Positions 1-64,000 of a stretch of 64,000 bases of DNA are shown here, in pieces. How positions within the stretch are numbered: the first letter of the stretch is position 1; each line of letters starts with the position of its first letter. The stretch is from positions 9,301 through 73,300 of the forward strand of contig JBAXDH010000001.1 in assembly GCA_037141055.1 (NCBI GenBank), in the 5' to 3' direction. The notes beneath the pieces were generated by a model, which saw only the letters and a program-made list of their open reading frames with translations, made no database searches and was not told where the DNA came from. Position numbers and translations under genes: made by a program. The DNA is from a bacterium. Its GTDB lineage: Bacteria > Bacteroidota > Bacteroidia > Bacteroidales > FEN-979.

Positions 1-1
1 G

Positions 2-142
2 ACTGTTTTTCCATCCTTTGCATTTTTTTGTAACCATCCCCAATACATAAAGGATCCGTACAAGCGTTTTATTGAGAACAAGCTCCGGGAGAAATTTGAT
101 TTCAACGGAGCTCCGATGGAAATTTATTTCCGGCAAAAATAA
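2..142 (+). CDS. der: 3' end of GTPase Der/EngA (5' part lies outside the window)
   Basis: Frame 2 reads [46 protein letters not shown]. This fits the conserved C-terminal KH-like tail of Der (YKRYLEN..RE.F.F.G.P..I.FR). Confidence 0.7.
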
Positions 143-148
143 TTTTTA

Positions 149-535
149 ATGGAGCCTGGGATCCGCATCGATAAATGGCTTTGGGCCGTCAGGATTTTCA
201 AAACGAGAAGTCTCGCCTCGGAAGCCTGCCGGTCGGGGAAAGTGAAAATCCTGGATCATGCCGTGAAGCCGTCGAGGGATATAAAAAACGGGGAGGTAAT
301 TTCAATATTCCTGCCACCGATAACCCGGACTGTCAAAATCCTTGCCCTCCTCGGGAACCGTGTTTCGGCGAAACTTGTACCGGATTTCATGGAAGATCTT
401 ACACCGGAAGCCGAATATCAGAAACTTAAAAAGCCGGGGGAAGCGAATTTCGAATTCCGTGAACGCGGAATCGGGCGCCCCACCAAGCGTGAGCGCCGGG
501 AAATTGAATTTCTAAAACTGTATCTCGACGAATGA
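149..535 (+). CDS. S4-domain RNA-binding protein (Hsp15/HslR-like)
   Basis: 128 aa. The N-terminus IRIDKWLWAVRIFKTRSLASEACRSGKVKI is a typical S4 alpha-L motif as in ribosome-associated heat-shock protein Hsp15. Confidence 0.8.
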   Translation: MEPGIRIDKWLWAVRIFKTRSLASEACRSGKVKILDHAVKPSRDIKNGEVISIFLPPITRTVKILALLGNRVSAKLVPDFMEDLTPEAEYQKLKKPGEANFEFRERGIGRPTKRERREIEFLKLYLDE

Positions 536-1317
536 CAGGCGAACGCTTTCCGGGATTGGATGAACTGGCTTTTGAAGGCAGAAATAAGGCCTATGGTGCT
601 TATTACTTCCGGAAGAGTTATCCGAAGCATTTGCTCATCTCGGTTGTTTCAGGGATCATCATCGTAACGCTTTCAGTGCTGGTTTCGTGGCTGACATACT
701 ATTTTGAACCCGCCGGGCTGGTTGAAGGGGAAGTGCTGTACGACATGGAATACTATAGCATGAGTGCCCCGCCGGATGATGAAACCAGCAAGGTTGCCAT
801 GGCATTTGCGAAACCCGAGGAGGAAACACTGAAGGTGCCGGTGGTGACGGATTCGGTGCGCAGGGAAGAACCGAAACCAATCACTGAAACCCCTGAAAAA
901 CCCGATGATGTGAAGTCAAATACCGACTCGGCAGCAAAACCCGGGGGTTCGGGGCTGGGAGAAGGAGTGGGGGAGGATACAGGACTTGCCACCAACATCG
1001 ATGTTTATCCGCGCTACCCCGGCGGCGATGATGCCAGGCTGTTTTACCTCCGCCGGCAGGTCAGGTATCCTGAAGCAGCTTTGAAAGCGCAGATCCAGGG
1101 CGTGGTAAAAGTAACATTTGTTGTTGAAATTGACGGTACAATCTCCCATGTGGAGGTCGCCAACCGCATTGGCGGCGGATGCGATGAAGAGGCGATCAGG
1201 GTGACGAAGGAGATGCCCCGCTGGGATCCTGCAAAACGAAACGGACGCCCGGTGCGTTTCCTCGTCCGGATGCCCATCCTTTTCCGGATCCCGGGAAAAA
1301 CGGCCATAGGGAAATAA
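532..1317 (+). CDS. TonB-family energy transducer
   Basis: ATGA overlap with the upstream stop. It has an N-terminal TM segment and a Pro/Glu/Lys-rich linker. The C-terminal TonB domain reads YPEAALKAQIQGVVKVTFVVEIDGTISHVEV...AKRNGRPVRF. Confidence 0.8.
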   Translation: MTGERFPGLDELAFEGRNKAYGAYYFRKSYPKHLLISVVSGIIIVTLSVLVSWLTYYFEPAGLVEGEVLYDMEYYSMSAPPDDETSKVAMAFAKPEEETLKVPVVTDSVRREEPKPITETPEKPDDVKSNTDSAAKPGGSGLGEGVGEDTGLATNIDVYPRYPGGDDARLFYLRRQVRYPEAALKAQIQGVVKVTFVVEIDGTISHVEVANRIGGGCDEEAIRVTKEMPRWDPAKRNGRPVRFLVRMPILFRIPGKTAIGK

Positions 1318-1345
1318 AAAAAGAGGCGGGAAGCCTCTTTTTCAT
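1315..1345. terminator. bidirectional rho-independent terminator between convergent genes
   Basis: aaaaAAGAGGCgggaaGCCTCTTtttc: a 7-bp GC-rich stem with a 5-nt loop, an A-run on one side and a T-run on the other. Confidence 0.6.
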
Positions 1346-1361
1346 TCTGATAAAAATAGGA

Positions 1362-1607
1362 TTATTTCTTTTCAGGAGCAGTTGTTGCAGGAGCAGCTTT
1401 TTTGCTGTCTTTTGCGCAACAGCTCGAACCTTTTTTGGCTTCGCTGCACGACGCTTTGGTTTTCTTGTCGCAACCGGCTTTTTCGTCTTTGGAACATTCT
1501 TTTTTATCGCCGGATTTTGCAGCTTTATCCTGTGTTTGAGGTGTCTGGGCAAAAGTTAATCCTGCAAACAGAACAACTGCTGAGAATAACAAAACAACTT
1601 TTTTCAT
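1362..1607 (-). CDS. small secreted Lys/Cys-rich protein (hypothetical)
   Basis: 81 aa with Sec signal MKKVVLLFSAVVLFAGLTFAQ. The mature part has 16 Lys and 5 Cys in 60 residues and ends ...SSCCAKDSKK.... It was preferred over overlapping ORFs because of the clean signal peptide and the terminator placement. Confidence 0.55.
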   Translation of the reverse strand: MKKVVLLFSAVVLFAGLTFAQTPQTQDKAAKSGDKKECSKDEKAGCDKKTKASCSEAKKGSSCCAKDSKKAAPATTAPEKK

Positions 1608-1729
1608 GGTATCAGGGTTTAGTTAAAGTGATAACTTATTTAGAATACTGCAAAATTACATCAAGTTTTTAATATAAACAACGCCTGCCTGTTAATTTAT
1701 TGTTAAGGGCGTAAAGGTTTTTACAGAGC

Positions 1730-2182
1730 CTATTCTTTATCACGGGTATCGATGATGATGGTGACAGGACCATCATTCAGCAGGTTCACTTTCATCATGG
1801 CGCCAAATTTTCCGGTTTGGACTTTTTTCCCCAGGAGGTGCTCGGCCGAGCGGATAAACGCTTCATACAGCGGGATGGCGGTTGCAGTCCCGGCGGCCCG
1901 GATATAGGAGGGCCGGTTCCCTTTTTTTGTGCTGGCATGAAGGGTAAACTGGCTGACGATCAGCAAATCACCCCCGGTTTCGAGGAGGGAACAGTTCATG
2001 ACCCCGTTCGGGTCGTTGAAGATCCTTAAATTAGCTATTTTGGCGCTTAACCATTCAATGTCGGGGTTCCCGTCGCATTCCTCAATTCCCAGGAAAACCA
2101 GTAAACCCTGGTCAATCTGGCCCGAAATTTCAGTCCCGATGGTGACCGATGCCTGTGTAACCCGTTGAATGACTGCCCGCAA
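1730..2182 (-). CDS. dtd: D-aminoacyl-tRNA deacylase
   Basis: 150 aa. MRAVIQRV..A.V....GLLVFLGIE...SQFTL...G.RPS is the canonical Dtd signature and length. Confidence 0.9.
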
Positions 2183-2335
2183 TGGTTATTTTTTATTTCA
2201 GAGAAACGCAACGTCGCGCCGTTGTCAAAAATAGAAAAAAGCCGGTTACATTGCCCGGTTGCTTTATTTTTTGCATGCATTTTTTGCATTTTGACGTTTC
2301 ATTTTTATCGTAGCTTTGCACCATACAATCGGAAA

Positions 2336-3052
2336 ATGACCAAACTGAGCGTCAATATCAACAAAATAGCGACTCTTCGGAATGCACGCGGGGGCGATCT
2401 GCCAAATGTGGTGCGTACCGCCCTGAACTGCGAGCGCTTCGGAGCCCAGGGAATCACGGTTCATCCCCGGCCGGATGAGCGGCACATAACCTATAAGGAT
2501 GTTCTGGATCTGAAACCGGTGCTGACTACTGAATTTAATATCGAGGGTTACCCGTCGCGGTCATTCATCGACCTGGTGATCAGCGTGAAGCCGGCACAGG
2601 TTACCCTGGTTCCTGATCCTCCGGGAGTTCTCACATCAAATGCCGGATGGGATACTGTTCAGCATGAGTCATTTTTGCGGTCGGTCGTAGAGGAGTTTCA
2701 TCAGCACGGAATCCGTACATCCATTTTTATTGAAACAGACCACGCAATGATCCGGAATGCCAGAAAAACAGGGACCGACCGGATTGAACTTTACACGGAG
2801 TTCTATGCAAGGAATTATCCGTCGGGGCGGGAAGAGGCGGTCAGACCATTTGTAAGCGCGGCGGTCACGGCAATGGAAGCAGGGCTGGGCATCAATGCAG
2901 GCCATGATCTCAACCTTGAAAATCTGAAGTTTTTTGCGGCGACCGTGCCCGGGTTGCTTGAAGTCTCCATCGGCCATGCCCTGATCTGCGATGCCCTCAA
3001 TTTCGGCCTGGAAAACACGATACAATTGTACCGGCGGCAGTTACAGAAATAA
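2336..3052 (+). CDS. pdxJ: pyridoxine 5'-phosphate synthase
   Basis: [21 protein letters not shown]....A......[15 protein letters not shown] and a C-terminal EVSIGHALI. The ATG at 2336 was chosen over the 2165 ORF start, whose extension has no homology signal. Confidence 0.9.
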
Positions 3053-3074
3053 CATACGATATCAGAATCACCAC

Positions 3075-4328
3075 GTGCAAAACATAAAACCGGCATTATT
3101 CGCAGCATTCATGTTACTGGGTTCATTCACAGGCTATTCCGAAAAAAAACCGGGCAGCCTGGAAAAGAAAGCATCGGAGATCCACCAGGCCGTTCTTACC
3201 CTCGATTCACACACGGACACACCCCTGCAGATGGTTCAGAAGGGGTTCGACATATCGGTAAGCCATGATGCGCGCAGGGACCATTCAAAAATCGATTTTC
3301 CGAGGATGAAGGAAGGCGGTCTTGACGGGGCGTTTTTCGGTGTGTTCGTTGCACAGGGGCCCCGGAATCCGGAAGCGTTCGAAAAGGTGAGACTGAGGAC
3401 CATCATGCTGTTTGATACCATCGCCGCCGCAGTTGGAAGGAACCGGAATCTTGCGGAACTGGCAGTCAACCCGGGTGATGCGATCCGGATTAAAAAAAGC
3501 GGGAAGCGTTCGGTTTTCATCGGGATTGAGAACGGGTATGCCATCGGCAAAGACCTGTCGCTCATCAGCACCTATTATCTGAGGGGTGCCCGGTATATTA
3601 CACTCTGCCATACGAAGAACAATGATATTTGCGATTCATCGACCGACAGCACCGAAAACAAAGGGCTCAGCCAGTTCGGTTATGAAGTGGTGCAGGAAAT
3701 GAACCATGTGGGAATGATGGTCGACGTTTCCCATATTTCCGACAAGGCGCTCACCGATGTGCTTGCATTTACAAAGGCACCGGTCATCGCATCCCACTCC
3801 TGTGCAAAGGCTCTCTGCAACAACCCGAGGAACCTCAGCGACCTGTTGCTGAAGGAAATTGCACGAAATGGCGGCGTTGTTCAAATGTGCATCCTGAGTG
3901 ATTACGTGAAAACCCCGGTACCCAACCACGCGAGGGATTCTGCAAGGGCCTCGGTACGGAAAAAATACCATGACTTTGACGGTTTGAATGAAGAAGAGAT
4001 GAAAATTGCCAGGAAGGAATGGAATGCCGTCGGCGACCGTTATCCCCAGGTACTGGCCACGGTGTCGGATGTTGTTGATCATATCGACCATATTGTTAAG
4101 GTAGCAGGAATTGACCATGTAGGTATCGGGACCGACTTTGATGGTGATGGCGGTGTGGATGGATGCTACGATGTGAGCGAAATGAAAAACATCACCGTTG
4201 AACTCGTAAAACGCGGGTACTCAAAGAATGAGATCCGGAAGATATGGGGAGGAAACCTCATGCGGGTCATGCGCAGGACCGATAACGTTTCCAGGAAATA
4301 CAAGCTCAGCTGCCGCTGCAACGGGTAA
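3075..4328 (+). CDS. membrane dipeptidase, peptidase family M19
   Basis: LDSHTDTPL, ITLCHTKNN, VDVSHIS, ASHSCAKALCNNPRNLSD and GIGTDFDG are M19 metal-ligand blocks. A GTG at 3075 gives a signal peptide and avoids overlap with pdxJ, but the start is uncertain (the ORF opens at 2991). Confidence 0.8.
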   Translation: MQNIKPALFAAFMLLGSFTGYSEKKPGSLEKKASEIHQAVLTLDSHTDTPLQMVQKGFDISVSHDARRDHSKIDFPRMKEGGLDGAFFGVFVAQGPRNPEAFEKVRLRTIMLFDTIAAAVGRNRNLAELAVNPGDAIRIKKSGKRSVFIGIENGYAIGKDLSLISTYYLRGARYITLCHTKNNDICDSSTDSTENKGLSQFGYEVVQEMNHVGMMVDVSHISDKALTDVLAFTKAPVIASHSCAKALCNNPRNLSDLLLKEIARNGGVVQMCILSDYVKTPVPNHARDSARASVRKKYHDFDGLNEEEMKIARKEWNAVGDRYPQVLATVSDVVDHIDHIVKVAGIDHVGIGTDFDGDGGVDGCYDVSEMKNITVELVKRGYSKNEIRKIWGGNLMRVMRRTDNVSRKYKLSCRCNG

Positions 4329-4414
4329 ACCAAATACATTCCGGCGTTTTCCGGGCTGGCGTACATTATTGATTTGACAATGCTCCCAAACAGGAAACAC
4401 TAAAAATAACAGGT

Positions 4415-4984
4415 ATGGAAACTTATAAGCAACCTCCCCCGAAAGAAGGATTTATTATTGTAAAAAGTTTTTGGTCAAGGCCCGCAGTTCGCTTCGGCTT
4501 TACATTTGTAGCGGGTATTTTTTTGGGATTCATGATTTTCAGCTTCCTGAAGGCTGATTTCATCGGATCCGGTGCCCCGCAGGCTGAGATGAAGGGCACG
4601 ATGTACAATTCCGGTTCGTTCGACAACATGAAAACGGCGGATGTGGTGCAATATGAAACTCCGGCGGTAAAGGCCCTTTTCAATGTGCGCTATTCATCCC
4701 AGATCGTTGAGGTAAGGGTGGACCTGTCTTCGGACGATTTTTTAAAAGCAACCATAGAATTCGATTATAACAACTTTGTCGTGCTGAACGTGCAGAATGT
4801 AAGCGTGAATGCACAGTCAGCAGCCATAGCCGCCGGCAATTTCATCCAGATGAACAATGTGGGGGATAATAAGTATATTTTTCAGTTGTTGAACAAAAAC
4901 AGCCTGTCCCATAATCTGAATGTGAAAATCTATCAGAACAATTCACCCATTTATCAGAATTCAATCCAGGTAAATAAAGAATAA
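4415..4984 (+). CDS. hypothetical single-pass membrane protein
   Basis: 189 aa with one TM segment (FGFTFVAGIFLGFMIFSFL) followed by a beta-rich N/Q/V-rich ectodomain. I recognise no family. Confidence 0.45.
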   Translation: METYKQPPPKEGFIIVKSFWSRPAVRFGFTFVAGIFLGFMIFSFLKADFIGSGAPQAEMKGTMYNSGSFDNMKTADVVQYETPAVKALFNVRYSSQIVEVRVDLSSDDFLKATIEFDYNNFVVLNVQNVSVNAQSAAIAAGNFIQMNNVGDNKYIFQLLNKNSLSHNLNVKIYQNNSPIYQNSIQVNKE

Positions 4985-5000
4985 CAAACCCGGGAAAAAT

Positions 5001-5924
5001 TTGACCACTGAATCCATTGACATCAAAGCATTCCGCTCCCTGCCCAAAAGCGATTTGCACAACCACTGCCTGCTGGGAGGCAAGCGATCGGTTATTGCAG
5101 CATTTTACGGCAGGAAGTTTGCGCCTTTTAAAGCAACGCAACCCGGCATTGGTGATCTGAACCGCTGGATCGGCTCGGAATTGCGCCCTTTTTTTCAATT
5201 GCCCGGGGCTTTCGGAAAAGCGGTGGAGGCAGCGTTCATCCAGGCAAAGTTTGATGGGGTGACGCGGCTTGAAATGAGCATTGACGTGATGTTTGGCAGC
5301 ATGTTCAATGTTCCGGCCGGGCAAGTTGTTGCCGCACTGGATCATTATCACAAGGCCATCGCTCTCGGAATCGAGTTCCTGCCGGAGTTGGGATTTCCAA
5401 GGAACAGGTCGCTGCGCACGCTGCTTTCCAACTTCGAGCCGTTCCTTGACTTCAATTATTTCAAATCGATTGATCTTTACGATGATGAATTTGCACAACC
5501 TGTCGAAAATTTCAGGGAATTATACCATTTTGCCCGGAAGGCCGGAATGAAATGCAAAGCCCATGCCGGCGAATTCGGTTCGGCCGATTCGGTGAGGAAG
5601 GCGGTGGAGATCCTTGAACTGGATGCCGTTCAGCACGGGATTGGTGCCGCCGGCAGTCCTGAAGTGATGAAATGGCTTGCCCTGAATAAAATACAGCTGA
5701 ATGTTTGCCCGACCAGCAATATCAGGTTGAAGCGGGTCAGGTCATTCAAAACCCATCCGGTAAGGATCCTTTTTGATAACGGGGTGAAGGTGACCGTAAA
5801 TACCGATGATGCCCTTGTTTTTGGTGACGGGGTTTCGGAACAATTTCTGAAATTATTTAAAGCCGGAGTTTTTAACCTGGAACAATTGAACCAGGTGCGG
5901 TTAAACGGAATCACCGGGCCCTGA
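5001..5924 (+). CDS. adenosine/adenine deaminase-family amidohydrolase
   Basis: DLHNHCLLGG (HxH metal site), KAHAGEFG, LDAVQHGIGA and VTVNTDDALVFG match the adenosine deaminase fold signature. The TTG start is unverified. Confidence 0.7.
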   Translation: MTTESIDIKAFRSLPKSDLHNHCLLGGKRSVIAAFYGRKFAPFKATQPGIGDLNRWIGSELRPFFQLPGAFGKAVEAAFIQAKFDGVTRLEMSIDVMFGSMFNVPAGQVVAALDHYHKAIALGIEFLPELGFPRNRSLRTLLSNFEPFLDFNYFKSIDLYDDEFAQPVENFRELYHFARKAGMKCKAHAGEFGSADSVRKAVEILELDAVQHGIGAAGSPEVMKWLALNKIQLNVCPTSNIRLKRVRSFKTHPVRILFDNGVKVTVNTDDALVFGDGVSEQFLKLFKAGVFNLEQLNQVRLNGITGP

Positions 5925-5974
5925 AAATGCATACATACATAGCTTGCAGATATGAAATTCTTAAAACCATAAAA

Positions 5975-7012
5975 ATGAAAAAACTATCTTTTGTAACAGC
6001 AAGCATTTTCGTAATGCTTGTTTTTGTCCTGTTTTCCTGCACCAAGAAATCTGATCCGGCACCGGACCCGGCGTTGAAAATCGGCCTGGTCGGAGGCCTG
6101 GGATCATTTTCCGACGCAGGGTTCAACCAGAACATTTATACCGGACTGCAACTGGCTACTGCCGATTTCCCGATTATCAGCGAAGCCCGCGAAAGTAAAA
6201 CGGTATCGGATATTTCAGCCAGCATCGATTATTTTATCGCCAAAGGGTTTAACCTGGTCATTACGGCCGGTTTTGATGCCGCCCAGGCGACCGTCACCGC
6301 CGCAAATGCAAATCCGGGAACAGATTTCCTGTTGGTGGATTATTCCGTTGCAAACCCTCCTTCAAACCTGTTGTGTGCTGTGTTTGATGTGGATCAAAGT
6401 TCATTCCCGTGCGGATTTCTTGCAGCCTACTGGGCCTATCGGCAAAAACCGTCAAACCCGGTTGCAGGTTACGTTGCAGGGCCGGCAATTCCGGCGATCC
6501 GCCAGTTTTCGGTCAGCTATGCCAACGGAATCAAATACTTCAACACACAATATCAGAAGAATGTTTTGTCGCTGGGTTATAATGCAACTTCATTTACCGA
6601 TACGCTGCAGGGCGCCAGGCTTGCCGACAGCCTGATGAACCGTAACGCTTCCGTGATTTTCGCTTTTGCAGGAACTACCGGGAACGGTGCATTGTACAAG
6701 GTGAAAGAATCAGGGAAATGGGCCATCGGGGTTGATGTAGACCAGTACATCTCCATTCCCCAGGTTGGACCGGTATTGCTGACTTCGTGCATGAAAGGGC
6801 TTGATGTGATGGTTTACGACGTCATTTATGATTACTATAATCTCTATTTTCCCGGGGGAACCGTGATTCATGGGGACCTGGCGAACGGAGGAGTGGCGAT
6901 CGCACCATTTCACGATTATGAAGCGCTTATTCCGGACAGCATCAAGGCAGCGATTGTAATCATTGAAGGCGGCATCAAAAACGGACAAATTAAGACCGGC
7001 TGGCCGGAATAA
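5975..7012 (+). CDS. BMP-family (Med/PnrA-like) substrate-binding lipoprotein
   Basis: Lipoprotein signal MKKLSFVTASIFVMLVFVLFSC. IGLVGGLGSFSDAGFNQ..YTGL and ...GVDVDQY... are typical of basic-membrane-protein nucleoside-binding proteins. Confidence 0.75.
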   Translation: MKKLSFVTASIFVMLVFVLFSCTKKSDPAPDPALKIGLVGGLGSFSDAGFNQNIYTGLQLATADFPIISEARESKTVSDISASIDYFIAKGFNLVITAGFDAAQATVTAANANPGTDFLLVDYSVANPPSNLLCAVFDVDQSSFPCGFLAAYWAYRQKPSNPVAGYVAGPAIPAIRQFSVSYANGIKYFNTQYQKNVLSLGYNATSFTDTLQGARLADSLMNRNASVIFAFAGTTGNGALYKVKESGKWAIGVDVDQYISIPQVGPVLLTSCMKGLDVMVYDVIYDYYNLYFPGGTVIHGDLANGGVAIAPFHDYEALIPDSIKAAIVIIEGGIKNGQIKTGWPE

Positions 7013-7041
7013 TCTGTTCGCGACAGGTTCCCGTAATTCGC

Positions 7042-10000
7042 CTACTGCTTTTTCCTGAATTTTACCTGTTCAAGAAACCCGATTGTTTTCCTCAGGGTGT
7101 CGTGAAGGAGTGCCAGGTAAAGAACGAACGACATCAGCCAGATGACGAAGAAGTTGAACCAGAATGTGTCGATTTTCCACGAACCGACGATTTTGACCGG
7201 GGCATAAAAATGAGCTCTTCCGTCATGCGAAAGGGGTTCCATGAAAACCGGGTCTTTCTTCTGGATTAACTTTCCGTTTTCTGCAATGATTTTGTTTTCG
7301 GCGCCCTTGTTCATAACCAGGTCGGCGAGATTGTCGTTGTAGTATTCCTGTTTGAACCGGTAAACCCCGTCGGCCCCAAGGCGGGTTCTGAGTTTTTCGT
7401 ATGCATCGTCGCGGCGGCCGGTTACGGCATTCAGCCGGGAAGAGTAAACCCTGGTCAATGAGTCGAGGTAGGACTTTGCACCCTGTACGATGGAATCATC
7501 CAGGAGTTTTTCGGATAATCCGCCCAGGTACGGGAATGATGCAAATCCGGCTTCTTTCTGCAATTCAGGGATTTCGTGCCTGAGAATATCCAGGTAATCC
7601 GATGTTTTCCCTGAATCAGTGTGCTTGAACAGGTTGCGCTGGCATTCGTCGAGTTCAGATTTCAGGGTGGGTATAACATATGATGTGATGTATGAATAGC
7701 GGGAAATCTCTTTGTCAAAAGGATAAAACACCTGCTCGTATTTATTGTTGCTGAATTGCTCCACGGCAAGCGCTTCAAAGGTCCACCGGGAGGTCATCAT
7801 GTTGCCGACGAGCGGAACATTTTCGCGCGATGCAATGGCAGGATTGAGGTAGTCGAATGGAACAACCGTGCCGCTTAGCAGCAGCTGGGGAACGATGATA
7901 AAGGGTATCAGGATGTATATTGCCACCACGGAATTCAACCCGGCAGAAATATTCAACCCCAGCATGTTGGCAAAACAGGAGGTGGCGAAGAGGATGAGCC
8001 AGTAGGCGAGTGTCATCCCGTGGATTCCCAGGATCAGGTTCCCGGCTACCACATACAGCAGCGACTGAATGGCGGAAAGAACGAAAAGAAGGATGATTTT
8101 TGAATTCAGGTAACTGAATTTGCTCAGGTGGAGGAATGCCTCCCGTTTGAGTATCCGCCGGTCTTTGATGATCTCCTCGGCGCTCACCATCATCCCGAGG
8201 AACAAGGAAACCACCACACTCATGAACAGGTATGGAACGAGGTTGCGGTTGTCGCCGAAAATATACTGTTCGCCGAATTTATAGCGCGTAAGATAAGCCA
8301 GCAGTGCGGCAAGCAATGGTGCCTCGAGCAGGTTGATGAGCATGTATTGCCTGTTTGTGATCTTGCACAGCAGGTTGCGGATGCTGAAAATTCTGAATTG
8401 CTTAAAGGTGCCCGGAATTTCGAAGAAGCAGCGGGGGAGCTCAAGTTTCTCATGCTTCCTGAGGAGCTTTGGCTGGACATTCTTACGGAAATGAGCGTAC
8501 CAGTCCTTCGGGGAGATCTTGCGGTGACCGGTCATTTTTCCGTATTCATCCACGGTTTTTGCCTCGGTGATCTGCAAAATCTGCTCGGGATTGACATACC
8601 CGCAACTGAGGCACTCGCTTTGTTCCGGGTTTACGAAATTGCTGATGGTTTTGAAATAGGTGAGAGCATCGATGGGATTCCCGTAATAAATCGGGTAACC
8701 GCCTTTGTCCATGATGAGCAGTTTGTCGAAAAGTTTGAAAATGTCCGACGACGGCTGATGGATGTTCACGATCACCAGTTTGCCCTTGAGGGTTTGTTCC
8801 TTCAGAAGGAGCATGACCATTTCTGAATCCATGGAAGAAAGCCCGGAGGTGGGTTCGTCGGCAAAAAGGATCGACGGCTCGCGGATCAGTTCCAGGGCGA
8901 TGTTCAGCCGCTTCCGCTGTCCGCCGCTGATGAATTTGTTGAGCGGATCGCCGACTTTGAGGTCTTTGCTTGAATTCAGGTCGATGTCTGCAAGCGTTTT
9001 GGAGACGGCCTTCCTGATCTGTTCGTCGCTGAACCCGTCGAAGCAGAGCCGGGCATTGTAGTACAGGTTCTGAAAAACGGTAAGTTCTTCGATGAGCAGG
9101 TCATCCTGTGGAACGAAACCGATGCTGCCCCGCAGCTTTTCAGCCTCCTTGCAGATATCCATGCCGTTGATCAGGATTTCACCTTTATCCAGTTGAATGT
9201 TTCCGTTCAGTACATTGAGCAGGGTTGATTTTCCAACGCCGCTGCCTCCCATTACGCCGATCAGTTCACCGGAAACAGCCTGGAAACTGAACGGCTGAAT
9301 GCCGTTTTTGCTGTTTTTGAAATGGAATTCGATTTCATTCGCCGTGTAAACGATCTGAACCTTTTCCCTGCTGAAAAGGAACTGGGAGATCAGGTCGGCA
9401 TGATAAACAGGGGTGATCTTCTGGCTCTTAAGGATGTAGCCTTTGTCGAAAAGGAAAGATCGGTAAGGTAAAACGGCATGACCGTTCAGAAACAGTTCAT
9501 CCGTTCCCAGGTACCTGCACAGGAATGTGCTGATCGACGGAATGTGCAGCACGAGGATCTTGCCGCTAAGCCGTTCGCGGGGCAGGAATTTAAACGCCGG
9601 GCCTGGATTCATATCTTCGGAAGCAATAATCATGAGGTTGCCCGTGAGCATGCCGGTAGTCTCAGGTTCAGTGGCAAACCGCAGTGTTTCGTCGAATTCG
9701 GGCCCGGTAAGGTTGAATGATGTCCCGATGGTCCTGATATAGCTGTCAGAGAGCTTCTCCACCTCGGGATGGTCGGTCAGCTGGGCCCTGAAACCTTCAT
9801 CGAGAAATTCGATAAATTTGATGAAAACAAGGATCTTGTCGCGCTGGTGGAGTCCTTTGTTCACCTTCGTGCAAAGTCCGGCGATCTGCATGTTCACATC
9901 CACCAGGGTGGCGTTGACATCCTCCGGCTGATGGAAAAAGAGGAGTTCGTCGAACAGCTTTAAATACTCGTTCAGCTCGCTTACATTCAGGTGTTGCCTG

Positions 10001-10107
10001 AGATAAGACTCCAGGATGTTCCTGGAATTTCCGGATACATTTTTATTGACGGAAGCGGCAATGATGGCGAAAAGTTGAACAAGCGCCATCAGGATTGGCT
10101 CGGACAT
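7042..10107 (-). CDS. ABCG-like ABC transporter, fused ATPase plus ABC-2 permease, with a ~270-aa N-terminal extension
   Basis: 1021 aa. Walker A GGSGVGKST, signature ISGGQRKR, Walker B ILFADEPTSGLS, then 5-6 TM helices, a ~190-aa loop and a final TM helix. Confidence 0.85.
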   Translation of the reverse strand: MSEPILMALVQLFAIIAASVNKNVSGNSRNILESYLRQHLNVSELNEYLKLFDELLFFHQPEDVNATLVDVNMQIAGLCTKVNKGLHQRDKILVFIKFIEFLDEGFRAQLTDHPEVEKLSDSYIRTIGTSFNLTGPEFDETLRFATEPETTGMLTGNLMIIASEDMNPGPAFKFLPRERLSGKILVLHIPSISTFLCRYLGTDELFLNGHAVLPYRSFLFDKGYILKSQKITPVYHADLISQFLFSREKVQIVYTANEIEFHFKNSKNGIQPFSFQAVSGELIGVMGGSGVGKSTLLNVLNGNIQLDKGEILINGMDICKEAEKLRGSIGFVPQDDLLIEELTVFQNLYYNARLCFDGFSDEQIRKAVSKTLADIDLNSSKDLKVGDPLNKFISGGQRKRLNIALELIREPSILFADEPTSGLSSMDSEMVMLLLKEQTLKGKLVIVNIHQPSSDIFKLFDKLLIMDKGGYPIYYGNPIDALTYFKTISNFVNPEQSECLSCGYVNPEQILQITEAKTVDEYGKMTGHRKISPKDWYAHFRKNVQPKLLRKHEKLELPRCFFEIPGTFKQFRIFSIRNLLCKITNRQYMLINLLEAPLLAALLAYLTRYKFGEQYIFGDNRNLVPYLFMSVVVSLFLGMMVSAEEIIKDRRILKREAFLHLSKFSYLNSKIILLFVLSAIQSLLYVVAGNLILGIHGMTLAYWLILFATSCFANMLGLNISAGLNSVVAIYILIPFIIVPQLLLSGTVVPFDYLNPAIASRENVPLVGNMMTSRWTFEALAVEQFSNNKYEQVFYPFDKEISRYSYITSYVIPTLKSELDECQRNLFKHTDSGKTSDYLDILRHEIPELQKEAGFASFPYLGGLSEKLLDDSIVQGAKSYLDSLTRVYSSRLNAVTGRRDDAYEKLRTRLGADGVYRFKQEYYNDNLADLVMNKGAENKIIAENGKLIQKKDPVFMEPLSHDGRAHFYAPVKIVGSWKIDTFWFNFFVIWLMSFVLYLALLHDTLRKTIGFLEQVKFRKKQ

Positions 10108-10150
10108 GAAGATGGATTTTAATGCATCTCAAAAGTACGAATTTAGTACA

Positions 10151-10182
10151 AAAAAAAACCGCCCCGGGATGGAGGCGGCGGT
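10151..10182 (-). terminator. candidate rho-independent terminator after the lipoprotein gene
   Basis: The minus strand reads ACCGCCgcctccatcccggGGCGGTTTTTTTTT. The GC stem is short with a large loop, followed by a T9 run. Confidence 0.45.
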
Positions 10183-10200
10183 ATGTTTGCCATTTAATTG

Positions 10201-11052
10201 TTATTTAACGAAGACGAGGCGCACACTTTCCGTGAGGTCGCTGATCTCTGCAGCTTTCTGCTGCGGGATTTTTTTGCCTGACTCAATGCCGTAGTTGCCC
10301 CAGATCGGTTTAAGTTTGGCGATCTCATCCGCAACCGGCTTCATGTTTTCATCAGCCGCATAGGCTTCAAGGATCGTAAGCAGTTTCATGTGGTTGTCTT
10401 TCTGCCCGGCGATTACGGCCATGATCTTCGTGTTGTCTTTGGCAACTTCACCCAGTGTGGCAGACAGGTAGATGCCTTCGGCAAAAGCACCTGCAGCGAT
10501 GAGCACAGCCACCCTGGTGCGGTTATTGGTTGCCAGGAAATTATTTGTCTGGCTGAAGATTTTGCTGATAAGCCCGATCAGTGAATCCTTGTTGTTGTTG
10601 AATTGCTTTACTTTACCGAGCAGGGTTTGATCGTAAACCCCTGCAATGCCCAGTTCGTCGGCCAGTTTATTGGTGCAGGCCAGAAACTTATTGGTTTCAT
10701 CCGTACGGTTGTAAGTGGCTGAATAGCTCAGGTCGGCACTGTATACGCCAAGGTTGAGCGATTTGCTTATTTCAGTGGAATATTTGCCAACGTTTGCAGG
10801 CGGATTTGTGATGTCGAAAATAAACCCTGCCTTGGCTTTTTCAAGCATGGATGTAACTTCGAAAGGAGTGGGGAAGGAGTTCAAAAGATTCTGTGATTCG
10901 GGGCTCAGGGCAATCTCCTTTTTAATGGTATCGGCAGCAGCGGCATTGGCCTGGCTGTCCTGTTTGGCAGGATTGTTGCAACCGGAAAAGGCGATGAACA
11001 GAAAGAGCGCAACCAGCGCAACGCCGGTTTGGATTTTTGTGAATGCTTTCAT
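10201..11052 (-). CDS. hypothetical lipoprotein
   Basis: 283 aa with lipobox ...FIAFSGCNN. The mature part looks alpha-helical. No family recognised. Confidence 0.5.
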   Translation of the reverse strand: MKAFTKIQTGVALVALFLFIAFSGCNNPAKQDSQANAAAADTIKKEIALSPESQNLLNSFPTPFEVTSMLEKAKAGFIFDITNPPANVGKYSTEISKSLNLGVYSADLSYSATYNRTDETNKFLACTNKLADELGIAGVYDQTLLGKVKQFNNNKDSLIGLISKIFSQTNNFLATNNRTRVAVLIAAGAFAEGIYLSATLGEVAKDNTKIMAVIAGQKDNHMKLLTILEAYAADENMKPVADEIAKLKPIWGNYGIESGKKIPQQKAAEISDLTESVRLVFVK

Positions 11053-11172
11053 AAAGTCGTTTGAAGATTCGTTCGTACTATCGTTATTGAACTATGCGAA
11101 ATTAAGGGATTTTTTTCTAATCAGATCACTTTTTTTTAAGAAACTGTTAAAATTGACAATGGGTTTATTCAA

Positions 11173-12126
11173 TCATCGACGATGATCGATGAGGATCTTC
11201 ATGGTTTCAGGTTTTGAGGCACATTCAAATGCCGCCAGAATGTCCTGAAAGGGAAAAGTCTGCGAAATAAGAGGTTTCGGATCAACGAGCCCCTGGTCCA
11301 AAAGGCTTAAAGCGGGAGCAAAAGGCCCGCACCGGGACCCGGTAATGGTAAATTCGTTGATCACTATCTGGTTCAGGTCCGTTTTTTCCGGATCGGCTAT
11401 CGTGGTTTTGAGGACAAGGGTTCCGCGGGGATAGAGGTGCTCCATGGCAGTTCTGATGCCTGCCGGGTTCCCGGTACAGTCCACGCATATTTCAGCATAT
11501 TCCGATGATCCGAGCGATGCGAGGGGCCTTGCATTCAATTCCATGGCCTCCGCATTTTTCACCCTGGCGATGTTCGTGTCGAAAGTGGTGTAATTGCATC
11601 CGTAAAGGCGGAACACCTGCGAAATGAGGTTCCCGAGTTTGCCGGCTCCGAAGATGAATGCGTTTTGTGAGGGTTTTATGTGAACCTGTTCAAATATTTC
11701 AATTGCCGCAGCCAGCGGTTCCGTGAAAATGGCGGATGCAGGTGCAAGTGTTTTCGGCACAGTATGCAGGTTTTTCTCAGGAAGTACGACATATTCGGCA
11801 AAGACTCCGTCGTGATTCCAGATTCCCAGCACCGACCGGTTCGGGCAATGCGTGGGCCGGCCGGTATTGCACAGGTAACAATCGCCGCAGGGACAGTTGA
11901 TTTCGCCGACGACTATCCTGCCGGTGAGTTCCCGGCCGGGGGTTACCACTTCACCAACAAACTCATGACCGGGGATGCCGTTAAAACCCATGTATCCCTT
12001 GAGAATTTCGAGGTCGGTATTGCAGATTGCCGAATATAAAATCTTTACAAGAACTTCATTTTCTTTTGGTTCAGGGATGGCAATGTCTTTCAGGCATAAT
12101 GTTCCGTCAAAGAAAAGCGCTTTCAT
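11173..12126 (-). CDS. zinc-dependent alcohol/threonine dehydrogenase-family oxidoreductase (MDR)
   Basis: GHEFVGEV catalytic Zn motif, structural Zn loop CGDCYLCNTGRPTHC and a GAGKLG Rossmann motif. The ATG at 12126 was preferred to the TTG at 12144. Confidence 0.85.
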   Translation of the reverse strand: MKALFFDGTLCLKDIAIPEPKENEVLVKILYSAICNTDLEILKGYMGFNGIPGHEFVGEVVTPGRELTGRIVVGEINCPCGDCYLCNTGRPTHCPNRSVLGIWNHDGVFAEYVVLPEKNLHTVPKTLAPASAIFTEPLAAAIEIFEQVHIKPSQNAFIFGAGKLGNLISQVFRLYGCNYTTFDTNIARVKNAEAMELNARPLASLGSSEYAEICVDCTGNPAGIRTAMEHLYPRGTLVLKTTIADPEKTDLNQIVINEFTITGSRCGPFAPALSLLDQGLVDPKPLISQTFPFQDILAAFECASKPETMKILIDHRR

Positions 12127-12207
12127 GAGATAAAATTTAGTCAAAATTATAAAATTAAAGTAATTTTACGGGTAAATTCTCCCTTACTTCAGAGCGCACC
12201 CGGCATT

Positions 12208-13308
12208 ATGCACAAATACTTTCACATTACACACCTAAGCTGGTTCCGTTTATCCCTCTGTTTTTCGGTTCTCATCATTGTTATGGCAGCATGTTCCGGA
12301 GACAAAACGGGGAATATAGACTCGTCTTCCGGCAACTTCGCCATGCAAGACGATTCAGGCACTCATAAACTCCGGAAAGTAAGGCTCATACCCTATTGGG
12401 TCACTTCGGCACAATTTGCAGGGTACTATGTCGGCATCGAGAAAGGGATTTTCCTCAAATACGGAATTGACCTGGAGGTGCTTCCCTTCGACCCGTTCAA
12501 GCCGACACGAAAGGAAATTGAAAGCGGCAAGGCTGATTTTGCGCTCCTGTGGCTTGTGAATGCCATCGAACTCAGGTCGCAGGGGGTCGGCATCGTAAAC
12601 CTTGCCCAGCTCTCATCGCGGTCTTCCCTGATGCTGCTCGCAAAGAAAAGCAGCGGGATCAGGAAGCTGAGCGACATGAACGGAAAAAGGGCCGCAATTT
12701 GGTCGGGGTTCGAATTGCAGCCTCGGGCATTGTTCACGAAATTTAACCTGGATGTAAAAACTGTCCCGATTGGCAGCACCAATACGCTGTTTTTACTCAA
12801 TGGAGTGGATTTAATAAATGCCAACTGGTTTGATGAATATCATTCCATCATCAATAACGGGTATGATTCCAGTGAACTGGTTCCCTTCTTTTTTGCCGAT
12901 TACGGCTTGAATTTCCTTGAGGACGGAATTTATTGCCTTTCTGAAAAAGCCAGGTCCGATCCGGGTTTGTGCCGCGATTTTATCGATGCCGCGCTGGAAA
13001 GCTGGATGTTTGCATTCGACCATCCTGACCTGACGCTGGACATCGTGATCAGGAAAACCAGGAAGGAAAATCGCCCTGTAAACCTGGCGCACCAGAAATG
13101 GATGCTCAACTGCTACCGGGAACTCTATATTCCGAAAGGACGGAGTTCAATAAACACAAGTCTGCTGCCCGGGGATTATGAAAATGTAAGCATGATCATG
13201 CTGGGCAGCAAAATGATTGACAGGATAGTCCCCTACGACAGCTTTTACGCCCCATACAAGTCATTAAAGGTGCAGGAAGAAACTCCCGGAAAAAACGCCC
13301 GCCGATGA
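12208..13308 (+). CDS. NMT1/THI5-like (NitT/TauT-type) substrate-binding lipoprotein
   Basis: Lipobox VMAACSG. The pattern ...PYWVTSAQFAGYYVGIEKGIF.KYGIDLEV.... resembles NMT1-like binding proteins. The gene overlaps the kinase start by 4 nt. Confidence 0.6.
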   Translation: MHKYFHITHLSWFRLSLCFSVLIIVMAACSGDKTGNIDSSSGNFAMQDDSGTHKLRKVRLIPYWVTSAQFAGYYVGIEKGIFLKYGIDLEVLPFDPFKPTRKEIESGKADFALLWLVNAIELRSQGVGIVNLAQLSSRSSLMLLAKKSSGIRKLSDMNGKRAAIWSGFELQPRALFTKFNLDVKTVPIGSTNTLFLLNGVDLINANWFDEYHSIINNGYDSSELVPFFFADYGLNFLEDGIYCLSEKARSDPGLCRDFIDAALESWMFAFDHPDLTLDIVIRKTRKENRPVNLAHQKWMLNCYRELYIPKGRSSINTSLLPGDYENVSMIMLGSKMIDRIVPYDSFYAPYKSLKVQEETPGKNARR

Positions 13309-15425
13309 TGAAAAAGATCTTTTTCCGCAAAGGACTGGCCTACAAGCTGATCATCTCCATTATGATCACGCTGGGCATTATTTTCCTCCTTCTCTTCTCC
13401 TACAACCTGGTAATTACAAGAAAAATAATCGTTAAGAACCTCGAAGCCAACGCCGAAAACCTGACAGGTGCAACGGTTGCAAGGATTGAGAAAGTTCTCA
13501 GCAGCATTCAGAAGATTCCCGATAATTATGCTCCGATTATGGAGCTTCATCTTGATTCGGACAAAGACATGAAGGAACTCCTCTCCCTGATGGTTGCGGG
13601 CAACAAGGAGATTCTCGGCGCCTGCCTTGCCTTCGAGCCGTACTCAAGGAATCCTGCCGAAAGATACTTTTCCTATTACTATTACTGGAAACACGATTCG
13701 CTCTCCTTCATGAGGCTTGGAAACGACCAGTACGACTATTTTACCCTTGATTGGTACCAGATTCCCAAGGAGTTGGGGAAGTCGGTATGGAGTGAGCCCT
13801 ATTATGATGAAGGAGGTGTAGAACAGCTGGTTTCAACCTATTCTGTTCCGCTGTATGACCGGAGAAACAATCAGAAGAAATTTGTCGGAATACTTACCAT
13901 TGATTTGTCGCTTGAGTGGTTTCAGAAAAATGTGAATCAGATCCAGGTATATGAAACGGGTTTTGGGTTTCTGATTTCAAAGAATGGCGTGATCGTGAGC
14001 CATCCGATGAAAGAGTACATCATGAATGAAACCATCTTCAGCATTGCAGATGAACGTATTTCCCCGGGACTGAGAATGGTCGGGAGGGAGATGATAAACG
14101 GCAATTCCGGGTTTAAGGAGATATCATACAACAATGCAAAAAACGGGAAGGCCAGCTGGCTGGCGTATGCTCCTGTTTCGCTGAACGGATGGTCGATCGG
14201 CGTGGTTTTTCCGGTTGATGAGTTTATGGCAGACGCCAACCATCTCAGCCGGGTAATCGCTGCACTGGCTGCGTTCGGTTTTGTGGTGCTCCTCATCCTG
14301 CTCATAGCCATTGCCCGGTCAATCACCAAACCTTTAAGGCAGCTCACGCTCGCATCGGAAAAATTCGCCCAGGGTGAATTCGACGTTGAACTCCCGGAGA
14401 TCAGGTCAAAGGATGAAATCGGACGGTTGAACGGCTCGTTTATCTCGATGCAAAAACAATTGGTGAAAACCATCCATGAACTCAGGGAAGCATCTGAACA
14501 GCTGCTTGATTCGAATGAAAAACTGGCAGAGTACAACAGGACACTCGAGCAGAAGGTGGATGAACGAACGGTCGAGTTAAGGCAGAAACATTCGGAACTG
14601 GATGAGGCGTTCCAGGAACTGAAGGCTGCCCAGTCGCAACTGGTTCAGTCGGAAAAAATGGCATCCCTGGGTCAGCTCACTGCCGGAATCGCACATGAAA
14701 TTAAGAATCCGCTGAATTTTGTCAATAATTTCTCGGAATTATCGGTCGAACTCACCCAGGAGATGCTGGAAGAACTGGGTAAACTTTCCGGCAACCTTGA
14801 TCCGAAGGACATGGATTACCTCACAGGCATCATTACCGATCTGCAGTCCAACGTAAAAAAAATCAACGATCATGGAAAGCGGGCCGACAGCATCATCCGC
14901 GGGATGCTGCTCCACGCGCGGGGCAAATCGGGAGAAAGACAGCCTACCGATCTCAATGCGGTCCTTTCCGAATATGTCAATCTCGGGTATCATGGGATGA
15001 GGGCTTCCGACAACACTTTTAACGTTAAAATTGAAAGTGATTACGATCCCGCGCTTGGAATGGTGACCGTTGTGCCGCAGGATATCAGCCGGGTCTTCCT
15101 CAACATGGTCAACAATGCATTTTATTCCACCGCACAAAAAAAGAAAGAGCTGAACGAAACCTATTTCCCTGTCGTGAAAGTGAGTACCAGGAACCTGGGC
15201 GACAAAGTGGAGATCAGGATCCGCGACAATGGCAAAGGGATGCCCGCGGCTGTTGCAGAAAAGGTTTTCAACCCGTTCTTCACCACCAAGCCCGCCGGCT
15301 CAGGCACGGGCCTCGGCCTTTCGATCAGTTTCGACATCATCGTCCAGCAGCACAGGGGCCAGATTCAGGTCGACAGCGTGGAGGGTGAATATGCAGAATT
15401 TATCATCACACTTCCGAAAATATAA
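13305..15425 (+). CDS. sensor histidine kinase (TM, Cache-like periplasmic domain, TM, HAMP, coiled coil, HisKA, HATPase_c)
   Basis: Cache-like block YDYFTLDWYQ...SEPYYDEGG..LVSTYSVPLY; H-box SEKMASLGQLTAGIAHEIKNPLNF; N-box FLNMVNNAFYS; G-boxes IRDNGKGM and GSGTGLGLSIS. Confidence 0.85.
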   Translation: MMKKIFFRKGLAYKLIISIMITLGIIFLLLFSYNLVITRKIIVKNLEANAENLTGATVARIEKVLSSIQKIPDNYAPIMELHLDSDKDMKELLSLMVAGNKEILGACLAFEPYSRNPAERYFSYYYYWKHDSLSFMRLGNDQYDYFTLDWYQIPKELGKSVWSEPYYDEGGVEQLVSTYSVPLYDRRNNQKKFVGILTIDLSLEWFQKNVNQIQVYETGFGFLISKNGVIVSHPMKEYIMNETIFSIADERISPGLRMVGREMINGNSGFKEISYNNAKNGKASWLAYAPVSLNGWSIGVVFPVDEFMADANHLSRVIAALAAFGFVVLLILLIAIARSITKPLRQLTLASEKFAQGEFDVELPEIRSKDEIGRLNGSFISMQKQLVKTIHELREASEQLLDSNEKLAEYNRTLEQKVDERTVELRQKHSELDEAFQELKAAQSQLVQSEKMASLGQLTAGIAHEIKNPLNFVNNFSELSVELTQEMLEELGKLSGNLDPKDMDYLTGIITDLQSNVKKINDHGKRADSIIRGMLLHARGKSGERQPTDLNAVLSEYVNLGYHGMRASDNTFNVKIESDYDPALGMVTVVPQDISRVFLNMVNNAFYSTAQKKKELNETYFPVVKVSTRNLGDKVEIRIRDNGKGMPAAVAEKVFNPFFTTKPAGSGTGLGLSISFDIIVQQHRGQIQVDSVEGEYAEFIITLPKI

Positions 15426-15430
15426 TGTAA

Positions 15431-16615
15431 ATGACAGAACCCGGTTACAAAAACGTGAAAATCATGGTGGTCGACGATGAAGTCGATCTTGAGCCGTTGA
15501 TCCGCCAGAAGTTCCGCCGCCAGGTCCGTGACGGAGTATACGATTTCGTTTTTGCCCATAACGGGCTTGAAGCACTGACAAAACTCATCGAATACCCGGA
15601 GATCGGGATCATCCTTTCGGATATCAACATGCCGGAAATGGACGGACTCACGCTGCTCATGAAACTGAAGGAGCTCAAGAATCCCGGGCTCAAAACAGTT
15701 ATCGTGTCTGCCTACGGCGATATGGAGAACATCCGGACCGCCATGAACCGCGGCGCTTTTGATTTTCTGACCAAGCCGATCAGTTTTGACGACCTTGAAA
15801 TCACCATCAATAAAACGATGGATGAAATCATGCAGCTTCGCCATTCGATGGAAGAACATGACCAGCTGATTTCGATCCAGCAGGATTTACAAACCGCCCA
15901 TGAAATCCAGCAGGCGATCCTGCCCAAGGTATTTCCCCCGTTCCCGTCGCGCAAGGACTTTGACATTTATGCCGCGATGATTGCGGCCCGTGAGGTCGGT
16001 GGCGATTTTTTCGACTTTTTCATGATCGATAACGACCGGCTCGGGTTTGTGATCGGCGATGTTTCTGGGAAAGGTGTCCCCGCAGCGATATTCATGGCGG
16101 TGAGCCGTACGCTGATCAGGGCGACGGGGCTCAAGGCCATTCCTGCGGCAGAGTGCATGAACTATGTCAACAGCCTGCTGTGCAACGAGAGTGTTTCCTG
16201 CATGTTTGTGACGGTTTTCTACGGCATCCTGAATACAGAAACTGGAGAACTTGAATATGTGAATGCAGGGCATAATCCTCCGTACCTGTTAACCGCCAAC
16301 GGGTTAAAAAAGGTGGCGATGACAGGCGGGACCATCCTGGGCTGCATCGAAGAATTTCAGTATAAATCAAACCGGATCATGCTTGCTCCCGGTGACCGGC
16401 TTTTCCTTTACACCGATGGCGTGACGGAAGCCTTTACCAAAGAAAATGAGGCTTACGGGGACGACAGGCTCGAGGCGTATCTTACGCAGAATAGCGGGAA
16501 TACGATCGAAGAATTGGTGCGGGGCTGCCTGAAAGAGGTAAACGACCATTCGCTTGGGATCCCCCAGTCCGATGATATCACGCTGCTCTCGATCCATTTC
16601 AGCGGAAAACATTAA
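15431..16615 (+). CDS. response regulator: receiver domain fused to a PP2C/SpoIIE serine phosphatase (RsbU-like)
   Basis: Receiver: VDDE...ILSDINMPEMDG...KP. PP2C: AREVGGDFFDF, GDVSGKGVPAAIFMA, LYTDGVTEA, SDDITLL. Confidence 0.9.
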   Translation: MTEPGYKNVKIMVVDDEVDLEPLIRQKFRRQVRDGVYDFVFAHNGLEALTKLIEYPEIGIILSDINMPEMDGLTLLMKLKELKNPGLKTVIVSAYGDMENIRTAMNRGAFDFLTKPISFDDLEITINKTMDEIMQLRHSMEEHDQLISIQQDLQTAHEIQQAILPKVFPPFPSRKDFDIYAAMIAAREVGGDFFDFFMIDNDRLGFVIGDVSGKGVPAAIFMAVSRTLIRATGLKAIPAAECMNYVNSLLCNESVSCMFVTVFYGILNTETGELEYVNAGHNPPYLLTANGLKKVAMTGGTILGCIEEFQYKSNRIMLAPGDRLFLYTDGVTEAFTKENEAYGDDRLEAYLTQNSGNTIEELVRGCLKEVNDHSLGIPQSDDITLLSIHFSGKH

Positions 16616-16635
16616 GAAAGTGTCATTTCAGAGCA

Positions 16636-17847
16636 ATGAAAGTAATTGTTAAACAGTCGGATGCTTTTGATGTTCTGGAGGTTCAGGGCAGGATCGACGG
16701 GCTTACCGCAACGGAATTAAAGCTTGCAGCCGAGCAGTGCATGAATGGAGGTGCGCGTCAGCTCGTTTTCGATTGTTCGGCGGTTACTTACCTCAGCAGT
16801 GCAGGGTTGCGCGTCTTCATGCAAACCTGGAAATCGCTCAGCATGATCGGGGGAAAAATGGTTCTGATGGCAGTGCCTACTGCGGTTATGGATGTGTTCA
16901 GGATCAGCGGCATGGATAATTTCATGATCTTTGTTGACGACTTATCTGTTCTTGAAGCTGCTCTGCCGGTTGTCGAGCCGGAAGATGCCGCAGAGGTGCT
17001 GAATTTTAAGGAGTTTACTTTTGAGATGAAATCTTCCATTGGTTCAGTCGGCACATTGCGCAGGCTTGGTTCTCCCGCTCACCTCGAACAGGCGGCTTTC
17101 GTACAGGAGGACGTCGTCCCCGTGCCCCAGTGCGAGATCACATACGGGGCGGGCCTTGCTGTGCTGGGGAACGATTTTGAGGATTACGGGAATCTTTTCG
17201 GAGAGGCAGCCGTGATAAATCACCGTTTTTTTTCATACCCGGCTGTCAAAAGGCCGTTCGTCGATTTTTCCGGGTTCAGCAGTGAAAATCCCACCACCCT
17301 GAATTTCCTGTACGGATTCGGTTTCAGCGGCAATTTTTCGAAGGTATTGAAAATGTCGGGCCAGGCAGAAGCCGCAACTGTCGAAGAAATACTCGGGGCT
17401 GCAGGAAATGTGGCCGGAGGGAATTTGTTCGGGGTGGTGATCCTGGCAGTCAGCGGCGGAATTTTCGGCATGCACCTGCGCAAATCACCCATCCGGGAAA
17501 ATAACCCTTCGCAAACCATGATTCTCGATGGCAACCGTTTTGCAGAATGGATGAATTTTTCCTTCGATGGCGAAGATATTCACAAGATTATCGTTGCAAC
17601 CGGCATCGCCGTTCGCGATCCGGACCTTCTCCCGGAGGGCATGAAAAAGTTTTTTCCTGTAAACTCAGCATGTCACCTGCATGCGGTTGTATTCGAAAAC
17701 GGACTGCTGAGCCTTCAGATCAAAGAATTTGAATCGGAACTCGAGCGGGTGATGAAGGAGTTTGAAGCACAAAAGGTGGTCCACCTGCTGCCGTCATCAC
17801 GGCTGCAGAGTGGCTTTATCGGCATCATAAACCTGGAGGCAAACTGA
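16636..17847 (+). CDS. STAS-domain protein (anti-sigma-factor-antagonist fold) with a ~290-aa unassigned C-terminal domain
   Basis: Residues 1-~105 are SpoIIAA/RsbV-like (LEVQGRIDG..A.EL...., FDCSAVTYLSSAGLRVF). The remaining ~290 aa match nothing I recognise. Confidence 0.8.
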   Translation: MKVIVKQSDAFDVLEVQGRIDGLTATELKLAAEQCMNGGARQLVFDCSAVTYLSSAGLRVFMQTWKSLSMIGGKMVLMAVPTAVMDVFRISGMDNFMIFVDDLSVLEAALPVVEPEDAAEVLNFKEFTFEMKSSIGSVGTLRRLGSPAHLEQAAFVQEDVVPVPQCEITYGAGLAVLGNDFEDYGNLFGEAAVINHRFFSYPAVKRPFVDFSGFSSENPTTLNFLYGFGFSGNFSKVLKMSGQAEAATVEEILGAAGNVAGGNLFGVVILAVSGGIFGMHLRKSPIRENNPSQTMILDGNRFAEWMNFSFDGEDIHKIIVATGIAVRDPDLLPEGMKKFFPVNSACHLHAVVFENGLLSLQIKEFESELERVMKEFEAQKVVHLLPSSRLQSGFIGIINLEAN

Positions 17848-19799
17848 TGGAATTGTGGATCGGAGCGGTGAACCTTGGCATACTGTACGCCTTCATGGCC
17901 ATCGGCACGTATATTACCTATAAACTCTACTCTTTTCCCGACATCACCATCGACGGTACTTTTACCACCGGGGCGGCCGTTGCATCCATCCTGGTTGTGG
18001 ATGGCTGGAACCCGATGCTCGTCCTGCCGGTTGCATTCCTGGTAGGTTCCCTCGCCGGGTTTGTCACCGGTTTTATTCACACGCGGTTTAAAATTGAAGG
18101 ATTGCTTGCCGGAATCCTGGTCATGACGGGGCTCTATTCGGTGAACCTCCACATCATGGGAAAATCCAACATCCCGTTGATGAACAGCAGCACCTTCGTT
18201 TCAATACTTTCATCGATGAATCCCGGGATGAACCCGGAACTGTGGAGTTGCATCTTCCTGGTGATGCTCATGCTGGTCTTCTGGATGGCGGTTTCACTGT
18301 TTCTGAATACCGACTACGGGCTCACCATGCGCGCCACCGGGAACAATCCGGTGATGGTAGCCGCCCAGGGTGTATCAGTAAACCGGATGAAGATTTTCGG
18401 GATTGCCCTGGCCAACGGATTTGTAGGGATTTCCGGGGCGCTGGTTGCACAATACCAGGGTTTTGCCGACATCGGGATGGGGACAGGCTCCATCATTTTC
18501 AGCCTCGCCTCCGTGATCATCGGGGAGGCGATACTTCGCCACCGCTCGATGTATGTCCAGATCCTCGGCGTGATCCTCGGCTCAATCATTTTCAGGCTGG
18601 CAGTTGCACTTGCGCTAAATTTCGGAATGAACCCCAATGACCTCAAGCTCATCACTGCATTCTTTGTGCTGATGACCCTGGTCGCCTCCGGATCATTTGC
18701 AACCAGGTCAAACGGCGTATTTAAATATCTTCATGAGGTTTACCGGAGAAACCGGAGAAGTTTTGTGATCATTTTCCTGTGTGTGGTGGTCTTCCTGGCC
18801 GGGTACTCGATCCGCAAACAGAAACAGGCGGTAACCGAAGACGTGAAGATGGTGAAGATCGGGATCATCATGGCCAACAACAGCGATATCGTTTCAAAAA
18901 CACGCGACGGCATCATGAGTGAACTGGGGAAACTTGGCTATGTAAGCGGAAAAAACTGCATCATCCTGGAGCAGAATGCAGAGGGTGACATCCCGACAAA
19001 CCAGACCATCATCGACCATTACCTGAATGAGAAGGTCGATATTTTTGTTCCTGTATCGACCGCTTCCACGCAGGCAGCTCTCAATAAAATCAAAGACCGG
19101 CCGATCATATTTGCCACGGTTGCAAATCCGTTTGTGATCGGCGCAGGCACCACTCCGGTCGACCACCCGGCCAACGTCACAGGAGTTTACGGTTCTTCAC
19201 CAATAAAGGAGCTGCTGGGAGTTTTCAGGAAAATGCATTCCGGCAAGGTGAAGATCGGAACCATCTATAACCCGGCTTATCCCAATACGGTATCCAACCT
19301 GAAAGATCTGAAAAAGGCGCTGCAGGACGATCCCGATATCTCGCTGGAGGAGGTTACGGTGTCGAATTCAAATGATGTTTACCAGGCAGCCCTGGCACTG
19401 TCGTCAAAGAAAATTGCAGCCTTTGTCCTGATCAATGATCTTACGGTCTTCAATTCTTTCGAATCCGTGGTCAGGATTTCAAAAAACAACAGGATCCCGA
19501 TTTTTACCTGCGACGCGGAAAGACTGAAGGACGGGGCCCTGGTTGTTTACGGATTTGAATATTTTGTGAGTGGCATGCAGGCTGCGCATCTCATCGACCG
19601 CATCCATCGCGGGGAAAGCCCTGCGCATATCCCGTTCGAGAAATATAAAATAGTTACGTACGGCATTAATTTTGACGTTGCCAGGGAACTTGGTGTGATC
19701 ATCCCTTCATCGGTTCAATCGGAAGCGGATGCATCGGTGAAGAACGGCATTTTGACCAAACAGCCGTTTGTGCTGCCGGAAGAAAAAAAAGTTCAATAA
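17847..19799 (+). CDS. ABC transporter permease (COG4120-type) fused to a COG2984-type substrate-binding domain
   Basis: The N-terminal ~290 aa are a multi-TM branched-chain-type permease. An extra TM follows (FVIIFLCVVVFLAGYSI). Then comes a ~320-aa ABC_sub_bind-like domain (KIGIIMANNS..., FVPVSTASTQAAL, IFATVANP, IPIFTCD). Confidence 0.8.
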   Translation: MELWIGAVNLGILYAFMAIGTYITYKLYSFPDITIDGTFTTGAAVASILVVDGWNPMLVLPVAFLVGSLAGFVTGFIHTRFKIEGLLAGILVMTGLYSVNLHIMGKSNIPLMNSSTFVSILSSMNPGMNPELWSCIFLVMLMLVFWMAVSLFLNTDYGLTMRATGNNPVMVAAQGVSVNRMKIFGIALANGFVGISGALVAQYQGFADIGMGTGSIIFSLASVIIGEAILRHRSMYVQILGVILGSIIFRLAVALALNFGMNPNDLKLITAFFVLMTLVASGSFATRSNGVFKYLHEVYRRNRRSFVIIFLCVVVFLAGYSIRKQKQAVTEDVKMVKIGIIMANNSDIVSKTRDGIMSELGKLGYVSGKNCIILEQNAEGDIPTNQTIIDHYLNEKVDIFVPVSTASTQAALNKIKDRPIIFATVANPFVIGAGTTPVDHPANVTGVYGSSPIKELLGVFRKMHSGKVKIGTIYNPAYPNTVSNLKDLKKALQDDPDISLEEVTVSNSNDVYQAALALSSKKIAAFVLINDLTVFNSFESVVRISKNNRIPIFTCDAERLKDGALVVYGFEYFVSGMQAAHLIDRIHRGESPAHIPFEKYKIVTYGINFDVARELGVIIPSSVQSEADASVKNGILTKQPFVLPEEKKVQ

Positions 19800-19853
19800 G
19801 CAAATATGCGTGACATGTTTCATCAAACCACCAATATGCTTTAAGCGGCCCTT

Positions 19854-20666
19854 ATGATTGCAATAACAAATGTGACTAAAACCTTTAATCCCGGAAGCAT
19901 CGACAAGGTTGAAGCCCTTAAGATGATCAGCCTTGACGTTAAGGAACATGAATTCGTTACAGTTATCGGGACCAACGGTTCCGGAAAATCGACCCTGCTG
20001 AATATGATTGCAGGCAACATCCTGCCCGACAGCGGAACCATTTCGATCGACGGGAGGGATGTTACGAAGAAGCAGGATTTTCAGCGGGCGAAGTACATCG
20101 CCCGGGTTTTTCAGAATCCGTATTCAGGTACCGCCCCCGGAATGACGATTGCAGAAAACCTGCTGATGGCGTGGTTTCGGGGCAAACACCGCTATCCCCT
20201 CACCAGTTTGAAAGGGAACCTGAAAATCCGGTTCAGGGAACAGCTTGCCTCCCTGGACATGCAGCTCGAAGACCGGCTTGAAAATCTTATGGGAAGCCTT
20301 TCAGGCGGGCAGCGCCAGGCAGTTACCCTGTTGATGGCCGTGCTGCAGACACCAGGGGTGTTGCTCCTTGATGAACATACGGCAGCGCTTGATCCTAAAA
20401 CAGCCGGCCAGGTTATTCAATTAACCAGTAAATTTGTAGCGGCAAACAGGCTTACTGTCATCCTGGTCACGCATTCCATGCAACAGGCACTCGCCATGGG
20501 TTCCAGGATTATCATGATGCACAAGGGCAGGATTATTGAGGATTTCAGCGGGGAAGAGAAGAAACGTTTGACGGCGGAAGATCTGTTGATTAAGTTTGAA
20601 GATATCAGGAAACTTGAAAAACTTACGCCTGAACTGATTGAAAACATGAAAAATCAATATATCTGA
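19854..20666 (+). CDS. ABC transporter ATP-binding protein (COG1101-type)
   Basis: Walker A GTNGSGKST, Q-loop, signature LSGGQRQA, Walker B LLLDEHTAALD and H-loop VTHSM. Confidence 0.9.
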   Translation: MIAITNVTKTFNPGSIDKVEALKMISLDVKEHEFVTVIGTNGSGKSTLLNMIAGNILPDSGTISIDGRDVTKKQDFQRAKYIARVFQNPYSGTAPGMTIAENLLMAWFRGKHRYPLTSLKGNLKIRFREQLASLDMQLEDRLENLMGSLSGGQRQAVTLLMAVLQTPGVLLLDEHTAALDPKTAGQVIQLTSKFVAANRLTVILVTHSMQQALAMGSRIIMMHKGRIIEDFSGEEKKRLTAEDLLIKFEDIRKLEKLTPELIENMKNQYI

Positions 20667-21913
20667 TGAAAAAATTTCAATTCATTTTTTTCCTGATCCT
20701 TTTCCTGGCCGGGAGTATCGCTTGCAACAAGCAGAAGGTAAGCTATATGCCTTACGGGGGACAGGAAATCCGCGTGGGGGTACTGCTGCCCCTTACCGGA
20801 ACGGGATATTCATCCGGCCAGGGCATGAAAGCATCCCTGGAACTTGCCTTGCAGGATATCAATGGATATTTTGCCGAGGACGGTATCCAGGAAAAGCTCG
20901 TTCTCAGCATTGTTGATACAAAAACAGATACCGCAGAGGCGTTGAAACAGCTGAAAATCTTTTTTGAGAATGGGATCCGCCTGGTCGTCGGGCCATACAG
21001 CAGTGCAGAACTGGCTCACATTAAGGCATTTGCCGATTCCCACGGGATATTGGTCGTAAGTCCGTCGAGCGTAGCTGTATCCCTGGCAATCCCGGACGAC
21101 AACATCTTCCGGTTTGTCACTTCGGATGTAATCCAGGGCAGGGCCATGAGCAAAATGTTATCCGAAGATAATATTAAAGTGATTTTGCCGCTGATCAGGG
21201 ATGATGTGTGGGGCAACGACCTGGTTGCAGCCACCAGCAATGATTTTATCAAAGGAGGAGGGTCGGTGCAGCCTCCCGTCAGATACGCACCGGGTACCGC
21301 CGATTTTTCCGGTGTGCTCGAACAGCTTGATGTTGAACTGGCATCCGAATTGACGCATCACAATCCCAATGAAGTGGCCGTATACATGCTTTCATTTGCA
21401 GAAGGAACGCAGATTATGGCACAAGCCAGACAACATGCGCACCTCAACAATGTATACTGGTACGGTGGTTCTGCATTTGCACAAAACGCCTCCATGCTGG
21501 GCGACACAAACGCGGCGTTGTTTGCATACACGCACGGGCTGCCATGTCCGCTGTTCGGGCTGGATGATGGCGCCGTGAACAAATGGCAGCCCCTGAAGGA
21601 CCGGATTCTGTCAGTCATCGGCCGTAATCCCGATGTTTATGCCTTTAATGCCTACGACGCTTTATGGGTGCTGGTTCGGGCATACCGGGCCGGCGGTTAT
21701 GACCTGTCTATAGAGCCTTTAAAAAAGATTTTTGTCAACGAAGCGGATAATTATTTCGGAACGTCGGGAAATACGCAACTGGACGTAAATGGCGACAGGG
21801 CTTACGGGAACTATGATTTCTGGGCCGTGAAAACGGATTCGGCGGGCTATTGCTGGAAGCGCGTTGCCCGGTATAATTCGCTTCACGGTACGATTACCAG
21901 GCTGGTTGAGTAA
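20666..21913 (+). CDS. type-1 periplasmic binding protein (LIV-binding-like) lipoprotein
   Basis: Lipobox LAGSIAC. IRVGVLLPLTGTGYSSGQG...ALELALQDIN and VVGPYSSAE are typical of Peripla_BP_6-like receptors. Confidence 0.7.
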   Translation: MKKFQFIFFLILFLAGSIACNKQKVSYMPYGGQEIRVGVLLPLTGTGYSSGQGMKASLELALQDINGYFAEDGIQEKLVLSIVDTKTDTAEALKQLKIFFENGIRLVVGPYSSAELAHIKAFADSHGILVVSPSSVAVSLAIPDDNIFRFVTSDVIQGRAMSKMLSEDNIKVILPLIRDDVWGNDLVAATSNDFIKGGGSVQPPVRYAPGTADFSGVLEQLDVELASELTHHNPNEVAVYMLSFAEGTQIMAQARQHAHLNNVYWYGGSAFAQNASMLGDTNAALFAYTHGLPCPLFGLDDGAVNKWQPLKDRILSVIGRNPDVYAFNAYDALWVLVRAYRAGGYDLSIEPLKKIFVNEADNYFGTSGNTQLDVNGDRAYGNYDFWAVKTDSAGYCWKRVARYNSLHGTITRLVE

Positions 21914-21933
21914 CGAAGCAAGCCCGGTAAACG

Positions 21934-22410
21934 CTAAAGCCGCTTCACAAAAAACACTTTGCCGTCACCCTCCTTGTAGAAATCGTTGATTTGTGCTTCC
22001 ATCGTGTAGCCGGTCCGGTCGTAGAAATGTCTCGTCGGTGTGTATTTTTCAAGAGTTGAAGTCTCGGCGATCACGATGCGACCGCCCATCTCTTTGATGA
22101 TCCTGTGCGTTTCGCCGATCAGTTCGTTGCCGATTCCGCGACCGCGGTAGTCATTATGCGTTGCGATCCAGTAAAGGTCAAAACTGCCTTCCGTGGCGGC
22201 AACAGGGCCGAAGCAGCTGTAGGAAACGGTTTTCCCGTCGAGTTCGGCAAAAAGGAAATGGTAATCGCTCCGATCGCCCATGTCAAGTCCGTCCTGAACA
22301 AGTTCCACCGCCACGGGAACCTCGAAATCGTAAAAGAAACCGGAGGAAACGATGATATCCCTTACCGTTTCAATATCCTGTGGAATTACTTCCGTGCGAA
22401 AAGTCAGCAT
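21934..22410 (-). CDS. GNAT-family N-acetyltransferase
   Basis: 158 aa with the acetyl-CoA pyrophosphate-binding motif YRGRGIGNEL followed by ...YDRTGY.... Confidence 0.8.
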   Translation of the reverse strand: MLTFRTEVIPQDIETVRDIIVSSGFFYDFEVPVAVELVQDGLDMGDRSDYHFLFAELDGKTVSYSCFGPVAATEGSFDLYWIATHNDYRGRGIGNELIGETHRIIKEMGGRIVIAETSTLEKYTPTRHFYDRTGYTMEAQINDFYKEGDGKVFFVKRL

Positions 22411-22434
22411 GTTTGGTTGTTCTAATATGAGTAA

Positions 22435-23406
22435 TTACCGGGTTGCATCTTCCAGTATCCTTGCAATGACCTCCTCAAAGTCAAGACCTTTCTTTTTTGA
22501 GGCAGCCATGAACCCGCCCGATTCGGAAAGGCATGGGTTGAGGTTGATATCGATCACGAGCGGAACGGAAGCCTCAGTTACCCTGAAGTCGATCCGCACA
22601 TAACCTTTAAGCCCCATTTCAATCCAGCATTTTTTGCAGATGGCGGTCAGTTCGGCCTTCAGCGGTCCATCGCCTTTGCCAGGCCTGAAAGTGCGGCGGG
22701 TGTGCGAATATTCAAAAGATTTATCATCCCATTTCGACTTGTAGCCCATCATCCTGGGTTTTCCTTCAGGATAATCGTGAAAGGTCATTTCTGCAAGAGG
22801 CAGGACTTCCGGCCCGTCGGGGCTGTAAAGGATGGAAATGTTAAACTCCCGGCCTTCGATGAATTCTTCAATGAAATAGTGTTCCCGGCTTTTCCCGCCG
22901 AGTTTTTTAATAAAACCGGCATCCGAACCCATGAAGACGCAATCTTCATCCAGTTCAAGCGACCCCTCTTCCCAGATCGGTTTCACAATATACTTTGTAT
23001 CCGGCCGGAGTTTGTGACATTCATCGATGGAAAAACCCATGGGAGTCTTGACACCGATGGCATTCAGCTCTTTTTTGGCAAGTAATTTATTGGAACACAG
23101 GAACATGGGTACAAGCGGTGAACCGGTATAGGGGACTCGCACATAATTCAGCACTGAATTGGCCAGGAATGTGAATTCGCCTTTATTCCCGATCGTTTCG
23201 GCAAGGTTGAAAATAATATCGGGTTTCATCGACTGAATACGGCCGATGGCTGTTTTTAAATTCAGGTCTATCTGGAGGTACTTAACCTTGTATTTCAGAT
23301 TCGACAATGCAACCGTTACGAGATTGACCTGCTCAATTACATCAGCTTCATCATCTTTCGGGGTCTTCGATAATTTATTGTAAAGTATCAGAACAGTCTT
23401 GCTCAT
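22435..23406 (-). CDS. ATP-grasp ligase (D-Ala-D-Ala-ligase-like), paralogue 2
   Basis: ATP-grasp blocks KYIVKPIWEEGS, IEEFIEGREFNISIL and YVRIDFRV.....PLVIDINLNPCLS. The ATG at 23406 (MSKTVLILYN) was chosen because the 23505 ORF start would overlap the upstream gene by 83 nt. Confidence 0.75.
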   Translation of the reverse strand: MSKTVLILYNKLSKTPKDDEADVIEQVNLVTVALSNLKYKVKYLQIDLNLKTAIGRIQSMKPDIIFNLAETIGNKGEFTFLANSVLNYVRVPYTGSPLVPMFLCSNKLLAKKELNAIGVKTPMGFSIDECHKLRPDTKYIVKPIWEEGSLELDEDCVFMGSDAGFIKKLGGKSREHYFIEEFIEGREFNISILYSPDGPEVLPLAEMTFHDYPEGKPRMMGYKSKWDDKSFEYSHTRRTFRPGKGDGPLKAELTAICKKCWIEMGLKGYVRIDFRVTEASVPLVIDINLNPCLSESGGFMAASKKKGLDFEEVIARILEDATR

Positions 23407-23422
23407 TGCGTGGAGTTGGGTT

Positions 23423-24403
23423 TTATGACAGTCCGGTTCGTTTCCTTGCCGACAGCATGATTTCACCGATGATTCGTTCAAAATCATATCCATGTTTATA
23501 GGCAAGGATGGGCAGGTCGGAATGAACCCTGTCTAGGCCGGCAAGCGGATTTACTTCTATAAAATTCGGGGTTCCGAACCGGTCGACCCGGATGTCGACT
23601 CTTCCCCCGTCGCGGCACCCGAGCACCTGCCAGGTTTTTAAAGCCAGGTCGGCGCATTTGTCGGAAATTTCCTGCTCAGGGACCTTGTATTCAACTACAT
23701 CCAGGTAGTCGGATTTTGTCTGGTAGGAATAAATGTTTTTCGTCTCTTCCGACCGGTAAAGGATTTCCATCGTGCCAACAGCATAAGCCCCGCTGCCGGT
23801 TCCAAGAACTCCTGTCGTAAATTCACGGCCGGGCAGGAATTCCTCAACCAGGAGCCCCGACGGATACCGGGATAACAGGTCACTGCAGATGCTGTTTAGT
23901 TCTTCAGGGCTGTTTACCTTCGACAGGGCGTTGATCCCTTTCCCGGTACCCTCAGCGTTTGGTTTTACGAACAGCGGATACGGAAGATCGACATCTTTGC
24001 AATCTTCTATTTTCTCAATGATGACAAATCCGGGTGTGGGAATTCCGTAATCCCTGACAACCCGCTTGGTCAGTCCTTTGTGCAGCGTCAGCGACAGTAC
24101 GAGCGGATCGGAAAAAGTATACGGGATCTGAAAAACATCGAGCAGGGCCGGAACCTGGGCTTCACGGCCGATGCCGTGCATGCCTTCGCAGATATTGAAA
24201 ACCATGTCCCAGCGATCGCCGGCGGCAAGCCGTTTAACCAGGTGACGAACATGTCCGATCCTGTCCGTTTGATATCCAAGGGTTTGCAGCGCCAGTTCGA
24301 TGGCCTCAACAGTGCTTTCACGGTCAAATTCCGCTGTCTCCTCTTCACTGTAGCCCTCCTTCCGGTAATCCGACCGCAAATCGTACGTTAATCCGATGTT
24401 CAT
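23423..24403 (-). CDS. ATP-grasp ligase (D-Ala-D-Ala-ligase family), paralogue 1
   Basis: LFVKPNAEGTGKGI, VEEFLPGREFTTGVLG and GGRVDIRVDRFGTPNFIEVNPLAGL give the Ddl-like ATP-grasp architecture. Confidence 0.8.
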   Translation of the reverse strand: MNIGLTYDLRSDYRKEGYSEEETAEFDRESTVEAIELALQTLGYQTDRIGHVRHLVKRLAAGDRWDMVFNICEGMHGIGREAQVPALLDVFQIPYTFSDPLVLSLTLHKGLTKRVVRDYGIPTPGFVIIEKIEDCKDVDLPYPLFVKPNAEGTGKGINALSKVNSPEELNSICSDLLSRYPSGLLVEEFLPGREFTTGVLGTGSGAYAVGTMEILYRSEETKNIYSYQTKSDYLDVVEYKVPEQEISDKCADLALKTWQVLGCRDGGRVDIRVDRFGTPNFIEVNPLAGLDRVHSDLPILAYKHGYDFERIIGEIMLSARKRTGLS

Positions 24404-24406
24404 GGG

Positions 24407-25678
24407 TTATTGGGTAAAATCGGGATACCTGAAAACCTTGTCTTCGTAGTTTTTCAGCAATACGTAGTCGTCTTCGCGGCCGATAAAATAATCGGGAAGG
24501 AGGGGAATCTTGCCTCCGCCTCCCGGGGCATCAACCACGTACGTGGGAACGGCATATCCGCTGGTATGGCCGCGCAGACCCCTTATTATTTCGAGCCCTT
24601 TTTCAATGGTCGTGCGGAAATGGCCGGATCCGACCACCGGGTCGCATTGATACAGGTAATATGGGCGGACCCTTATTTTCAGCAATGCATGCATGAGGTT
24701 CTTCATTACCTGCACATCATCGTTGATCCCTTTGAGTAAAACGGTCTGGCTGCCCAGTGGAATGCCGGCATTGGCAAGCCTTTCACAAGCCTCCCTTACT
24801 TCCGGCGTGATTTCATCGGCATGGGTGAAATGAATGCTCATGAAAACCGGATGATACTTTTTCAGCATGTTGACGAGGGGCCGTGTGATGCGTTGCGGCA
24901 GCACTGCCGGTACTTTTGTGCCAATGCGGATTATCTCGACATGCGGGATGTTTCGCAAACGCGAGAGCAGGTATTCAACATGCAGATCGGGCATGGTAAG
25001 CGGATCGCCTCCTGAAACCAGCACGTCACGAACCTCCGGGTGCTGTTCGATGTAATTCAGTCCTGCCTCCCACGATTTGACCCCGATGTGGCATTTGTTC
25101 TTGGCAACCATCCGGGTGCGGGTGCAATAGCGGCAATAGGTGGAACAAAAACCGGTGACAAGGAACAGCACCCTGTCGGGGTACCGGTGAACGATATTCG
25201 GCACCGGGCTGTCATGTTCTTCCGACAAAGGATCGGAAGCTTCACCGGGGTGTAACAGGAATTCATCAAATACCGGCACAACGCTTTTGCGCAGGGCCTG
25301 TTCCGGGTTGTCCGGGTCCAAAAGGCTGATATAATAGGGGGAAATTCTCAATGGCAATGACTGCCCTGCCGCACCATCGGGTTTTACTTCATTGTCCGAC
25401 AGTCTGATAAACCTTGACAGTTGGTTGATGGACCGGGCACTGTTTTTAATTTGCCAGTGCCAGCTGTTCCAGTCCCTTGCCGTTGCTTCAGGAAAATAAG
25501 TCTGCAAAAACGAAAGAGATCGTTCACTGATGGTGGTTTTATCGCGATCACCGCGCGATTTTAAATATTCGTCTAAAAGGGATGCTTCATCTATGAAGGT
25601 GGGCTGACCTGGGGGTTCTTCTTCTTCGGATAACTCGGGACGGGTAATAACCAGTTTCTCAGTTGGATTTTTTTCCAT
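24407..25678 (-). CDS. kamA: lysine 2,3-aminomutase (KamA-family radical SAM/PLP enzyme)
   Basis: Radical-SAM cluster CSTYCRYCTR and PLP-lysine block VVDAPGGGGK. The YQCD and VVD aspartates are spaced 37 residues apart, as for the epsilon-amino-binding D293/D330 of Clostridium LAM. The overall block order is that of LAM. Confidence 0.9.
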   Translation of the reverse strand: MEKNPTEKLVITRPELSEEEEPPGQPTFIDEASLLDEYLKSRGDRDKTTISERSLSFLQTYFPEATARDWNSWHWQIKNSARSINQLSRFIRLSDNEVKPDGAAGQSLPLRISPYYISLLDPDNPEQALRKSVVPVFDEFLLHPGEASDPLSEEHDSPVPNIVHRYPDRVLFLVTGFCSTYCRYCTRTRMVAKNKCHIGVKSWEAGLNYIEQHPEVRDVLVSGGDPLTMPDLHVEYLLSRLRNIPHVEIIRIGTKVPAVLPQRITRPLVNMLKKYHPVFMSIHFTHADEITPEVREACERLANAGIPLGSQTVLLKGINDDVQVMKNLMHALLKIRVRPYYLYQCDPVVGSGHFRTTIEKGLEIIRGLRGHTSGYAVPTYVVDAPGGGGKIPLLPDYFIGREDDYVLLKNYEDKVFRYPDFTQ

Positions 25679-25816
25679 TTTATTTTTCTCGGTTTTGAGG
25701 TAGATTAATGATGTCCCCTGCCTGTAAAGTAAATGCTTAACATGGTATAAATCAATATATTATGATTGAAAATTGAGGTCATCGCAGGTCTTGAAATTTC
25801 ACTTGCAAATAGGGGA

Positions 25817-25834
25817 CAAATTTACGTACTTTTG
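25817..25834. promoter_or_regulatory. back-to-back candidate Bacteroidota -7 boxes (TAnnTTTG) for the divergent kamA operon and hydrolase gene
   Basis: The sequence is CAAATTTACGTACTTTTG. The minus strand gives TAAATTTG and the plus strand gives TACTTTTG, about 54 nt upstream of the 25888 ATG. This is motif match only. Confidence 0.3.
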
Positions 25835-25887
25835 ACACCTCGAAACGATTTTTTTTCAACAAAATTGTGTTAATAAATAGTTATGAA

Positions 25888-26658
25888 ATGAAGCTGTTTT
25901 TTCGCAACTTCGGAAGTGGTCAGCCTGTTGTCATATTGCACGGTTTATTTGGCCTTTCCGACAACTGGGTTACCTTCGCCCGTCAGTTGGGAGAGCATTA
26001 CGCCGTATATGTGCCCGACCTGAGAAATCACGGTCAATCGCCTCACAGCATGGTGTTTGATTTTTCATCCCTTGAAAATGACATAACTGAACTTGTTGAA
26101 GAAATCGGGTCGGACCGCATTTTTCTGATCGGGCACTCCCTGGGAGGAAAAACGGCCATGTTTTTTGCGCTTCATCATCCTGAAATCGTCAGGAAACTGG
26201 TGATCGTTGACATCTCTTTGAGAAAGTCTCCGCCCGACAGTGAACATCAGCTGCTGCTCAACGCAATGATGGACGTGGATTTCAGTGAAGCAAATTCACG
26301 GAGCGATGTGGAAAAACAATTGCAGCAAACGGTGAAAAGCCAGAAACTGCGGCAATTCCTGATGAAGAATGTTTACTGGCGCGACCGGCACAGCCTCGAT
26401 TGGCGGTTAAACCTGCGGGCCATCAATGAAAACCTGATGTCGGTATTCGAGGGTGTGGATGTTTCAGGGAGTTATCCCGGACCTGCATTATTCATACGTG
26501 GTGGTTTATCGGACTATGTCAGGGATTCCGACCTGGATGACCTGAAAATGAAATTCCCCGGTTCAGAACTTGAAACCATTGCGAATGCTTCACACTGGGT
26601 TCACGCTGATGCTCCCGGGGAATTTTACAGCCTGGTGAAAAATTTCCTCGACCGGTGA
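25888..26658 (+). CDS. alpha/beta-fold hydrolase (esterase YbfF-like)
   Basis: HGLFG oxyanion motif, nucleophile elbow GHSLGG and a C-terminal HW.H catalytic His region. Confidence 0.85.
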   Translation: MKLFFRNFGSGQPVVILHGLFGLSDNWVTFARQLGEHYAVYVPDLRNHGQSPHSMVFDFSSLENDITELVEEIGSDRIFLIGHSLGGKTAMFFALHHPEIVRKLVIVDISLRKSPPDSEHQLLLNAMMDVDFSEANSRSDVEKQLQQTVKSQKLRQFLMKNVYWRDRHSLDWRLNLRAINENLMSVFEGVDVSGSYPGPALFIRGGLSDYVRDSDLDDLKMKFPGSELETIANASHWVHADAPGEFYSLVKNFLDR

Positions 26659-27594
26659 TCAGTACCGGTTGATTTCAATTTTCGAAATGGCTGTCTTGAT
26701 CGTGATGAAGATTTTATTTTTACCACTTGTGAAATTTGCAGTCTGGTAAATTCCGTCTCCTTTCTTTGTGAACCCGTCGAATTCTTTGCTGATCATAAAT
26801 GATTCCGATTTGATCTGGCACCCCGATCCCTTCGGAACATCCACCTTGATGGATGATGCTCCTGCATTAAAGGTCATGACGGTGAGCGGGCTTTTGTCAC
26901 CTATTTTTATGTCGATGGATGATGCCCCCGCATTAATGTTCGTGGTGTCGATTTTATAATCCCTCAGGTCCATCTGAATCTCGGCAGCTCCGATGTCAAA
27001 ATCGAGATTCCATGTTGGTTTCTCATTGAGCCGGATTTCAACTTTATTCTCATTCACGGTGTGCCTGACACCTGATTTCTCCAGTGACAGGTTGATCTGT
27101 TTCCGGCCGTTTTCATTGGATGTCGTGAGGGAGTAGTTCCCGATATCCCCGGTTTTATCGAATGCGAGAAAATCGGAAGTGACACCCTGCAGGTTGAAAT
27201 TGCCTGCAGAAGCCTCGAGTTTCAGTTCACCTTTGGTGATCAGGGAATCAAAGGGCACGCTCAGGTTTTGCGGCAGGTTGTTGTTTGCAGTGGTATCTTC
27301 ATCGTCCTGCCAGTCTTTGTTGGAAAACCCATGGAAATTATCAATGTGAAACCACGAGGACCGCTCTGAAATCCGGTTGAAAAAGACGGCTGTGAGCGCA
27401 AGTACGGCTACGAGTGCAACGATTTTGATGCTGTCTTTGATGGGTAAAATTGAGATTCCCCACAGGACCAGGATCAATGGCCAGAGACTCCACAGCGCAT
27501 GGAATCCGAATTCCAGCACTCCGAAATTGTTCAGCATAAATAAAATCCCGATGGCGATCAGGATAATTGCCCAGAATACATGACGATATTTCAT
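26659..27594 (-). CDS. membrane protein with LiaF/LiaI-like N-terminal TM hairpins and a beta-rich C-terminal domain
   Basis: WAIILIAIGILFMLNNFG......LWPLILVLWGISIL is the LiaI-LiaF-like TM pattern. The C-terminal half has repetitive beta strands. The gene sits directly downstream of pspC. Confidence 0.55.
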   Translation of the reverse strand: MKYRHVFWAIILIAIGILFMLNNFGVLEFGFHALWSLWPLILVLWGISILPIKDSIKIVALVAVLALTAVFFNRISERSSWFHIDNFHGFSNKDWQDDEDTTANNNLPQNLSVPFDSLITKGELKLEASAGNFNLQGVTSDFLAFDKTGDIGNYSLTTSNENGRKQINLSLEKSGVRHTVNENKVEIRLNEKPTWNLDFDIGAAEIQMDLRDYKIDTTNINAGASSIDIKIGDKSPLTVMTFNAGASSIKVDVPKGSGCQIKSESFMISKEFDGFTKKGDGIYQTANFTSGKNKIFITIKTAISKIEINRY

Positions 27595-27606
27595 TGGTGC
27601 AGGGTT

Positions 27607-28134
27607 TTAAAATTGGTTTGAATTGCGGTTCCGTTTCGTAAAAGCGTTGAGGAGCATCCCTACTCCGGCAACAATAATGATGACAGGCCAGAGATCGCCG
27701 AAGCTGATCTGGGGGATGAGTTCGTCGGCAAGAAATAAGCCGCCCAGTGTAATGAGTACAAGGCCACCGATCAAACTGCCTTTGTTCCGTTCCCTGGTTT
27801 GCGGGGTTGGTGGCGATGCCTGCTGAGGCGTTTCAGTTGTTGAATTTTCCGCGGTTTGCCCGGAAGGTTCTGCCGTGAAATCTGTTGGCCCGGGGTTCGG
27901 CTGTTTAAAGTCCTGACCCGGTTTGTATGCTGAGGCATACGTTCTTACAGGGTTTTCCGGGGTGACAATCCAGAGCACCAGGTAAATCAGGAAGCCGCCG
28001 CCTCCGGCAAGTGTCAGGATGACAAATGCAAGGCGCACGAGCAGCGGGTCCATTACAAAATATTCGGCCAATCCGCCGGCAACACCGGCAAATTTGCGGT
28101 CAGATGTGCTTCGATATAAGCGTTTAGGTTCCAT
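27607..28134 (-). CDS. PspC-domain envelope-stress protein
   Basis: LYRSTSDRKFAGVAGGLAEYF.MDP.LVRLAFVIL.L.GG.G...Y..LWIV is the canonical PspC domain. Confidence 0.85.
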   Translation of the reverse strand: MEPKRLYRSTSDRKFAGVAGGLAEYFVMDPLLVRLAFVILTLAGGGGFLIYLVLWIVTPENPVRTYASAYKPGQDFKQPNPGPTDFTAEPSGQTAENSTTETPQQASPPTPQTRERNKGSLIGGLVLITLGGLFLADELIPQISFGDLWPVIIIVAGVGMLLNAFTKRNRNSNQF

Positions 28135-28211
28135 AAAATAGATTATTTGGGTGTTTTCCCGGTTTAGACGGCATCGCGGAGAATAGGTTACAATAATATT
28201 ATTACGGGATA

Positions 28212-29045
28212 CTAGCCTGCCAGCTCCTGCTTTTTCTTGTAGATCCGGGATGAAATGACAAGACTTATTTCAAAAAGGGCATACAGGGGTATGGCAACGA
28301 TAAGCTGGCTGAATATATCCGGGCTCGGAGTGATAACTCCTGCGATAATAAGGATCGCAATCAGCGTATGTTTCCTGTATTTTCGGAGATATTGCGGGGT
28401 GATAATCCCGATCTTCGTCAAAAATAAAATCAGCACCGGCAGTTCGAACAACAGCCCCATCAGGAGGGTCATCATGGTGATGGAGCTCACGTACGAGGTG
28501 AGGGCAATCTGGTTCGAAACGGCGGCACTCACGGCATAACCTCCCAGGAAATTGATCATCAGCGGGGCCGCGATGAAGTAGCTGAACAAAACTCCCAGGA
28601 TGAACAGCAACGAAATGATGGTTACGGCTCCCCTTGAACTGCGGATCTCCTCTTCATTCAACCCTGGTTTGACGAACCGCCATAATTCCCATAATACATA
28701 GGGGAGTGCTACGATCAGTCCGGCTATAAGGGAGATGTTCATGTGCGAAGTAAACTGGCCGGCCAGGTTGATGTTGATCAGCTGAAACTGCGACGGATCT
28801 ATGCAAAGCGAAGGCATTGAAAGCAAATCGCCCAGTTTGCAGAAGGCCCGGTAGGTAATGAAGGTTTTTGATTTGGGAGCAAGGATGATGCCGTCAAACA
28901 ATACTTCCTTGAATGCAAATGCAGCGATGGAAGTGACCAGGACAGCGATGAGAATTCTCCATAAGGTGCCTCGTAAAATATCGAGATGCTCCCAGAAAGT
29001 CATCTCCTTTTCTCCAACGTTTTCTTCTGAATCTGATTGTTTCAT
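28212..29045 (-). CDS. tatC: twin-arginine translocase subunit TatC
   Basis: MTFWEHLDILRGTLWR... is followed by six TM segments with the TatC pattern. The start is ambiguous (29093, 29045 or 29003). Confidence 0.85.
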   Translation of the reverse strand: MKQSDSEENVGEKEMTFWEHLDILRGTLWRILIAVLVTSIAAFAFKEVLFDGIILAPKSKTFITYRAFCKLGDLLSMPSLCIDPSQFQLININLAGQFTSHMNISLIAGLIVALPYVLWELWRFVKPGLNEEEIRSSRGAVTIISLLFILGVLFSYFIAAPLMINFLGGYAVSAAVSNQIALTSYVSSITMMTLLMGLLFELPVLILFLTKIGIITPQYLRKYRKHTLIAILIIAGVITPSPDIFSQLIVAIPLYALFEISLVISSRIYKKKQELAG

Positions 29046-29144
29046 CCTCGTTTTTATCAGGGGCAAAGGTATAGATAAAAAAAAGTTCATCATAACGATT
29101 GGAAGAAGGATTTAACTTTGTATTTTTGGATAAATAAATTCATC

Positions 29145-29405
29145 ATGGCCGAACAACGCGAAATCCTTCTTGAACAGATGCTCAAGGTGTTAAAGGATAT
29201 AGAAACGAATACGTGTGATAAGCAATTCTATCCGGACACCAACCTGCTTGAAAAGAAAATCGATCACATCATCGAACTGCACGAGAAGCAGATTGAACTG
29301 CTGAAGATGCTTGACGATGACCGGTGTACGTGCAAAAAGAGTAAGTCGGGGAAACAGAAAAAGGATAAGAAGGTAAAGAAGGTCAACAAGATCAAAAAGA
29401 CCTGA
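29145..29405 (+). CDS. small Lys-rich hypothetical protein
   Basis: 86 aa from the ATG at 29145: a helical N-terminal part and a C-terminal CTCKKSKSGKQKKDKKVKKVNKIKKT. No family recognised, and coding status is unproven. Confidence 0.35.
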   Translation: MAEQREILLEQMLKVLKDIETNTCDKQFYPDTNLLEKKIDHIIELHEKQIELLKMLDDDRCTCKKSKSGKQKKDKKVKKVNKIKKT

Positions 29406-29406
29406 T

Positions 29407-29934
29407 TCATTCACACATGCCGTTTTTACCGGTGCCCTGCCCTTTACGGTAGCGGTATTTCATTTGACCACCCTGCATGGAACATCCGTATAAATCGCGG
29501 TAAAGGGCCGACAGCCTTTGGGCTTGCTCCGGCGTGCAGACTTTCTTCAATGCCCTGTATTGCCTGATGTTTTCCTTCTGAATTTCCAGTTGAAGCAGTG
29601 ACAGGTTTAACGCCATTTTGTTTAACAGCAGGGTGTCGGGCGACTCTTTTTCCAGTTCGGTAAGAATGGATGCCCTTGTTTCTTTGACTGCCTGTGAAAT
29701 GGGCCCGGCAACAATCGTATATGCGCTGTTTATTTTCGATACCTGCACGGTTTGTTGATCCGATAATTTCAGTTCGTCGCGGAAGGCGGCGCACTGTTGT
29801 TGCGCCGGGGTGCAGCAAGCGGCCGGAGCCTGGGACTTCCGGAAAAGAAAAAAGCTGGCAAGCGCCGAGATATTGATGATCACCAGGAACATCAGTACCC
29901 AGAAAATAAAACGGTTTCTCTGAAAAAAGTTCAT
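29407..29934 (-). CDS. Spy/CpxP/ZraP-like periplasmic (heavy-metal-sensor family) protein
   Basis: N-terminal anchor, LTxxQ-like motifs (LSDQQTVQV, CTPEQAQRL) and helical repeats. It is the last gene of the ECF operon. Confidence 0.55.
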   Translation of the reverse strand: MNFFQRNRFIFWVLMFLVIINISALASFFLFRKSQAPAACCTPAQQQCAAFRDELKLSDQQTVQVSKINSAYTIVAGPISQAVKETRASILTELEKESPDTLLLNKMALNLSLLQLEIQKENIRQYRALKKVCTPEQAQRLSALYRDLYGCSMQGGQMKYRYRKGQGTGKNGMCE

Positions 29935-29938
29935 GTTG

Positions 29939-30388
29939 TTATTTGTTTATTACCAGTGTTTTATCTTCGTCGGCGAAGTCGGAAATGAACAGGTTGGATT
30001 TCAGGAACAAAATATTTTGAGCCGAATTTCCCGGGCTGTCAGCCTGCATCTTCCCATTGCCGGCAGTATAAAACCCGATGGCGATCCCGCACAGGAGTGC
30101 GACGGCAATTGCGACAGGCTGAAGGATGCGGGTATATGTTTGGGAATGGGACCTGCCACGGCTCAGGAACTCGGTTTCGGTGCGCTGAAGCAAACGCGTG
30201 GCAGCAAACGGGCTGGGTTCACCCGCTTTTTCCTTCAGGATGATTTCCTCAAGGGCTTTAAATTCAGCAAGCAGTTGTGCGCAGGAAGGACACGAAGCAA
30301 TGTGGACATCCATGGATGCATGAAGTTCCCGGGGAAGTGTTTCCTCAGTGAAACCGAATATATTTGATTTAAATTGATCGCAATTCAT
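29939..30388 (-). CDS. anti-sigma factor (zf-HC2 type)
   Basis: The N-terminal H...C..C motif (HIASCPSCAQLL) is followed by one TM segment. There is a 3-nt gap after the sigma gene. Confidence 0.7.
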   Translation of the reverse strand: MNCDQFKSNIFGFTEETLPRELHASMDVHIASCPSCAQLLAEFKALEEIILKEKAGEPSPFAATRLLQRTETEFLSRGRSHSQTYTRILQPVAIAVALLCGIAIGFYTAGNGKMQADSPGNSAQNILFLKSNLFISDFADEDKTLVINK

Positions 30389-30391
30389 AGG

Positions 30392-30973
30392 TCAGGTTTT
30401 TTTATACTCTGAAAACTGGCAGACCAGGTATTTCTGCAGGTTTATCCTGGCCCGGTGAATCAATGACTCAACGGCAGGCACCCCGATTTTCATGATCTCG
30501 GCTATTTGTTTGTACGACCGGTCGTCAAACTTGCAAAGGACGAACGCGATGCGCTGGTTTTGCGGCAAACGGCCGATGGCGGCATGCAGCAAATCACGTT
30601 TCTCTTTATCCTCCATGCCGGACTGCGAAACTGATGGTTCCGGGTCAACCCGCCCGGTGTGTTCGCCCGGATGCCGGAACAGCGATTCCAGCCGCATCAT
30701 GATGCCCTGCCTTTGCTTCTTTTTAACATGGTTCAGCGACTTGTTGACCGTAATCCGGTAAATCCAGGTTGATAATGAAGAATTTTTGTTAAACGATGTC
30801 AAGGAGCGTATGATTTCAAGGAAAATGTCCTGTGATAAATCTTCGGCATCTTCCATGTTCCCGACAAAATAACAGGCTGTTTTGATAACCTGCCGCTGGT
30901 ACTGGCTTACCAGGTGTTGAAAGGCATTGCGATCACGCCGTAAGATTCCTTCAATCAACTCAGGGTCGGTCAT
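30392..30973 (-). CDS. ECF-type RNA polymerase sigma factor
   Basis: Region 2 DAEDLSQDIFLEI...WIYRITVNKSLN and region 4 LP..QR.AFVL.......SYKQIAEIM.I.V.AVESLIHRAR. Confidence 0.9.
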   Translation of the reverse strand: MTDPELIEGILRRDRNAFQHLVSQYQRQVIKTACYFVGNMEDAEDLSQDIFLEIIRSLTSFNKNSSLSTWIYRITVNKSLNHVKKKQRQGIMMRLESLFRHPGEHTGRVDPEPSVSQSGMEDKEKRDLLHAAIGRLPQNQRIAFVLCKFDDRSYKQIAEIMKIGVPAVESLIHRARINLQKYLVCQFSEYKKT

Positions 30974-31010
30974 TCTGCTGGATCAGTGGGGGTGGGTCAA
31001 AAAGCCTTAT

Positions 31011-31081
31011 TCACCGCGAAGGCGCTAAGGCGCAAAAATGAATTTGTTATTTTACTTTGCGTTTTAGCGTCTTAGCGGTGA
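31011..31081. repeat. 26-nt imperfect inverted repeat (long hairpin, 19-nt loop)
   Basis: TCACCGCGAAGGCGCTAAGGCGCAAA at 31011-31036 pairs with TTTGCGTTTTAGCGTCTTAGCGGTGA at 31056-31081. Of 26 pairs, 22 are Watson-Crick, 3 would be G-U on the plus-strand RNA, and 1 is a mismatch. Confidence 0.7.
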
Positions 31082-31123
31082 ATTCTGACTTTTGAAGCAT
31101 CCTCATCAGGATGTTGTAGTGAA

Positions 31124-31552
31124 TTACTTAGAAGGTTGAGTGCCCTGGGTACAGCTCGATTTTTTTGCGCAACAATTTCCATTCTGCTGTCCTTTTCCGC
31201 AGCCTGCTCCGTTTTTCATGCCTTTCCCGTCGCAATTGCCTTTGCCCTGACCTTGCTGACAGCCGTTTCCATTTTTCATGCCTTGTCCGCAGGAGGTTCC
31301 TTTGCATTTTCCGGAGGATCCGCAGTTATCGCAAATGCCATCGCCGTTTTTATCAGTGAAATTTTTTCCCTGGGCGCAGGCTCCCTGCGATTCGTGCTTG
31401 CAGCTTGCATCGGTGGTTTTTCCGGAGGCAACAGTAGCTGATTTGGTTTTGGTTTTCTCGGGATTTACGGTTGAAGCAACCTGTGAGAAAGTAATCCCGC
31501 TGAAAAATACCAGCAAGGCAAAGGTCATTAAGATTCTGGATGCAGTTTTCAT
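31124..31552 (-). CDS. secreted Cys/Gly-rich metallothionein-like protein (hypothetical)
   Basis: Signal peptide MKTASRILMTFALLVFFSGITFSQ. The mature part has 12 Cys, with the internal repeat GMKNG(N/A)GC...GQ.(K/N)GNC occurring twice. It ends ...GNCCAKKSSC.... The ATG at 31552 was preferred to the 31708 ORF start, which would overlap the upstream gene. Confidence 0.6.
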   Translation of the reverse strand: MKTASRILMTFALLVFFSGITFSQVASTVNPEKTKTKSATVASGKTTDASCKHESQGACAQGKNFTDKNGDGICDNCGSSGKCKGTSCGQGMKNGNGCQQGQGKGNCDGKGMKNGAGCGKGQQNGNCCAKKSSCTQGTQPSK

Positions 31553-31632
31553 AGTTTGTTTGTTTAAATGTTTATGTATGGGTTTATAGACATTAGACAA
31601 CAGATAATTGAAAAACTTGCGGCCGGAAGAAA

Positions 31633-32736
31633 TTATTTCTTTGTTCCGGTGCATGGGAAATCCAATACACGCATGTCGCAGCTGCCCATCTCGCAGCAAG
31701 TGTCGCATACCCGCTTGAAAACATTGAATCCGGTGAGTTCGATGTGGCCTGATTCGTAACCGCCCTTCACCGGTTCCTCCCGCATGAGGTCTGTGCTGAG
31801 ATACTTCTTGTTGCAGTCGGCAAAAACAGTCACAACGGCTTTATCGGGACCGAGCTCATTCTGTATCTGCAGGGCCCCTAGAAAATTGGCCCCCGATGAA
31901 ATTCCCACGGCAAGCCCGAGATGCCGGGCCAGCTTCTGGGCCAGGATGATCGAATCCCCGTCGTGAACAGCTACGATCCTGTCAAGCTGGTCGAGCTTTA
32001 CGATTGCCGGGATAAACTCGTCGCTGATTCCCTGGATCCGGTGCGACCCCACTTTATGCCCGGTCGACATGGTCGGTGATTCCGCGGGTTCCAGCGGATG
32101 AACTTTCATGGATGGATTCAGCGACTTCAGGTACCGGCCAACCCCCATGACGGTTCCGCCTGTGCCCACCCCGGCAACAAAGGCATCCGGCGTAATTCCG
32201 TGGTATCGGAGCTGATGCCATATTTCGGGACCCGTTGTTTTTTCGTGTGCTTCAGCATTGGCATCGTTTGAAAATTGCTGCGGAAGAAAAATATTGGCTT
32301 CCCTGGCGGCGATCTCTTCCGAGATCCTGATGCTACCCAGGAATCCGCCCTGTTCCTTTGACACAGGAATGATCTCTGCACCCAGGCTCTTGATGATGTC
32401 GACACGCTCTTTGCTCATCCAGTCGGGCATGATGATCCTTACATTGTGCCCCAGTGCCTTGCCGATTGCCGCAAAAGCGATCCCGGTATTGCCGCTGGTG
32501 GCTTCTACGATGGTGTCGCCCGGCTTGATCCTGTTTTCTGCATAAGCCTGTTCGAGGATGTACAATGCCATGCGGTCCTTGATGCTGCCTGTTACATTAT
32601 AATGTTCCGATTTGGCATAAATGACCCTTTTTTCGCCCCGGTATGTGAAGTTGATGGCCAGCATGGGAGAGTTCCCGATCAGTCGCCAGAGGTCCTTGAA
32701 CCGGAGTTTAAGTTGATTGTCGATCGCAGTGTTCAT
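31633..32736 (-). CDS. cysteine synthase-family PLP enzyme with a 50-aa Cys-rich C-terminal tail
   Basis: PLP lysine block TGSIKDRMA and phosphate loop TSGNTGIA. The fold ends at ...KKYLSTDL and is followed by [50 protein letters not shown]. Confidence 0.85.
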
Positions 32737-32786
32737 AAGCAGGTATAATAAACCCGGGAGGTTTTTTTTAAAGTGGTTAACGGATG

Positions 32787-32841
32787 CAAAAATAACAAAA
32801 ACAGCCGTTTGAACAACCATTGCTGGCCGATCAAACGGCTG
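32787..32841 (-). terminator. rho-independent terminator/attenuator between the DsrE-like gene and the cysteine synthase, overlapping a candidate -7 box
   Basis: The minus strand reads CAGCCGTTTGA-(18-nt loop)-TCAAACGGCTG followed by TTTTTGTTATTTTTG. The U-tract contains TATTTTTG (a TAnnTTTG match) 51 nt upstream of the 32736 ATG. Confidence 0.55.
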
Positions 32842-32880
32842 GAAAAGGATCTTTCAGCAAAATCCCGGCAGAGGGGATGA

Positions 32881-33381
32881 TCAGGTGAAGATTATCTGGG
32901 TCTGGAGTCCGCCGCACATTTCATAGAACTGGCCAACGGTGAGTACATCTTTTACTCCTTCCCATAAATCGTCCTTCTTCAGCTTGAACATATCCATGGC
33001 CAGTTTGCAGGCGAAAATTTCCCCGCCGCCTGCTTCGATCATCTCCAGGAATTCTTTTACCGGCGGAATGTCCAGTTTTTCCATCTGGCTTCTCATCATG
33101 GCCGAAACGCCGGTTTCGACGCCCGGAAGCATTCCGAGCACCGTCGGGAAGGGCAGCCCCCCGGGCATGCGCATGGCAGGGTTGCCAACAGTTCCGGTGT
33201 GAAGGCTGTTCATGGTTTTTTTTGTGATTGCATCAAGGCCGAAAAATGTAAAGAAGATCTTGGTTTCAATACCTTCCATTACAGCGCCGTTGCCCATTAC
33301 CAATGATGCGTAAACATCCTCAAGGGTGCCTTTGGCACAGATGAGGCATACTTTCTTGATAGGAAATTCTTCGATTGCCAT
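32881..33381 (-). CDS. DsrE/DsrF-like sulfur-relay family protein (COG2210 type)
   Basis: KKVCLICAKGTLEDVY..L.......EG.ETKIFFTFFGLDAITKK and the C-terminal ...IFACKLAMDMF fit the DsrE-like fold with its conserved Cys. Confidence 0.75.
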   Translation of the reverse strand: MAIEEFPIKKVCLICAKGTLEDVYASLVMGNGAVMEGIETKIFFTFFGLDAITKKTMNSLHTGTVGNPAMRMPGGLPFPTVLGMLPGVETGVSAMMRSQMEKLDIPPVKEFLEMIEAGGGEIFACKLAMDMFKLKKDDLWEGVKDVLTVGQFYEMCGGLQTQIIFT

Positions 33382-33434
33382 GGTATCAGTTTTTAAATGT
33401 GGATGTGCATGCAGGAGCACATGGACCTTTTTTT

Positions 33435-33746
33435 TTAAACGCAGGATGCAGGTTTGGGAATACCGGCAACCTTTGCTGCCTTTTTCATCGGCGCCCCCGG
33501 GAAAAGACCGTAGAAGCCTTTGATGTCGATGATGCCCGAATTCCCGACGGAACGGATTGTCAGCGTTTCACCTTTTGAAAACCGGTCCCTGAGAAAATCA
33601 AGGACTGCAAAATGTTTGTCCGAGAGTTGAATTCCTTCCTCACGGCCAATTTCGATTGCCACTTCTTTGGTCCATTGTGCAGGATTTGTAAAATAACCAT
33701 CTTCATTGACGTCGACGGTTACACCTGCGATGTTTTTCTGTGCCAT
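33435..33746 (-). CDS. TusE/DsrC-family sulfur carrier (single C-terminal Cys)
   Basis: DEDGYF..P..WT.EVA........GI.L...HF.VL.FLR and a C-terminus ...GIPKPASCV. The penultimate Cys is present, but there is no second Cys 11 residues upstream, so it is TusE-like rather than a true DsrC. Confidence 0.85.
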   Translation of the reverse strand: MAQKNIAGVTVDVNEDGYFTNPAQWTKEVAIEIGREEGIQLSDKHFAVLDFLRDRFSKGETLTIRSVGNSGIIDIKGFYGLFPGAPMKKAAKVAGIPKPASCV

Positions 33747-33763
33747 ACAAAACAAGTTTAGAT

Positions 33764-33840
33764 TTACGATTATTGATTTACAAATTACGATTGTTGATTT
33801 ACGATTGTTGATTTACGATTGTTGATTTACGATTAACATT
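33764..33840. repeat. 14-bp direct tandem repeat (TTACGATTGTTGAT)
   Basis: Three perfect copies lie at 33785-33826. They are flanked by a 1-mismatch copy (33764-33777), a 7-nt partial copy and a half-diverged copy (33827-33840). The array is intergenic, upstream of the TusE-like gene. Confidence 0.9.
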
Positions 33841-33887
33841 ACTACTAATCGAAGGTCTTTCAACCTCCTGCTCACCTGCCCGCCCGC

Positions 33888-34466
33888 TCACTTTCCCACA
33901 TTCCCCGGGCTGATCGCCTGTACCAGCCTCAGTGTATACGAAAGCGATTTCCTCACATCAGGCGAATTCATCTGCTTCAGGAGGCCAAACAACGATTTGT
34001 TGTCCAGTTTATCGTCCATTTTTATTTCTGCGAAAGCCTTCGAAACCCGGCCCAGTGCTTCGATCACATCCGGTTGCGTCAGGTTCCTGACAATGTCGAA
34101 ATATCCCTTCTGATCGAACTCGTTCATTTTATTCACGGCATCAAGCCCGACCTGGTGCAGGATCGGCGATACATCCTTCATGAAATCCTTTGCGCTTTCG
34201 AGCATTTCGAGCATTTCATAAAACGTATCGATGTTCTGGAGTATCTTGATCAGCAGCATCGGAATTCCGTTGTGATCGAATTCCACCTGCGATTTGTCAA
34301 GCATGACAACCGTATGCCGGAATGCATCTTTTGCCACGATGCTCAGATCGGATACCAGGTCGTCTAATTCTTCACGGTTCCTCTTTTGCAGCTCAATGCT
34401 TTCGAGGATCATGTCCATTTTGTGATTGAGTTCACTGATCTGTTCCTGGATGTTATTTTCTGACAT
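33888..34466 (-). CDS. DUF1641-like protein (usual partner of SQR-type flavoproteins)
   Basis: 192 aa, helical. The C-terminal block LFGLLKQMNSPDVRKSLSYTLRLVQAI resembles DUF1641. There is an 11-nt gap after the flavoprotein gene. Confidence 0.6.
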   Translation of the reverse strand: MSENNIQEQISELNHKMDMILESIELQKRNREELDDLVSDLSIVAKDAFRHTVVMLDKSQVEFDHNGIPMLLIKILQNIDTFYEMLEMLESAKDFMKDVSPILHQVGLDAVNKMNEFDQKGYFDIVRNLTQPDVIEALGRVSKAFAEIKMDDKLDNKSLFGLLKQMNSPDVRKSLSYTLRLVQAISPGNVGK

Positions 34467-34477
34467 AGCTTTATGGA

Positions 34478-35707
34478 TTACATTTTTTTACCGGCCATCG
34501 TCATTTTTGAATCGATCGGCATCTCTTTGCCTTTCAGCAGGATGTGCCAGTATATCCAGCGGAACATGAGCTTTCCGTAATGGTTCATCCGTGTCTCCTT
34601 CAGCAGTCCGAAGGGGCCGATCCCAGGAAACGGGAATGACCCGGGCAATGGCTCGGTGTCGTAGTTGAAATCAATCAGGGCGCCCTTGCCAAAGCCTGTT
34701 TCGATGTAGCAGTTGGAGTGGCCGTCAAAAGATTCGGTTAGCGCACGGTTTTCAATGGCACACATCAGGTTTTCGGTGAGGACATCGGCCTGGAAATGAA
34801 CTACGGATCCCGCTTTGGATGTGGGGAAATTACCAGCATCACCGATGACAAATATGTTTGGAAAAAAATCGGACCGCAGGGTGTGTTTATGAGCCTTTGC
34901 AAAATCCATTTCATCGCCCAGTCCGCTCAGGCCGATCATCGGATCTCCCTTGTGAACAGGGACGGATACCAGGCAGTCGAAGGGAATTTCCCGTTCATCG
35001 TATGATACCAGCATCTTCCTCTCGTTGTCAACTTTTTCAAGGTAAAAGTCCGGGATAATATTGATGTTTTTTTCTTCAAGCAGGGCTCCGAGAACCTTCG
35101 ACGCCCGTGGTTTGGTGAATGCTCCTGACATCGGTGTCACGTATGATATGTTAACCTTGTTGCGGATGCCACGCTCTACAAAAAATGCATCGGCAAACAT
35201 CACGAATTCGAGCGGTGCAACCGGGCATTTGATAGGCATGTCGGCAATGTTCAGAACCAATTCCCCGCCTGGCCAGGTTTTGAAAAATTCCGACAGGGCA
35301 GTGGCGCCTTCCACTGTGTAGAAATCAAAAATATTTTTATGCCAGAGCGGACCTTTCAGGCCGGGAGTCTCTTCCGGAACAACCCTGGTGCCCGTGGCAA
35401 CTATCAGGAAATCATATTTCAGGGAGATGCCGTCCTTTAATATAACATGGTTGCTGCTGCCGTCGATGCGTTCAATCTCCTGGAAAATTACATTCACTCC
35501 CATCGGAATAAAGCTCATTTTCGGCTTGACAACGTCCTGCCGGGTGTACATCCCGAACGGGATGAATAAAAACCCCGGTTGATAGTAATGTGTTTTGTGC
35601 TGATCAACGATGGTGATTTCCCATTCGTCGCGTGCCAGCAGTTTTCTCATTTTGTTGGACATGATCGTGCCTCCCGTGCCGGCTCCAAGGATTAATAGTC
35701 GTTTCAT
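34478..35707 (-). CDS. NAD(P)/FAD-dependent oxidoreductase, sulfide:quinone-oxidoreductase-like
   Basis: FAD motif LILGAGTGG. It has a mid-protein Cys (PIKCPVAPLE), a C-terminal Cys (GHSNCYIETGFG) and the VIGDAGNFPTSKAG second dinucleotide motif, as in the SQR/FCSD family. Confidence 0.8.
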   Translation of the reverse strand: MKRLLILGAGTGGTIMSNKMRKLLARDEWEITIVDQHKTHYYQPGFLFIPFGMYTRQDVVKPKMSFIPMGVNVIFQEIERIDGSSNHVILKDGISLKYDFLIVATGTRVVPEETPGLKGPLWHKNIFDFYTVEGATALSEFFKTWPGGELVLNIADMPIKCPVAPLEFVMFADAFFVERGIRNKVNISYVTPMSGAFTKPRASKVLGALLEEKNINIIPDFYLEKVDNERKMLVSYDEREIPFDCLVSVPVHKGDPMIGLSGLGDEMDFAKAHKHTLRSDFFPNIFVIGDAGNFPTSKAGSVVHFQADVLTENLMCAIENRALTESFDGHSNCYIETGFGKGALIDFNYDTEPLPGSFPFPGIGPFGLLKETRMNHYGKLMFRWIYWHILLKGKEMPIDSKMTMAGKKM

Positions 35708-35741
35708 GATTTTTCAGATTAATACAACATGATTGTATGCA

Positions 35742-35749
35742 CAAAATTA
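35742..35749 (-). promoter_or_regulatory. candidate -7 box (TAATTTTG) for the SQR-like operon
   Basis: TAnnTTTG match on the minus strand, about 35 nt upstream of the 35707 ATG. Motif match only. Confidence 0.3.
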
Positions 35750-35908
35750 CATATCTGAATGATACGATTTATATCTTTGTTATAAAATTAACACAAAATA
35801 TATTCAGTCTAGATACAAAAATGGGTTTATTTCAGGAGGGTGTGAAACAATTAGCAATCGATTCCCGGAGGAGCAGGAATGACATGTAATAGAAAACGGG
35901 GAAAATTA

Positions 35909-36133
35909 TCAGGATTTCTTTTCAGTCTGGTCGGCAGTAGTAGTTTTCTCGGAAGGTTTTTTCAATTCTTCTTCCATGCCGTCCACTCCGTCTTTGAAAC
36001 TTTTTACCCCTTTTCCCAATCCTTTCATGAGTTCGGGAATTTTTTTCCCGCCAAAAAGAAGAAGTACAACAAGGGCAATGAGCAGGAGCTCAGTTGTGCC
36101 AAGTCCGAAAATTAACAAGATGCTTAGGGTCAT
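35909..36133 (-). CDS. tatA: twin-arginine translocase subunit TatA/E
   Basis: 74 aa. [36 protein letters not shown] is the canonical TatA TM plus amphipathic helix. Confidence 0.85.
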
Positions 36134-36177
36134 GATTTCGGTTTTTTAGGGTGCTATGCGCTGCAAAGATACAAATG

Positions 36178-37431
36178 TTAATGCAATTCTGTGACAGGGT
36201 TAAAAAAGAGACAGGAATCACCATAACTAAGGAACCTGAACCCGTTTGACAGGGCATAATCATACGCATCTTTCCAGTTTCCGCCGATCAGCGCCGCGAC
36301 AAGCAGCAGCAGGGTGCTCTGGGGCATGTGAAAGTTCGTGATCAGTCCGGAAAGGAGCCTGTACCGGTATCCCGGCGCAATCATGAGCCGGGTCTCACCC
36401 GAATATTCTTCAAGATGATTCTTCTGGAGAAAATCAAGCAGCGCCTCCAGCGACTGAGCCGTTGTTATGGTGCCGGTCCCATTGGCCTGGTAAGGTTCCC
36501 ATTGCGTGACAAGCGGGAGGCATGCCGGGCCTTCGCGGATCAGCCTGGCCCCGAGCCAGTACAAACTTTCCATGGTCCGGGCGGAGGTGGTTCCGACGGC
36601 GAAAACAGGCCTTCCGGGATTATTCAGCAGGTGTTCAATCACATCCGCACGGACCACTATTTTTTCATGATGCATCACATGACTGCCAATCTGCTCCGCA
36701 ACAACCGGCCGGAATGTTCCCACCCCCACATGCAGCGTGACTTTTTCAACCTCGACCCCTTTCGAAATAAGGCGGGTTAACACGGAATCCGTAAAATGAA
36801 GTCCTGCCGTTGGCGCTGCCACCGAACCGTCATGGTCAGCGTAAATCGTCTGGTATCGCTCATTGTCAAGTAGTTCTGAAGGCCGGTTTATATAGGGTGG
36901 CAAGGGAATGAGCCCCATGATTTCCAGGATTTCCGAAAACCGTTTCCCGGGGGGATTCCACCGAAATGAGATTTCATGACTGCCATCGCCACAATCGCCG
37001 GTATGCTCGGCAAACAACTGGTAAACTTGGCCATGCAGGGTCGATTCAAGCACCAGGGAACCGGACTTCCAGCGTTTCAGGTTTCCGACCAGGCATTTCC
37101 ACTTTGAGGCAGATTGCTGTTGAAAGGCAGCCTGAATCTCACGAACCGGCGCGATCGGTTCCAGGCAAAAAATTTCCACCCGTGAACCGGTTTGCTTCCT
37201 GAAGATCAGCCTCGCCCTGATCACCCGGGTATTGTTGAAAACCAGCAGACTGTTTGCAGGGAGATACGCGTCAATATTTGAAAAAATATCCTGGCTGATC
37301 CGGCCCTGGCTGTATACCAGGAGTTTTGATGCATCGCGCTCTGCCAGCGGGAATTGGGCAATTTTATCCGCAGGCAGCTCATAATCGAAATCTTTGATGG
37401 AAATTGTTTCAGGATTCGGCATCAGGAACAT
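36178..37431 (-). CDS. queA: S-adenosylmethionine:tRNA ribosyltransferase-isomerase
   Basis: DFDYELP...IAQ.PL.ERD.S.LLV, PLPPYI, ERYQT.Y, GSVAAPTAGLHFT, VGTTS.RT.ES, ITNFH.P.S.LL.LV.A and RF.SYGD. The protein carries an internal ~45-aa insertion relative to short QueA proteins. Confidence 0.85.
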   Translation of the reverse strand: MFLMPNPETISIKDFDYELPADKIAQFPLAERDASKLLVYSQGRISQDIFSNIDAYLPANSLLVFNNTRVIRARLIFRKQTGSRVEIFCLEPIAPVREIQAAFQQQSASKWKCLVGNLKRWKSGSLVLESTLHGQVYQLFAEHTGDCGDGSHEISFRWNPPGKRFSEILEIMGLIPLPPYINRPSELLDNERYQTIYADHDGSVAAPTAGLHFTDSVLTRLISKGVEVEKVTLHVGVGTFRPVVAEQIGSHVMHHEKIVVRADVIEHLLNNPGRPVFAVGTTSARTMESLYWLGARLIREGPACLPLVTQWEPYQANGTGTITTAQSLEALLDFLQKNHLEEYSGETRLMIAPGYRYRLLSGLITNFHMPQSTLLLLVAALIGGNWKDAYDYALSNGFRFLSYGDSCLFFNPVTELH

Positions 37432-37465
37432 TTTCCGGCAAAGGTCGGTAAAAATTCAGAGAGGT

Positions 37466-38908
37466 TCAGTGCTTGTCTGAATTGAAGAATGTTGGTTTAT
37501 AGGTCAGCATGACATACGCATACTGTGCCCATTTGCCGGTACCCGGGTTCAATCCGTTCAGCCTTTCCATGGTTGTTGTAGGCAGGAAAAAGCAATAGGC
37601 GGCATTCACCTCAAAATTGTTAAAAGGTTTGTACAAAACCATCAGGTCAACTTCCGATCCGAGATTCCTGTTTACTTCAACATACGGCGTGTCACCGGGT
37701 TTTTTTATGGTGACAGGTAAATAGCCCTGCGCCAGGCCGAACATCCGCCAGGTTGCTTCAACTGAAGCCTTTCCGGTAAGTGCAAGGGTTGCCTTGGCAT
37801 ACAGGTCGGTAAGACCGGCACTGTTCCCGCTGGTTACCTGGGTGCTGAACATATCCATATAACCGTAAAATCCATGGTTGGTTCCGTATAAAGTGGAAAA
37901 GGAGGCCGACCTGGTTTTCAACCCCTCCGTGTCAGAGTAATTGTTGCCGCTCATGTATTCATATCCCGCCAGGATGGTGAGCGGCTTCACTACTTTATAG
38001 GATGCGTATCCCCCGGCAAACCCGGCGCTTATAGTTTTGCCATCGCTAAAATGCCCTGCCTGGTAATATCCTGCTCCGAAAAGTTTAAGATTTTTATATG
38101 TGTACGAAGCTGTTCCGCCGAATGTGAACCTTCCGTACAACTGGGTCGGGTAGGAGGTGGTGGCAGTTGAAACGGTAGTGGTTGGAATGGAGGTGGTGCC
38201 AATCGTATCATGGTTGCTGTTGATCACATAGAAAATCTGGTACGATGTTGAACTGTTTTTTACAGTGCTGTTGGGTTTTTGAAAAACATCCAGGATGGCA
38301 AGTACACTGAAAACCAGGTTATCCTTCAAAAACTTCTTCTGTTCATAAAGGTATCCCATGTACTTGTAATTTTTCAACGGATAGGAGGACAGGAATGCGG
38401 TGGCGGGCGAAGTGTTGTTGATGGCAAAACCAAAATCACCCCGGTAACTTTCACCGGCAGATTCCCATTGCAGCAGTGCCACATCGTGGGTGGCGCCTTT
38501 GGGCCCCCAGTTTGAATTTCCAAACAACCGTGCGTCATCGTAAATTAACTCCATCCGTCCTATTTTAAAGGCAATTCCCTTTGTGAAGTTATACTTGAAC
38601 CAGCCTTCGTAAATGTTGATTGTATTACGGGTAATGGTGTCGGAAGAATAGTTGTTCTCTCCGTAAACATAGGCATGCTGAATGGAAAATTTTGCCTGGA
38701 ACTGTTCATTTTTATAGTCAAAGATCAGCCTGTTCCTGCCGAGGATGTCAAAATATGGAGTCTGGCTCGAATCCCTTAATTTGGAATATCCGTCGCGGTA
38801 TTCGATGCGGGGTCTGAATTCGGCTGAGATGTTGAATTGTGCCACGGCATTCACTGTGAACATGGCCAGCAGGCATCCTGCAAGAACGAGTTTTTTAATG
38901 TTTTTCAT
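37466..38908 (-). CDS. outer-membrane beta-barrel porin (alginate-export-like)
   Basis: It has a signal peptide, an N-terminal FNISAEFRPRIEYRDGY pattern, alternating beta-strand periodicity and a C-terminal aromatic residue. Confidence 0.55.
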   Translation of the reverse strand: MKNIKKLVLAGCLLAMFTVNAVAQFNISAEFRPRIEYRDGYSKLRDSSQTPYFDILGRNRLIFDYKNEQFQAKFSIQHAYVYGENNYSSDTITRNTINIYEGWFKYNFTKGIAFKIGRMELIYDDARLFGNSNWGPKGATHDVALLQWESAGESYRGDFGFAINNTSPATAFLSSYPLKNYKYMGYLYEQKKFLKDNLVFSVLAILDVFQKPNSTVKNSSTSYQIFYVINSNHDTIGTTSIPTTTVSTATTSYPTQLYGRFTFGGTASYTYKNLKLFGAGYYQAGHFSDGKTISAGFAGGYASYKVVKPLTILAGYEYMSGNNYSDTEGLKTRSASFSTLYGTNHGFYGYMDMFSTQVTSGNSAGLTDLYAKATLALTGKASVEATWRMFGLAQGYLPVTIKKPGDTPYVEVNRNLGSEVDLMVLYKPFNNFEVNAAYCFFLPTTTMERLNGLNPGTGKWAQYAYVMLTYKPTFFNSDKH

Positions 38909-39011
38909 CGGAGGGGAAGTTTAAATTTCAGGTGAAACCAGGAAGCAAATTTAGGGAAATCGACGCTGATATTGAAATGAAATCAATGTGTTTTTTTGAT
39001 GAAATATTGGG

Positions 39012-39019
39012 TAAATTTG
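39012..39019 (+). promoter_or_regulatory. candidate -7 box (TAAATTTG) for pssA
   Basis: TAnnTTTG match 17 nt upstream of the 39036 ATG. Motif match only. Confidence 0.3.
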
Positions 39020-39035
39020 TATAAAAATCCGGGAT

Positions 39036-39779
39036 ATGAATATCAGGCAGCACATTCCAAATACCATAACGATTTTCAATCTTCTGAGCGGGGTGATTTC
39101 ACTTACGCTGACTTTCAAAGGGGATTATGTGAATGCATCCCTGTTTATTTTCCTCGCGGCCGTATTTGATTTCCTCGACGGCAATGCTGCACGGATGCTC
39201 AATGCTCATTCCGACCTGGGAAAGCAGCTTGACTCGCTTGCCGATATGGTTTCCTTCGGTGTGGCCCCGGGGGTAATGATTTTCCAGATGATTTCGGTAC
39301 AGTGTGCCGGGAGCTGCAATATCTTCGAACGGATGCACCTGACGCCCTATCTGGCCATGCTGATCCCGGTGTGTTCTGCACTCAGGCTTGCAAAATTCAA
39401 CATCGATCCGAGGCAGGAGGTAAATTTCATCGGATTGCCCACACCGGCGAATGCGATATTTTTTGCATCAATTCCATTGGTGCTGTTTGTCCAGCCAGGC
39501 CTGTTCAGCTTTGTCCATGTTGATTTTCTCGTGACGTTTTTTTCGAACACGAGGGTGCTCACAATCATGGCAGTTTTCTTTTCATATCTCCTGATCTCGG
39601 ATTTTAAGATATTTTCCATGAAGTTTAAAAACATGGGATGGCAGGGAAACGAGCTGCGCTATATCTTGCTGATCATCTCCCTTGTGATGTTCCTGCTTTT
39701 CTTCCTCAGCGCAATCCCCATCATCATCATGGTCTATATACTGATGTCGGTTTTCTTTCAGAATTATATTGTGGAATAA
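39036..39779 (+). CDS. pssA: CDP-diacylglycerol--serine O-phosphatidyltransferase (CDP-alcohol phosphatidyltransferase family)
   Basis: The CDP-OH-P-transferase motif is DFLDGNAARMLNAHSDLGKQLDSLADMVSFGVAP (D.xDGxxAR...G...D...D). The protein is multi-TM. Confidence 0.85.
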   Translation: MNIRQHIPNTITIFNLLSGVISLTLTFKGDYVNASLFIFLAAVFDFLDGNAARMLNAHSDLGKQLDSLADMVSFGVAPGVMIFQMISVQCAGSCNIFERMHLTPYLAMLIPVCSALRLAKFNIDPRQEVNFIGLPTPANAIFFASIPLVLFVQPGLFSFVHVDFLVTFFSNTRVLTIMAVFFSYLLISDFKIFSMKFKNMGWQGNELRYILLIISLVMFLLFFLSAIPIIIMVYILMSVFFQNYIVE

Positions 39780-39796
39780 ACGAAGTTGCGGTTTTC

Positions 39797-40519
39797 CTAG
39801 CGCAACTCGAAATTCTGGCCCAGGTAAACTTTCCTTACATGGGGGTCGTCCGCGAGTTCTTTTCCGGTACCGGCTTTCAGGATGGAGCCTTCGAACAGCA
39901 GGTATGACCGGTCGGTGATCGAGAGGGTTTCATGAACGTTATGGTCGGTGATCAGCACCCCGATGTTTTTCTCCTTCAGTCGGGTGACGATTTGCTGGAT
40001 GTCTTCAACCGCAATCGGATCGATGCCCGCAAAAGGTTCGTCGAGCAATACAAATTTCGGATCTACGGCAAGCGACCTGGCAATTTCACACCTGCGGCGC
40101 TCCCCGCCCGACAGCGTGATGCCCTCGCTTTTCCTGACATGCTGAAGGCCGAACTCGTCCAGCAATTTCTCCAGCCGCTCTTTTTGCTGATCCCTGGAAA
40201 GCCCGGTAAACTCCAGGATCGACCGGATGTTGTCTTCCACGGTGAGTTTCCTGAAAATGGACGCTTCCTGGGGAAGGTAGCTGATGCCGCGCTGCGCCCT
40301 CTTGTACATGGGTTCCCTGGTGATGTTCAGATCGTCGAGGAAAACCTCTCCCGACAACGGTTTGATCAGCCCGACGATGATGTAGAATGAAGTGGTTTTC
40401 CCGGCTCCGTTCGGTCCCAGCAATCCGACGATTTCACCCTGGTTCAGTTCGATTGAAACCTCGTTGACAACAGTGCGTTTCCTGTATTTCTTGACGATTT
40501 TTTCAGTCCGGAGGATCAT
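39797..40519 (-). CDS. lptB: LPS export ABC transporter ATP-binding protein
   Basis: [56 protein letters not shown] and ITDHNV.ETL.I.DR.Y....G. Confidence 0.9.
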
Positions 40520-40566
40520 GCAATGAGTATTAATTGAGTAAAAGGAATTGTTAACCGGCCACAAAA

Positions 40567-43077
40567 TTAGAAAGAAAATAGTAGCGACACGAATATTCCG
40601 AATTTTGAAACATGGCTGCGTGGAATGTCATGAAGATGGCTCATTCGCCAAACCGCGTCGATCTTGATGATCTTGAAAATATTTTCGATCCCGACCCCTG
40701 CCTCATAATAGGGCTTTTGTTCAAATGATCTCATGTTCCCGGGGAAAAGGGAGTACTGTGCATTTTGATCGCTCAGGGTTCCGTAAACAGCCCTGACATG
40801 AGCAACTTCACGCCATTTCAACTTGCGCAAAAGAGGGATTTTGTTGAACAGCAGGCCCCCGAAATGGTGGGTGTATACAGCGCTGATCCACGTGTCGCTG
40901 ACAAATTCATAGTAGTTCATCAGGTTGGACGAACGGTCATCATAGAAGAACGATTGATTCCCGTCATGAATTCTGAGCAGGGGATATGGCACAGTTCCCC
41001 ATATTTTACCCGCCTCAATGATGTATTTTGACCATCCGATGGTGGCAAAGTTAAACCACTGCGAACAATACAGCACCAGTTTCTGATATCCAAAATCACT
41101 TTTAAACGCATTGGGCATCCCGTAGGTATAACTTACCTGCACGATGGGGTACGCCGAGCTGATGGTGACCCGGGTAAATGCAGCGGACACAAAACGTTCG
41201 TGAAAAGAAAATCTTGCATCGATTTGTATTTCAGAAGTGTAGATTGAATTCATAAACTCCGGAACGGCCCTGCTTTCAGGAAATATGACGAATTCGGTCG
41301 ATCCGAGGGGAAAGAGTTCACGGTGAATCAGGTGGATCCTGTTAAGGAAACCGTTAAACCACTCGTGTTCATAGCAAACCTGGTATTCGCGCACCATGGT
41401 GAGCTTGTTGTTGGGGCCGCGGTGAAAGAGGGAGGAAAGGATGTTGTCTGTCGCAAATGCGGTTGGGCTTGATCCAAGTTGCTCGATATCATATTTAAAC
41501 CCGGCAGTAAGGTCGCGGCGGGGATTTTTGCTGAACATATAAATTACGTCTCCGCCGTATTTAAACTTCCTGTCAAAGGTGCCATAGGCAAGATAGCCTT
41601 CAATCTGAATCTTTTTGCTGAACTTGTTGGAGGTGCGGAGTCCGAACCGAAATCGTGCGCCCTCCATGCTGTTGTAGCTGAACAGTTTGGCATACGGGCC
41701 GATTTCAACCTTTCCCCACTTGAGGTACCCGGTAAAGATTGCATAAATAACATCGATATAGGTTCTGAAAACAGGGATCGATTTTACGGAGTCCACCATG
41801 GAGTAAATGCTTTTCTCCCTGGTACTCAGCTTTTCCGGCCTCTTGTCGTCCCAGTATTCCTTCGATTTACCGGTCGACTCAGGGTCAATAAAGATGTTGG
41901 TGGCCCCGTGAAAAAAACGCTTGTCGCCGGGAATATCGAACTGGAAATTTCTGTAAAACGAAGTACGGTGGCCGTAAAACCCCAGTGTTTTTTTTGCATC
42001 GTCAACAATGTTGAAATCGGCATTCAGCACATCCCGGGTAAGCATCCAGAACCGGTTGCCGGTCCATGTGAATTCCTGTTCAGTTTCGAGATCATTGATG
42101 AAGTTGACGTTGGCATCATCGGCAACGCGCATCCGGAATTTTTTTACGGCAAACGAAGTGTCATTGATCCAGAGATTTCCCGCGAAGGTTAATTCCTGTT
42201 TTCTCCGTGGTTTGAACATGATATGGTAACACCAGTTATTCCCGATGAAAGCGCTGTCGACAAGATACACCTTATAATAATCAATGGCAAAATCGGCCAC
42301 GGGGCTTACGAAATTTTTCCCGAAAAGAGGGATGAAGTTCTTGTAAATGTCTACCTGTTCAGACAAATGACCCAGAAACTGGGAGACGCTTGCATTTTCA
42401 AACCCTGAAATCGATGATGCGGTGATAATCTCTTTCTTCGCCTGGGGCGATTTCCGGTAAAAAACGTCCGACATTGTTTCCGTGATCAGCACGGGGAGGA
42501 AAGATTTGCCGGTTAACGTGGATGTGTCCAGGTAATTCCACACGAAGTCAAACTTCTTCAGCATCTTGCGGTTCCTGAAACGTTCACTGATGTTGTTGGC
42601 ATCAATCTGAACTTTGGTGTAGGCTTCGTACTGGTATGTCTCGAATGATTTCAGGCAGTTTTTATCCTTGTTCCGGATGACTTTCTCTAAAAGTACCTCT
42701 GCCGGGTTGCCTTTGTATCTGATGGTTAATTCCGGAAGGTTGAAGTCTTGCGGCAGCAATTCGAAATTGATCGTTTGAAACTGCCCGGGTTGAATTTTTT
42801 TCGTGCTCGCATTATAACCAATGAGGAAAGCCTTGATGGAATCGCTCTTTTGTTTGAATTCCAGGGCAAAATTCCCGTTAAAATCAGTAAGGGTTCCAAC
42901 TGTCGAGCCTGCGATAATGATGTTGACAAACGGGATCGCCTCTTTCGACTGTCCGTCCCTGACCGAACCCATGATTTTTGTGACCTGGGCCGATGAAACG
43001 AACGGTATGAACAGGCAAAAGAAAACAGGGAAGACATAAGCCTTCCAGTTATAATATTCCTTCCCGCAGGATATCAT
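40567..43077 (-). CDS. CarboxypepD_reg-like domain plus DUF5686 outer-membrane protein
   Basis: It has a signal peptide and an N-terminal G.V.D..S.E.IPFVNI...G...GT.TDFNGNF domain, followed by a ~700-aa beta-rich region typical of DUF5686 proteins. Confidence 0.7.
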
Positions 43078-44014
43078 GAAGATGGATTACGCCCAGGTAT
43101 TTTTGTTTGTCCACCACCAGAAGCTGGGTGATGTTGTTTTCGCGCATGATGCTCAGCGCATTTACGGCCAGCGTACCCGAAGCAATGGTGCGCGGGTTTT
43201 TTGTCATGATGTCGGAGGCTTTCAGGATGCTGATATCCTTGTTTTTTTCAAGCATCCGGCGCAGGTCCCCGTCGGTGATGATCCCAAGCAGCGTCCTGCC
43301 TTTCAGGACAGCGGTAGCTCCCAAACGGCTGGAGGATATTTCGATGATCACTTTATGAATGTCGTCATTATGCCTGACCTGCGGTGCCCTGTTCCCCGGG
43401 CAGAGATCGCCTACTTTCAGGTAAAGCTGTCTCCCGATCGCACCGCCCGGATGCAGTTTTGCAAAATCACCGGAGGTGAACCCGCGGGCTTCCAGCAAAC
43501 ATACAGCCAACGCATCACCCATAACCATCTGGGCGGTAGTGCTCGAAGTAGGGGCCAGGTTATTCGGACAGGCTTCTTTCGACACGGTTGCGTTGATTAC
43601 ATGGTCAGCATGCCGGGCAAGGAAAGAATCTTTTTTTCCTGCCATGGCAATCAGGGAACTGCCAAACTCTTTAAGCAGGGGGACAAGGATTTTGATTTCG
43701 GGCGTTTCGCCGCTGTTGGAGATGCAAATCACAACATCGCCTTTCTGGATCATACCCAGGTCGCCATGGATCGCATCGGCAGCATGCAAAAAACTGGCCG
43801 GGGTTCCGGTGGAATTCAGGGTTGCCACAATTTTCTGCCCGATAATGGCACTTTTGCCGATTCCGGTCACAATCACCCGGCCTTTGCATTTAAGGATCAG
43901 ATCAACACAATTTAGAAAATCAACATCCACCGATTTTGTTAATTTTGCGATTGCGGCTGCTTCATCCTTAATTGTATTGATGGCAACGGCTTTTAATGCG
44001 GTACTATTTTTCAA
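43049..44014 (-). CDS. kpsF: arabinose-5-phosphate isomerase (KpsF/GutQ family; SIS plus 2x CBS)
   Basis: GRVIVTGIGKS..I..K...T..STGTP..F.H..DA.HGDLGM, ISNSGET and a C-terminal CBS pair. Confidence 0.9.
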   Translation of the reverse strand: MKNSTALKAVAINTIKDEAAAIAKLTKSVDVDFLNCVDLILKCKGRVIVTGIGKSAIIGQKIVATLNSTGTPASFLHAADAIHGDLGMIQKGDVVICISNSGETPEIKILVPLLKEFGSSLIAMAGKKDSFLARHADHVINATVSKEACPNNLAPTSSTTAQMVMGDALAVCLLEARGFTSGDFAKLHPGGAIGRQLYLKVGDLCPGNRAPQVRHNDDIHKVIIEISSSRLGATAVLKGRTLLGIITDGDLRRMLEKNKDISILKASDIMTKNPRTIASGTLAVNALSIMRENNITQLLVVDKQKYLGVIHLHDILREGIL

Positions 44015-44062
44015 CGCACAATTTTTTTTAAAAAAATTTGTTTAATTCCAAACGTTTATACT

Positions 44063-44070
44063 TACATTTG
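44063..44070 (+). promoter_or_regulatory. candidate -7 box (TACATTTG) for recQ
   Basis: TAnnTTTG match 74 nt upstream of the recQ ATG. Motif match only. Confidence 0.25.
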
Positions 44071-44143
44071 TATATAGGCGCGGTAAAAAGTTACAGATCA
44101 TCCTGCCCAGAACAAAAGTACTAAAATAAATCCAAGTCAAAAA

Positions 44144-46345
44144 ATGGCGGCCAGCAAGGACGAGCATCAGTTGCATGAAGTATTGAAGAAAGTGTTTGGT
44201 TATGATAGCTTTAAGGGAAATCAGGAAGCCATAATTCGGAGTGTTTTAGCCAATAACGATACTTTTGTCATCATGCCTACGGGTGGTGGTAAATCGTTAT
44301 GTTACCAGCTTCCCGCCATGATGAAACCCGGAACGGCCATCATCGTTTCCCCGTTGATCGCCCTGATGAAGAACCAGGTTGATTCCATCAGGAGTTTCGG
44401 CACCGAGAACAATGTCGCTCATTTTATGAATTCTTCGCTTACCAAGCAGGAAATCATGCAGGTAAAGCAGGACATTGTGGACGGCAACACCAAGTTGCTC
44501 TATGTGGCACCCGAAACCATCACAAAGGAAGAAAATATTGAATTTCTCCAGAATATCCAGATTTCATTTTATGCCATCGATGAGGCACACTGCATTTCGG
44601 AATGGGGGCACGACTTCAGGCCGGAATACCGGAGGCTGCGGCCGATTATAGATGCCATCGGGCAAAAGGTTCCGGTCATTGCCCTCACGGCTACCGCCAC
44701 ACCGAAAGTTCAGCAGGACATTCAGAAAAACCTGAACATGCTCGATGCATCGGTCTTCCTCTCTTCTTTCAACCGGCCAAACCTCTATTATGAAGTCAGG
44801 GCAAAATCAAAGAACGTAACCAAGGATGTCATCAAGTTTATCAAAGGTCACGCAGGGAAATCTGGCATTGTTTACTGCCTCAGCCGGAAAAAAGTTGAGG
44901 AATTGTCTGAGAGTTTTGTCGTCAACGGGATAAAAGCGCTTCCATACCATGCCGGGCTGGATGCTTCAACCCGCCGCCAGAACCAGGATAAATTTCTCAT
45001 GGAGGAGGTGGACGTCATCGTAGCGACCATCGCTTTCGGGATGGGGATCGACAAACCCGATGTTCGGTTTGTGATTCACTACGACATGCCCAAGAGCCTC
45101 GAGGGTTACTACCAGGAAACAGGCCGCAGCGGGCGCGATGACGGCGAAGGCAATTGCATAGCTTTTTACAGCTATGATGATATCCAGAAACTGGAAAAGT
45201 TTTTAAAAGGAAAAGCGGTGGCCGAGCAGGAAATTGCAAAGCAACTGCTGATGGAAACGGTATCCTACAGCGAATCTTCTGTTTGCCGCCGTAAACAACT
45301 GCTACATTATTTCGGAGAGATCTACACTGAAGATAACTGCCAGAACTGCGACAACTGTATGCATCCAAAGAAAAAATTTGAAGGAAAGCAATATGTCCAG
45401 CTTGTCCTCGAAACCGTGATGGCTGTAAAGCAGCAATTCAAAAACAAGCACATCATCAACATCATCCTCGGGAAAAGCGCTGCCACGATCAAATCCTATA
45501 AACACAACAAACTGGATGCTTTCGGAAAGGGATCCGACCACGACGAAAAATTCTGGAATGCGGTTATACGGCAAACACTGATTGAACGCCTTCTCACAAA
45601 AGATATCGAAAACTACGGCCTGCTGAAGATCAGCCCTGAAGGAACCGAATTTCTTAAAAATCCGCGGTCCATCATGCTGGTCGACGATCACGATTTTGAA
45701 AATCCGGAGGAAGAGGAACTTTTTGAAGCGCTCGGCTCTAAAAGCAGCACGGCCGATAAAACGCTGTTTGCCCTTCTCAAGGACCTGCGCAAGGAAATCG
45801 CCCGCAAAGAGAAACTGCCCCCGTTTGTCATATTCCAGGATCCGTCGCTCGAAGACATGGCCATTCAGTACCCCATCACCGTTGATGAACTGAAGCAGAT
45901 CACCGGCGTGGGTTCGGGAAAGGCACTGAAATACGGCAAGCCTTTTCTGTCATTGATCAAGGAATATGTCGAAGAAAACGAAATTATCCGCCCGATGGAC
46001 ATGGTTGTCAAGTCGGTCGTGAATAAATCAGGGATTAAAGTCTTTATCATACAAAGCATCGACCGCAAAGTTGCCCTCGAAGACATTGCGCTTGCAAAAA
46101 ACCTCAGTTTCGAAGAGTTGATTACCGAAATCGAGAGTATCGTCGGGTCAGGGACCAGAATCGACATCAACTACTACATTGATGAATTCGTTGACCCGTA
46201 CCACCAGGAAGAGATCTTCGAATACTTCCGGAAGGCTGAATCCGATTCCATCGAGGAGGCGCTGAAAGAATTGGGTGAAGATGAATTCACGGAAGAGGAA
46301 ATCAGGTTGATGCGCATTAAATTCATGTCAGAACTAGGAAATTAA
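44144..46345 (+). CDS. recQ: ATP-dependent DNA helicase RecQ
   Basis: L...FGY..F...Q..II......D.FV.MPTGGGKSLCYQ.PA, DEAHCISEWGHDFRPEY, the Zn-binding C..C..C.NC block, then RQC and a C-terminal HRDC (FVIFQD.SL..MA...P). Confidence 0.95.
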   Translation: MAASKDEHQLHEVLKKVFGYDSFKGNQEAIIRSVLANNDTFVIMPTGGGKSLCYQLPAMMKPGTAIIVSPLIALMKNQVDSIRSFGTENNVAHFMNSSLTKQEIMQVKQDIVDGNTKLLYVAPETITKEENIEFLQNIQISFYAIDEAHCISEWGHDFRPEYRRLRPIIDAIGQKVPVIALTATATPKVQQDIQKNLNMLDASVFLSSFNRPNLYYEVRAKSKNVTKDVIKFIKGHAGKSGIVYCLSRKKVEELSESFVVNGIKALPYHAGLDASTRRQNQDKFLMEEVDVIVATIAFGMGIDKPDVRFVIHYDMPKSLEGYYQETGRSGRDDGEGNCIAFYSYDDIQKLEKFLKGKAVAEQEIAKQLLMETVSYSESSVCRRKQLLHYFGEIYTEDNCQNCDNCMHPKKKFEGKQYVQLVLETVMAVKQQFKNKHIINIILGKSAATIKSYKHNKLDAFGKGSDHDEKFWNAVIRQTLIERLLTKDIENYGLLKISPEGTEFLKNPRSIMLVDDHDFENPEEEELFEALGSKSSTADKTLFALLKDLRKEIARKEKLPPFVIFQDPSLEDMAIQYPITVDELKQITGVGSGKALKYGKPFLSLIKEYVEENEIIRPMDMVVKSVVNKSGIKVFIIQSIDRKVALEDIALAKNLSFEELITEIESIVGSGTRIDINYYIDEFVDPYHQEEIFEYFRKAESDSIEEALKELGEDEFTEEEIRLMRIKFMSELGN

Positions 46346-46354
46346 TCACAAACC

Positions 46355-47032
46355 ATGCAAGAAGAAACCATTACAAGTCCTGTGGAGAACCAGGAACCGG
46401 CTCCCCGTAAAACGAATTCATCATTTTTTGTATTCAACTTCAACACTGTCCTGGGACTTTTCCTGCTGGCAGGCTTGATAGTGCTGTATTTCCTTCATTT
46501 TTCCGGGCGCAGCTCTTCCTCGACGGTTGCGCCACTTACAATTCAGAAAGCGTCAGGAAGCCCGCTCTCCGTGGTTTTTGTGAATATCGACAGCCTGAAT
46601 ACACATTATGAATATGTGAAAATTCTTCGCAACGACCTCGAAAGTACGGGGAAGAGGCTCCAGACGGAAGTGCTGTCTGAGCAGTCTGCCCTGGAAAAGG
46701 AGGCAAATGAATTCCAGCGGCAGGTGGCGGCCAATATTATTCCAGAAGAAAAGGCGAAACTGATGTACGAGCAGCTGATGCAAAAGCAACAGGCTCTCAT
46801 GCAGAAGAAAGAGCACTACACCCAGCAGGTTGCCGACCAGGAGATGAGCATGAACCTGCGCCTGGTCGACAGCGTGACGGCTTTCCTGAAACGGTTCAAC
46901 CGTCAGTACAAGTTCGATTACATCATGGGTTTCAAAGCCGGAGGGGAAATCTTAATCTCCAACGATACCCTCGATATCACAAAATCGGTTCTTGAAGAAC
47001 TGAACAAAGAATACCACCAAAGAAAGAAATGA
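46355..47032 (+). CDS. OmpH/Skp-like periplasmic chaperone family protein
   Basis: N-terminal TM/signal anchor and a long coiled-coil region rich in Q/E/K (LQTEVLSEQSALEKEANEFQRQV...), as in Bacteroidota OmpH-family proteins. Confidence 0.6.
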   Translation: MQEETITSPVENQEPAPRKTNSSFFVFNFNTVLGLFLLAGLIVLYFLHFSGRSSSSTVAPLTIQKASGSPLSVVFVNIDSLNTHYEYVKILRNDLESTGKRLQTEVLSEQSALEKEANEFQRQVAANIIPEEKAKLMYEQLMQKQQALMQKKEHYTQQVADQEMSMNLRLVDSVTAFLKRFNRQYKFDYIMGFKAGGEILISNDTLDITKSVLEELNKEYHQRKK

Positions 47033-47409
47033 GATTTACCTTGCGTTTCCTGGTTTTATTCATGGCTGTTGCCGTGCTTTTTGCATGCAGGGAGAAAAAG
47101 GAACTGTCTGTTGTGCCGGTTACGGTGCCTGCCGATTCGCTTATTTCGGGTGAAACCATGATTCTGATCATTGCCGATATGCATGTTGCGGATGCCGCGA
47201 TGATGCTCGCAAGGGACGCTGATGCCGATCCCGACAAAGACCAGGGATTTTATTACATGGGAATATTCCGCAAATACCGCATCAGTCCTGCCAGGTATGA
47301 TATGAATGTGTCATATTACCGTCAGAACCCGGAAAACTTTGCGAAAATGTATGAGAAAGTAATCGAAGTACTGGAGAACCGGGCGAAATTCTGTGCCCGC
47401 AAAAAATAA
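47029..47409 (+). CDS. DUF4296-like lipoprotein
   Basis: Lipobox VLFAC. The pattern MILIIADMHVADAA... and Y......NPENFAKMYEKV resembles DUF4296. ATGA overlap with the upstream gene. Confidence 0.5.
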   Translation: MRFTLRFLVLFMAVAVLFACREKKELSVVPVTVPADSLISGETMILIIADMHVADAAMMLARDADADPDKDQGFYYMGIFRKYRISPARYDMNVSYYRQNPENFAKMYEKVIEVLENRAKFCARKK

Positions 47410-47826
47410 TTACAGCTTCGTATACGTTGCCACCGCGTGAATGAGGTTTGCCCCGTCATCCAGCGTGTAATTCCACGTAATTTTTGTCCCAACAAGGCCC
47501 CCCGATCCGTTAATTTTAATATTCGTCCCAATGATCTGGTCGGGATCAAGAAGGATCGTGGTTCCGGTCACCTCTGCCCCGGCAGGCAGACTGGCCGCCC
47601 CAGTGCCGGCAAAGTTGTAAATGAATACCCCGGTTGAAGATACCGGATCGGCCGTTATATTCACCTCGTATGTGAGTTTGGTCCAGGTTTCGGTTACACT
47701 CCATTTCCCCAGAAATGCGGCGCGTGCTCCGGCATCGGGCGTTGGATCCGCACTCTTTGCGCAACCGGAGAATATAATGGCCATAGCCAGCACCAGGGTT
47801 GAAAGAATTATCTTCATGGGTTTCAT
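47410..47826 (-). CDS. hypothetical lipoprotein (lipocalin-like size)
   Basis: Starting at MKPMKIILSTLVLAMAIIFSGC gives a lipobox. The mature part is beta-rich. The 47883 ORF start would overlap deoC. Confidence 0.5.
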   Translation of the reverse strand: MKPMKIILSTLVLAMAIIFSGCAKSADPTPDAGARAAFLGKWSVTETWTKLTYEVNITADPVSSTGVFIYNFAGTGAASLPAGAEVTGTTILLDPDQIIGTNIKINGSGGLVGTKITWNYTLDDGANLIHAVATYTKL

Positions 47827-47866
47827 TTTAAATTGATTGACTGCCTGTCCTGGACGGGTTTTGAGG

Positions 47867-48703
47867 TTAAATATATTCTGCAATGCGATCTGCCAGCCGG
47901 CTCGCGCCGATCCTGAATAATTCCGGCTTCAGCCATTCTTCCCCAAGGATGCTTTTTACCAGCCAGTAATAGTTGAGCGCTTTTTCGGGATCGGCGATGC
48001 CTCCGGCAGGTTTGATCCCGATTTGCTTCCCGGTCCTGCGGTGATATTCGCCGATGATCCTGAGCATCACAAAAACAGCCTCTTCCGTTGCTGCAGGAGT
48101 AATCTTGCCTGTGCTGGTTTTAATGAAGTCGGCACCGGCTTCAATCGCTATTTCACTTGCCCTGGCGATATTTTCAGGTGTCTGCAACTCCCCGGTCTCC
48201 AGGATCACTTTCAAGGTTTTCTGGCTGACCAGCTCGCGCATGGCATCAAGTTCGCGAAATAAACGATGGTATTCCCTGGCGAGAAAAGTGCCGCGTGAGA
48301 TCACCACGTCAATTTCATCAGCACCTTCGCCTATGGCATACCTGATTTCTTCCAGTTTGACGGAAATCGGCATTTGCCCGCTTGGGAAAGCAGCCGCGGT
48401 GGTGGCTACTTTGATCGGAGTGCCTTTCAACGCCTGTTTTGCAACACCTATGAAAGGCGGATAAATACACACTGCGGCGGGATATGGCAGCCCCTTTTCT
48501 CCGAAAGAAATGGCTTTTTCGCAAAGCAATTGAATCTTTGCCGGGTTGTCTGAGCCTTCCAGGGAAGTATAATCCATGCAGGAAAAGATGGTGCGCAATG
48601 CCTCTTTGCTGTTTTCAACAGCCGGCCTGCTGCCGAGGATTGCAAGGACATCTTCAGGAATGTCGATGAAGGAGATGCCGGATAGCAATGAAAAAGTGAA
48701 CAT
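47867..48703 (-). CDS. deoC: deoxyribose-phosphate aldolase (long form)
   Basis: MDYTSL, GADEIDVVI, KVILETGEL, Schiff-base Lys block DFIKTSTGK and IKPAGGI. Confidence 0.85.
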   Translation of the reverse strand: MFTFSLLSGISFIDIPEDVLAILGSRPAVENSKEALRTIFSCMDYTSLEGSDNPAKIQLLCEKAISFGEKGLPYPAAVCIYPPFIGVAKQALKGTPIKVATTAAAFPSGQMPISVKLEEIRYAIGEGADEIDVVISRGTFLAREYHRLFRELDAMRELVSQKTLKVILETGELQTPENIARASEIAIEAGADFIKTSTGKITPAATEEAVFVMLRIIGEYHRRTGKQIGIKPAGGIADPEKALNYYWLVKSILGEEWLKPELFRIGASRLADRIAEYI

Positions 48704-48715
48704 CGTGCGCTGCGT

Positions 48716-50995
48716 TTAGAAACTGAAACTCAATCCAAGGCTCGGCATAAGCGGCATCTGGTCAACACGGGTATAAGAAACCCTGTCGAAGTAGAAGATG
48801 TTTTGCTGGTTCAGCGCATTTGTAACGCTTATATTTATCTCAAGCTTCATGGTCTTGCCCAGCGTGAATATCTTTTTCAGGTTGAAATCCAAACGGCTGT
48901 AATATGGAAGCCGTCCTTTGTCATAGTCACTGTAGAGGATTCCAAGTGTTCCGTTCCCTGTGGCATAATTGGTCCCCATGTTGCCAAAGTTGATCTGCTC
49001 GTAGAATCCGCCTGTTTGTGTAAACGGGAATCCGGATCCATAGTTATACCTCACATCAACTTCCCAGTCGTTATGTTTGCCCCAGTTAAACGTGGATACG
49101 ACATTCAGGTTATGACGCCGGTCGTATGGCGGGACAAAACTTGTCATGCCGTCGTTCCGATGGATGAATCCAAGGGAATAGGTTACCCAGAAATGAATTT
49201 TTTTCCAGTCATATTTCACTGAAAAATCCACCCCTTCGGCATCACCGGTCTCATAGGTGAAATCCTTTTTGTAATAATCGGGAACTTTCGCGTTTTCCGG
49301 GGTGTCGTCATATAACTTGTTTCGGTTCAGGCCTGTGAGCACCGGGTAATATTTGTAATATCCTTCAACATTCACCGACAGGTTTGTAAGGAGATCCCAT
49401 TCAAAACCGAAAACAACCTGGTCGCATTTCTGCAGTTTGTTTGTCGGGCTGGTGATGAATCCGTAAAACAGGTTCACGACATCCTTGTCGTACGTGGTAC
49501 TGATCAGGTTTTGCGAATAAATGCCCGCCGCCATTTTTAGCCTGAAATTTTTTGCCATGTTGTACTTGATTGCCAGCCGCGGTTCAAAGGAAGCGACAGA
49601 AATGGAAGCGTAATACTGGAACCTCAGGCCGGGCTCAATGATAAATTTTCCGGGCATCCATTTATACTTTGCAAAGAGAGACGCCTCCGTGGAGTTCTGG
49701 GTGAAATCAATCCGGCGGTTCACAATGTTGTAAAAATCGAGAACAGTCTTATATCCTGAAAGTTCCAGCCCGTATTTCAGCGCATCCCTTCCGAAAAAAT
49801 AGGTAAAATTCAAGCCGCCGTTGAATCCAGAGATCGAACTTGACCTTGGGGATTTGTTGAGCTCCTGCAACTCGACTTTATAATTCGAGTAGGCAAAGTT
49901 TCCTTCGATCAGCACGGAACTTTTTCCCGGGATTGCCAGAAAGGTCAGGCCGCCTCCGGCCGAATTCCAGTTGTAATTCTGAAGGACTTTGTAGTTGACC
50001 TTATCGGAAAAATTGAATCCGAAGACGTTTACCTTACTCCCGTTCGGGGCGTTGATGGCAACTTTTCCGTAAATATCCAGGTAATTGTACGGAAGGCCGT
50101 TTTCATCGATGTATGTGTAAAAGATCTTGCTCGACTGCTGCAGGTAGGAGTTCTTGATTGAAAGCAGGAATGTGGCGCTGGCCTCATCCTGGTTTTTAGG
50201 CTTGTAAATGGGTCCTTCAATAAGGGCCTTTGCCCCGAAGGTGCTGACGTCGAATTTTCCTGAAAAACGGTTCTTGTTCCCGTCGCGCGTGGTGACGTCC
50301 ATGACAGATGAAAGGCGGCCCCCGTATTCAGCCCCGAAACCGCCGGTGTACACATCCACATTTTTCAGGATATCCACGTCAAAAACGGAAAACAGCCCGA
50401 TGGAATGGAACGGATTGTAAACGATCATCCCGTCGTAAAGCACCTTATTCTGGATGGGAGGGCCTCCGCGGATATACAACTGGCCGCCCTGGTCTCCCGA
50501 AAAAATAACCCCCGGAAGTATCTGGAGGTATTGCGCCAGGTCGGGCTGGCCACCGATGGTGGGAATTGACTGAATCTCCTTCGGTGTTATTTTTATAATG
50601 CTGGTCTGTGTTTCCCTGACCTTGTTCTGCCTTGCGGCTGAAATATTAACCTCGTCAAGCTGAACCGTGGACTTCGTCAGGTACAGTTTTTTTGACAGTA
50701 AATCGTTCGCAGTTATTGTAACGGGAATCCTGAGTGTGTCACACCCTACATAGGTGACCATCAGGAAATACTGGCCGGGCGGAATCTTTGTTATGGCAAA
50801 ATATCCGTTTGCATCCGTGGGGGCTCCGATGGAAGTTTTGTAAAGGTACACGTTCGTAAATATTACAGGTTCTCCTGTTGCCTGCTCATAAACGAACCCA
50901 CGAATGGAGCCGTTCTGGGCATTGATCCCCTGGTGGATAAACATGCAAAGTGAAACGAGAAAAAAGAGCGGAAGAATTTTTCTGGGAAGAGGCAT
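48716..50995 (-). CDS. TonB-dependent receptor with N-terminal CarboxypepD_reg domain
   Basis: It has a signal peptide, G.V......GEP.....V........TD.NGYF, a plug (IRGG....N.VLYDGM.VYN) and a C-terminal beta-barrel ending ...LGLSFSF. Confidence 0.85.
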   Translation of the reverse strand: MPLPRKILPLFFLVSLCMFIHQGINAQNGSIRGFVYEQATGEPVIFTNVYLYKTSIGAPTDANGYFAITKIPPGQYFLMVTYVGCDTLRIPVTITANDLLSKKLYLTKSTVQLDEVNISAARQNKVRETQTSIIKITPKEIQSIPTIGGQPDLAQYLQILPGVIFSGDQGGQLYIRGGPPIQNKVLYDGMIVYNPFHSIGLFSVFDVDILKNVDVYTGGFGAEYGGRLSSVMDVTTRDGNKNRFSGKFDVSTFGAKALIEGPIYKPKNQDEASATFLLSIKNSYLQQSSKIFYTYIDENGLPYNYLDIYGKVAINAPNGSKVNVFGFNFSDKVNYKVLQNYNWNSAGGGLTFLAIPGKSSVLIEGNFAYSNYKVELQELNKSPRSSSISGFNGGLNFTYFFGRDALKYGLELSGYKTVLDFYNIVNRRIDFTQNSTEASLFAKYKWMPGKFIIEPGLRFQYYASISVASFEPRLAIKYNMAKNFRLKMAAGIYSQNLISTTYDKDVVNLFYGFITSPTNKLQKCDQVVFGFEWDLLTNLSVNVEGYYKYYPVLTGLNRNKLYDDTPENAKVPDYYKKDFTYETGDAEGVDFSVKYDWKKIHFWVTYSLGFIHRNDGMTSFVPPYDRRHNLNVVSTFNWGKHNDWEVDVRYNYGSGFPFTQTGGFYEQINFGNMGTNYATGNGTLGILYSDYDKGRLPYYSRLDFNLKKIFTLGKTMKLEINISVTNALNQQNIFYFDRVSYTRVDQMPLMPSLGLSFSF

Positions 50996-51103
50996 CGGTT
51001 GTTGATGTGTTTATCAGGTCTAAGGAGCAAAATTAGGCATAATCATCGAGTAAAAAAAGCGAAAACACCTGCAGCCGGAAAACCCCCATTGAAAAAATAT
51101 TCT

Positions 51104-51111
51104 TAATTTTG
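51104..51111 (+). promoter_or_regulatory. candidate -7 box (TAATTTTG) for iorAB
   Basis: TAnnTTTG match 30 nt upstream of the 51141 ATG. Motif match only. Confidence 0.35.
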
Positions 51112-51140
51112 TCCAGGTTCAAATACCTTTATATAAATCT

Positions 51141-52748
51141 ATGCAGAAGTTATTGTTTTTGGGGGATGAGGCCATTGCACAGGCGGCCCTGGATGCCGGC
51201 TTGTCCGGAATATATGCCTATCCCGGAACTCCCTCTACTGAAATTACTGAATTTGTACAGAATTCAAAATTTGCCGCTGAACACCACGTTCATTCGTCAT
51301 GGTCCGCCAATGAAAAAACAGCCATGGAATCGGCGCTGGGAATGTCGTATGCAGGAAAGCGTACAATGGTTTGCATGAAACATGTCGGTTTGAATGTCGC
51401 TGCCGATCCTTTTATCAATGCCGCCATCACGGGGGCAAACGGAGGACTGATTGTGGTTGCGGCAGACGATCCTTCCATGCATTCATCGCAGAATGAGCAG
51501 GACTCAAGGTTTTACGGAAAGTTCGCCCTTGTGCCCATCCTGGAGCCTGTCGATCAGCAGGAAGCATACGACATGGTTCATTATGGATTTGATTTTTCGG
51601 AAAAATATAAAGTGCCCGTCATGATGCGCATCACCACAAGGATGGCACATTCACGCTCGGGAGTTACCAGGAGGCCTGAAGTCAGGAAGCAGAATGAATT
51701 GAAAATGCCTTCCGACCTGCGCCAGTTTGTTCTCCTGCCCGCCATCGCCAGAAAGCGATACAGGGGACTCCTGTCGGAGCAGGAAAAATTTGTCGCGGAG
51801 TCGGAATCATCACCCTTTAACACATATATCGACGGCCCCGACAAATCGATGGGGATCATTGTCTGCGGCATTGCATACAACTACCTGCTTGAAAATTTCC
51901 CCGATCGCATTGTGCCGAATCCTGTGCTGAAAATCGGGCAGTATCCCCTGCCGTATTCCCTGGTGGAAAAAATGGCCGATGAATGCGACGAAATCCTGGT
52001 AATCGAAGACGGATATCCCGTTGTGGAAGAGCAGCTGAAAGGCTTACTCGGACGCGGGCTGAAAGTGAAAGGCCGGCTCGACGGGACCCTGCCGCGCGAC
52101 GGCGAACTCAACCCCAACCTGATTGCTGTTGCATTGGGCAAGCCTGATACCTACGGCATCCCGGTGCCAGAGTTGGTTGTCGTACGACCTCCTTCACTGT
52201 GCAGCGGTTGTCCGCACATTGATTCCTATTATGCATTGAGTGAAACACTCAGCAGTTTATCCAACGGGCGCGTATTTTCCGATATCGGCTGTTATACGCT
52301 TGGTGCCCTGAAACCGTACGAAGCGATTAATTCCTGCGTCGACATGGGGGCTTCCATCACCATGGCCAAAGGAGCTGCTGATGCAGGCCTGATTCCTGCA
52401 GTTGCGGTTATCGGAGATTCCACTTTTACCCATTCTGGCATGACGGGTTTGCTGGATGCCATCAATGACAAGTCGCCCATTACGATCATGATCCTTGACA
52501 ATGGTACCACCGCCATGACCGGCGGACAGGATTCCCCCGCGTACGGAAAAATAGAAGATATCTGCAAAGGCCTGGGAGTTGAGGAAGCGCACATCCGTAT
52601 TCTGAAACCGTTGAAAAAATACCATGATGAAAATGTTGCCGTCATGAAAGAGGAACTGGCGTATCCAGGCGTCTCCGTCATCATCCCCCGCCGCGAATGT
52701 ATCGTAGCCATTGACAAGCGCGTTCGCGACAAATTCAAGAACAAGTAA
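51141..52748 (+). CDS. iorA: indolepyruvate (arylpyruvate):ferredoxin oxidoreductase alpha subunit, TPP-dependent
   Basis: LLFLGDEAIAQAALDAG......YPGTPSTEI, the Cys block PPSLCSGCPH and the TPP motif GDSTF.HSG....LDA. Confidence 0.8.
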   Translation: MQKLLFLGDEAIAQAALDAGLSGIYAYPGTPSTEITEFVQNSKFAAEHHVHSSWSANEKTAMESALGMSYAGKRTMVCMKHVGLNVAADPFINAAITGANGGLIVVAADDPSMHSSQNEQDSRFYGKFALVPILEPVDQQEAYDMVHYGFDFSEKYKVPVMMRITTRMAHSRSGVTRRPEVRKQNELKMPSDLRQFVLLPAIARKRYRGLLSEQEKFVAESESSPFNTYIDGPDKSMGIIVCGIAYNYLLENFPDRIVPNPVLKIGQYPLPYSLVEKMADECDEILVIEDGYPVVEEQLKGLLGRGLKVKGRLDGTLPRDGELNPNLIAVALGKPDTYGIPVPELVVVRPPSLCSGCPHIDSYYALSETLSSLSNGRVFSDIGCYTLGALKPYEAINSCVDMGASITMAKGAADAGLIPAVAVIGDSTFTHSGMTGLLDAINDKSPITIMILDNGTTAMTGGQDSPAYGKIEDICKGLGVEEAHIRILKPLKKYHDENVAVMKEELAYPGVSVIIPRRECIVAIDKRVRDKFKNK

Positions 52749-52760
52749 AACTGCCGACTG

Positions 52761-53342
52761 ATGAAAAAAGATATAATATTAGCCGGTGTAGGGGGCCAGG
52801 GAATCATTTCCATTGCTTCCATTATTGGCTTCGCCGCGCTTGAACAGGGGATGTATTTAAAACAGTCGGAGGTGCATGGAATGAGCCAGAGGGGAGGCGA
52901 TGTGATGTCAAATCTCCGGATTTCACATCATCCGATCGCATCCGACCTTATTCCTTTCGGACAGGCGGATATGATCATCTCCATTGAACCGCTGGAGTCG
53001 CTCCGCTACCTGCCCTATCTGTCGGGCGAAGGCTGGGTTATTACCAATACACGGCCGTTTAACAACATTCCCAACTATCCCGACATGGATAAGGTGATGG
53101 CTGAAATAGCAAAGGTTCCGCATCATGTAGCCCTGGATGCCGATGCAACGGCCAAAGAAGCAGGCTCGACCAAGGCAACGAATATTGTCATTTTGGGCGC
53201 CGCCTCCCCATTCCTTGGAATGGCTTACGAGACGCTGGAAAATGCAATCCGGTTTATCTTCCGGAAGAAGGGGGATAAAATCATTGAACTTAACCTGAAT
53301 GCCTTAAAGGCAGGGCGGGATTTTACAGATAAGCAGATCTAA
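52761..53342 (+). CDS. iorB: indolepyruvate oxidoreductase beta subunit (2-oxoacid:acceptor oxidoreductase gamma-type)
   Basis: [10 protein letters not shown].......A.....G...[17 protein letters not shown] and size ~190 aa. Confidence 0.8.
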
Positions 53343-53354
53343 TTTTTTTCTTCG

Positions 53355-53362
53355 TACCTTTG
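53355..53362 (+). promoter_or_regulatory. candidate internal -7 box (TACCTTTG) ahead of the alpha-oxoamine synthase gene
   Basis: TAnnTTTG match 31 nt upstream of the 53393 ATG, inside the 50-nt iorB-spt gap. Motif match only. Confidence 0.3.
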
Positions 53363-53392
53363 AACGCTATTATTTTACAGAAAGATAAACCA

Positions 53393-54583
53393 ATGAGGAT
53401 TTTACAACGCAAATGCTCCCATTTTACCGAACCGCAGAAAGTTGAAAAAATGGGAATTTACCCATATTTCAGAATGATTGAATCAGACCAGGATACTGTG
53501 GTAACCATGAATGGCAGGAAAGTGCTGATGTTCGGCTCGAACAGCTACCTGGGCCTGACCAACCATCCGAAAATCAAGGAAGCAGCCATCAAGGCGACGG
53601 AAAAGTACGGTACCGGCTGTGCCGGATCACGATTCCTCAACGGAACGCTTGATATTCACGTCGAACTTGAACATAAACTGGCCGAATTTGTCGGAAAACC
53701 GTCTGCCCTGGTTTACAGTACCGGTTTCCAGGTGAATCTGGGTGTGATACCCACGGTGACCGGCCGAAACGATTATATCCTCATCGACGAACTCGACCAT
53801 GCATCGATCATTGAAGCAACCCGGTTGTCGTTTGCCAAAGTGCTGAAATATCGTCACAACGACATGCACTCACTGGAAAATGTTTTGAAAAGATGCGAGG
53901 CCAACAGGATTAAACTGATTGTTGTTGACGGGGTTTTCAGCATGGACGGTGATATAGCAAGGCTTCCGGACATCGTGAAGCTGGCTGAGAAATATGAAGC
54001 AACGGTGATGGTCGATGATGCACATTCCATTGGCGTGCTTGGCAAACATGGTGCAGGAACTGCCAACCATTTCGGCCTGACGGATAAAGTCGACCTCATC
54101 ATGGGCACCTTCTCGAAATCACTTGCCGCCCTGGGCGGTTTCATTGCCAGCGATTTTGAAACGATCAATTATATCAAACATAATTCACGTACCCTCATTT
54201 TCAGTGCTTCCGCCACGCCTGCCTCGGCTGCAGCAGTGCTCATGGCACTTGAAATTATCAAAAGCGAACCCGAGCGAATTGAAAATCTGTGGAAGGTAAC
54301 CCATTATGCCATCGATAATTTCAGAAAACTCGGCTTTGATATCGGGCATACGGTAACGCCAATTATACCTCTTTATATCCGCGACAATCTTAAAACACTC
54401 AGCATCACGAAGTTGCTGCTTGATGAAGGAATATTTGTAAACCCCGTGGTTGCACCGGCCGTTAGTAAAGACGATACGCTGATTCGCTTTTCCCTGATGG
54501 CAACTCATACAATAGAGCAGGTAGATATTGCACTGGAGAAATTTGAGAAACTCGGGAAGAAGCTTCAAATTATCTCAAAATAA
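53393..54583 (+). CDS. alpha-oxoamine synthase (serine palmitoyltransferase / 8-amino-7-oxononanoate synthase family)
   Basis: [44 protein letters not shown] and PLP-lysine block GTFSKSLA. Its size and layout are like those of Bacteroidota Spt. Confidence 0.85.
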
Positions 54584-54588
54584 ACCTG

Positions 54589-55722
54589 ATGACGAAAACC
54601 GATCCGATTGAATTAAAGCAAGTAGGAACGAAAAAGGAGTTAAAGCGATTCATCGCATTTCAGAACCAGCTTTACAAAGGAAATAAATTCTGGTGTCCGC
54701 CCATGAGGCTGGATGAACTCAACACACTGAGCAGGGATAAAAACCCTGCTTTTGATTTTTGTGAGGGTGAATACTGGATCGCTTATCGCGGGAAGGAGAT
54801 GGTTGGCCGTATTGCCGGCATCATCAACCATAAAGGCAACGAACGCTGGAATGAGAAACTGGTGCGGTTTGGATGGATCGACTTCATCGACGACCTTGAA
54901 GTTTCGAGAACACTCATAGAAAAGGTCGTTGAATGGGGGCGCTCCAAAGGAATGACCGGCATACATGGTCCGCTGGGGTTCTCTGATATGGACAACGAAG
55001 GAATGCTTATAAAGGGTTTCGAAGAAACCGCCACCCTGGCTTCGATCTACAATTTTCCATATTACGTGGAGCACATGGAAAAATTAGGATTTGAAAAGGC
55101 CGCCGACTGGGTGCAATACGAATTCGATATTCCACCATCCATCCCCGACAAGGTCGAGAGGCTGTCCGTTCTGGTGCAGGAGAAATATAAATTGCGGATA
55201 ATCAAAGCGAAAAAGTCGAAAGAATTACTTCCGTACGCTCCCAAGATGTTTAAAACACTGAATGCTGCCTTCAGTGAATTGTATGGCTATACTGCCCTGA
55301 CCCAGAGGCAGATGGACATGTATGTTAAGGCCTATTTCGGATTTATCCGTCCTGAGTTTGTCACTTTTGTGGTAGATGAGCAGGATGATGTTGTCGGGTT
55401 TGGTGTTTCGATGCCCTCCCTGACAAAAGCCCTTCAGAAATGCGACGGAAAATTGTTCCCGTTCGGATTTCTTTACATTCTCAGGGCAATCAAAAAGAAC
55501 GACGTCATCGACATGTACCTGAATGGTGTTCGTCCCGATTATCATTCCAAAGGAGTAAACGCGCTCTATTACAATGAAATGCACAGGGCCTATATCAAAG
55601 CTGGCATAAAAAAAGCGATTACCAACCCGCAGCTTGAAGACAATGCCAAGGCCCTGACGATCTGGAAGAATTTCAACGGAAGGCAGCATCTGACCAGGCG
55701 GTGCTGGATTAAGCATTTTTAG
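54589..55722 (+). CDS. GNAT-fold acyl-CoA N-acyltransferase-like protein, paralogue 1
   Basis: 377 aa. FQNQLYKGNKFWCPPMR, GRIAGIIN, VRFGWIDFIDD, GIHGPLGFSDMD, LFPFGF and GVRPDY..KGV. I recognise this as a Bacteroidota family usually labelled GNAT, but the assignment is by memory of the motif pattern only. Confidence 0.55.
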   Translation: MTKTDPIELKQVGTKKELKRFIAFQNQLYKGNKFWCPPMRLDELNTLSRDKNPAFDFCEGEYWIAYRGKEMVGRIAGIINHKGNERWNEKLVRFGWIDFIDDLEVSRTLIEKVVEWGRSKGMTGIHGPLGFSDMDNEGMLIKGFEETATLASIYNFPYYVEHMEKLGFEKAADWVQYEFDIPPSIPDKVERLSVLVQEKYKLRIIKAKKSKELLPYAPKMFKTLNAAFSELYGYTALTQRQMDMYVKAYFGFIRPEFVTFVVDEQDDVVGFGVSMPSLTKALQKCDGKLFPFGFLYILRAIKKNDVIDMYLNGVRPDYHSKGVNALYYNEMHRAYIKAGIKKAITNPQLEDNAKALTIWKNFNGRQHLTRRCWIKHF

Positions 55723-55810
55723 GGACCCTAACCCCCTGACCCCTTCCCCCGCAAGGGAAGGGGAAACAAGTCCCTCCCTTGTTGGGGAGGGATTCAGGGC
55801 AGGGTAACAA
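55723..55810. repeat. GC-rich multi-hairpin intergenic element (two 8-9-bp hairpins inside an imperfect outer stem)
   Basis: Hairpin 1 is CCCCTTCCC-ccgcaa-GGGAAGGGG (55740-55763). Hairpin 2 is TCCCTCCC-ttgttg-GGGAGGGA (55771-55792). The flanks ACCCTAACCCCCTGA and TCAGGGCAGGGT are partly complementary. Confidence 0.7.
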
Positions 55811-55819
55811 AATGAAGAT

Positions 55820-56824
55820 ATGAAAAACGTTTTAATCACCGGCGCCAGTGGGTTCATTGGCAGTTTTTTAGTCGAAGAGGGACTGAAGCTGGATTACCAG
55901 GTGTATGCCGGAATCCGGAAGTCAAGTTCACGCGAATACTTGCAGGACCCGCGAATAAAATTCCTGGAATTCGATTTTTCCACCAAGCAGAAGGTTCTGG
56001 AAACACTTGAACAATGCAAGGCAAACAACCTGCGGTTTGAGTACATCGTACACAATGCCGGTCTCACAAAGGCTCAGAAAAAGGAAGATTTCTACAATGT
56101 GAATTGCCGGAATACGATCCATTTCATTGAGGCACTGACTGAATCCGGAATGGTGCCCGAAAAATTTATTTTTGTCAGCAGCCTTGCCGCTTACGGCCCG
56201 GGAAATCCGGACACCGGTGAACCTGTCCGGTTAGCTGATGAACCAAAACCCATCGAACTTTACGGCAAAAGCAAGCTTGATGCCGAACGCTATATCACCT
56301 CCCTCAGCGAATTTCCGTGGCTGATTGTAAGGCCAACCGGTGTTTACGGGCCTAAGGAAAAAGATTATTTCATCTTCTTCCAGACCATCAACCGCGGACT
56401 GGAGCCTTATATCGGCTTCCGGAAGCAGGTGCTTACTTTTATTTATGTGCGCGACCTGGTCAGGGTGATCTTCCTGGCGATGAAATCACCCCATGTACGC
56501 AAAGGATGGTTTGTTTCCGACGGAAAGGAATACCCGTCGGAATTGTTTGCCGAAATCACCAAAAAAGTGCTGGGGAAAAAGACCTTCCGGTTTACAGTAC
56601 CGCTGTTTATTGTGAAAACCATTGCAGTTGCCGGAGAAAATATTGCGGGTTTGTGGGGGGCCATTCCCACCCTGAACACGGATAAATATAATGTTTTAAA
56701 GAGTACCAACTGGAGATGTGAAGTGGAACCGCTGCAAAACGACCTGGGATTTAAAGCAGAATACGATCTCGAAAAAGGTGTGCAGGAGGCCATCGCTTGG
56801 TATCAAAATGAACATTGGCTTTAA
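55820..56824 (+). CDS. NAD-dependent epimerase/dehydratase-family SDR (candidate 3-keto reductase)
   Basis: N-terminal ITGASGFIGSFL Rossmann motif and catalytic YGKSK (YxxxK). Extended-SDR size of 334 aa. Confidence 0.85.
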   Translation: MKNVLITGASGFIGSFLVEEGLKLDYQVYAGIRKSSSREYLQDPRIKFLEFDFSTKQKVLETLEQCKANNLRFEYIVHNAGLTKAQKKEDFYNVNCRNTIHFIEALTESGMVPEKFIFVSSLAAYGPGNPDTGEPVRLADEPKPIELYGKSKLDAERYITSLSEFPWLIVRPTGVYGPKEKDYFIFFQTINRGLEPYIGFRKQVLTFIYVRDLVRVIFLAMKSPHVRKGWFVSDGKEYPSELFAEITKKVLGKKTFRFTVPLFIVKTIAVAGENIAGLWGAIPTLNTDKYNVLKSTNWRCEVEPLQNDLGFKAEYDLEKGVQEAIAWYQNEHWL

Positions 56825-56825
56825 A

Positions 56826-57950
56826 ATGGCTGAAATCAGAATCGTAAAAGTTTCCACACGCAAGGACCTGCGTAAATTTGTTGACTTTCCTTTCCAATTG
56901 TATAAAGGCAACAAGTTCTGGGTTCCGCCGTTGCGGTTTGATGAGATCAATACCCTTCGGAAGGATAAAAACCCTTCTTTCAGTTATTGTGAAGCTGAAT
57001 ATTGGCTGGCCTATCGTGATAACAAGGTGGCCGGTCGCATCGCCGGGATAATCAACCACCGGGAATCTGAAAGGTGGAACACACTGATGGTAAGGTTCGG
57101 ATGGATCGATTTTATCGACGATCCCGGCGTTTCGAAAATCCTCATTGAAGCGGTCACAGAGTGGGGCAGGGGAAAAGGGATGAACGCTCTCCATGGCCCC
57201 CTCGGCTTTACCGACATGGATCCTGAAGGAATGCTGGCAGAAGGATTTGACCAGATATCCAGCCTCTCGGCGATCTATAATTTTCCCTACTACAACGATC
57301 ACATGCTGCGTTTAGGCATGAGGAAAGCTACGGACTGGGTTCAGTTTGAGATTAAAGTTCCGGAAAAAATTCCAGACAAGGTAGAACGCATGACCAGGAT
57401 CGTTCTTCAAAAATATGACCTGCACCTCCTTAAACCGAAAAATTCGAAAGAGATCAGGCCATATGCAAAGAAGATGTTCATAATGTACAATGAAGCATTT
57501 AACGATTTGTACGGTTTTACCCCGCTCACAAGCGAGCAGATGGAATATTATACAAAGCAGTATTTTGGGTTTATCAGGCCTGAGTTCGTGTCGATGATCG
57601 TCGATTCCAGGGATGATGTGGTAGGATTCGGAATTACAACGCCCAGCCTTTCCATTGCCCTGCAGAAAGCCAATGGCAGGCTTTTCCCTTTTGGATTTAT
57701 ACACCTCCTGAAAGCGATGCGCAAAAATGACACAGGCCACATGTATCTCATCGGTGTGAGGCCCGATTACCAGGGGAAGGGAATCCTTGCGCTGATATAT
57801 CATGAGCTGACAAAGGCTTATATCGACGCCGGCATCAAATTAACCCGCACCCATCCGCAACTGGAGGATAACCTGAAGGCTGTTTCCATCTGGAAAAACT
57901 ATGACAGCAGGGTGAATATCAGGCGAAGATGCTATATTGCTGATATTTAA
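56826..57950 (+). CDS. GNAT-fold acyl-CoA N-acyltransferase-like protein, paralogue 2
   Basis: 374 aa from the ATG at 56826, 1 nt after the SDR stop. It is colinear with 54589-55722 along the whole length, and by eye well over half of the positions are identical (FQLYKGNKFWVPPLR, GRIAGIINH, VRFGWIDFIDD, LHGPLGFTDMD, LFPFGF, GVRPDYQGKG). Confidence 0.55.
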   Translation: MAEIRIVKVSTRKDLRKFVDFPFQLYKGNKFWVPPLRFDEINTLRKDKNPSFSYCEAEYWLAYRDNKVAGRIAGIINHRESERWNTLMVRFGWIDFIDDPGVSKILIEAVTEWGRGKGMNALHGPLGFTDMDPEGMLAEGFDQISSLSAIYNFPYYNDHMLRLGMRKATDWVQFEIKVPEKIPDKVERMTRIVLQKYDLHLLKPKNSKEIRPYAKKMFIMYNEAFNDLYGFTPLTSEQMEYYTKQYFGFIRPEFVSMIVDSRDDVVGFGITTPSLSIALQKANGRLFPFGFIHLLKAMRKNDTGHMYLIGVRPDYQGKGILALIYHELTKAYIDAGIKLTRTHPQLEDNLKAVSIWKNYDSRVNIRRRCYIADI

Positions 57951-57953
57951 GCA

Positions 57954-57987
57954 TAAAAAAAAGGCTGCGTTTCGGCAGCCTTTTTTT
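57954..57987. terminator. bidirectional rho-independent terminator between convergent lipid and SusD genes
   Basis: aaaaaaaaGGCTGCgtttcgGCAGCCttttttt: a GC stem flanked by A8 and T7 runs. Confidence 0.65.
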
Positions 57988-58002
57988 ATGGGAGGAATAA
58001 AA

Positions 58003-59430
58003 CTAATTTTTATCCCAGAAAAGTTTGGTGGCAACATCATCGCCTCCAATGGCAGCTGCAGCGGCAGCACGGTTTGCACCATTGAGGGTTTGTTCTGATG
58101 TCGGGTAGGTTAAGCGTAACGGAAGTGCACTGTTGGCATCGGGTGGTGCAACAAGAACAGGGAAGTCTAACATTCTGAATGCTGTCCATGCATCAAATCC
58201 GCGATTGTACAATGCGATCCATTTCTGAGTTCCGATTTTCTCTTTCCAGGTTCCGGTAGCAGTAGCATAGGCAACTGAAGACTGAGCCAGGTATGTCGTG
58301 GCATCAGCGTCAGTACCACCCCACTGGGTGATGGAAGCTTTGATGGCAGCTTCATAATGGTCTTTTGCAGTTCCGCCAACGCTGAATCCTCTTTCAACAC
58401 CTTCTGCCAGCAAAAATTCAACTTCGGCCAGGTCGAAAAATAATCCCGGGTAAGTGGCTTCCGTCAGCGTTGGGTTAACATGCGAGAATTTGGTGAAATC
58501 GTTGGAAGCACCATAAATGCCACCGGCAAACGACTCCCCGTATGGGGTGAAATACAATGCACGACGCGGGTCGTTCAATGCATTCATGGCATCAACCAGG
58601 GTATTCGCAGCTACAAAGTCGTTTCTTCCGCTGAGTACCAGGTTTTCATTCACCGGATTGTTGTTCGGCTGGGTAGGCATGAATGCTAAATTTGCATTGT
58701 CGCCGTTTGAGGCAATTGCATTGGGAGCAGCAGCTTCAACAGTTGCTTTAGCAAGCGTATTGTCGACATCAGACAAGAGCATACCCATGCGAAGTTTCAG
58801 GGAGTTGGCAAATTTATACCATTTGGCAGCGTCGCCGCCAAACATGTTGTCATATCCGCCAAAGCTGCCTGCGGTCTGATCAATATTGGAAATTGCAGTA
58901 TTCAAACGTGCGATCAGATCCTGGTAAACGGTCAGTCCGTCGTCATACTTGGGCAGCAGAATGGCAGGATCCATGGCCTGCGTATACGGCACATTCCCGA
59001 AGTTTTCGACGAGTACGCTGTAAGCATAAACCGTCATGATTTCAACGATGGCAAGTTTGTTTTTCAATACGGCTACTCCATCACCCGGTTGATTGCCGTC
59101 GGCAGAAAGAACCTTTGCAGATTCCTTGAAATTCATCAGAACGTCCCGGTACATAGTGTTCCAGAATGTGCCCGGAATAGGACGAGTGACGATATCGTAA
59201 TTGGCTTCATCGGTATAGGTTGTTTCAGTCCATTGCTGAACAAACATGCGGTAGATGTTGCTGTTTACATTGGGAGTGACCATTTGCCGGGCGAATCTCA
59301 GCTGGGCACCGGTAAACAGTGATTCCCCGGGAACCTTTGTCGGGTCTTTGATGTTTGTATTCAACTCTTCAAGTTTCGTACAGGACGAAAAGAGCAAGAG
59401 GGTCAGGAAAATTGCAAATATATTTTTCAT
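58003..59430 (-). CDS. susD: SusD/RagB-family nutrient-binding outer-membrane lipoprotein
   Basis: Lipobox LLFSSC. It is alpha-helical, TPR-like and 475 aa, and it lies directly downstream of a SusC gene (10-nt gap). Confidence 0.85.
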   Translation of the reverse strand: MKNIFAIFLTLLLFSSCTKLEELNTNIKDPTKVPGESLFTGAQLRFARQMVTPNVNSNIYRMFVQQWTETTYTDEANYDIVTRPIPGTFWNTMYRDVLMNFKESAKVLSADGNQPGDGVAVLKNKLAIVEIMTVYAYSVLVENFGNVPYTQAMDPAILLPKYDDGLTVYQDLIARLNTAISNIDQTAGSFGGYDNMFGGDAAKWYKFANSLKLRMGMLLSDVDNTLAKATVEAAAPNAIASNGDNANLAFMPTQPNNNPVNENLVLSGRNDFVAANTLVDAMNALNDPRRALYFTPYGESFAGGIYGASNDFTKFSHVNPTLTEATYPGLFFDLAEVEFLLAEGVERGFSVGGTAKDHYEAAIKASITQWGGTDADATTYLAQSSVAYATATGTWKEKIGTQKWIALYNRGFDAWTAFRMLDFPVLVAPPDANSALPLRLTYPTSEQTLNGANRAAAAAAIGGDDVATKLFWDKN

Positions 59431-59440
59431 AACGATTAAT

Positions 59441-62400
59441 TTAGAAGGTGAGTTTTAAGTTCAGACTAAAATCACGTGTCGAAGGCAGTGAACCCGTTGA
59501 GTAACCTTGCAGGTTGCCTGCTCCGAGTCCGGATTCCGGATCGGCGTGGGGCAGGTTCTTGAAGATGATCCAAAGGTTTGAAGCCACAGCAGTCAACGTA
59601 ATCCCCGTTATGAAAGTTTTCTTCAGCACGGTGGAAGGTATCGTGTAGGATAATGACACCTGGCGCAGTTTAACATAACTTGCATCGTATACGAATGCTT
59701 TATTCGGAAGCCTTGAATAACCGAAGGAGCCGTAGTTGGAGGCAGCGATGCGGGTAGTGTTGGTTTTTCCATCAGGATTTACGCCTGAATTTATAAAACC
59801 ACCGCTGTTTGCGGCATAACCTTTTGAATGATCTGCAGGGTCAGCCCATGCGATTGCATCTCTTACCGGGTTTCCAAGGTCGTTTAAATAAGAAGTTTCA
59901 GCATACAAACCTGTTGCAAGTCCGTAATACATATCCAGGGAGAAGATGTCCCCACCGCTCTGTACGTCGATCAGGAAGCTGAATGCCCAGTTCTTGTAAG
60001 TAAGGCTGTTCAGCAAGCCACCCTGCCAGTCGGGGTTTACGTTGCCGATTACCTGGTCCGAAGTGGATGTTCTCAGGTATCTTCCGTTTGCAGGATCAAT
60101 GATTCTCTGATGCGCGGCATCCTGGGTGTAAACGTAGTCAGTTCCATAAATCACACCGTACGGTTGTCCGACCATGGCATTGAGCGTAACACCACCCTGG
60201 AAACTTCCAAGAGGGAGGTTGCTTACTCCATCGAGCAGGCTGACGACTTTGTTGCGGTTCATCGACCAGTTCAGCGTAATATCCCATTTGAAGTTCTTGT
60301 TCTTGCAGGGAGTTGCGTGGAGGGCAAGCTCGACACCCTGGTTCTGGATTTCACCTGCGTTGATGATTTTAACGTTGTAACCGGTAGCAGTAGTTACGGG
60401 AAGCGGCAGGATCTGGTTGATGGTATTGGTTTTGTACAGGGCAAGGTCAAATCCGACCCGTCTGCCAAGAAAGTACATTTCAAAACCGCCTTCAATGCTG
60501 TTGGTCATTTCCGGTTTCAGTTCGGGATTCTTCTGCACTGTAGAAACCGCAGTGGTCAGGTTGTTGAACGGGGATAAAACAAGGTAGTTGTCAACAAGCT
60601 GGTCGAATGACGGGCTGTTGCCAACGCGCGCATAATTGATGCGGACTTTACCGAAGGAGAGCCATTTTGCTTCCGGGATGATGTTGGAGAAAATGAAGCT
60701 ACCGGCAACCGAAGGATAACCGTAGCTGTTCTTATCGGCAGGTAAAGTTGATGAGTAGTCCCGCCTGTAAGTACCGTCAAGGTAGAGGAAATTCTTGAAT
60801 CCCAGGGAAACGCTTCCGTAGTATCCGTTAACCCTCACCTGCGAAGCAAGCTCTTTTGAAAGTGGCAAAGGACCGGCACTGTTCTGTAAGGAATAGAGGT
60901 CAGCAACTGACAATCCGCCATTCGTTGAAGAGATCAGGCGGCTGTAATTGGTTTTCCGGATGTTCATCCCCAGAACTGCCTTGAGGTTGAATGATTTTGA
61001 CAGATCTTTGTTGAAGTTGGCCATCACATCGTAATTGAATTCGCTGAAGCCGATGTCCCTTCTCATGTAACCGGAACCCTGGTCACTTCTGTTTGCACTG
61101 CCGTCGGCGCCTGTTCCGATTCCGAAAGTGCCCGGAACGCTACCGACTGCTCTTCTCTCTTCCTGTAGTTCTGAGTAGGTGTCTACGGAGATTCTGCCGA
61201 AGATGTTCAACCAGTCTGCGATTTTATAGGTAAGTGCTACGTTGCCGATAAAACGGTTTCTTGAATCGGATTCAAAATTCTTATAACGGGTCCAATAGGG
61301 ATTGTCCCAGAAAATAGGATTTGCGTTGGATGGGTCGGCATAATTCCATGTGGCATTACGTTTTGTAAGCTCATACATGTCTTTTTGCTGCTGGATATCA
61401 ACATTGACCTGGTACCACTGGCGGAAAGAACCCATGATGTTGTCGTTATAACCGGTTGAGTTACGGCCGGTGGCCTTGTTTAAAGAGTAGTTGCCGTATC
61501 CGGTAACGGTCAGTCTGTCCGTTACATTCCAGGTTGCGTTTAACGAAACATTGTTTTTAACCAGCTTGCTGTTTGGCAACATACCATTCTGGGTGAAATT
61601 GGTGTATCCGACACGGTAATTTCCGCCTTTGAATGAGTTTTCGAGGGAAAGTGAATTTACAAAGGTCACCGGTTTTTCAAAGAAGGTAATCGGGCCATTC
61701 GCGGCAGCCTTCCATGGGGTGGCTTTCAGATAATTCGGCGACTGGGGATCAACGGCATCCCATTGATAAACAGAGCTTCCGTCGAATTTAGCACCATACG
61801 ATGCATCCTCTGAGGTAACTGTCCATTGGGTTAATTTACTGGTGGCAGGATCTTTCGGGTCGATGGTGATCGTTCCGTCGGCATTGATATAACGCATATA
61901 CCAGTAGCTGCCTGGTCCGTCGTAATATGCTCCGTAACCTCCGCCGTAATCTTTCTGATAATCAACAAAGGTCGTTTTATCAACAAAACCCATTGTTGCA
62001 GCGGTGTTGAACGTAACGCCGATTCCTTTTTTCTCGGATCCCGGAGTTTTAGCTCCTTTTTTGGTTGTGATCATAATCACACCGTTTGCAGCTCTTGAAC
62101 CGTACAAAGCGGTCGCTGCTGATCCTTTAAGAACGTTTACAGATTCAATGTCTTCCGGGTTGATATCGGAAGCAGCATTGCCGTAGTCGTAACCTGTACC
62201 TGCCTGTGCCTGGTTGGCACTGTTTGTATTGTCGTTGCTGACAGGAACACCGTCGATCACGAACAAGGCCTGGTTGTTTCCGGTCAATGATTTACTCCCT
62301 CTTAACAGGACATTGGTTGAACCACCCATGTTGGTCGTGGTTTTAACCTGAACCCCGGCGACTCTTCCTGAAAGAGAATTCACGAAGTTGTCGGTTTTGG

Positions 62401-62800
62401 TTACGTTAAGCTGGTCACCTTTTACTTCCTGCGTTGCATACCCGAGTGATTTTTTCTCACGGGGAATACCAAGCGCAGTCACAACAACTCCTTCAAGTTC
62501 CTGCACACTGGTTTGCAGAACAACGTTTACAACGTTATCTTGGCCAAGTTGTACTTCCTGCGTCACCATTCCAACATAGGAGACCAGAAGAACTTCTTTA
62601 TCCTTTGGCACGGCGAGGGAAAATTTCCCGTCAACATCAGTGATTGCACCAACGGCAGTGCCTTTGACCAGGACGGTAGCTCCCGGAATTCCGGCTCCGT
62701 CATCAGAACTCGTAACCTTACCCGTGATTGTACGCTGGGCGAAGGCAACTTGCAACCCCATGAAAAGCATAAGGGCAAGGAAAATCGTAAATTTTCTCAT
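59441..62800 (-). CDS. susC: SusC/RagA-family TonB-linked outer-membrane transporter
   Basis: It has a signal peptide, the CarboxypepD_reg domain (ITGKVTSSDDGAGIPGATVLVKGT..GAITDVDGKFSL), a plug (LSGRVAGVQV, VIDGVP, INPEDIESVNVLKG..A.ALYGSRAANGVI.ITTKKG) and an 1119-aa barrel ending in F. Confidence 0.9.
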   Translation of the reverse strand: MRKFTIFLALMLFMGLQVAFAQRTITGKVTSSDDGAGIPGATVLVKGTAVGAITDVDGKFSLAVPKDKEVLLVSYVGMVTQEVQLGQDNVVNVVLQTSVQELEGVVVTALGIPREKKSLGYATQEVKGDQLNVTKTDNFVNSLSGRVAGVQVKTTTNMGGSTNVLLRGSKSLTGNNQALFVIDGVPVSNDNTNSANQAQAGTGYDYGNAASDINPEDIESVNVLKGSAATALYGSRAANGVIMITTKKGAKTPGSEKKGIGVTFNTAATMGFVDKTTFVDYQKDYGGGYGAYYDGPGSYWYMRYINADGTITIDPKDPATSKLTQWTVTSEDASYGAKFDGSSVYQWDAVDPQSPNYLKATPWKAAANGPITFFEKPVTFVNSLSLENSFKGGNYRVGYTNFTQNGMLPNSKLVKNNVSLNATWNVTDRLTVTGYGNYSLNKATGRNSTGYNDNIMGSFRQWYQVNVDIQQQKDMYELTKRNATWNYADPSNANPIFWDNPYWTRYKNFESDSRNRFIGNVALTYKIADWLNIFGRISVDTYSELQEERRAVGSVPGTFGIGTGADGSANRSDQGSGYMRRDIGFSEFNYDVMANFNKDLSKSFNLKAVLGMNIRKTNYSRLISSTNGGLSVADLYSLQNSAGPLPLSKELASQVRVNGYYGSVSLGFKNFLYLDGTYRRDYSSTLPADKNSYGYPSVAGSFIFSNIIPEAKWLSFGKVRINYARVGNSPSFDQLVDNYLVLSPFNNLTTAVSTVQKNPELKPEMTNSIEGGFEMYFLGRRVGFDLALYKTNTINQILPLPVTTATGYNVKIINAGEIQNQGVELALHATPCKNKNFKWDITLNWSMNRNKVVSLLDGVSNLPLGSFQGGVTLNAMVGQPYGVIYGTDYVYTQDAAHQRIIDPANGRYLRTSTSDQVIGNVNPDWQGGLLNSLTYKNWAFSFLIDVQSGGDIFSLDMYYGLATGLYAETSYLNDLGNPVRDAIAWADPADHSKGYAANSGGFINSGVNPDGKTNTTRIAASNYGSFGYSRLPNKAFVYDASYVKLRQVSLSYTIPSTVLKKTFITGITLTAVASNLWIIFKNLPHADPESGLGAGNLQGYSTGSLPSTRDFSLNLKLTF

Positions 62801-63066
62801 ACAGTTTGATTTTTGTTAGTAATTGTGTGAATAGTCCGTGATCTGATAAAATTCATTGTTCATGTGACTGTTGCCAGCCAGATGCGAAGTAAAAAGTCAA
62901 TAATTAAATCAACAGCGTTGCAATTTTACGCAATACTTTAATCGAATCCAACAAAGTTTTAACAAATATTTAATATTTTTTTAACATTGTTTAACGATTT
63001 GCCTGTAAAAATGTGTAAGGGTGAAAACATTACGGTTCCCACTGCTGGGATAATGTTCCTGAGAAA

Positions 63067-63510
63067 TCAGCGCAACCTCTTGAAAAATAAACCAAAAGCA
63101 AAGATGAAGAAGATATATACGGCGGTTGAAGCCGTTGCCGCTGATGGCAGGAGCAGTTGGTATGATGCAATGATCAGGCAGGCAATTCCGAGAAGGTAGT
63201 ACCCGGTTTTACGCAGTTTCCACACCATAATAATACCTGTAAATGCCAGGCCATGCATGGAAAATCCTGCCCCGAACATTAAATCAGCCTGCATTTTCGC
63301 GTATTTCGCGGTGGTCATGTACTGGTTCATCACATTTGTTACAGTTCCTGCCCAGAACAAACCTGCCAGGAACAGCAAAGCCATCAGCCCGAAGTATACA
63401 AGTGAAAAGAGGCACAGCACAGTGAGCAGCATCGGCCGTTGCCTGACATTTTTTGCTTCAACTGTTGCGGTTTGTTCTTTTTCCGCTTCCATTTTTTTTT
63501 CAGGATCCAT
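63067..63510 (-). CDS. small 4-TM membrane protein (hypothetical), paralogue B
   Basis: 147 aa. RPMLLTVLCLFSLVYFG.. and three further hydrophobic helices. It is similar in layout to the upstream neighbour. Confidence 0.5.
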   Translation of the reverse strand: MDPEKKMEAEKEQTATVEAKNVRQRPMLLTVLCLFSLVYFGLMALLFLAGLFWAGTVTNVMNQYMTTAKYAKMQADLMFGAGFSMHGLAFTGIIMVWKLRKTGYYLLGIACLIIASYQLLLPSAATASTAVYIFFIFAFGLFFKRLR

Positions 63511-63512
63511 GG

Positions 63513-63953
63513 TCAGGTCATGAATTTCAGGTTCATACTGTACAGGAGGATAAAAAGGCCGGAGAAAAGCATTTCAGGGAATCCGGGGCTTGCCAGGTGC
63601 ATGAAATACATTGGCGCAAGTACCAAAAGAATCTGGAAGATCGTGTACACATGAAATCCTGACTTTTTAAGACGCATCATCAGGATTGCCCCGGCGAGTG
63701 ACCCGGCATAAAAAGCAGCGGTCACCAGAAAATAAATCGGTTTGGTTTCAAGCAATAAATCAATTCCCGGAATGTTGAATTTTTTACTGAATTCCCGGGC
63801 AACCTCAACGAAAACATCATAAAATCCTGCAATTACCAGGCTTGAGAAGAGGTTCATTCCGCTGCCTATAAAGGTAAGGATGCACAACACGGTAAGTAAT
63901 GTGGGTCGCAGGGGTTTATTTTCCGGCAAGGCCTGGGGAGTTATTTCGTCCAT
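63513..63953 (-). CDS. small 4-TM membrane protein (hypothetical), paralogue A
   Basis: 146 aa. RPTLLTVLCILTFIGSG.. and MRLKKSGFHVY resemble WKLRKTGYYLL in paralogue B. A 2-nt gap separates it from the next gene. Confidence 0.5.
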   Translation of the reverse strand: MDEITPQALPENKPLRPTLLTVLCILTFIGSGMNLFSSLVIAGFYDVFVEVAREFSKKFNIPGIDLLLETKPIYFLVTAAFYAGSLAGAILMMRLKKSGFHVYTIFQILLVLAPMYFMHLASPGFPEMLFSGLFILLYSMNLKFMT

Positions 63954-64000
63954 CGTTAAGCGTCAAATTTTGATTTATCTCCGATATAGGTTGCGTTTCC

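What the first reader, a model, noticed from the sequence alone, without database searches (positions are those of the whole stretch)
12208..21913. Partner-switching input module (Cache kinase, receiver-PP2C, STAS) hard-wired to an ABC importer instead of to an anti-sigma kinase and sigma factor
Seven co-directional genes have junctions of -4, +5, +20, -1, +54 and -1 nt, so they almost certainly form one transcript. In order they are an NMT1-like binding lipoprotein, a Cache-HAMP histidine kinase, a receiver-PP2C phosphatase, a STAS protein, a permease-binding-domain fusion, an ABC ATPase and a LIV-type binding lipoprotein. Receiver-PP2C plus STAS is the input half of the known partner-switching cascades (RsbU/RsbV, SpoIIE/SpoIIAA, HsbR/HsbA). 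The obligatory output half is missing: there is no RsbW/SpoIIAB-type serine kinase/anti-sigma and no sigma factor. A complete ABC importer occupies that position instead. The STAS domain keeps the phosphorylatable serine context (YLSSAGL, Ser54/55, nt 16795-16800). STAS proteins are known to bind and regulate an ABC ATPase (MlaB-MlaF) and are the regulatory domains of SulP transporters. My inference is that a phosphorylation-switched STAS protein gates nutrient import post-translationally under control of a ligand-sensing two-component pair. I do not know of a described example of this arrangement.
Basis: partly seen in the sequence, partly recalled or inferred. Interest (0 to 1): 0.7.

Follow-up and report, generated by a model that had tools for sequence, protein, structure and literature searches.

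The report
STAS-domain regulator wired to ABC importer
A seven-gene operon joins a ligand-sensing kinase and a phosphatase to an uncharacterised two-domain STAS protein that sits beside the same type of ABC nutrient importer in all 29 loci examined, so a phosphorylation switch that normally controls sigma factors may here act on a transporter.

Summary
In detail: seven co-directional genes with the stated junctions and domain contents.

Residues 1-105 are an RsbV/SpoIIAA-type STAS domain. Residues 116-403 are a conserved domain with no Pfam or PDB sequence match. Its predicted fold resembles Zn-dependent acetolactate decarboxylase and C11orf54, and it carries a near-invariant E, D, HxH, H set. 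The family has about 800 representatives, almost all with this architecture.

In all 29 loci examined, across several phyla, this gene lies directly before or inside a PF04392/BPD_transp_2/ATPase importer operon. A histidine kinase (absent in one locus) plus REC-PP2C lies directly upstream in all 7 Bacteroidota loci.

There is no RsbW-like kinase in the 64-kb window. However, 7 of 29 relatives carry an RsbW-like kinase plus a second short STAS next to the ABC genes, sometimes in the same operon. A sigma factor is nearby in only one.

The link between a partner-switching module and an ABC importer is therefore real and recurrent. The "kinase-less" state is seen in the Bacteroidota loci and in most Thermodesulfobacteriota loci. 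Gating of transport by phospho-STAS is plausible by the MlaB-MlaF precedent but untested. An enzyme role or a transporter-as-sensor role remain open. I rate it a new variant of known kinds, of fairly high interest.

The parts
12208..13308 (+). NMT1/SsuA-like solute-binding lipoprotein (366 aa, lipobox MAAC|S). It is a likely co-sensor for the kinase.
   Evidence: Pfam NMT1 at 3.5e-25 and sequence. An orthologue (E 4e-83) sits next to a dCache-HAMP-PP2C in the Thermodesulfobacteriota locus L087, and orthologues precede the HK in L002 and L004.
13305..15425 (+). Membrane histidine kinase: TM, double-Cache sensor, TM, HAMP, HisKA (H in AGIAHEIKNPL), HATPase_c (706 aa).
   Evidence: The sensor part is closely similar (E 2e-104) to the dCache-HAMP of a PP2C fusion in L087, and (E 5e-110) to the dCache-HAMP of an HK in L085.
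15431..16615 (+). Response-regulator receiver fused to a PP2C/SpoIIE phosphatase (394 aa).
   Evidence: Response_reg 2e-21 and SpoIIE 7e-51. Receiver residues are intact (D15, D16, D64, S93, K115), as are the PP2C metal motifs GGDFFD, GDVSGKG, YTDGVTE and SDDITLL. It is 76-80% identical and directly upstream of STAS-long in L001, L002, L004 and L013. The same arrangement is seen in L084 and L086.
16636..16950 (+). STAS domain of STAS-long (aa 1-105), RsbV/SpoIIAA type. Ser54/Ser55 lie at nt 16795-16800.
   Evidence: STAS 3e-15 and TIGR00377 above its cut-off. Foldseek hits RsbV 6m36 and SpoIIAA 1th8 with TM 0.84-0.90. G18, R19, D21, S54 and S55 are kept in at least 218 of 224 family members.
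16981..17844 (+). C-terminal domain of STAS-long (aa 116-403). It is uncharacterised and has an acetolactate-decarboxylase/C11orf54-like predicted fold. Near-invariant residues: E190 (17203-17205), D210 (17263-17265), H347 (17674-17676), H349 (17680-17682), H383 (17782-17784).
   Evidence: There is no Pfam or PDB sequence hit. The AF2 model has pLDDT 92 and pTM 0.88. Foldseek hits 1xv2, 5yho, 4bt2, 5xne and 1xcr at E 6e-7 to 6e-5. The profile finds 792 representatives, nearly all 400-430 aa with this domain at residues ~115-405.
17847..19799 (+). ABC permease (BPD_transp_2, aa 1-~290), an extra TM helix (aa ~302-326) and a periplasmic PF04392 substrate-binding domain (aa 337-629). Its start overlaps the STAS-long stop codon (TGATG).
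   Evidence: The SBP domain matches PDB 3lkv, 6hni and 3lft. The NCBIfam TrpX match is 168.6 bits, below the 390 cut-off. This gene follows STAS-long in 29/29 loci.
19854..20666 (+). ABC ATPase (270 aa) with a conserved C-terminal extension (aa ~236-270).
   Evidence: ABC_tran 1e-30. It is 50-75% identical in the related loci where it was found. K236, D243, L245, F248, R252, L257 and Y269 are invariant in 14 paired sequences.
20666..21913 (+). Peripla_BP_6 (LIV-type) binding lipoprotein (415 aa, lipobox SIAC|N).
   Evidence: It is absent from the other Bacteroidota loci. A close homologue (E 1.6e-80) lies inside the partner-switching gene cluster of the Ignavibacteriales locus L085.

Best explanation
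STAS-long is a dedicated cytoplasmic accessory subunit of a PF04392/BPD_transp_2-type ABC importer, whose substrate is probably an amino acid or a related small molecule. It consists of an RsbV-type STAS domain plus a metal-site domain with a decarboxylase-like fold.

**Proposed mechanism in this Bacteroidota operon**
1. The double-Cache kinase, probably helped by the NMT1-like lipoprotein, senses an external ligand.
2. The kinase phosphorylates the receiver domain of the PP2C phosphatase.
3. The phosphatase removes phosphate from Ser54 of STAS-long.
4. The phospho-state of Ser54 decides whether the STAS domain docks on the transporter, most likely on the ATPase as MlaB does on MlaF. This changes transporter assembly or activity after translation.
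5. The C-terminal domain adds a second, intracellular input by binding or converting a small molecule at its E/D/His3 site.
6. The Ser kinase is not encoded in the window. It is expected elsewhere in the genome, because relatives encode an RsbW-like kinase in or beside the same operon.

**Shown:** gene order, domain content, family-wide conservation of the Ser and the His/Glu/Asp set, and strict STAS-long/ABC linkage. Also shown is the recurrent co-location with PP2C (12/29 loci), with an RsbW-like kinase plus short STAS (7/29), and with the same NMT1 + dCache sensor pair in another phylum.

**Inferred:** phosphorylation of Ser54, the PP2C-to-STAS-long substrate relation, binding to the ATPase, and the direction of the effect on transport.
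For: - **Strict adjacency.** STAS-long is adjacent to the permease and ATPase in 29/29 loci (Bacteroidota, Ignavibacteriales, Kapabacteria, Thermodesulfobacteriota, Vulcanimicrobiota, Verrucomicrobiota, proteobacteria). In one subgroup it lies between the SBP and permease genes.
- **Translational coupling.** There is a 1-nt stop/start overlap with the permease gene here and in L084, L085 and L086.
- **Bacteroidota input.** REC-PP2C lies directly upstream in 7/7 Bacteroidota loci, with different HKs.
- **Thermodesulfobacteriota version (L087).** It holds NMT1 (E 4e-83), dCache-HAMP fused directly to PP2C (E 2e-104), an RsbW-like kinase and a short STAS, convergent with the STAS-long ABC operon.
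- **Kinase in the operon.** In L034 and L020 the short STAS, RsbW-like kinase, SBP, STAS-long, permease and ATPase appear to form one operon. In L030 and L063 a kinase-STAS fusion starts 4 nt after the ATPase gene.
- **Residue conservation.** The STAS domain is of the kinase-substrate type (TIGR00377; RsbV/SpoIIAA folds), and S54/S55 are kept in 223/224 members.
- **Active phosphatase.** The PP2C catalytic motifs are intact.
- **Precedent.** MlaB (STAS) binds the ABC ATPase MlaF, and the phosphomimetic T52E at the equivalent position weakens binding (PMC7367683).
- **Sigma factors.** A sigma factor is present in only 1 of the 28 related loci scanned.
Against: - No Ser kinase is present in the 64-kb window, so there is no demonstrated source of phospho-Ser54 in this organism.
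- 16 of 29 loci have neither a PP2C nor an RsbW-like kinase within 10 kb. Phospho-control may therefore be optional, or the invariant Ser may serve binding rather than phosphorylation.
- The strongly conserved E/D/His3 set looks like a catalytic metal centre, which fits an enzyme at least as well as a regulator.
- All relatives are uncultured MAGs, and there are no expression or phosphoproteome data.
Confidence: 0.45

Rival explanations
1. STAS-long is mainly an enzyme. Its C-terminal domain would be a Zn-dependent decarboxylase or hydrolase-like catalyst that converts the imported compound as it enters the cell. The STAS domain would only tether or phospho-regulate that enzyme. Gene linkage would reflect metabolic coupling rather than control of the transporter.
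For: - The predicted fold matches alpha-acetolactate decarboxylases and human C11orf54. Both are Zn enzymes that decarboxylate beta-keto acids through an HxH...H triad (PMC12337341).
- E190, D210, H347, H349 and H383 are kept in at least 220 of 224 members.
- A GxG...GE motif lines up with the ALDC GIG...DGE motif.
Against: - Profile-profile comparison with an ALDC alignment is not significant (probability 1.3%), and there is no Pfam or PDB sequence hit.
- The spacing of the third His differs from ALDC and C11orf54 (34 residues against 10-11), and superposition of the residues could not be checked.
- A catabolic enzyme would not need an invariant kinase-substrate-type STAS domain.
- It would also not need to sit between SBP and permease genes together with an RsbW-like kinase.
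Confidence: 0.2
2. The transporter is the sensor and not the target. STAS-long would report transport activity or cytoplasmic substrate level to an RsbW-like kinase, as stressosome STAS proteins hold and release RsbT. The final output would be transcriptional or lie elsewhere. In the window, the HK and PP2C would reset this relay.
For: - Seven loci carry an RsbW-like kinase and a second, RsbV-like STAS beside STAS-long. Two STAS proteins would then compete for one kinase.
- L085 has an ECF sigma gene directly after the ATPase gene.
- Systems with two STAS proteins and one kinase are known in Chlamydia (PMC11619594).
Against: - A sigma factor is nearby in only 1 of 29 loci, and it is an ECF type, which is not a usual RsbW target.
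- 22 of 29 loci have no kinase nearby to receive the signal.
- The window's only sigma is a standard ECF/zf-HC2 pair 8 kb away and on the other strand.
Confidence: 0.2
3. The kinase and REC-PP2C pair acts on an unrelated phosphoprotein, and its position upstream of STAS-long in Bacteroidota is inherited synteny without functional meaning.
For: - The neighbourhood on both sides is syntenic among the Bacteroidota loci (acetyltransferase, ATP-grasp, LAM, PspC/LiaF), so conservation of order alone is weak evidence within this clade.
Against: - PP2C genes of independent architecture (dCache-HAMP-PP2C, an N-terminally extended PP2C, REC-PP2C on the other strand) recur next to STAS-long in Thermodesulfobacteriota, Verrucomicrobiota and Ignavibacteriales.
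- The HK in front of REC-PP2C varies among Bacteroidota loci, while the PP2C/STAS-long junction (about 4 to 30 nt) does not.
Confidence: 0.08

Closest known systems
MlaB-MlaF (STAS subunit of the MlaFEDB ABC transporter, E. coli; PMC7367683)
   Same: A STAS protein is encoded with an ABC transporter. It keeps a Ser/Thr at the position that is phosphorylated in SpoIIAA. In MlaB that residue lies in the ATPase interface, and a phosphomimetic weakens binding. Both ATPases carry a conserved C-terminal extension.
   Different: MlaB is a minimal ~100-aa STAS with no second domain. No kinase or phosphatase is known for it. The transporter is an MCE/MlaE lipid system, not a BPD_transp_2 importer with binding proteins. 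Binding of STAS-long to its ATPase is not shown.
RsbK-RsbY-RsbV-RsbW-sigmaB of Bacillus cereus (PMC4574943) and other partner-switching systems with receiver-PP2C inputs (HsbR/HsbA; SypE/SypA, PMC10120452)
   Same: A sensor histidine kinase controls a receiver-PP2C phosphatase that acts on a STAS protein with a phosphorylatable Ser.
   Different: Those systems include an RsbW-type kinase (separate or fused) and a defined output such as a sigma factor, a diguanylate cyclase or biofilm genes. Here no kinase and no such output is encoded locally. The STAS protein is a two-domain fusion tied to an ABC importer.
Chlamydia RsbU/RsbV1/RsbV2/RsbW (PMC11619594)
   Same: It has a membrane PP2C with a periplasmic sensor domain, two STAS proteins and one RsbW-like kinase. 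This matches the content of the related loci L087 and L085.
   Different: The chlamydial system is thought to act on a sigma factor and has no ABC transporter partner. The window itself lacks the kinase and the second STAS.
Alpha-acetolactate decarboxylase (PF03306) and human C11orf54/PTD012 (DUF1907; PMC12337341)
   Same: The predicted fold of residues ~120-403 matches. Conserved Glu and HxH...H motifs occur in the same order along the chain.
   Different: There is no significant sequence or profile similarity. The spacing of the third His differs. The domain is ~50 residues larger and is always fused to STAS. No activity is known.
TrpXYZ-type ABC importers (PF04392 SBP, BPD_transp_2 permease, ABC ATPase; S. 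suis TrpX, PMC9382623)
   Same: The three transporter components belong to the same families.
   Different: The match is below the NCBIfam TrpX threshold. The binding domain is fused to the permease. From my own recollection (not checked in the paper), the S. suis operon has no STAS partner and is controlled by a T-box RNA. No Rfam family is present anywhere in the window.

Membership tests
Partner-switching system (RsbU/RsbV/RsbW type) | PP2C/PPM phosphatase with intact metal-binding motifs | tested here: met
   SpoIIE 7e-51. Motifs GGDFFD, GDVSGKG, YTDGVTE and SDDITLL are present.
Partner-switching system (RsbU/RsbV/RsbW type) | STAS antagonist with the conserved phosphorylatable Ser | tested here: met
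   TIGR00377 scores 65 bits against a cut-off of 53.45. YLSSAGL holds S54/S55, which are kept in 223/224 relatives. The fold matches RsbV/SpoIIAA. Actual phosphorylation was not tested.
Partner-switching system (RsbU/RsbV/RsbW type) | RsbW/SpoIIAB-type Ser kinase (HATPase_c_2) | tested here: not met
   None is present in the 64-kb window (HMM best E = 1; Pfam scans). One is present next to STAS-long in 7 of 29 related loci. The rest of the genome could not be searched.
Partner-switching system (RsbU/RsbV/RsbW type) | A target (classically a sigma factor) that the kinase sequesters | tested here: not met
   No group-3 sigma factor is present. Only an ECF/zf-HC2 pair lies at 29939-30973. A sigma factor is nearby in 1 of 29 loci.
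MlaB-type STAS accessory subunit of an ABC transporter | Encoded in the transporter operon | tested here: met
   It is adjacent in 29/29 loci, with an overlapping stop/start codon here.
MlaB-type STAS accessory subunit of an ABC transporter | Minimal single-domain STAS, MCE/MlaE-type transporter | tested here: not met
   The protein is a 403-aa two-domain protein with a full RsbV-type STAS. The permease is BPD_transp_2.
MlaB-type STAS accessory subunit of an ABC transporter | STAS binds the nucleotide-binding subunit | not testable with these tools
Alpha-acetolactate decarboxylase / DUF1907 superfamily | Sequence-profile match to PF03306 or to solved members | tested here: not met
   There is no Pfam hit at E <= 10 for 20 members and no PDB sequence hit. 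hhalign against a 26-sequence ALDC alignment gave probability 1.3%.
Alpha-acetolactate decarboxylase / DUF1907 superfamily | Shared fold | tested here: met
   The test is at the level of a predicted model only. The model has pLDDT 92. Foldseek hits 1xv2 at E 6e-7 with TM 0.63 on the target, and also 5yho, 4bt2, 5xne and 1xcr.
Alpha-acetolactate decarboxylase / DUF1907 superfamily | Zn site of three His (HxH...H) plus a catalytic Glu | tested here: inconclusive
   E190, H347, H349 and H383 are near-invariant and occur in the same order.
TrpXYZ-type ABC importer (PF04392 / BPD_transp_2 / ABC_tran) | All three component families are present | tested here: met
   The SBP domain matches 3lkv, 6hni and 3lft.
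TrpXYZ-type ABC importer (PF04392 / BPD_transp_2 / ABC_tran) | Orthology to TrpX (NCBIfam NF041285 cut-off) | tested here: not met
   The score is 168.6 bits against a cut-off of 390. The substrate is unknown.

The most novel reading that the evidence does not exclude
STAS-long proteins define a widespread, undescribed class of phospho-switchable, metabolite- or metal-binding regulatory subunits of ABC importers. In this reading the terminal partner of a partner-switching cascade is a transporter rather than a sigma factor. An external ligand sensed by a Cache kinase or Cache-PP2C, together with an internal ligand sensed by the decarboxylase-like domain, would then gate uptake within seconds.
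Probability: 0.3. Interest if true: 0.8.

Novelty: new variant of a known kind. Interest (0 to 1): 0.66.

Why it matters
How ABC importers are controlled after translation is known for only a few cases. The MlaFB study explicitly left open whether phosphorylation of a STAS subunit can regulate an ABC transporter.

This finding offers a natural system to test that question. A kinase-substrate-type STAS domain, its phosphatase and, in relatives, its kinase are genetically tied to one importer. The family has about 800 representative sequences across several phyla and no annotation beyond 'STAS domain protein'.

The finding also adds a new domain to the STAS repertoire, with a decarboxylase-like fold and a conserved putative metal site. 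It extends partner switching to a likely non-transcriptional output in anaerobic, mostly uncultured lineages.

Tried and rejected
- I aligned STAS-long + GS linker + ATPase chimeras as a paired alignment of 14 loci (A4). No interface evidence could be obtained.
- **Genome scan alignment.** The first alignment (A1, 41 sequences) was too diverse for the genome scan. A 15-sequence alignment worked.
- **Sequence searches with the C-terminal domain.** A PDB sequence search at E <= 10 and Pfam at E <= 10 found nothing.
- **hhalign against ALDC.** I ran it against one ALDC sequence and against a 26-sequence ALDC alignment. Neither was significant.
- **Promoter and terminator scan of 11000-23000.** Counts were at or below shuffled expectation. 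The scan is also not suited to Bacteroidota promoters.
- **Rfam scan of the whole window.** It gave no match, so there is no riboswitch or T-box.
- **Literature searches.** I searched for a described STAS/partner-switch + ABC importer arrangement and for PF04392/COG4120. Only the Mla and TrpX work turned up.
- **The nearby ECF sigma/anti-sigma pair as a possible output.** I rejected it. It is a standard zf-HC2 pair on the other strand, and no sigma gene was found in the other Bacteroidota loci.
Full report
**Observation**

The seven ORFs, their strand and their junctions (-4, +5, +20, -1, +54, -1 nt) are as described. The STAS-long stop and the permease start share one base (TGATG).
- an NMT1-like binding protein;
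- a dCache-HAMP-HisKA-HATPase_c kinase;
- a receiver-PP2C;
- a STAS protein;
- a BPD_transp_2 permease fused to a PF04392 binding domain;
- an ABC ATPase;
- a Peripla_BP_6 binding protein.

Both flanking binding proteins have lipoprotein signal sequences. The receiver and PP2C catalytic residues are intact. Ser54/Ser55 lie at nt 16795-16800.

The window comes from a 177-kb MAG contig (GCA_964630165.1). Its other genes are typical of Bacteroidota, for example SusC/SusD-like and DUF5686.

The 'STAS protein' is 403 aa. Only residues 1-105 are STAS. The STAS domain scores above the NCBIfam anti-sigma-antagonist cut-off. Its predicted structure superposes on RsbV and SpoIIAA from their kinase complexes with TM 0.84-0.90.

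Residues 116-403 have no Pfam match and no sequence match in the PDB, even at E = 10. They are nonetheless strongly conserved. An AlphaFold2 model built on 41 homologues is confident (pLDDT 92, pTM 0.88).

Foldseek places this domain with alpha-acetolactate decarboxylases (1xv2, 5yho, 4bt2, 5xne) and human PTD012/C11orf54 (1xcr), at E 6e-7 to 6e-5. Those enzymes are Zn-dependent beta-keto-acid decarboxylases with an HxH...H zinc triad (PMC12337341).

In 224 full-length family members, E190, D210, H347, H349 and H383 are kept in at least 220, and S54/S55 in 223.

Profile-profile comparison with an ALDC alignment is not significant (probability 1.3%). The third His is spaced differently, and I could not inspect model coordinates. 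The domain is therefore 'ALDC-like by predicted fold, with a probable metal site'. It is not a demonstrated member of that family.

A profile of this domain finds 792 representative proteins (50%-identity clusters). Almost all are 400-430 aa with the domain at residues ~115-405, so the STAS + C-domain architecture is fixed.

**Gene neighbourhoods**

I examined 22 full-length genome loci from the GTDB scan, six more places from the assembly index and the window itself.

- **ABC linkage.** In all 29 loci, STAS-long is followed on the same strand by the permease and then the ATPase. In most loci the permease is fused to one to three PF04392 domains. The lineages include Bacteroidota, Ignavibacteriales, Kapabacteria, Smithella, Syntrophobacter, Syntrophorhabdus and other Thermodesulfobacteriota. 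They also include Vulcanimicrobiota, Candidatus Magnetocorallium, Verrucomicrobiota and proteobacteria.
- **Divergent subgroup.** In L020, L030, L034 and L063 (~23% identity) the gene sits between separate SBP genes and the permease gene, inside the transporter operon. This is strong evidence that STAS-long is a component or dedicated partner of the importer.
- **Peripla_BP_6.** The last gene of the window operon is not conserved in the other Bacteroidota loci. It has a close homologue in the Ignavibacteriales cluster.

**Phospho-signalling genes**

| Group | Loci | Arrangement |
|---|---|---|
| Bacteroidota | window, L001, L002, L004, L013, L084, L086 (7/7) | REC-PP2C directly upstream of STAS-long. 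Preceded by the dCache kinase plus NMT1 protein (window, L002, L004) or by a 290-aa soluble kinase (L001, L013, L086). L084 has no kinase directly upstream. No RsbW-like kinase within 10 kb. |
| Thermodesulfobacteriota L087 | 1 | The STAS-long ABC operon is convergent with an operon holding a short STAS, an NMT1 protein (E 4e-83 to the window's) and a dCache-HAMP sensor fused directly to PP2C (E 2e-104 to the window kinase's sensor). The last gene is an RsbW-like kinase. |
| Ignavibacteriales L085 | 1 | One co-directional cluster: dCache kinase, REC, REC-PP2C, RsbW-like kinase, short STAS, Peripla_BP_6, further sensors, STAS-long, the ABC genes and an ECF sigma. |
| Proteobacterial L034, L020 | 2 | Short STAS, RsbW-like kinase, SBP, STAS-long, permease and ATPase form one tightly packed operon. 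|
| Verrucomicrobial L030, L063 | 2 | A kinase-STAS fusion starts 4 nt after the ATPase gene, and a PP2C gene converges on it. |

Totals over the 29 loci:
- PP2C within 10 kb: 12/29.
- RsbW-like kinase, always with a second STAS: 7/29.
- Sigma factor within 10 kb: 1/29.
- Neither a PP2C nor an RsbW-like kinase: 16 loci, mostly Thermodesulfobacteriota.

**The window itself**

The window has no RsbW-like kinase (best E = 1 with an HMM built from the relatives' kinases). Pfam scans of most larger ORFs showed no Ser/Thr kinase. The only sigma factor is an ordinary ECF/zf-HC2 pair 8 kb away on the other strand. The rest of the genome could not be searched.

**Interpretation**

That idea is that the input side of a partner-switching system is tied to an ABC importer instead of a sigma factor. 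The claim that the kinase half is absent holds for the window and the other Bacteroidota loci, but not for 7 of the 29 loci.

The most economical model has these steps:
1. STAS-long is a cytoplasmic accessory subunit of the importer.
2. The phospho-state of its STAS domain is set by an RsbW-like kinase and a sensor-controlled PP2C.
3. That phospho-state decides whether it engages the transporter.
4. Its metal-site domain contributes an intracellular ligand or catalytic input.

The only structural precedent is MlaB-MlaF. There the residue equivalent to Ser54 lies in the STAS-ATPase interface, and a phosphomimetic weakens binding. The authors found no other STAS-ABC pair in the PDB and left phospho-regulation open (PMC7367683). 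The ATPase here has a conserved C-terminal extension. This recalls MlaF's tail, but I did not test whether it is specific to STAS-long-linked transporters.

Two rivals remain serious:
- The conserved E/D/His3 set may mean that STAS-long is chiefly an enzyme acting on the imported compound.
- Loci with two STAS proteins and one kinase fit a relay in which the transporter-bound STAS-long is a sensor. It would hold or release the kinase, as the stressosome does.

Substrate identity is unknown. The binding domain is related to PF04392 proteins such as TrpX (PMC9382623) and PDB 3lkv, 6hni and 3lft, but scores below the TrpX threshold.

**Novelty**

Full-text searches found no description of a STAS or partner-switching module coupled to a binding-protein-dependent ABC importer, and none of a STAS/decarboxylase-like fusion. 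Partner switching with non-sigma outputs is known (SypE/SypA, PMC10120452; HsbR/HsbA, from my own knowledge), and so is a STAS subunit on an ABC transporter (MlaB). I therefore rate this a new variant of known kinds, resting on a new and sizeable protein family.

**Limits**
- All relatives are MAGs.
- No interaction, phosphorylation, metal binding or transport has been measured.
- The complex prediction that would test the key step was not available.

Noticed in passing
window 21934-25678 (-): A GNAT acetyltransferase, two ATP-grasp (D-Ala-D-Ala-ligase-like) genes and a radical-SAM lysine-2,3-aminomutase-like gene converge on the operon. They keep this position in all Bacteroidota loci (L001, L002, L004, L013, L084, L086). 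This could be a pathway for a beta-lysine-derived compound. A functional link to the importer is unknown.
   Followed up: partly
L034 3262-8146; L020 8109-12967; L030 8129-15241; L063 6200-13298: In proteobacterial and verrucomicrobial relatives the RsbW-like kinase and a short STAS are in the same operon as STAS-long and the ABC genes. In some they form a kinase-STAS fusion that starts 4 nt after the ATPase gene. No sigma gene is nearby.
   Followed up: partly
window 20559-20663 (ATPase aa 236-270): The ATPase has a conserved C-terminal extension beyond the canonical nucleotide-binding domain. K236, D243, L245, F248, R252, L257 and Y269 are invariant in 14 loci. It recalls the MlaF tail that contacts MlaB. 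Whether it is specific to STAS-long-linked ATPases was not tested.
   Followed up: no
window 29939-30973 (-): An ECF sigma factor (Sigma70_r2/r4_2) sits with a zf-HC2 anti-sigma gene directly downstream. It is an ordinary pair, and no sigma gene was found in the other STAS-long loci apart from L085.
   Followed up: yes
window 32881-35707 (-): DsrE_2-like, DsrC-like, DUF1641 and pyridine-nucleotide-disulphide-oxidoreductase genes lie in a row. This looks like a sulfur-relay cluster.
   Followed up: no
window 51141-54583 (+): Two subunits of a 2-oxoacid:ferredoxin oxidoreductase (POR_N/TPP_C and POR gamma-like, resembling indolepyruvate oxidoreductase) are followed by a class I/II aminotransferase. 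This is an aromatic or branched amino-acid fermentation module. It would fit an amino-acid importer but lies 30 kb away.
   Followed up: no
window 7042-10107 (-): A 1021-aa fused ABC_tran + ABC2_membrane protein is conserved next to the operon in L002 and L004. A Bmp-family (PF02608) binding lipoprotein lies at 5927-7012 (+).
   Followed up: no
all loci: STAS-long evolves faster than its neighbours. Window against L001: STAS 51%, C-domain 48%, PP2C 80%, permease 75%, ATPase 68% identity. The number of PF04392 domains fused to the permease varies from 0 to 3 between lineages.
   Followed up: no

Follow-up and report, generated by a model that had tools for sequence, protein, structure and literature searches.

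Four adjacent genes in the 64-kb window (the entire 64,000-nucleotide stretch of DNA analyzed) are reasonably likely to act together in the cytoplasm in the biosynthesis of a small amide derived from beta-lysine. They encode a KamA-family aminomutase, two ATP-grasp ligases (AG1 and AG2), and a GNAT N-acyltransferase. Since the operon is conserved and no published pathway matches it, it probably makes a common, not yet described small molecule; full-text searches found no description of the cluster or of a matching pathway in the searchable literature.

The genes are co-directional on the minus strand and, according to ORF calls, are separated by 3, 16, and 24 nt, the same values as in a preliminary description of the locus. 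Gene calls in the public source contig were identical for all four genes. The AG2 start was taken as the ATG at Met34 of a longer TTG ORF; AG2 homologues are 323 to 325 aa long. The features of the locus are as follows.

24407 to 25678, minus strand: KamA-family radical-SAM/PLP aminomutase (KamA), predicted L-lysine 2,3-aminomutase, 423 aa
25604 to 25630, minus strand: acidic E-P-P-[S/G] short linear motif in the KamA tail, S17-EEEEPPG-Q25 (motif counts)
25124 to 25147, minus strand: KamA CxxxCxxC [4Fe-4S]/SAM motif, C178/C182/C185 (alignment to 2A5H)
24509 to 24643, minus strand: KamA substrate and PLP residues D346 (YQCD), D383, and K390 (VVDAPGGGGK) (alignment to 2A5H)
23423 to 24403, minus strand: AG1, Ddl-fold ATP-grasp carboxylate-amine ligase, 326 aa
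22435 to 23406, minus strand: AG2, second, divergent Ddl-fold ATP-grasp ligase, 323 aa
21934 to 22410, minus strand: GNAT N-acyltransferase, 158 aa
22129 to 22146, minus strand: GNAT acetyl-CoA loop R89-G-R-G-I-G94, intact (sequence)
25679 to 25866, no strand assigned: 188-nt intergenic region, presumed operon promoter region, common to the operon and a divergent alpha/beta-hydrolase gene

The 188-nt region matched no Rfam family, and the Rfam search found no riboswitch accompanying the cluster. Promoter-like matches in this region were at consensus level only and no more frequent than in shuffled sequence.

KamA aligned without gaps to residues 9 to 366 of the Clostridium subterminale lysine 2,3-aminomutase (LAM; PDB 2A5H), with 51.5% identity over 357 aa. 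In this alignment, the cluster cysteines C125/C129/C132 of 2A5H correspond to C178/C182/C185, R134 corresponds to R187, D293 and D330 correspond to D346 and D383 (37 residues apart), and K337 corresponds to K390 within VVDAPGGGGK. The CxxxCxxC motif, the PLP block, and the two lysine-type aspartates named in the preliminary description are thus matched by the structural template; the roles of the substrate and PLP residues equivalent to D293, D330, and K337 we take to be those in the published LAM structure. KamA consists of the core domain and an N-terminal extension of ∼55 aa. Clostridial LAM has a C-terminal Zn-binding domain that is missing here: KamA ends near LAM residue 370, and C268 is replaced by D321 (the Zn ligands of 2A5H are presumably C268 and a CxCxxC motif near residues 375 to 380).

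Among NCBIfam models, KamA exceeds the cut-off of just one, the KamA subfamily model TIGR00238 (377 versus 199), and the relatives of KamA are named "KamA family radical SAM protein" at NCBI. The top-scoring named model was AblA (TIGR03820), at 474.5 bits, under the equivalog cut-off of 525.4. The score for EpmB was 261.6 bits (cut-off, 369.3), with 35.5% identity, and neither efp nor epmA was found in the 64-kb window or as a conserved gene in 160 related loci; the aminomutase is nearer to KamA/AblA than to EpmB. Glutamate 2,3-aminomutase (TIGR04368) was rejected, with Asp rather than Lys and Asn at the D293 and D330 positions and 438.6 bits against a cut-off of 650. KamA is thus predicted to be a lysine-type aminomutase that converts L-lysine to beta-lysine. 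KamA begins clostridial lysine fermentation, which would speak for a catabolic function (fermentation of lysine or salvage of beta-lysine). We regard such a function as extremely improbable, as the 160 loci hold no conserved kamDE, kdd, kce, or kal-like partner family and as ATP-consuming ligases and an acetyltransferase are ill-suited to fermentation.

AG1 matched Pfam Dala_Dala_lig_C (PF07478), and AG2 matched both this family and ATP-grasp_3; the two are ∼23 to 25% identical to each other. An AF2 model of AG1 (pLDDT, 88.5) had Ddl/Van-type ligases as all of its best 50 PDB fold matches (18 to 26% identity; TM, ∼0.75). The catalytic set K97, K144, E180, E187, K215, R255, D257, E270, and N272 (DdlB numbering) is retained in both ligases, and these residues are kept in 71 of 71 sequences for AG1 and likewise for AG2; residue mapping in the Ddl N-terminal domain depends on the alignment at E15, where two alignments disagree and the equivalence is ambiguous. 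Three sites were considered for Ddl D-Ala specificity (H63, Y216, and S281/L282). In AG1, L282 is replaced by an invariant Asp (D296), H63 by Glu (E73, an assignment supported by HMMER), and Y216 is variable; in AG2, Y216 is replaced by an invariant Trp, G276 is mostly Cys, and L282 is replaced by Gly. Public databases label both as "D-alanine--D-alanine ligase," whereas AG1 scored 151.5 bits and AG2 scored 90.3 bits against the curated Ddl cut-off of 243 bits, with 27.5% and 25.3% identity, respectively, to E. coli DdlB. By these residues and scores, AG1 and AG2 are not ordinary Ddl and are catalytically competent ligases at the level of sequence, in agreement with the earlier view that two different ATP-grasp enzymes stand beside a short GNAT. 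The altered, more acidic AG1 pocket suggests that at least one substrate partner, and possibly both, is cationic.

The last protein matched GNAT models (Pfam Acetyltransf_7/_1; PF13508 and PF00583) and is an orthologue of PDB 2R7H (E = 2.9e-40), an orphan structural-genomics entry; its R89-G-R-G-I-G94 loop fits the R/Q-x-x-G-x-G/A pattern of GNAT acetyl-CoA loops. It was rejected as AblB (TIGR03827), at 16.9 bits against a cut-off of 205.1, which bears out the claim that this acetyltransferase differs from the known beta-lysine acetylase. The best named model was RimI, matched weakly (35.6 bits versus 86.4). None of the operon proteins reached the curated cut-offs of the named families AblA, EpmB, Eam, Ddl/Van, and AblB. 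A facultative fifth partner of the cluster, absent from the 64-kb window, is a GNAT fused to an acetylpolyamine-amidohydrolase (APAH)-type deacetylase. Its HDAC domain is closest to the APAH structures 9GKZ, 6PHR, and 3Q9B (E, ∼1e-63), which suggests an N-acetylated primary alkylamine as the substrate. That the nearest relatives of the domain act on small molecules would count for a small-molecule pathway.

Conservation of the neighborhood had been set beforehand as a check. All four genes were clustered in 103 of the 160 related loci, which span more than 12 phyla. With K for KamA, 1 for AG1, 2 for AG2, G for GNAT, and H for the GNAT-deacetylase fusion, the gene orders containing all four genes were K12G (69 loci), 12GK (14), K12HG (12), K12GH (4), KH12G (2), 12GKH (1), and 112GK (1). 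The loci came from Bacteroidota, Thermodesulfobacteriota, Planctomycetota, Aminicenantes, Acidobacteriota, Ignavibacteria, Calditrichia, Gemmatimonadota, Spirochaetia, Gammaproteobacteria, and others. Among the best 150 relatives of AG1, about 38 are proteins of 540 to 790 aa with two ATP-grasp units, in both orders; AG1-AG2 fusions are found in many metagenomic proteins, and one protein (P0152) is a KamA-AG1 fusion. Because 103 of 160 loci carry all four genes and because fused genes exist, the adjacency is more than chance. Pairs of KamA and AG1 alone occur in two loci (L054 and L078), and, on these gene arrangements, AG1 appears to be the partner most tightly bound to KamA. One locus (L100) has KamA, AG2, and GNAT without AG1. 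Clusters without kamA (L012, L045, L073, and L088), together with pairs of AG2-like and GNAT genes that occur without any aminomutase, indicate that not every ligase or GNAT member needs beta-lysine made nearby. Besides the deacetylase fusion, no further partner gene family was conserved across phyla in the 160 loci.

These data also bear on a more conventional explanation, namely, that the locus is an ordinary N-epsilon-acetyl-beta-lysine osmolyte operon (AblA/AblB) beside paralogues of the cell wall D-Ala-D-Ala ligase. The top rank of AblA for the aminomutase and the database labels of the ligases point that way. The explanation is contradicted by the computed scores (a GNAT far from AblB and ligases far under the Ddl cut-offs with altered specificity residues), by the co-occurrence of the four genes across phyla, and by the fusions, and we consider it very unlikely. 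Fresh water, peat, reactors, and marine sites are all represented among the source MAGs, and thus a purely osmotic role has no habitat support.

The tail of KamA carries a feature that a plain soluble pathway does not explain. The E-P-P-[S/G] motif is present in strict form in 73 of 88 long KamAs and in relaxed form in 84 of 88, whereas other ORFs gave only 17 matches in 915,670 aa, mostly KamA N-terminal remnants. Tail residues 1 to 29 are disordered (pLDDT, ∼30). In loci with a truncated KamA, whose catalytic part is lost, the motif is kept under peptide-level selection; type B clusters lack it, as do several clusters that have no kamA. The tail might be a working part, either as a scaffold that holds the beta-lysine product covalently while the ATP-grasp enzymes assemble it or as an XPPX nascent-peptide arrest element, a proposal that we hold to be a long shot. 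The scaffold version would resemble a LysW tail carried by the first enzyme of the pathway; the arrest version would have a parallel in AZIN1, with its polyamine-sensitive PPW element, or in the ornithine-sensing SpeFL leader, and the ribosome would then respond to the cationic product by throttling the operon.

The same motif is pertinent to protein or peptide modification, in which the ligases would place beta-lysine, or a product built from it, on a carboxylate or amine of EF-P, of a ribosomal protein, or of KamA's own E-P-P-[S/G] tail; the tail would serve as a LysW-like scaffold, with the GNAT and the deacetylase acting on the tethered group. Several observations are compatible with this reading: RimK and LysX are ATP-grasp enzymes that modify acidic protein tails, the conserved motif in the disordered tail is acidic and outlasts KamA catalysis, the GNAT has RimI as its (weak) best model, and protein deacetylases exist among HDAC-fold enzymes. 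We nevertheless think it unlikely. The ligases fall by sequence and fold in the small-molecule Ddl branch, the deacetylase is nearest to polyamine rather than protein deacetylases, the motif is missing from the clusters named above, and no conserved candidate target gene lies beside the cluster. As for EF-P, which the preliminary description had offered as an alternative target of beta-lysylation, the lack of efp and epmA in the window and loci disfavors it, and a 2026 review (PMC12856214) places Bacteroidota EF-P in an unmodified subfamily.

For the favored reading, a cassette for a small beta-lysine amide, the genes, their catalytic competence as judged from sequence, their linkage, the fusions, and the modular variants are shown, whereas we infer the substrates of AG1, AG2, and GNAT (from the genomic setting and a small number of pocket residues), the sequence of reactions, and the role in the cell. 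KamA would turn free L-lysine into beta-lysine, since its catalytic and substrate residues are fully conserved. AG1 would take beta-lysine directly, convert a carboxylate to an acyl phosphate, and link this to an amine; in the simplest case, beta-lysine would be coupled to a second beta-lysine or to lysine. AG2, working with AG1 and often in one polypeptide with it, would form a second amide bond, and GNAT would acetylate an amine that is still free. In many genomes, the GNAT-deacetylase fusion may then take off or exchange the acetyl group, which would serve turnover or the control of charge. The resulting N-acetylated beta-lysine di- or tripeptide or short oligomer would be retained in the cell as a compatible solute, polyamine-like cation buffer, or nitrogen store. 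A cytoplasmic product is suggested by the lack of a conserved exporter gene in the 160 loci and of any signal-like hydrophobic N-terminal stretch, on inspection by eye, in the four operon proteins. Taken as a whole, the preliminary description is supported by every refutation check that could be computed; the capped beta-lysine product itself is one that we infer.

Iterative ATP-grasp enzymes are known (e.g., cyanophycin synthetase and RimK), and the ligases could instead yield poly- or oligo-beta-lysine, an acetyl-capped cationic polymer or store rather than a defined di- or tripeptide. The KamA-AG1 pairs and fusion would need no second specific substrate if AG1 joined beta-lysine to beta-lysine, and the acidic replacements at H63 and L282 of the AG1 pocket agree with this. 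On the other hand, characterized Ddl-branch enzymes so far form single bonds, the presence of two different ligases plus a capping GNAT points to a short, defined product, and no conserved primer or hydrolase gene such as that for cyanophycinase was found in the 160 loci. We judge a polymer to be improbable.

Compared with known systems, the proposed pathway shares features with several. The AblA/AblB route to N-epsilon-acetyl-beta-lysine (methanogens and some bacteria) likewise has a lysine 2,3-aminomutase as its first enzyme and makes use of a GNAT; here, however, the aminomutase scores under the AblA cut-off and has no C-terminal Zn domain, the GNAT is unrelated to AblB at the family level and half its size, and two ATP-grasp ligases are obligatory partners. 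EpmB is also a KamA-family aminomutase without that Zn domain, but the D330 position is Glu in E. coli EpmB and Asp in the operon KamA, no EpmA-type ligase or efp is nearby, and the operon ligases are ATP-grasp enzymes, not tRNA-synthetase paralogues. With Ddl/Van ligases, AG1 has the fold (TM, ∼0.75) and the ATP/Mg catalytic residues in common; AG1 and AG2 differ in identity (25 to 28%), score (151 and 90 versus 243 bits), specificity positions, and setting, with genes beside an aminomutase rather than mur or fts genes. The facultative fifth gene recalls APAH/polyamine acetylation cycles in its HDAC domain, which differs in carrying a fused N-terminal GNAT-like domain and in sitting in a beta-lysine cluster. 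The likeness to LysW/LysX, in which an ATP-grasp ligase is paired with a short, acidic motif in the tail of a protein, is one of resemblance only: LysX belongs to the RimK type, and LysW is a dedicated small protein that bears its motif at the C terminus.

By analogy, the NAGGN and NAAG routes appear to be closer precedents than the mycosporine pathway invoked earlier. NAGGN (reportedly described by Sagot and coworkers in 2010 and made by Ngg, a GNAT-ATP-grasp fusion, with AsnO) and mammalian NAAG (NAT8L and RIMKLA/B) are N-acetylated di- or tripeptides retained in the cytoplasm. The likeness lies solely in the logic of GNAT acetylation plus ATP-grasp ligation. Their ligases belong to the RimK/cyanophycin-synthetase type, with Gln, Glu, or Asp as substrates, whereas this operon would combine two Ddl-branch ligases with a beta-amino acid supplied by a radical-SAM enzyme.

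The four genes of the operon all lie on the minus strand, and their coordinates are as follows.

24407-25678, minus strand, KamA, radical-SAM/PLP aminomutase (423-aa ORF)
23423-24403, minus strand, AG1, first Ddl-fold ATP-grasp ligase (326-aa ORF)
22435-23406, minus strand, AG2, second Ddl-fold ATP-grasp ligase (323-aa ORF)
21934-22410, minus strand, GNAT, N-acyltransferase (158-aa ORF)

These ORF coordinates confirmed the intergenic gaps of 3, 16, and 24 nt in the preliminary description. AG2 was started at an internal ATG (Met34) within a longer TTG ORF, and its homologues are 323 to 325 aa long. The same four gene calls were found on a public contig (CAZVSB010000001.1, GCA_964630165.1). Base composition across the window showed nothing unusual. 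No Rfam family matched anywhere in the window at the gathering score, and no credible riboswitch or leader RNA match was found in the operon 5' region at E ≤ 1. Candidate promoters and terminators were set aside, as the sites were no more numerous than in shuffled sequence.

KamA was compared with Clostridium subterminale lysine 2,3-aminomutase (LAM; PDB 2A5H). It aligned without gaps to residues 9 to 366 (E = 1e-130), with 51.5% identity over 357 residues, versus 35.5% identity to E. coli EpmB. In LAM, R134 binds the carboxylate, D293 and D330 bind the epsilon-ammonium, and K337 binds PLP; glutamate 2,3-aminomutase has Lys and Asn in place of the two Asp residues. The catalytic residues first picked out by eye held up in the 2A5H alignment: the radical-SAM cluster cysteines (C178, C182, and C185), both substrate aspartates, 37 residues apart (D346 for D293 and D383 for D330), and the PLP-binding lysine (K390 for K337). 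In addition, R187 corresponds to R134. Because Asp is retained at both positions that are Lys and Asn in glutamate 2,3-aminomutase, a basic, lysine-type substrate is expected, as had been proposed. The best curated NCBIfam model for KamA was AblA, at 474.5 bits (under the cut-off of 525.4); the glutamate aminomutase, arginine aminomutase, and EpmB models fell further under their own cut-offs, and the generic KamA subfamily model alone was passed. Close relatives are named "KamA family radical SAM protein" at NCBI. KamA does not have the LAM C-terminal Zn-binding domain (D321 replaces C268, and the chain ends at about LAM residue 370), and it carries an N-terminal extension of ∼55 residues that is not in clostridial LAM.

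Next, the two ligases were examined. Both matched Pfam Dala_Dala_lig_C, and public annotation of their relatives reads D-Ala-D-Ala ligase or ATP-grasp protein. On the Ddl subfamily model, AG1 scored 151.5 bits and AG2 90.3 bits (cut-off, 243). Identity to the E. coli D-Ala-D-Ala ligase DdlB was 27.5% for AG1 and 25.3% for AG2, and AG1 and AG2 were ∼23 to 25% identical to each other. An AlphaFold model of AG1 (pLDDT 88.5) had only Ddl/Van-type proteins among its best 50 PDB matches (TM ∼0.75, 18 to 26% identity), with no closer characterized structural relative among them. For each ligase family, 71 members were aligned with DdlB. The ATP, Mg, and transition-state residues (K97, K144, E180, E187, K215, R255, D257, E270, and N272; DdlB numbering) were conserved in both families, and the D-alanine specificity positions were conserved in neither. 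In AG1, L282 is replaced by an invariant Asp (D296), Y216 is variable, and H63 is replaced by Glu (E73), a substitution that the HMMER pairwise alignment shows as well. AG2 has an invariant Trp at Y216, Gly at L282, and mostly Cys at G276. The alignments disagreed on the counterpart of E15, and one small L-INS-i alignment placed both E15 and H63 differently from the larger alignment and HMMER; the positions relied on were therefore those of the C-terminal domain and H63, which two of three alignments support. With the catalytic set kept, the specificity positions changed, and a Ddl-type fold, AG1 and AG2 are predicted to be competent carboxylate-amine ligases that belong to the Ddl branch and have new specificities. 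The rival reading, weighed at the outset, that they are ordinary D-Ala-D-Ala ligases of peptidoglycan synthesis runs counter to the sub-cut-off scores and the changed specificity residues. The database name "D-alanine--D-alanine ligase" is likewise unsupported by scores and residues.

The GNAT matched Pfam GNAT models, carries an acetyl-CoA loop (R89-GRGIG94), and scored 16.9 bits on the AblB model (cut-off, 205.1). An orthologue has a crystal structure, PDB 2R7H (E = 2.9e-40), deposited as "putative D-alanine N-acetyltransferase of GNAT family", a label that is unsupported by the scores and residues here. We take 2R7H to be a structural-genomics entry from Desulfovibrio G20. A gene 73% identical lies within a complete cluster in an Oleidesulfovibrio MAG (L081; L-numbers denote related loci). 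No discussion of the function of 2R7H was found in the full-text-searchable literature. A facultative fifth gene, absent from the window, encodes a ∼590-aa fusion of a GNAT-like and an HDAC domain (Pfam). It occurs in at least 21 loci, at one of three positions in the gene order, for example:

L081, 8688-10448, GNAT-HDAC fusion
L068, 4232-6004, GNAT-HDAC fusion
L114, 9340-11082, GNAT-HDAC fusion

The HDAC half is nearest to the acetylpolyamine amidohydrolases 9GKZ, 6PHR, and 3Q9B (E of ∼1e-63 to 1e-56), with protein deacetylases more distant, which suggests that the substrate is a small molecule bearing an N-acetylated primary alkylamine. The epsilon-acetyl of a beta-lysine residue is a group of this kind.

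The neighborhood is widely conserved. A scan with AG1, using one genome per species, gave at least 585 confirmed relatives, and a separate scan that used the 2R7H sequence as query extended the set to further phyla. Among 160 related loci, almost all on MAG contigs, all four genes were clustered in 103, spanning at least a dozen phyla; thus the adjacency from which a pathway had been proposed recurs well beyond this genome. Many of the remaining loci are on short contigs or have the match close to a contig end. With K, 1, 2, G, and H for KamA, AG1, AG2, GNAT, and the GNAT-deacetylase fusion, the orders were K-1-2-G (69 loci), K-1-2-H-G (12), K-1-2-G-H (4), and K-H-1-2-G (2) and, with KamA after GNAT, 1-2-G-K (14), 1-2-G-K-H (1), and 1-1-2-G-K (1). 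Carriers include Bacteroidota, Thermodesulfobacteriota, Planctomycetota, Aminicenantes, Acidobacteriota (Thermoanaerobaculia), Ignavibacteria, Calditrichia, Gemmatimonadota, Spirochaetia, Gammaproteobacteria (Woeseia), Riflemargulisbacteria, and others, from freshwater, peat, groundwater, reactor, and marine habitats. Conservation across phyla is highest for AG1 and KamA (55 to 64% identity) and lower for AG2 and GNAT (30 to 50%). When all ORFs of the 160 loci were clustered, the families recurring across phyla were the two ligases (143 loci), GNAT (136), KamA (114), and GNAT-HDAC (21); no transporter, efp, epmA, kamDE, or hydrolase family did so.

Fusions and partial clusters gave insight into how the enzymes are grouped. 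A phmmer search of 1.84 billion cluster representatives with AG1 returned 696 clusters (50% identity) at E ≤ 1e-30. Of the best 150 of these relatives, ∼38 were 540 to 790 aa long with two matched stretches and AG1 at either end; four metagenomic proteins (P0121, P0138, P0140, and P0249) were confirmed as tandem ATP-grasp proteins by Pfam and their sequences. Another, P0152, is a KamA-AG1 fusion with Radical_SAM, LAM_C, and Dala_Dala_lig_C domains. The fused proteins, although metagenomic gene calls, are too numerous and diverse to be assembly errors. Natural sub-modules consist of kamA-AG1 alone (L054, Thermoguttaceae, and L078), kamA-AG2-GNAT without AG1 (L100, Spirochaetia), AG1-AG2-GNAT without kamA (L012, L045, L073, and L088), and an AG2-like ligase with GNAT alone (Chloroflexota, Nitrospinota, and Gammaproteobacteria). 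From these fusions and sub-modules, we read AG1 as probably taking beta-lysine directly and AG2 with GNAT as a separable second module. In two Nitrospinota loci (L117, 6414-8468; L144, 2158-4221), the genes for an AG2-like ligase and GNAT are tightly packed in one operon with that of a pyruvoyl-dependent arginine decarboxylase, and no aminomutase is present, a hint that the AG2/GNAT module may be able to use a different cationic amine, perhaps agmatine.

The N-terminal extension of the long (type A) KamAs is variable except for the motif [E/D]-x-[E/D]-E-P-P-[S/G].

25604-25630, minus strand, tail motif S17-EEEEPPG-Q25 (KamA aa 17 to 25; sequence pattern)

The motif was present in 73 of 88 long KamAs by the strict pattern and in 84 of 88 by the relaxed one, and it is conserved across phyla. 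Other ORFs gave 17 matches in 915,670 residues, mostly KamA N-terminal remnants or split genes. It lies in a region (residues 1 to 29) predicted to be disordered (AlphaFold, pLDDT ∼30). In three Tenuifilaceae-like loci, the catalytic part of kamA has been lost and a short upstream ORF bearing the motif is kept.

L051, 5438-5520, retained motif ORF
L066, 5607-5690, retained motif ORF
L074, 5464-5545, retained motif ORF

Among these loci, the first 24 kamA codons are 72 to 78% identical in nucleotide sequence (AG1 of the same genomes, 73.5 to 76%), the 30 nt upstream are 81 to 87% identical and contain an AACAAC..GTTGTT palindrome, and the 150 nt after the leader drop to 40 to 45%. Of the six variable codons in F-S-E-D-D/E-E-P-P-S, five show synonymous differences only. 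The retained ORF is under selection at the peptide level. A second lineage (L034, 3755-4213; L044, 3740-4213) likewise keeps a ∼155-aa N-terminal KamA fragment. In two further loci, the leader is duplicated, with an extra upstream ORF carrying a "NETDEPPS" copy before the full kamA.

L067, 301-735, duplicated leader ORF; 737-2095, kamA
L080, 1694-2215, duplicated leader ORF; 2193-3575, kamA

The motif may serve in docking, covalent scaffolding, or translational arrest. A universal role is counted against, because the full motif is lacking in clusters with short (type B) KamA, in four clusters without kamA, and in the one KamA-AG1 fusion inspected, which has only "VEPS". The one type B exception, L155 (5792-6958, Gemmatimonadales), has AEEPPS in a loop insert of its AG1-like ligase just before the conserved DDEFAEWD segment, which may be coincidence.

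Several neighboring genes were also recorded. An alpha/beta-hydrolase gene (25867-26658, plus strand) diverges from kamA over a 188-nt spacer, a position kept in 33 to 34 loci, all of them from Bacteroidota; its product could be an esterase or amidase with an accessory role in this lineage, or the adjacency could be plain synteny. A long operon (12208-21913, plus strand) converges on the cluster and encodes an NMT1-like binding protein, a Cache-HAMP histidine kinase, a response regulator-SpoIIE/PP2C phosphatase fusion, a STAS protein with a 300-aa extension, an ABC permease-binding domain fusion, an ABC ATPase, and a Peripla_BP_6 lipoprotein. Its ABC transporter genes adjoin the cluster in ∼25 loci, in Bacteroidota only. 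Transporter and hydrolase, considered as pathway parts, were taken instead as local synteny, since both are kept only among Bacteroidota relatives. Between the hydrolase gene and tatC (26659-28134, minus strand) are two membrane proteins of envelope-stress type with LiaF/LiaI-like and PspC domains, also syntenic in Bacteroidota relatives. Elsewhere, in L057 (2206-4263) and 9 to 11 other Thermodesulfobacteriota-type loci, the genes just upstream of kamA encode a sigma-54-dependent response regulator and a conserved 82- to 125-aa protein with no Pfam match (motif GVVIPVDWD...). A sigma-54 activator was counted next to kamA in 12 loci, yet sigma-54 control of the cluster was set aside: no TGGCAC-N5-TTGC-like site was found within 1.5 kb upstream in 14 loci.

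Gene content, linkage, fusions, modularity, and, at the level of sequence, catalytic competence are observed directly. A candidate pathway begins to emerge, in which we infer the substrates beyond lysine, the order of the steps, and the role of the product. KamA would convert lysine to beta-lysine. AG1 would form an ATP-dependent amide bond between beta-lysine and a cationic partner, perhaps beta-lysine or lysine, as suggested by the acidic pocket replacements and the self-sufficient KamA-AG1 modules. AG2 would form a second ATP-dependent amide bond, GNAT would acetylate a free amine, and the deacetylase, where present, would take that acetyl off. No N-terminal signal-like stretch was seen by eye in the four proteins, which, together with the lack of an exporter gene conserved with the cluster, argues for a cytoplasmic product such as a compatible solute, polyamine-like cation, or nitrogen store. 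If correct, the pathway would yield an undescribed beta-lysine-derived metabolite in many anaerobic and facultative bacteria of at least a dozen phyla, a fifth fate of beta-lysine in addition to the acetylated osmolyte, modification of EF-P, fermentation, and NRPS products. Two large families annotated "D-alanine--D-alanine ligase" would also gain a function, as would the orphan structure 2R7H, and the Ddl branch of ATP-grasp ligases would have two new substrate specificities. Being small, soluble, and self-contained, the cassette is directly testable.

The first step of the cluster is also that of AblAB, EpmAB, and lysine fermentation; however, the cluster fails the AblA, AblB, and EpmB family tests, and the partners of all three routes are missing. 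The preliminary description had offered beta-lysylation of EF-P by the ATP-grasp enzymes as an alternative. This idea is weak, because efp is not in the window, neither efp nor epmA is linked to the cluster in the related loci, and Bacteroidota EF-P has been placed in the unmodified class (2026 review, PMC12856214). No description of the cluster was found in the full-text-searchable literature, subscription-only literature being outside this scope; papers on Pelobacter, the Na+ riboswitch, and Myxococcus concern AblAB or other KamA genes. We read the cluster as a probable amino acid-derived, N-acetylated amide pathway. GNAT and ATP-grasp enzymes together make N-acetyl dipeptides, such as bacterial NAGGN and mammalian NAAG, and the logic of the cluster is nearest to these routes. 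Unlike them, it would use ligases of the Ddl branch and, as its input, a beta-amino acid made by a radical-SAM enzyme.

Follow-up and report, generated by a model that had tools for sequence, protein, structure and literature searches.

Genes for a 2-oxoacid oxidoreductase in a Bacteroidales genome (GTDB FEN-979) are followed, on the same strand, by genes for an AONS-family condensing enzyme and for an SDR flanked by two GNAT-like proteins, an arrangement that raises two questions: which lipid do the downstream genes make, and does the oxidoreductase furnish its acyl chains? An earlier note on the window (the whole stretch analyzed, 64,000 nucleotides of contig JBAXDH010000001.1) had suggested a ceramide- or sulfonolipid-type pathway with a dedicated acyl-CoA supply. 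All six genes are present where that note had placed them in the open reading frame list, all on the plus strand, and Pfam and NCBIfam confirm their families. We consider it very likely that the genes at positions 53393 to 57950 make up a single operon that encodes the bacterial pathway to ceramide, with its own promoter and a terminator at its end, and that iorAB encodes the cell's single housekeeping 2-oxoacid oxidoreductase, which lies upstream by chance in this genus.

A serine-type condensing enzyme

The amino acid that is condensed, which the earlier note had left unsettled, is indicated to be serine by both similarity scores and active-site motifs. The 396-aa product of spt (53393..54583, plus strand) scores 684.5 bits against the NCBIfam equivalog for Bacteroidota Spt (NF047600, SerpalmtaseCFB; cutoff of 640). 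Placed by score against Spt, CapB/SulA, BioF, and Kbl, it is nearest to SPT, with 516 bits over residues 5 to 393 for Sphingobacterium multivorum SPT (PDB accession number 3a2b; also 8guh), versus 316 bits for Kbl/BioF-type enzymes and about 236 bits for cysteate acyltransferase (CFAT; 7u7h and 28eh). The Sphingobacterium enzyme, although from a different order than the window's organism, has all of the serine-type active-site motifs in common with the spt product, including FSAS. The hallmarks of CFAT, FGY and a Lys (AKS) (PMC13692747, PMC9304779), are absent from the spt product, whereas the CFAT of the same genome, encoded on another contig (G000:C3:33414-34628), carries NFGY, GTFAKA, and YAKS. 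The SPT-leaning scores and serine-type motifs together speak strongly against a CFAT-type condensing enzyme in the cluster. Judged by its sequence, the enzyme is of the serine type, i.e., a predicted serine palmitoyltransferase.

Tandem-GNAT N-acyltransferases and an extended SDR

Both GNAT-like genes encode members of the bCerS family. Paralogue 1, a putative ceramide synthase of 377 aa with tandem GNAT domains (54589..55722, plus strand), and paralogue 2, of 374 aa (56826..57950, plus strand; an alternative GTG start, yielding a 410-aa form, would overlap the SDR gene), share 60% identity from end to end and fall into sister clades in the tree. Against the product of the Caulobacter vibrioides bCerS gene, which was located via the published primers EK1199 and EK1200, paralogue 1 aligns with 26% identity (E value of 1e-31; residues 12 to 377 versus 15 to 384), and paralogue 2 aligns over its full length, also at an E value of 1e-31. 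A match to Pfam PF00583 lies in the C-terminal half of the GNAT-like protein, and the AlphaFold model of paralogue 1 (pLDDT of 94.5) matches the tandem-GNAT structures 5kf1, 7q3a, 2wpw, and MshD with E values of 1e-10 to 1e-14. The proposed kinship of these proteins with bCerS thus holds along their entire length and in their fold, and all six invariant residues of the family are kept in both copies.

Orthology is less simple. When the Caulobacter genome is searched with the in-cluster paralogues, bCerS is the only match; in the reverse search, bCerS is matched best by a third paralogue, located elsewhere in the genome and unlinked to the operon (E value of 1.7e-33 versus about 6e-27 for the in-cluster copies), and the in-cluster copies are not its reciprocal best matches. 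On sequence grounds, they are co-orthologues or paralogues within the bCerS family, and the tree assigns them to a Bacteroidota-specific clade (clade A). Because members of clade A in other lineages adjoin CFAT, not Spt, the assignment of the paralogues to the Spt-derived long-chain base is tentative.

Between the two lies the gene for a CerR-type extended SDR of 334 aa (55820..56824, plus strand), a putative 3-keto-(dihydro)ceramide reductase that matches PF01370 (E value of 7e-30) and contains a GASGFIGS motif and, at residue 148, YGKSK. The Caulobacter CerR gene, marked by primer EK1158, is the best match of this SDR in the Caulobacter genome, and the SDR is in turn the best match of CerR (E value of 1.7e-15 versus 3.6e-9 for the next), which upholds the suggested CerR parallel, although identity is only 24% and a reciprocal best match at that level is weak on its own. 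Caulobacter CerR is reported to be periplasmic (PMC11087976). Its Rossmann motif begins at residue 12; that of the window's SDR begins at residue 7, too close to the N terminus for a signal peptide to precede it.

Operon structure and proposed pathway

The lipid genes are closely packed: paralogue 1 starts 5 nt past the spt stop codon, and the ATG of paralogue 2 follows the SDR stop codon by 1 base. Into the spacer between paralogue 1 and the SDR gene, which is 5 to 342 nt long in other species of the genus, is inserted a dispersed, GC-rich double-hairpin repeat (55732..55799) with at least 18 more copies in the genome at 85 to 93% identity. The run is closed by a predicted bidirectional intrinsic terminator at about 57954 to 57987 (57954..57987, no strand assigned), read from the sequence as an A-run, a GGCTGC/GCAGCC stem, and a T-run, and shared with a convergent SusD gene.

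Upstream, 50 nt separate iorB from spt. This gap holds a predicted TAnnTTTG promoter box (TACCTTTG; 53355..53362, plus strand) 30 nt before the spt ATG, and a pattern scan places another Bacteroidota-type -7 box (TAATTTTG; 51104..51111, plus strand) 30 nt upstream of iorA. TAnnTTTG is a known promoter consensus in Bacteroidota, and from it a promoter function is predicted for the box. The earlier note had flagged the box in the gap as a caution, and its presence proves to be conserved: of 20 species in the genus, 18 carry a perfect motif, and the remaining gap sequence is variable (the plus-strand background, by pattern scan, is 30 motifs within 64 kb). A search of the iorB-spt gap revealed no hairpin resembling a terminator, so read-through from iorAB into the lipid genes may occur.

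These analyses establish to which family each enzyme belongs, that the active site is of the serine type, how the operon is laid out, and that the neighborhood recurs in other lineages (see below); we infer the chemistry, which acyl chains are used, and how labor is divided between the paralogues. Spt would join L-serine and a long-chain acyl thioester in a condensation that yields 3-ketosphinganine; a bCerS-family tandem-GNAT enzyme, of which there are two paralogues, would N-acylate the amine with an acyl-CoA or acyl-ACP donor; and the CerR-type extended SDR, with NAD(P)H, would reduce the 3-keto group to give dihydroceramide. That acylation would precede reduction is argued by analogy with Caulobacter and with published Bacteroides fragilis knockouts, in which loss of cerS leads to accumulation of 3-KDS and loss of cerR to accumulation of keto-dihydroceramide (bioRxiv 10.1101/2023.05.23.541633).

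Why the N-acyltransferase gene is duplicated is a separate matter. One reading, which we entertain with considerable doubt, is that each of the two paralogues has its own long-chain base or acyl donor, such that one acylates the Spt product and the other acylates ketocapnine/capnine or uses a different (e.g., 3-hydroxy) acyl chain. It is consistent with the lineage-specific nature of the duplication, with the invariant residues and purifying selection common to both copies, with the linkage of clade A, which is to Spt or to CFAT depending on the lineage, and with the presence of CFAT in 30 of the 31 genomes of the genus. However, the third paralogue belongs to clade C, co-occurs with CFAT, and could be the one that serves the sulfonolipid branch, and paralogue 2 was not found downstream of the SDR gene in four loci of the genus whose contigs continue past that gene (one of these species carries it on another contig). 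Paralogue 2 is also the faster-evolving copy, with a dN twice that of paralogue 1, and is dispensable in some species.

Conservation of the neighborhood and the place of iorAB

Genes for Spt, a bCerS-type protein, and a CerR-type SDR are neighbors in at least 10 other Bacteroidota families, in the orders Spt-GNAT-SDR and Spt-SDR-GNAT or with the SDR gene divergent from Spt-GNAT. Among the order- and class-level samples, a CerR-type SDR occurs in 12 of 15 Spt-positive genomes (13 when a tblastn match in L054 is counted) and in only 1 of about 57 Spt-negative ones. The association is not universal: some genomes with clade A and SDR genes (G031) yielded no Spt at an E value of ≤1e-100, and in an order-level relative (G299), the GNAT and SDR genes are unlinked from Spt. 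Within the genus, dN/dS is about 0.03 to 0.07 for all six genes, values that are rough because dS is saturated.

The upstream pair behaves differently. The product of iorA (51141..52748, plus strand), a predicted alpha subunit of indolepyruvate:ferredoxin oxidoreductase with 535 aa, has TIGR03336 (IOR_alpha) as its best family match, at 543 bits, below the cutoff of 651; it covers positions 2 to 539 of the 595-position model, leaving the C-terminal 55 or so unmatched, and a motif scan detected no CxxCxxCxxxC in it. The product of iorB (beta subunit, 193 aa; 52761..53342, plus strand) exceeds the cutoff of the NF005324 equivalog (300.6 versus 222 bits). The synteny of iorAB with the lipid genes that the earlier note anticipated in relatives is complete within the genus, where all 19 scorable species (those whose contigs reach far enough upstream of spt) have the pair next to spt in the same orientation, but ends there: none of 21 loci outside the genus has iorAB within about 8 to 10 kb of Spt, including that of a member of the same order (G334) with the same Spt-GNAT-SDR cluster. 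Since a divergent TonB receptor gene and the gene next to it are equally syntenic across the genus, the adjacency of iorAB and spt reflects shared ancestry.

We therefore find no support for iorAB as a dedicated acyl-CoA supply, given that the adjacency is confined to the genus, that iorAB is single-copy in the genome, and that a conserved promoter box precedes spt; iorAB is probably a neighbor and not part of the lipid pathway. That the two are nonetheless coupled, with keto acids derived from amino acids being converted to arylacetyl- or branched acyl-CoA for use by Spt or the N-acyltransferases in unusual ceramides, is very unlikely: it would accord with the short gap lacking a terminator, with an adjacency kept among species that are diverged (dS of about 2), and with the shaping of Bacteroides sphingolipid chains by branched-chain amino-acid metabolism, but the arylacetyl-CoAs that IOR produces are, to our knowledge, not known substrates of Spt or bCerS.

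Relationship to known ceramide and sulfonolipid pathways

The three-enzyme parallel with Caulobacter proposed in the earlier note was borne out for Spt, bCerS, and CerR alike by direct tests. The Caulobacter crescentus genes (Spt, CCNA_01220; bCerS, CCNA_01212; CerR, CCNA_01222) (Stankeviciute et al. 2022; Olea-Ozuna et al. 2021; PMC11087976) encode the same three enzyme families and are likewise clustered, and the bCerS homology and CerR reciprocal match described above link the two systems, although identities are low (24 to 26%). The Caulobacter genes are spread over about 10 genes, whereas those of the window are contiguous in one operon, which has no AcpR or acyl-ACP synthetase gene, contains a duplicated bCerS gene, and encodes an Spt of the Bacteroidota acyl-CoA type. 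Compared by description, B. fragilis, of the same phylum, has the same three activities (Spt; CerS, BF9343_4218; CerR, BF9343_4240), but its genes are dispersed (bioRxiv 10.1101/2023.05.23.541633), as they also are in G299.

Sulfonolipid synthesis proceeds by parallel chemistry (AONS condensation, keto reduction, and N-acylation) through cysteate synthase, CFAT/SulA/CapB, and the ketocapnine reductase CapC/KCR (PMC9304779, PMC11211663, PMC13692747), and no N-acyltransferase is named in the sulfonolipid-pathway literature that we found. That the cluster itself makes a capnine-type sulfonolipid and not a ceramide is hardly credible, despite the organism's CFAT gene and the clade A relatives that adjoin CFAT in 10 of 20 genomes of one family (f8) and lie near it in three genomes of another (f29), as the condensing enzyme is of the serine type, CFAT is on a separate contig, and the reductase is an extended SDR and not of the CapC type (about 240 aa, a classical-SDR size inferred from the match span in PMC12927429). 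Of the two lipid types first suggested for the cluster, ceramide thus stands and sulfonolipid does not. The organism, which also carries CFAT and the third bCerS-family paralogue outside the cluster, probably has a second, parallel route that leads to sulfonolipids.

Two further observations concern the distribution of the bCerS family: clade A adjoins CFAT in Flavobacteriaceae-like genomes, and clade C was detected in 32 of 61 CFAT-positive genomes versus 1 of 13 CFAT-negative ones. Paralogues that track CFAT may be the sulfonolipid N-acyltransferase.

The pathway in the window is thus a known one whose genes are packaged compactly and in a manner specific to this lineage, and the gains in annotation are incremental because that pathway is already known. 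It nevertheless provides a testable four-gene ceramide cassette from an uncultured Bacteroidota genus, shows all three core genes side by side in an order whose studied producers have them dispersed, and allows the serine and cysteate branches to be told apart within one genome. A by-product of greater use is that clades A and C offer specific candidates for the N-acyltransferase that acts on capnine, a step missing from the described pathway. We raise as a speculation, one that we think considerably more apt to fail than to hold, that tandem-GNAT proteins of the bCerS family generally carry out the N-acylation of long-chain amino-lipid bases in Bacteroidota, the last step of sulfonolipid synthesis included, with the duplicated in-cluster paralogues of this genus serving Spt- and CFAT-derived bases or different donors; if so, the operon would be a center of N-acylation shared by two classes of lipid and not a plain ceramide operon.

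Gene layout and the position of iorAB

Six genes, all on the forward strand, occupy 51141-57950 of the window (C1:9301-73300), the source of which is a 4.09-Mb metagenome-assembled genome that is 94% complete. The run begins with iorA (535 amino acids [aa]) and iorB (193 aa), which are followed by a 50-nt gap and an alpha-oxoamine synthase gene (spt; ATG at 53393; 396 aa). The first of two genes of the bCerS (Caulobacter ceramide synthase) family, GNAT1 (paralogue 1; 377 aa), starts 5 nt after spt, a 97-nt spacer separates it from an extended SDR (334 aa), and the second, GNAT2 (paralogue 2; 374 aa), comes 1 nt after the SDR. The run is closed by a terminator of A-run, stem, and T-run (~57954-57987), beyond which lies a convergent SusD/SusC pair, and a divergent TonB-dependent receptor gene lies upstream of the block. 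Within the GNAT1-SDR spacer is a 68-nt GC-rich double-hairpin element (55732-55799). It belongs to a family of dispersed repeats, of which the genome has at least 18 more copies at 85 to 93% identity. In sister species, this spacer measures 5 to 342 nt.

The earlier note proposed that iorAB supplies acyl-CoA to the lipid genes, with the caution that a box in the gap might let the latter be transcribed independently. In a block comparison of 20 species-level genomes fetched from the genus, the order receptor (reverse strand), iorA, iorB, spt, GNAT1, SDR, and, where present, GNAT2 is kept wherever the contig reaches. A true coupling would be favored by the adjacency of iorB and spt at all 19 genus loci whose contig permits scoring and by the lack of any terminator found after iorB, which makes some read-through into spt possible. 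Beyond the genus, however, the synteny does not hold: the 21 Spt loci covered there, which represent 14 families, all lack a nearby iorAB. Also against coupling are the presence of iorAB as one copy in the genome and the box itself, TACCTTTG at 53355-53362, which is as the caution had it and is perfect in 18 of the 20 genus species, with drifting bases on its flanks. A promoter-type box of iorA's own lies at 51104, and a sigma-70 promoter scan, which is uninformative for Bacteroidota, returned 8 sites versus 9.9 expected. We read iorAB as a mere neighbor of the lipid genes and regard a genuine coupling as very improbable. The IorA protein (51141-52748; 535 aa) scores under the TIGR03336 equivalog cutoff, ends at position 539 of that 595-position model, and has no CxxCxxCxxxC ferredoxin motif.

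Amino acid specificity of the condensing enzyme

The window's alpha-oxoamine synthase scores 684.5 bits against NF047600, the NCBIfam equivalog for Bacteroidota Spt (serine palmitoyltransferase; cutoff, 640), and falls under every cutoff of the NCBIfam BioF, Kbl, and proteobacterial Spt models. Among solved structures, it scores 516 bits to the Sphingobacterium multivorum SPT, 316 bits to the best Kbl/BioF-type chain, 250 bits to the Sphingomonas SPT, and ~236 bits to each of two cysteate fatty acyltransferases (CFATs; 7u7h and 28eh). In an alignment, its FSAS and other active-site motifs are common to other Spt sequences, whereas the CFAT ortholog of the same genome, encoded outside the window (C3:33414-34628), instead carries NFGY, GTFAKA, and YAKS, the features by which the CFAT structure papers explain cysteate binding; this ortholog is 58% identical to another CFAT that itself matches 28eh at 730 bits. 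On these scores and motifs, the in-cluster enzyme is predicted to be a serine palmitoyltransferase that uses serine, a choice of amino acid previously left undecided, and the cysteate enzyme would be the one encoded elsewhere. The same structure scores and serine-type motifs reject the cluster as a sulfonolipid route.

At five loci in other families (L057, L058, L098, L059, and L060, from f30, f29, f22, f19, and f25, respectively), an Spt-like synthase is flanked by bCerS- and CerR-like genes. These enzymes reach 465 to 507 bits against NF047600, and because this is below 640, automatic annotation would miss the Spt name despite the sphingolipid context.

Homologues of the Caulobacter ceramide synthase and reductase

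No NCBIfam model matches the two ~375-aa proteins, which are 60% identical to each other, and Pfam yields a weak C-terminal GNAT match and nothing else. The founding bCerS was located through its published cloning primers (PMC11087976, supplement): primer EK1199 matched Caulobacter vibrioides DSM 9893 and the reverse primer set the 3' end, giving a gene of 384 aa (L063:2150-3304). Residues 12-377 of paralogue 1 align to it at 26% identity (E = 1e-31), and it is the sole match of paralogue 1 across the Caulobacter genome; paralogue 2 matches it at the same E value. The anticipated relationship to bCerS is borne out by sequence comparison: both proteins are bCerS homologues. Searching the PDB by sequence with the GNAT protein returned only noise, and a fold search was required. 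An AlphaFold2 model built from a 46-sequence family alignment (pLDDT, 94.5; pTM, 0.91) matched tandem-GNAT enzymes at E values of 1e-10 to 1e-14, including glucosamine N-acetyltransferase 5kf1, MAB_4324, the clavulanate tandem GNAT, and mycothiol synthase; from these matches, each protein is predicted to consist of two fused GNAT domains with an amine acceptor.

Primer EK1158 similarly marks the Caulobacter ceramide reductase, CerR (L064:1477-2430), whose 3' end fits the reverse primer except for one extra A. CerR is the best Caulobacter match of the window SDR (24% identity over the full length; E = 1e-16), and in the reverse search, the window SDR is the top match of CerR in its genome (E = 1.7e-15; next, 3.6e-9). 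The SDR, which has GASGFIGS and YGKSK motifs, is CerR-like.

Duplication of the ceramide synthase homologue

A maximum-likelihood tree was built from 80 bCerS-family members, with Caulobacter bCerS as the root; both window paralogues fall in clade A (53 rows), which is strongly supported. Several basal lineages show the strongest similarity to Caulobacter bCerS, and their genes usually sit immediately downstream of an Spt-like gene. The two window paralogues form sister clades within a 12-row group (support, 99), a placement that puts the duplication within the window's lineage. Paralogue 2 is the faster evolving (dN, 0.17 versus 0.08); dN/dS is rough, as dS is ~2 and saturated. At four genus loci, the contig extends past the SDR, but paralogue 2 was not found there; one of these species has it on another contig.

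Clade C (13 rows) includes the genome's third paralogue (C1:84887-86080; L041:4888-6081; 397 aa), which lies ~11.6 kb past the window end and matches Caulobacter bCerS better than any other gene of the genome does. Where clade A or clade C genes are unlinked, none of their neighbors recurred in three or more loci.

Distribution across the phylum

Among 300 genomes sampled from the phylum, 233 have Spt-like genes and 186 have the SDR, and members of the GNAT family are found in almost all (287/301 genomes). The SDR closely tracks Spt: in the order and class samples, it is present in 12 of 15 Spt-positive genomes (13 with a tblastn match in L054), and only one Spt-negative genome, G031, carries it. 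This genome, of the same order (L106 and C44:8499-9455), carries a GNAT of clade A (48% identity) together with a CerR-like SDR (47%), with neither Spt (E ≤ 1e-100) nor CFAT (E ≤ 1e-110) found. Among fetched loci, the order Spt-GNAT-SDR is seen in G063, G259, G227, G183, and G334 and is implied by coordinates in G195 and G267; G199 and G215 have Spt-SDR-GNAT, and in families f30, f25, and f29, Spt is followed by GNAT, with a divergent SDR. GNAT and SDR genes are unlinked from Spt in the other order-level relatives covered (G299, G231, and G127), and in G328, GNAT adjoins the SDR with Spt absent from the pair. The unlinked Spt in these relatives agrees with the reported unclustered state of the three genes in known Bacteroidota producers (PMC11334938).

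Some bCerS homologues lie near CFAT instead. A clade A gene is tail-to-tail with CFAT in 10 of 20 genomes of f8, a Flavobacteriaceae-like family (e.g., L091:7931-10367); in three genomes of f29, the two genes are less than 7 kb apart. No capnine N-acyltransferase was found named in the sulfonolipid literature searched, and the CFAT-adjacent f8 genes are candidates for a possible sulfonolipid N-acyltransferase. In the order and class samples, clade C was found in 32/61 CFAT-positive versus 1/13 CFAT-negative genomes; of 31 genomes of the genus, 30 have CFAT and 28 have clade C. In one genome of the same class as the window's (L051; G107:C3:198500-218400), Spt and CFAT are convergent and ~1.5 kb apart, with no GNAT or SDR gene seen near the pair.

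For the window itself, the cluster probably represents a known pathway whose genes are compactly arranged in a way specific to this lineage, the synthase being duplicated.
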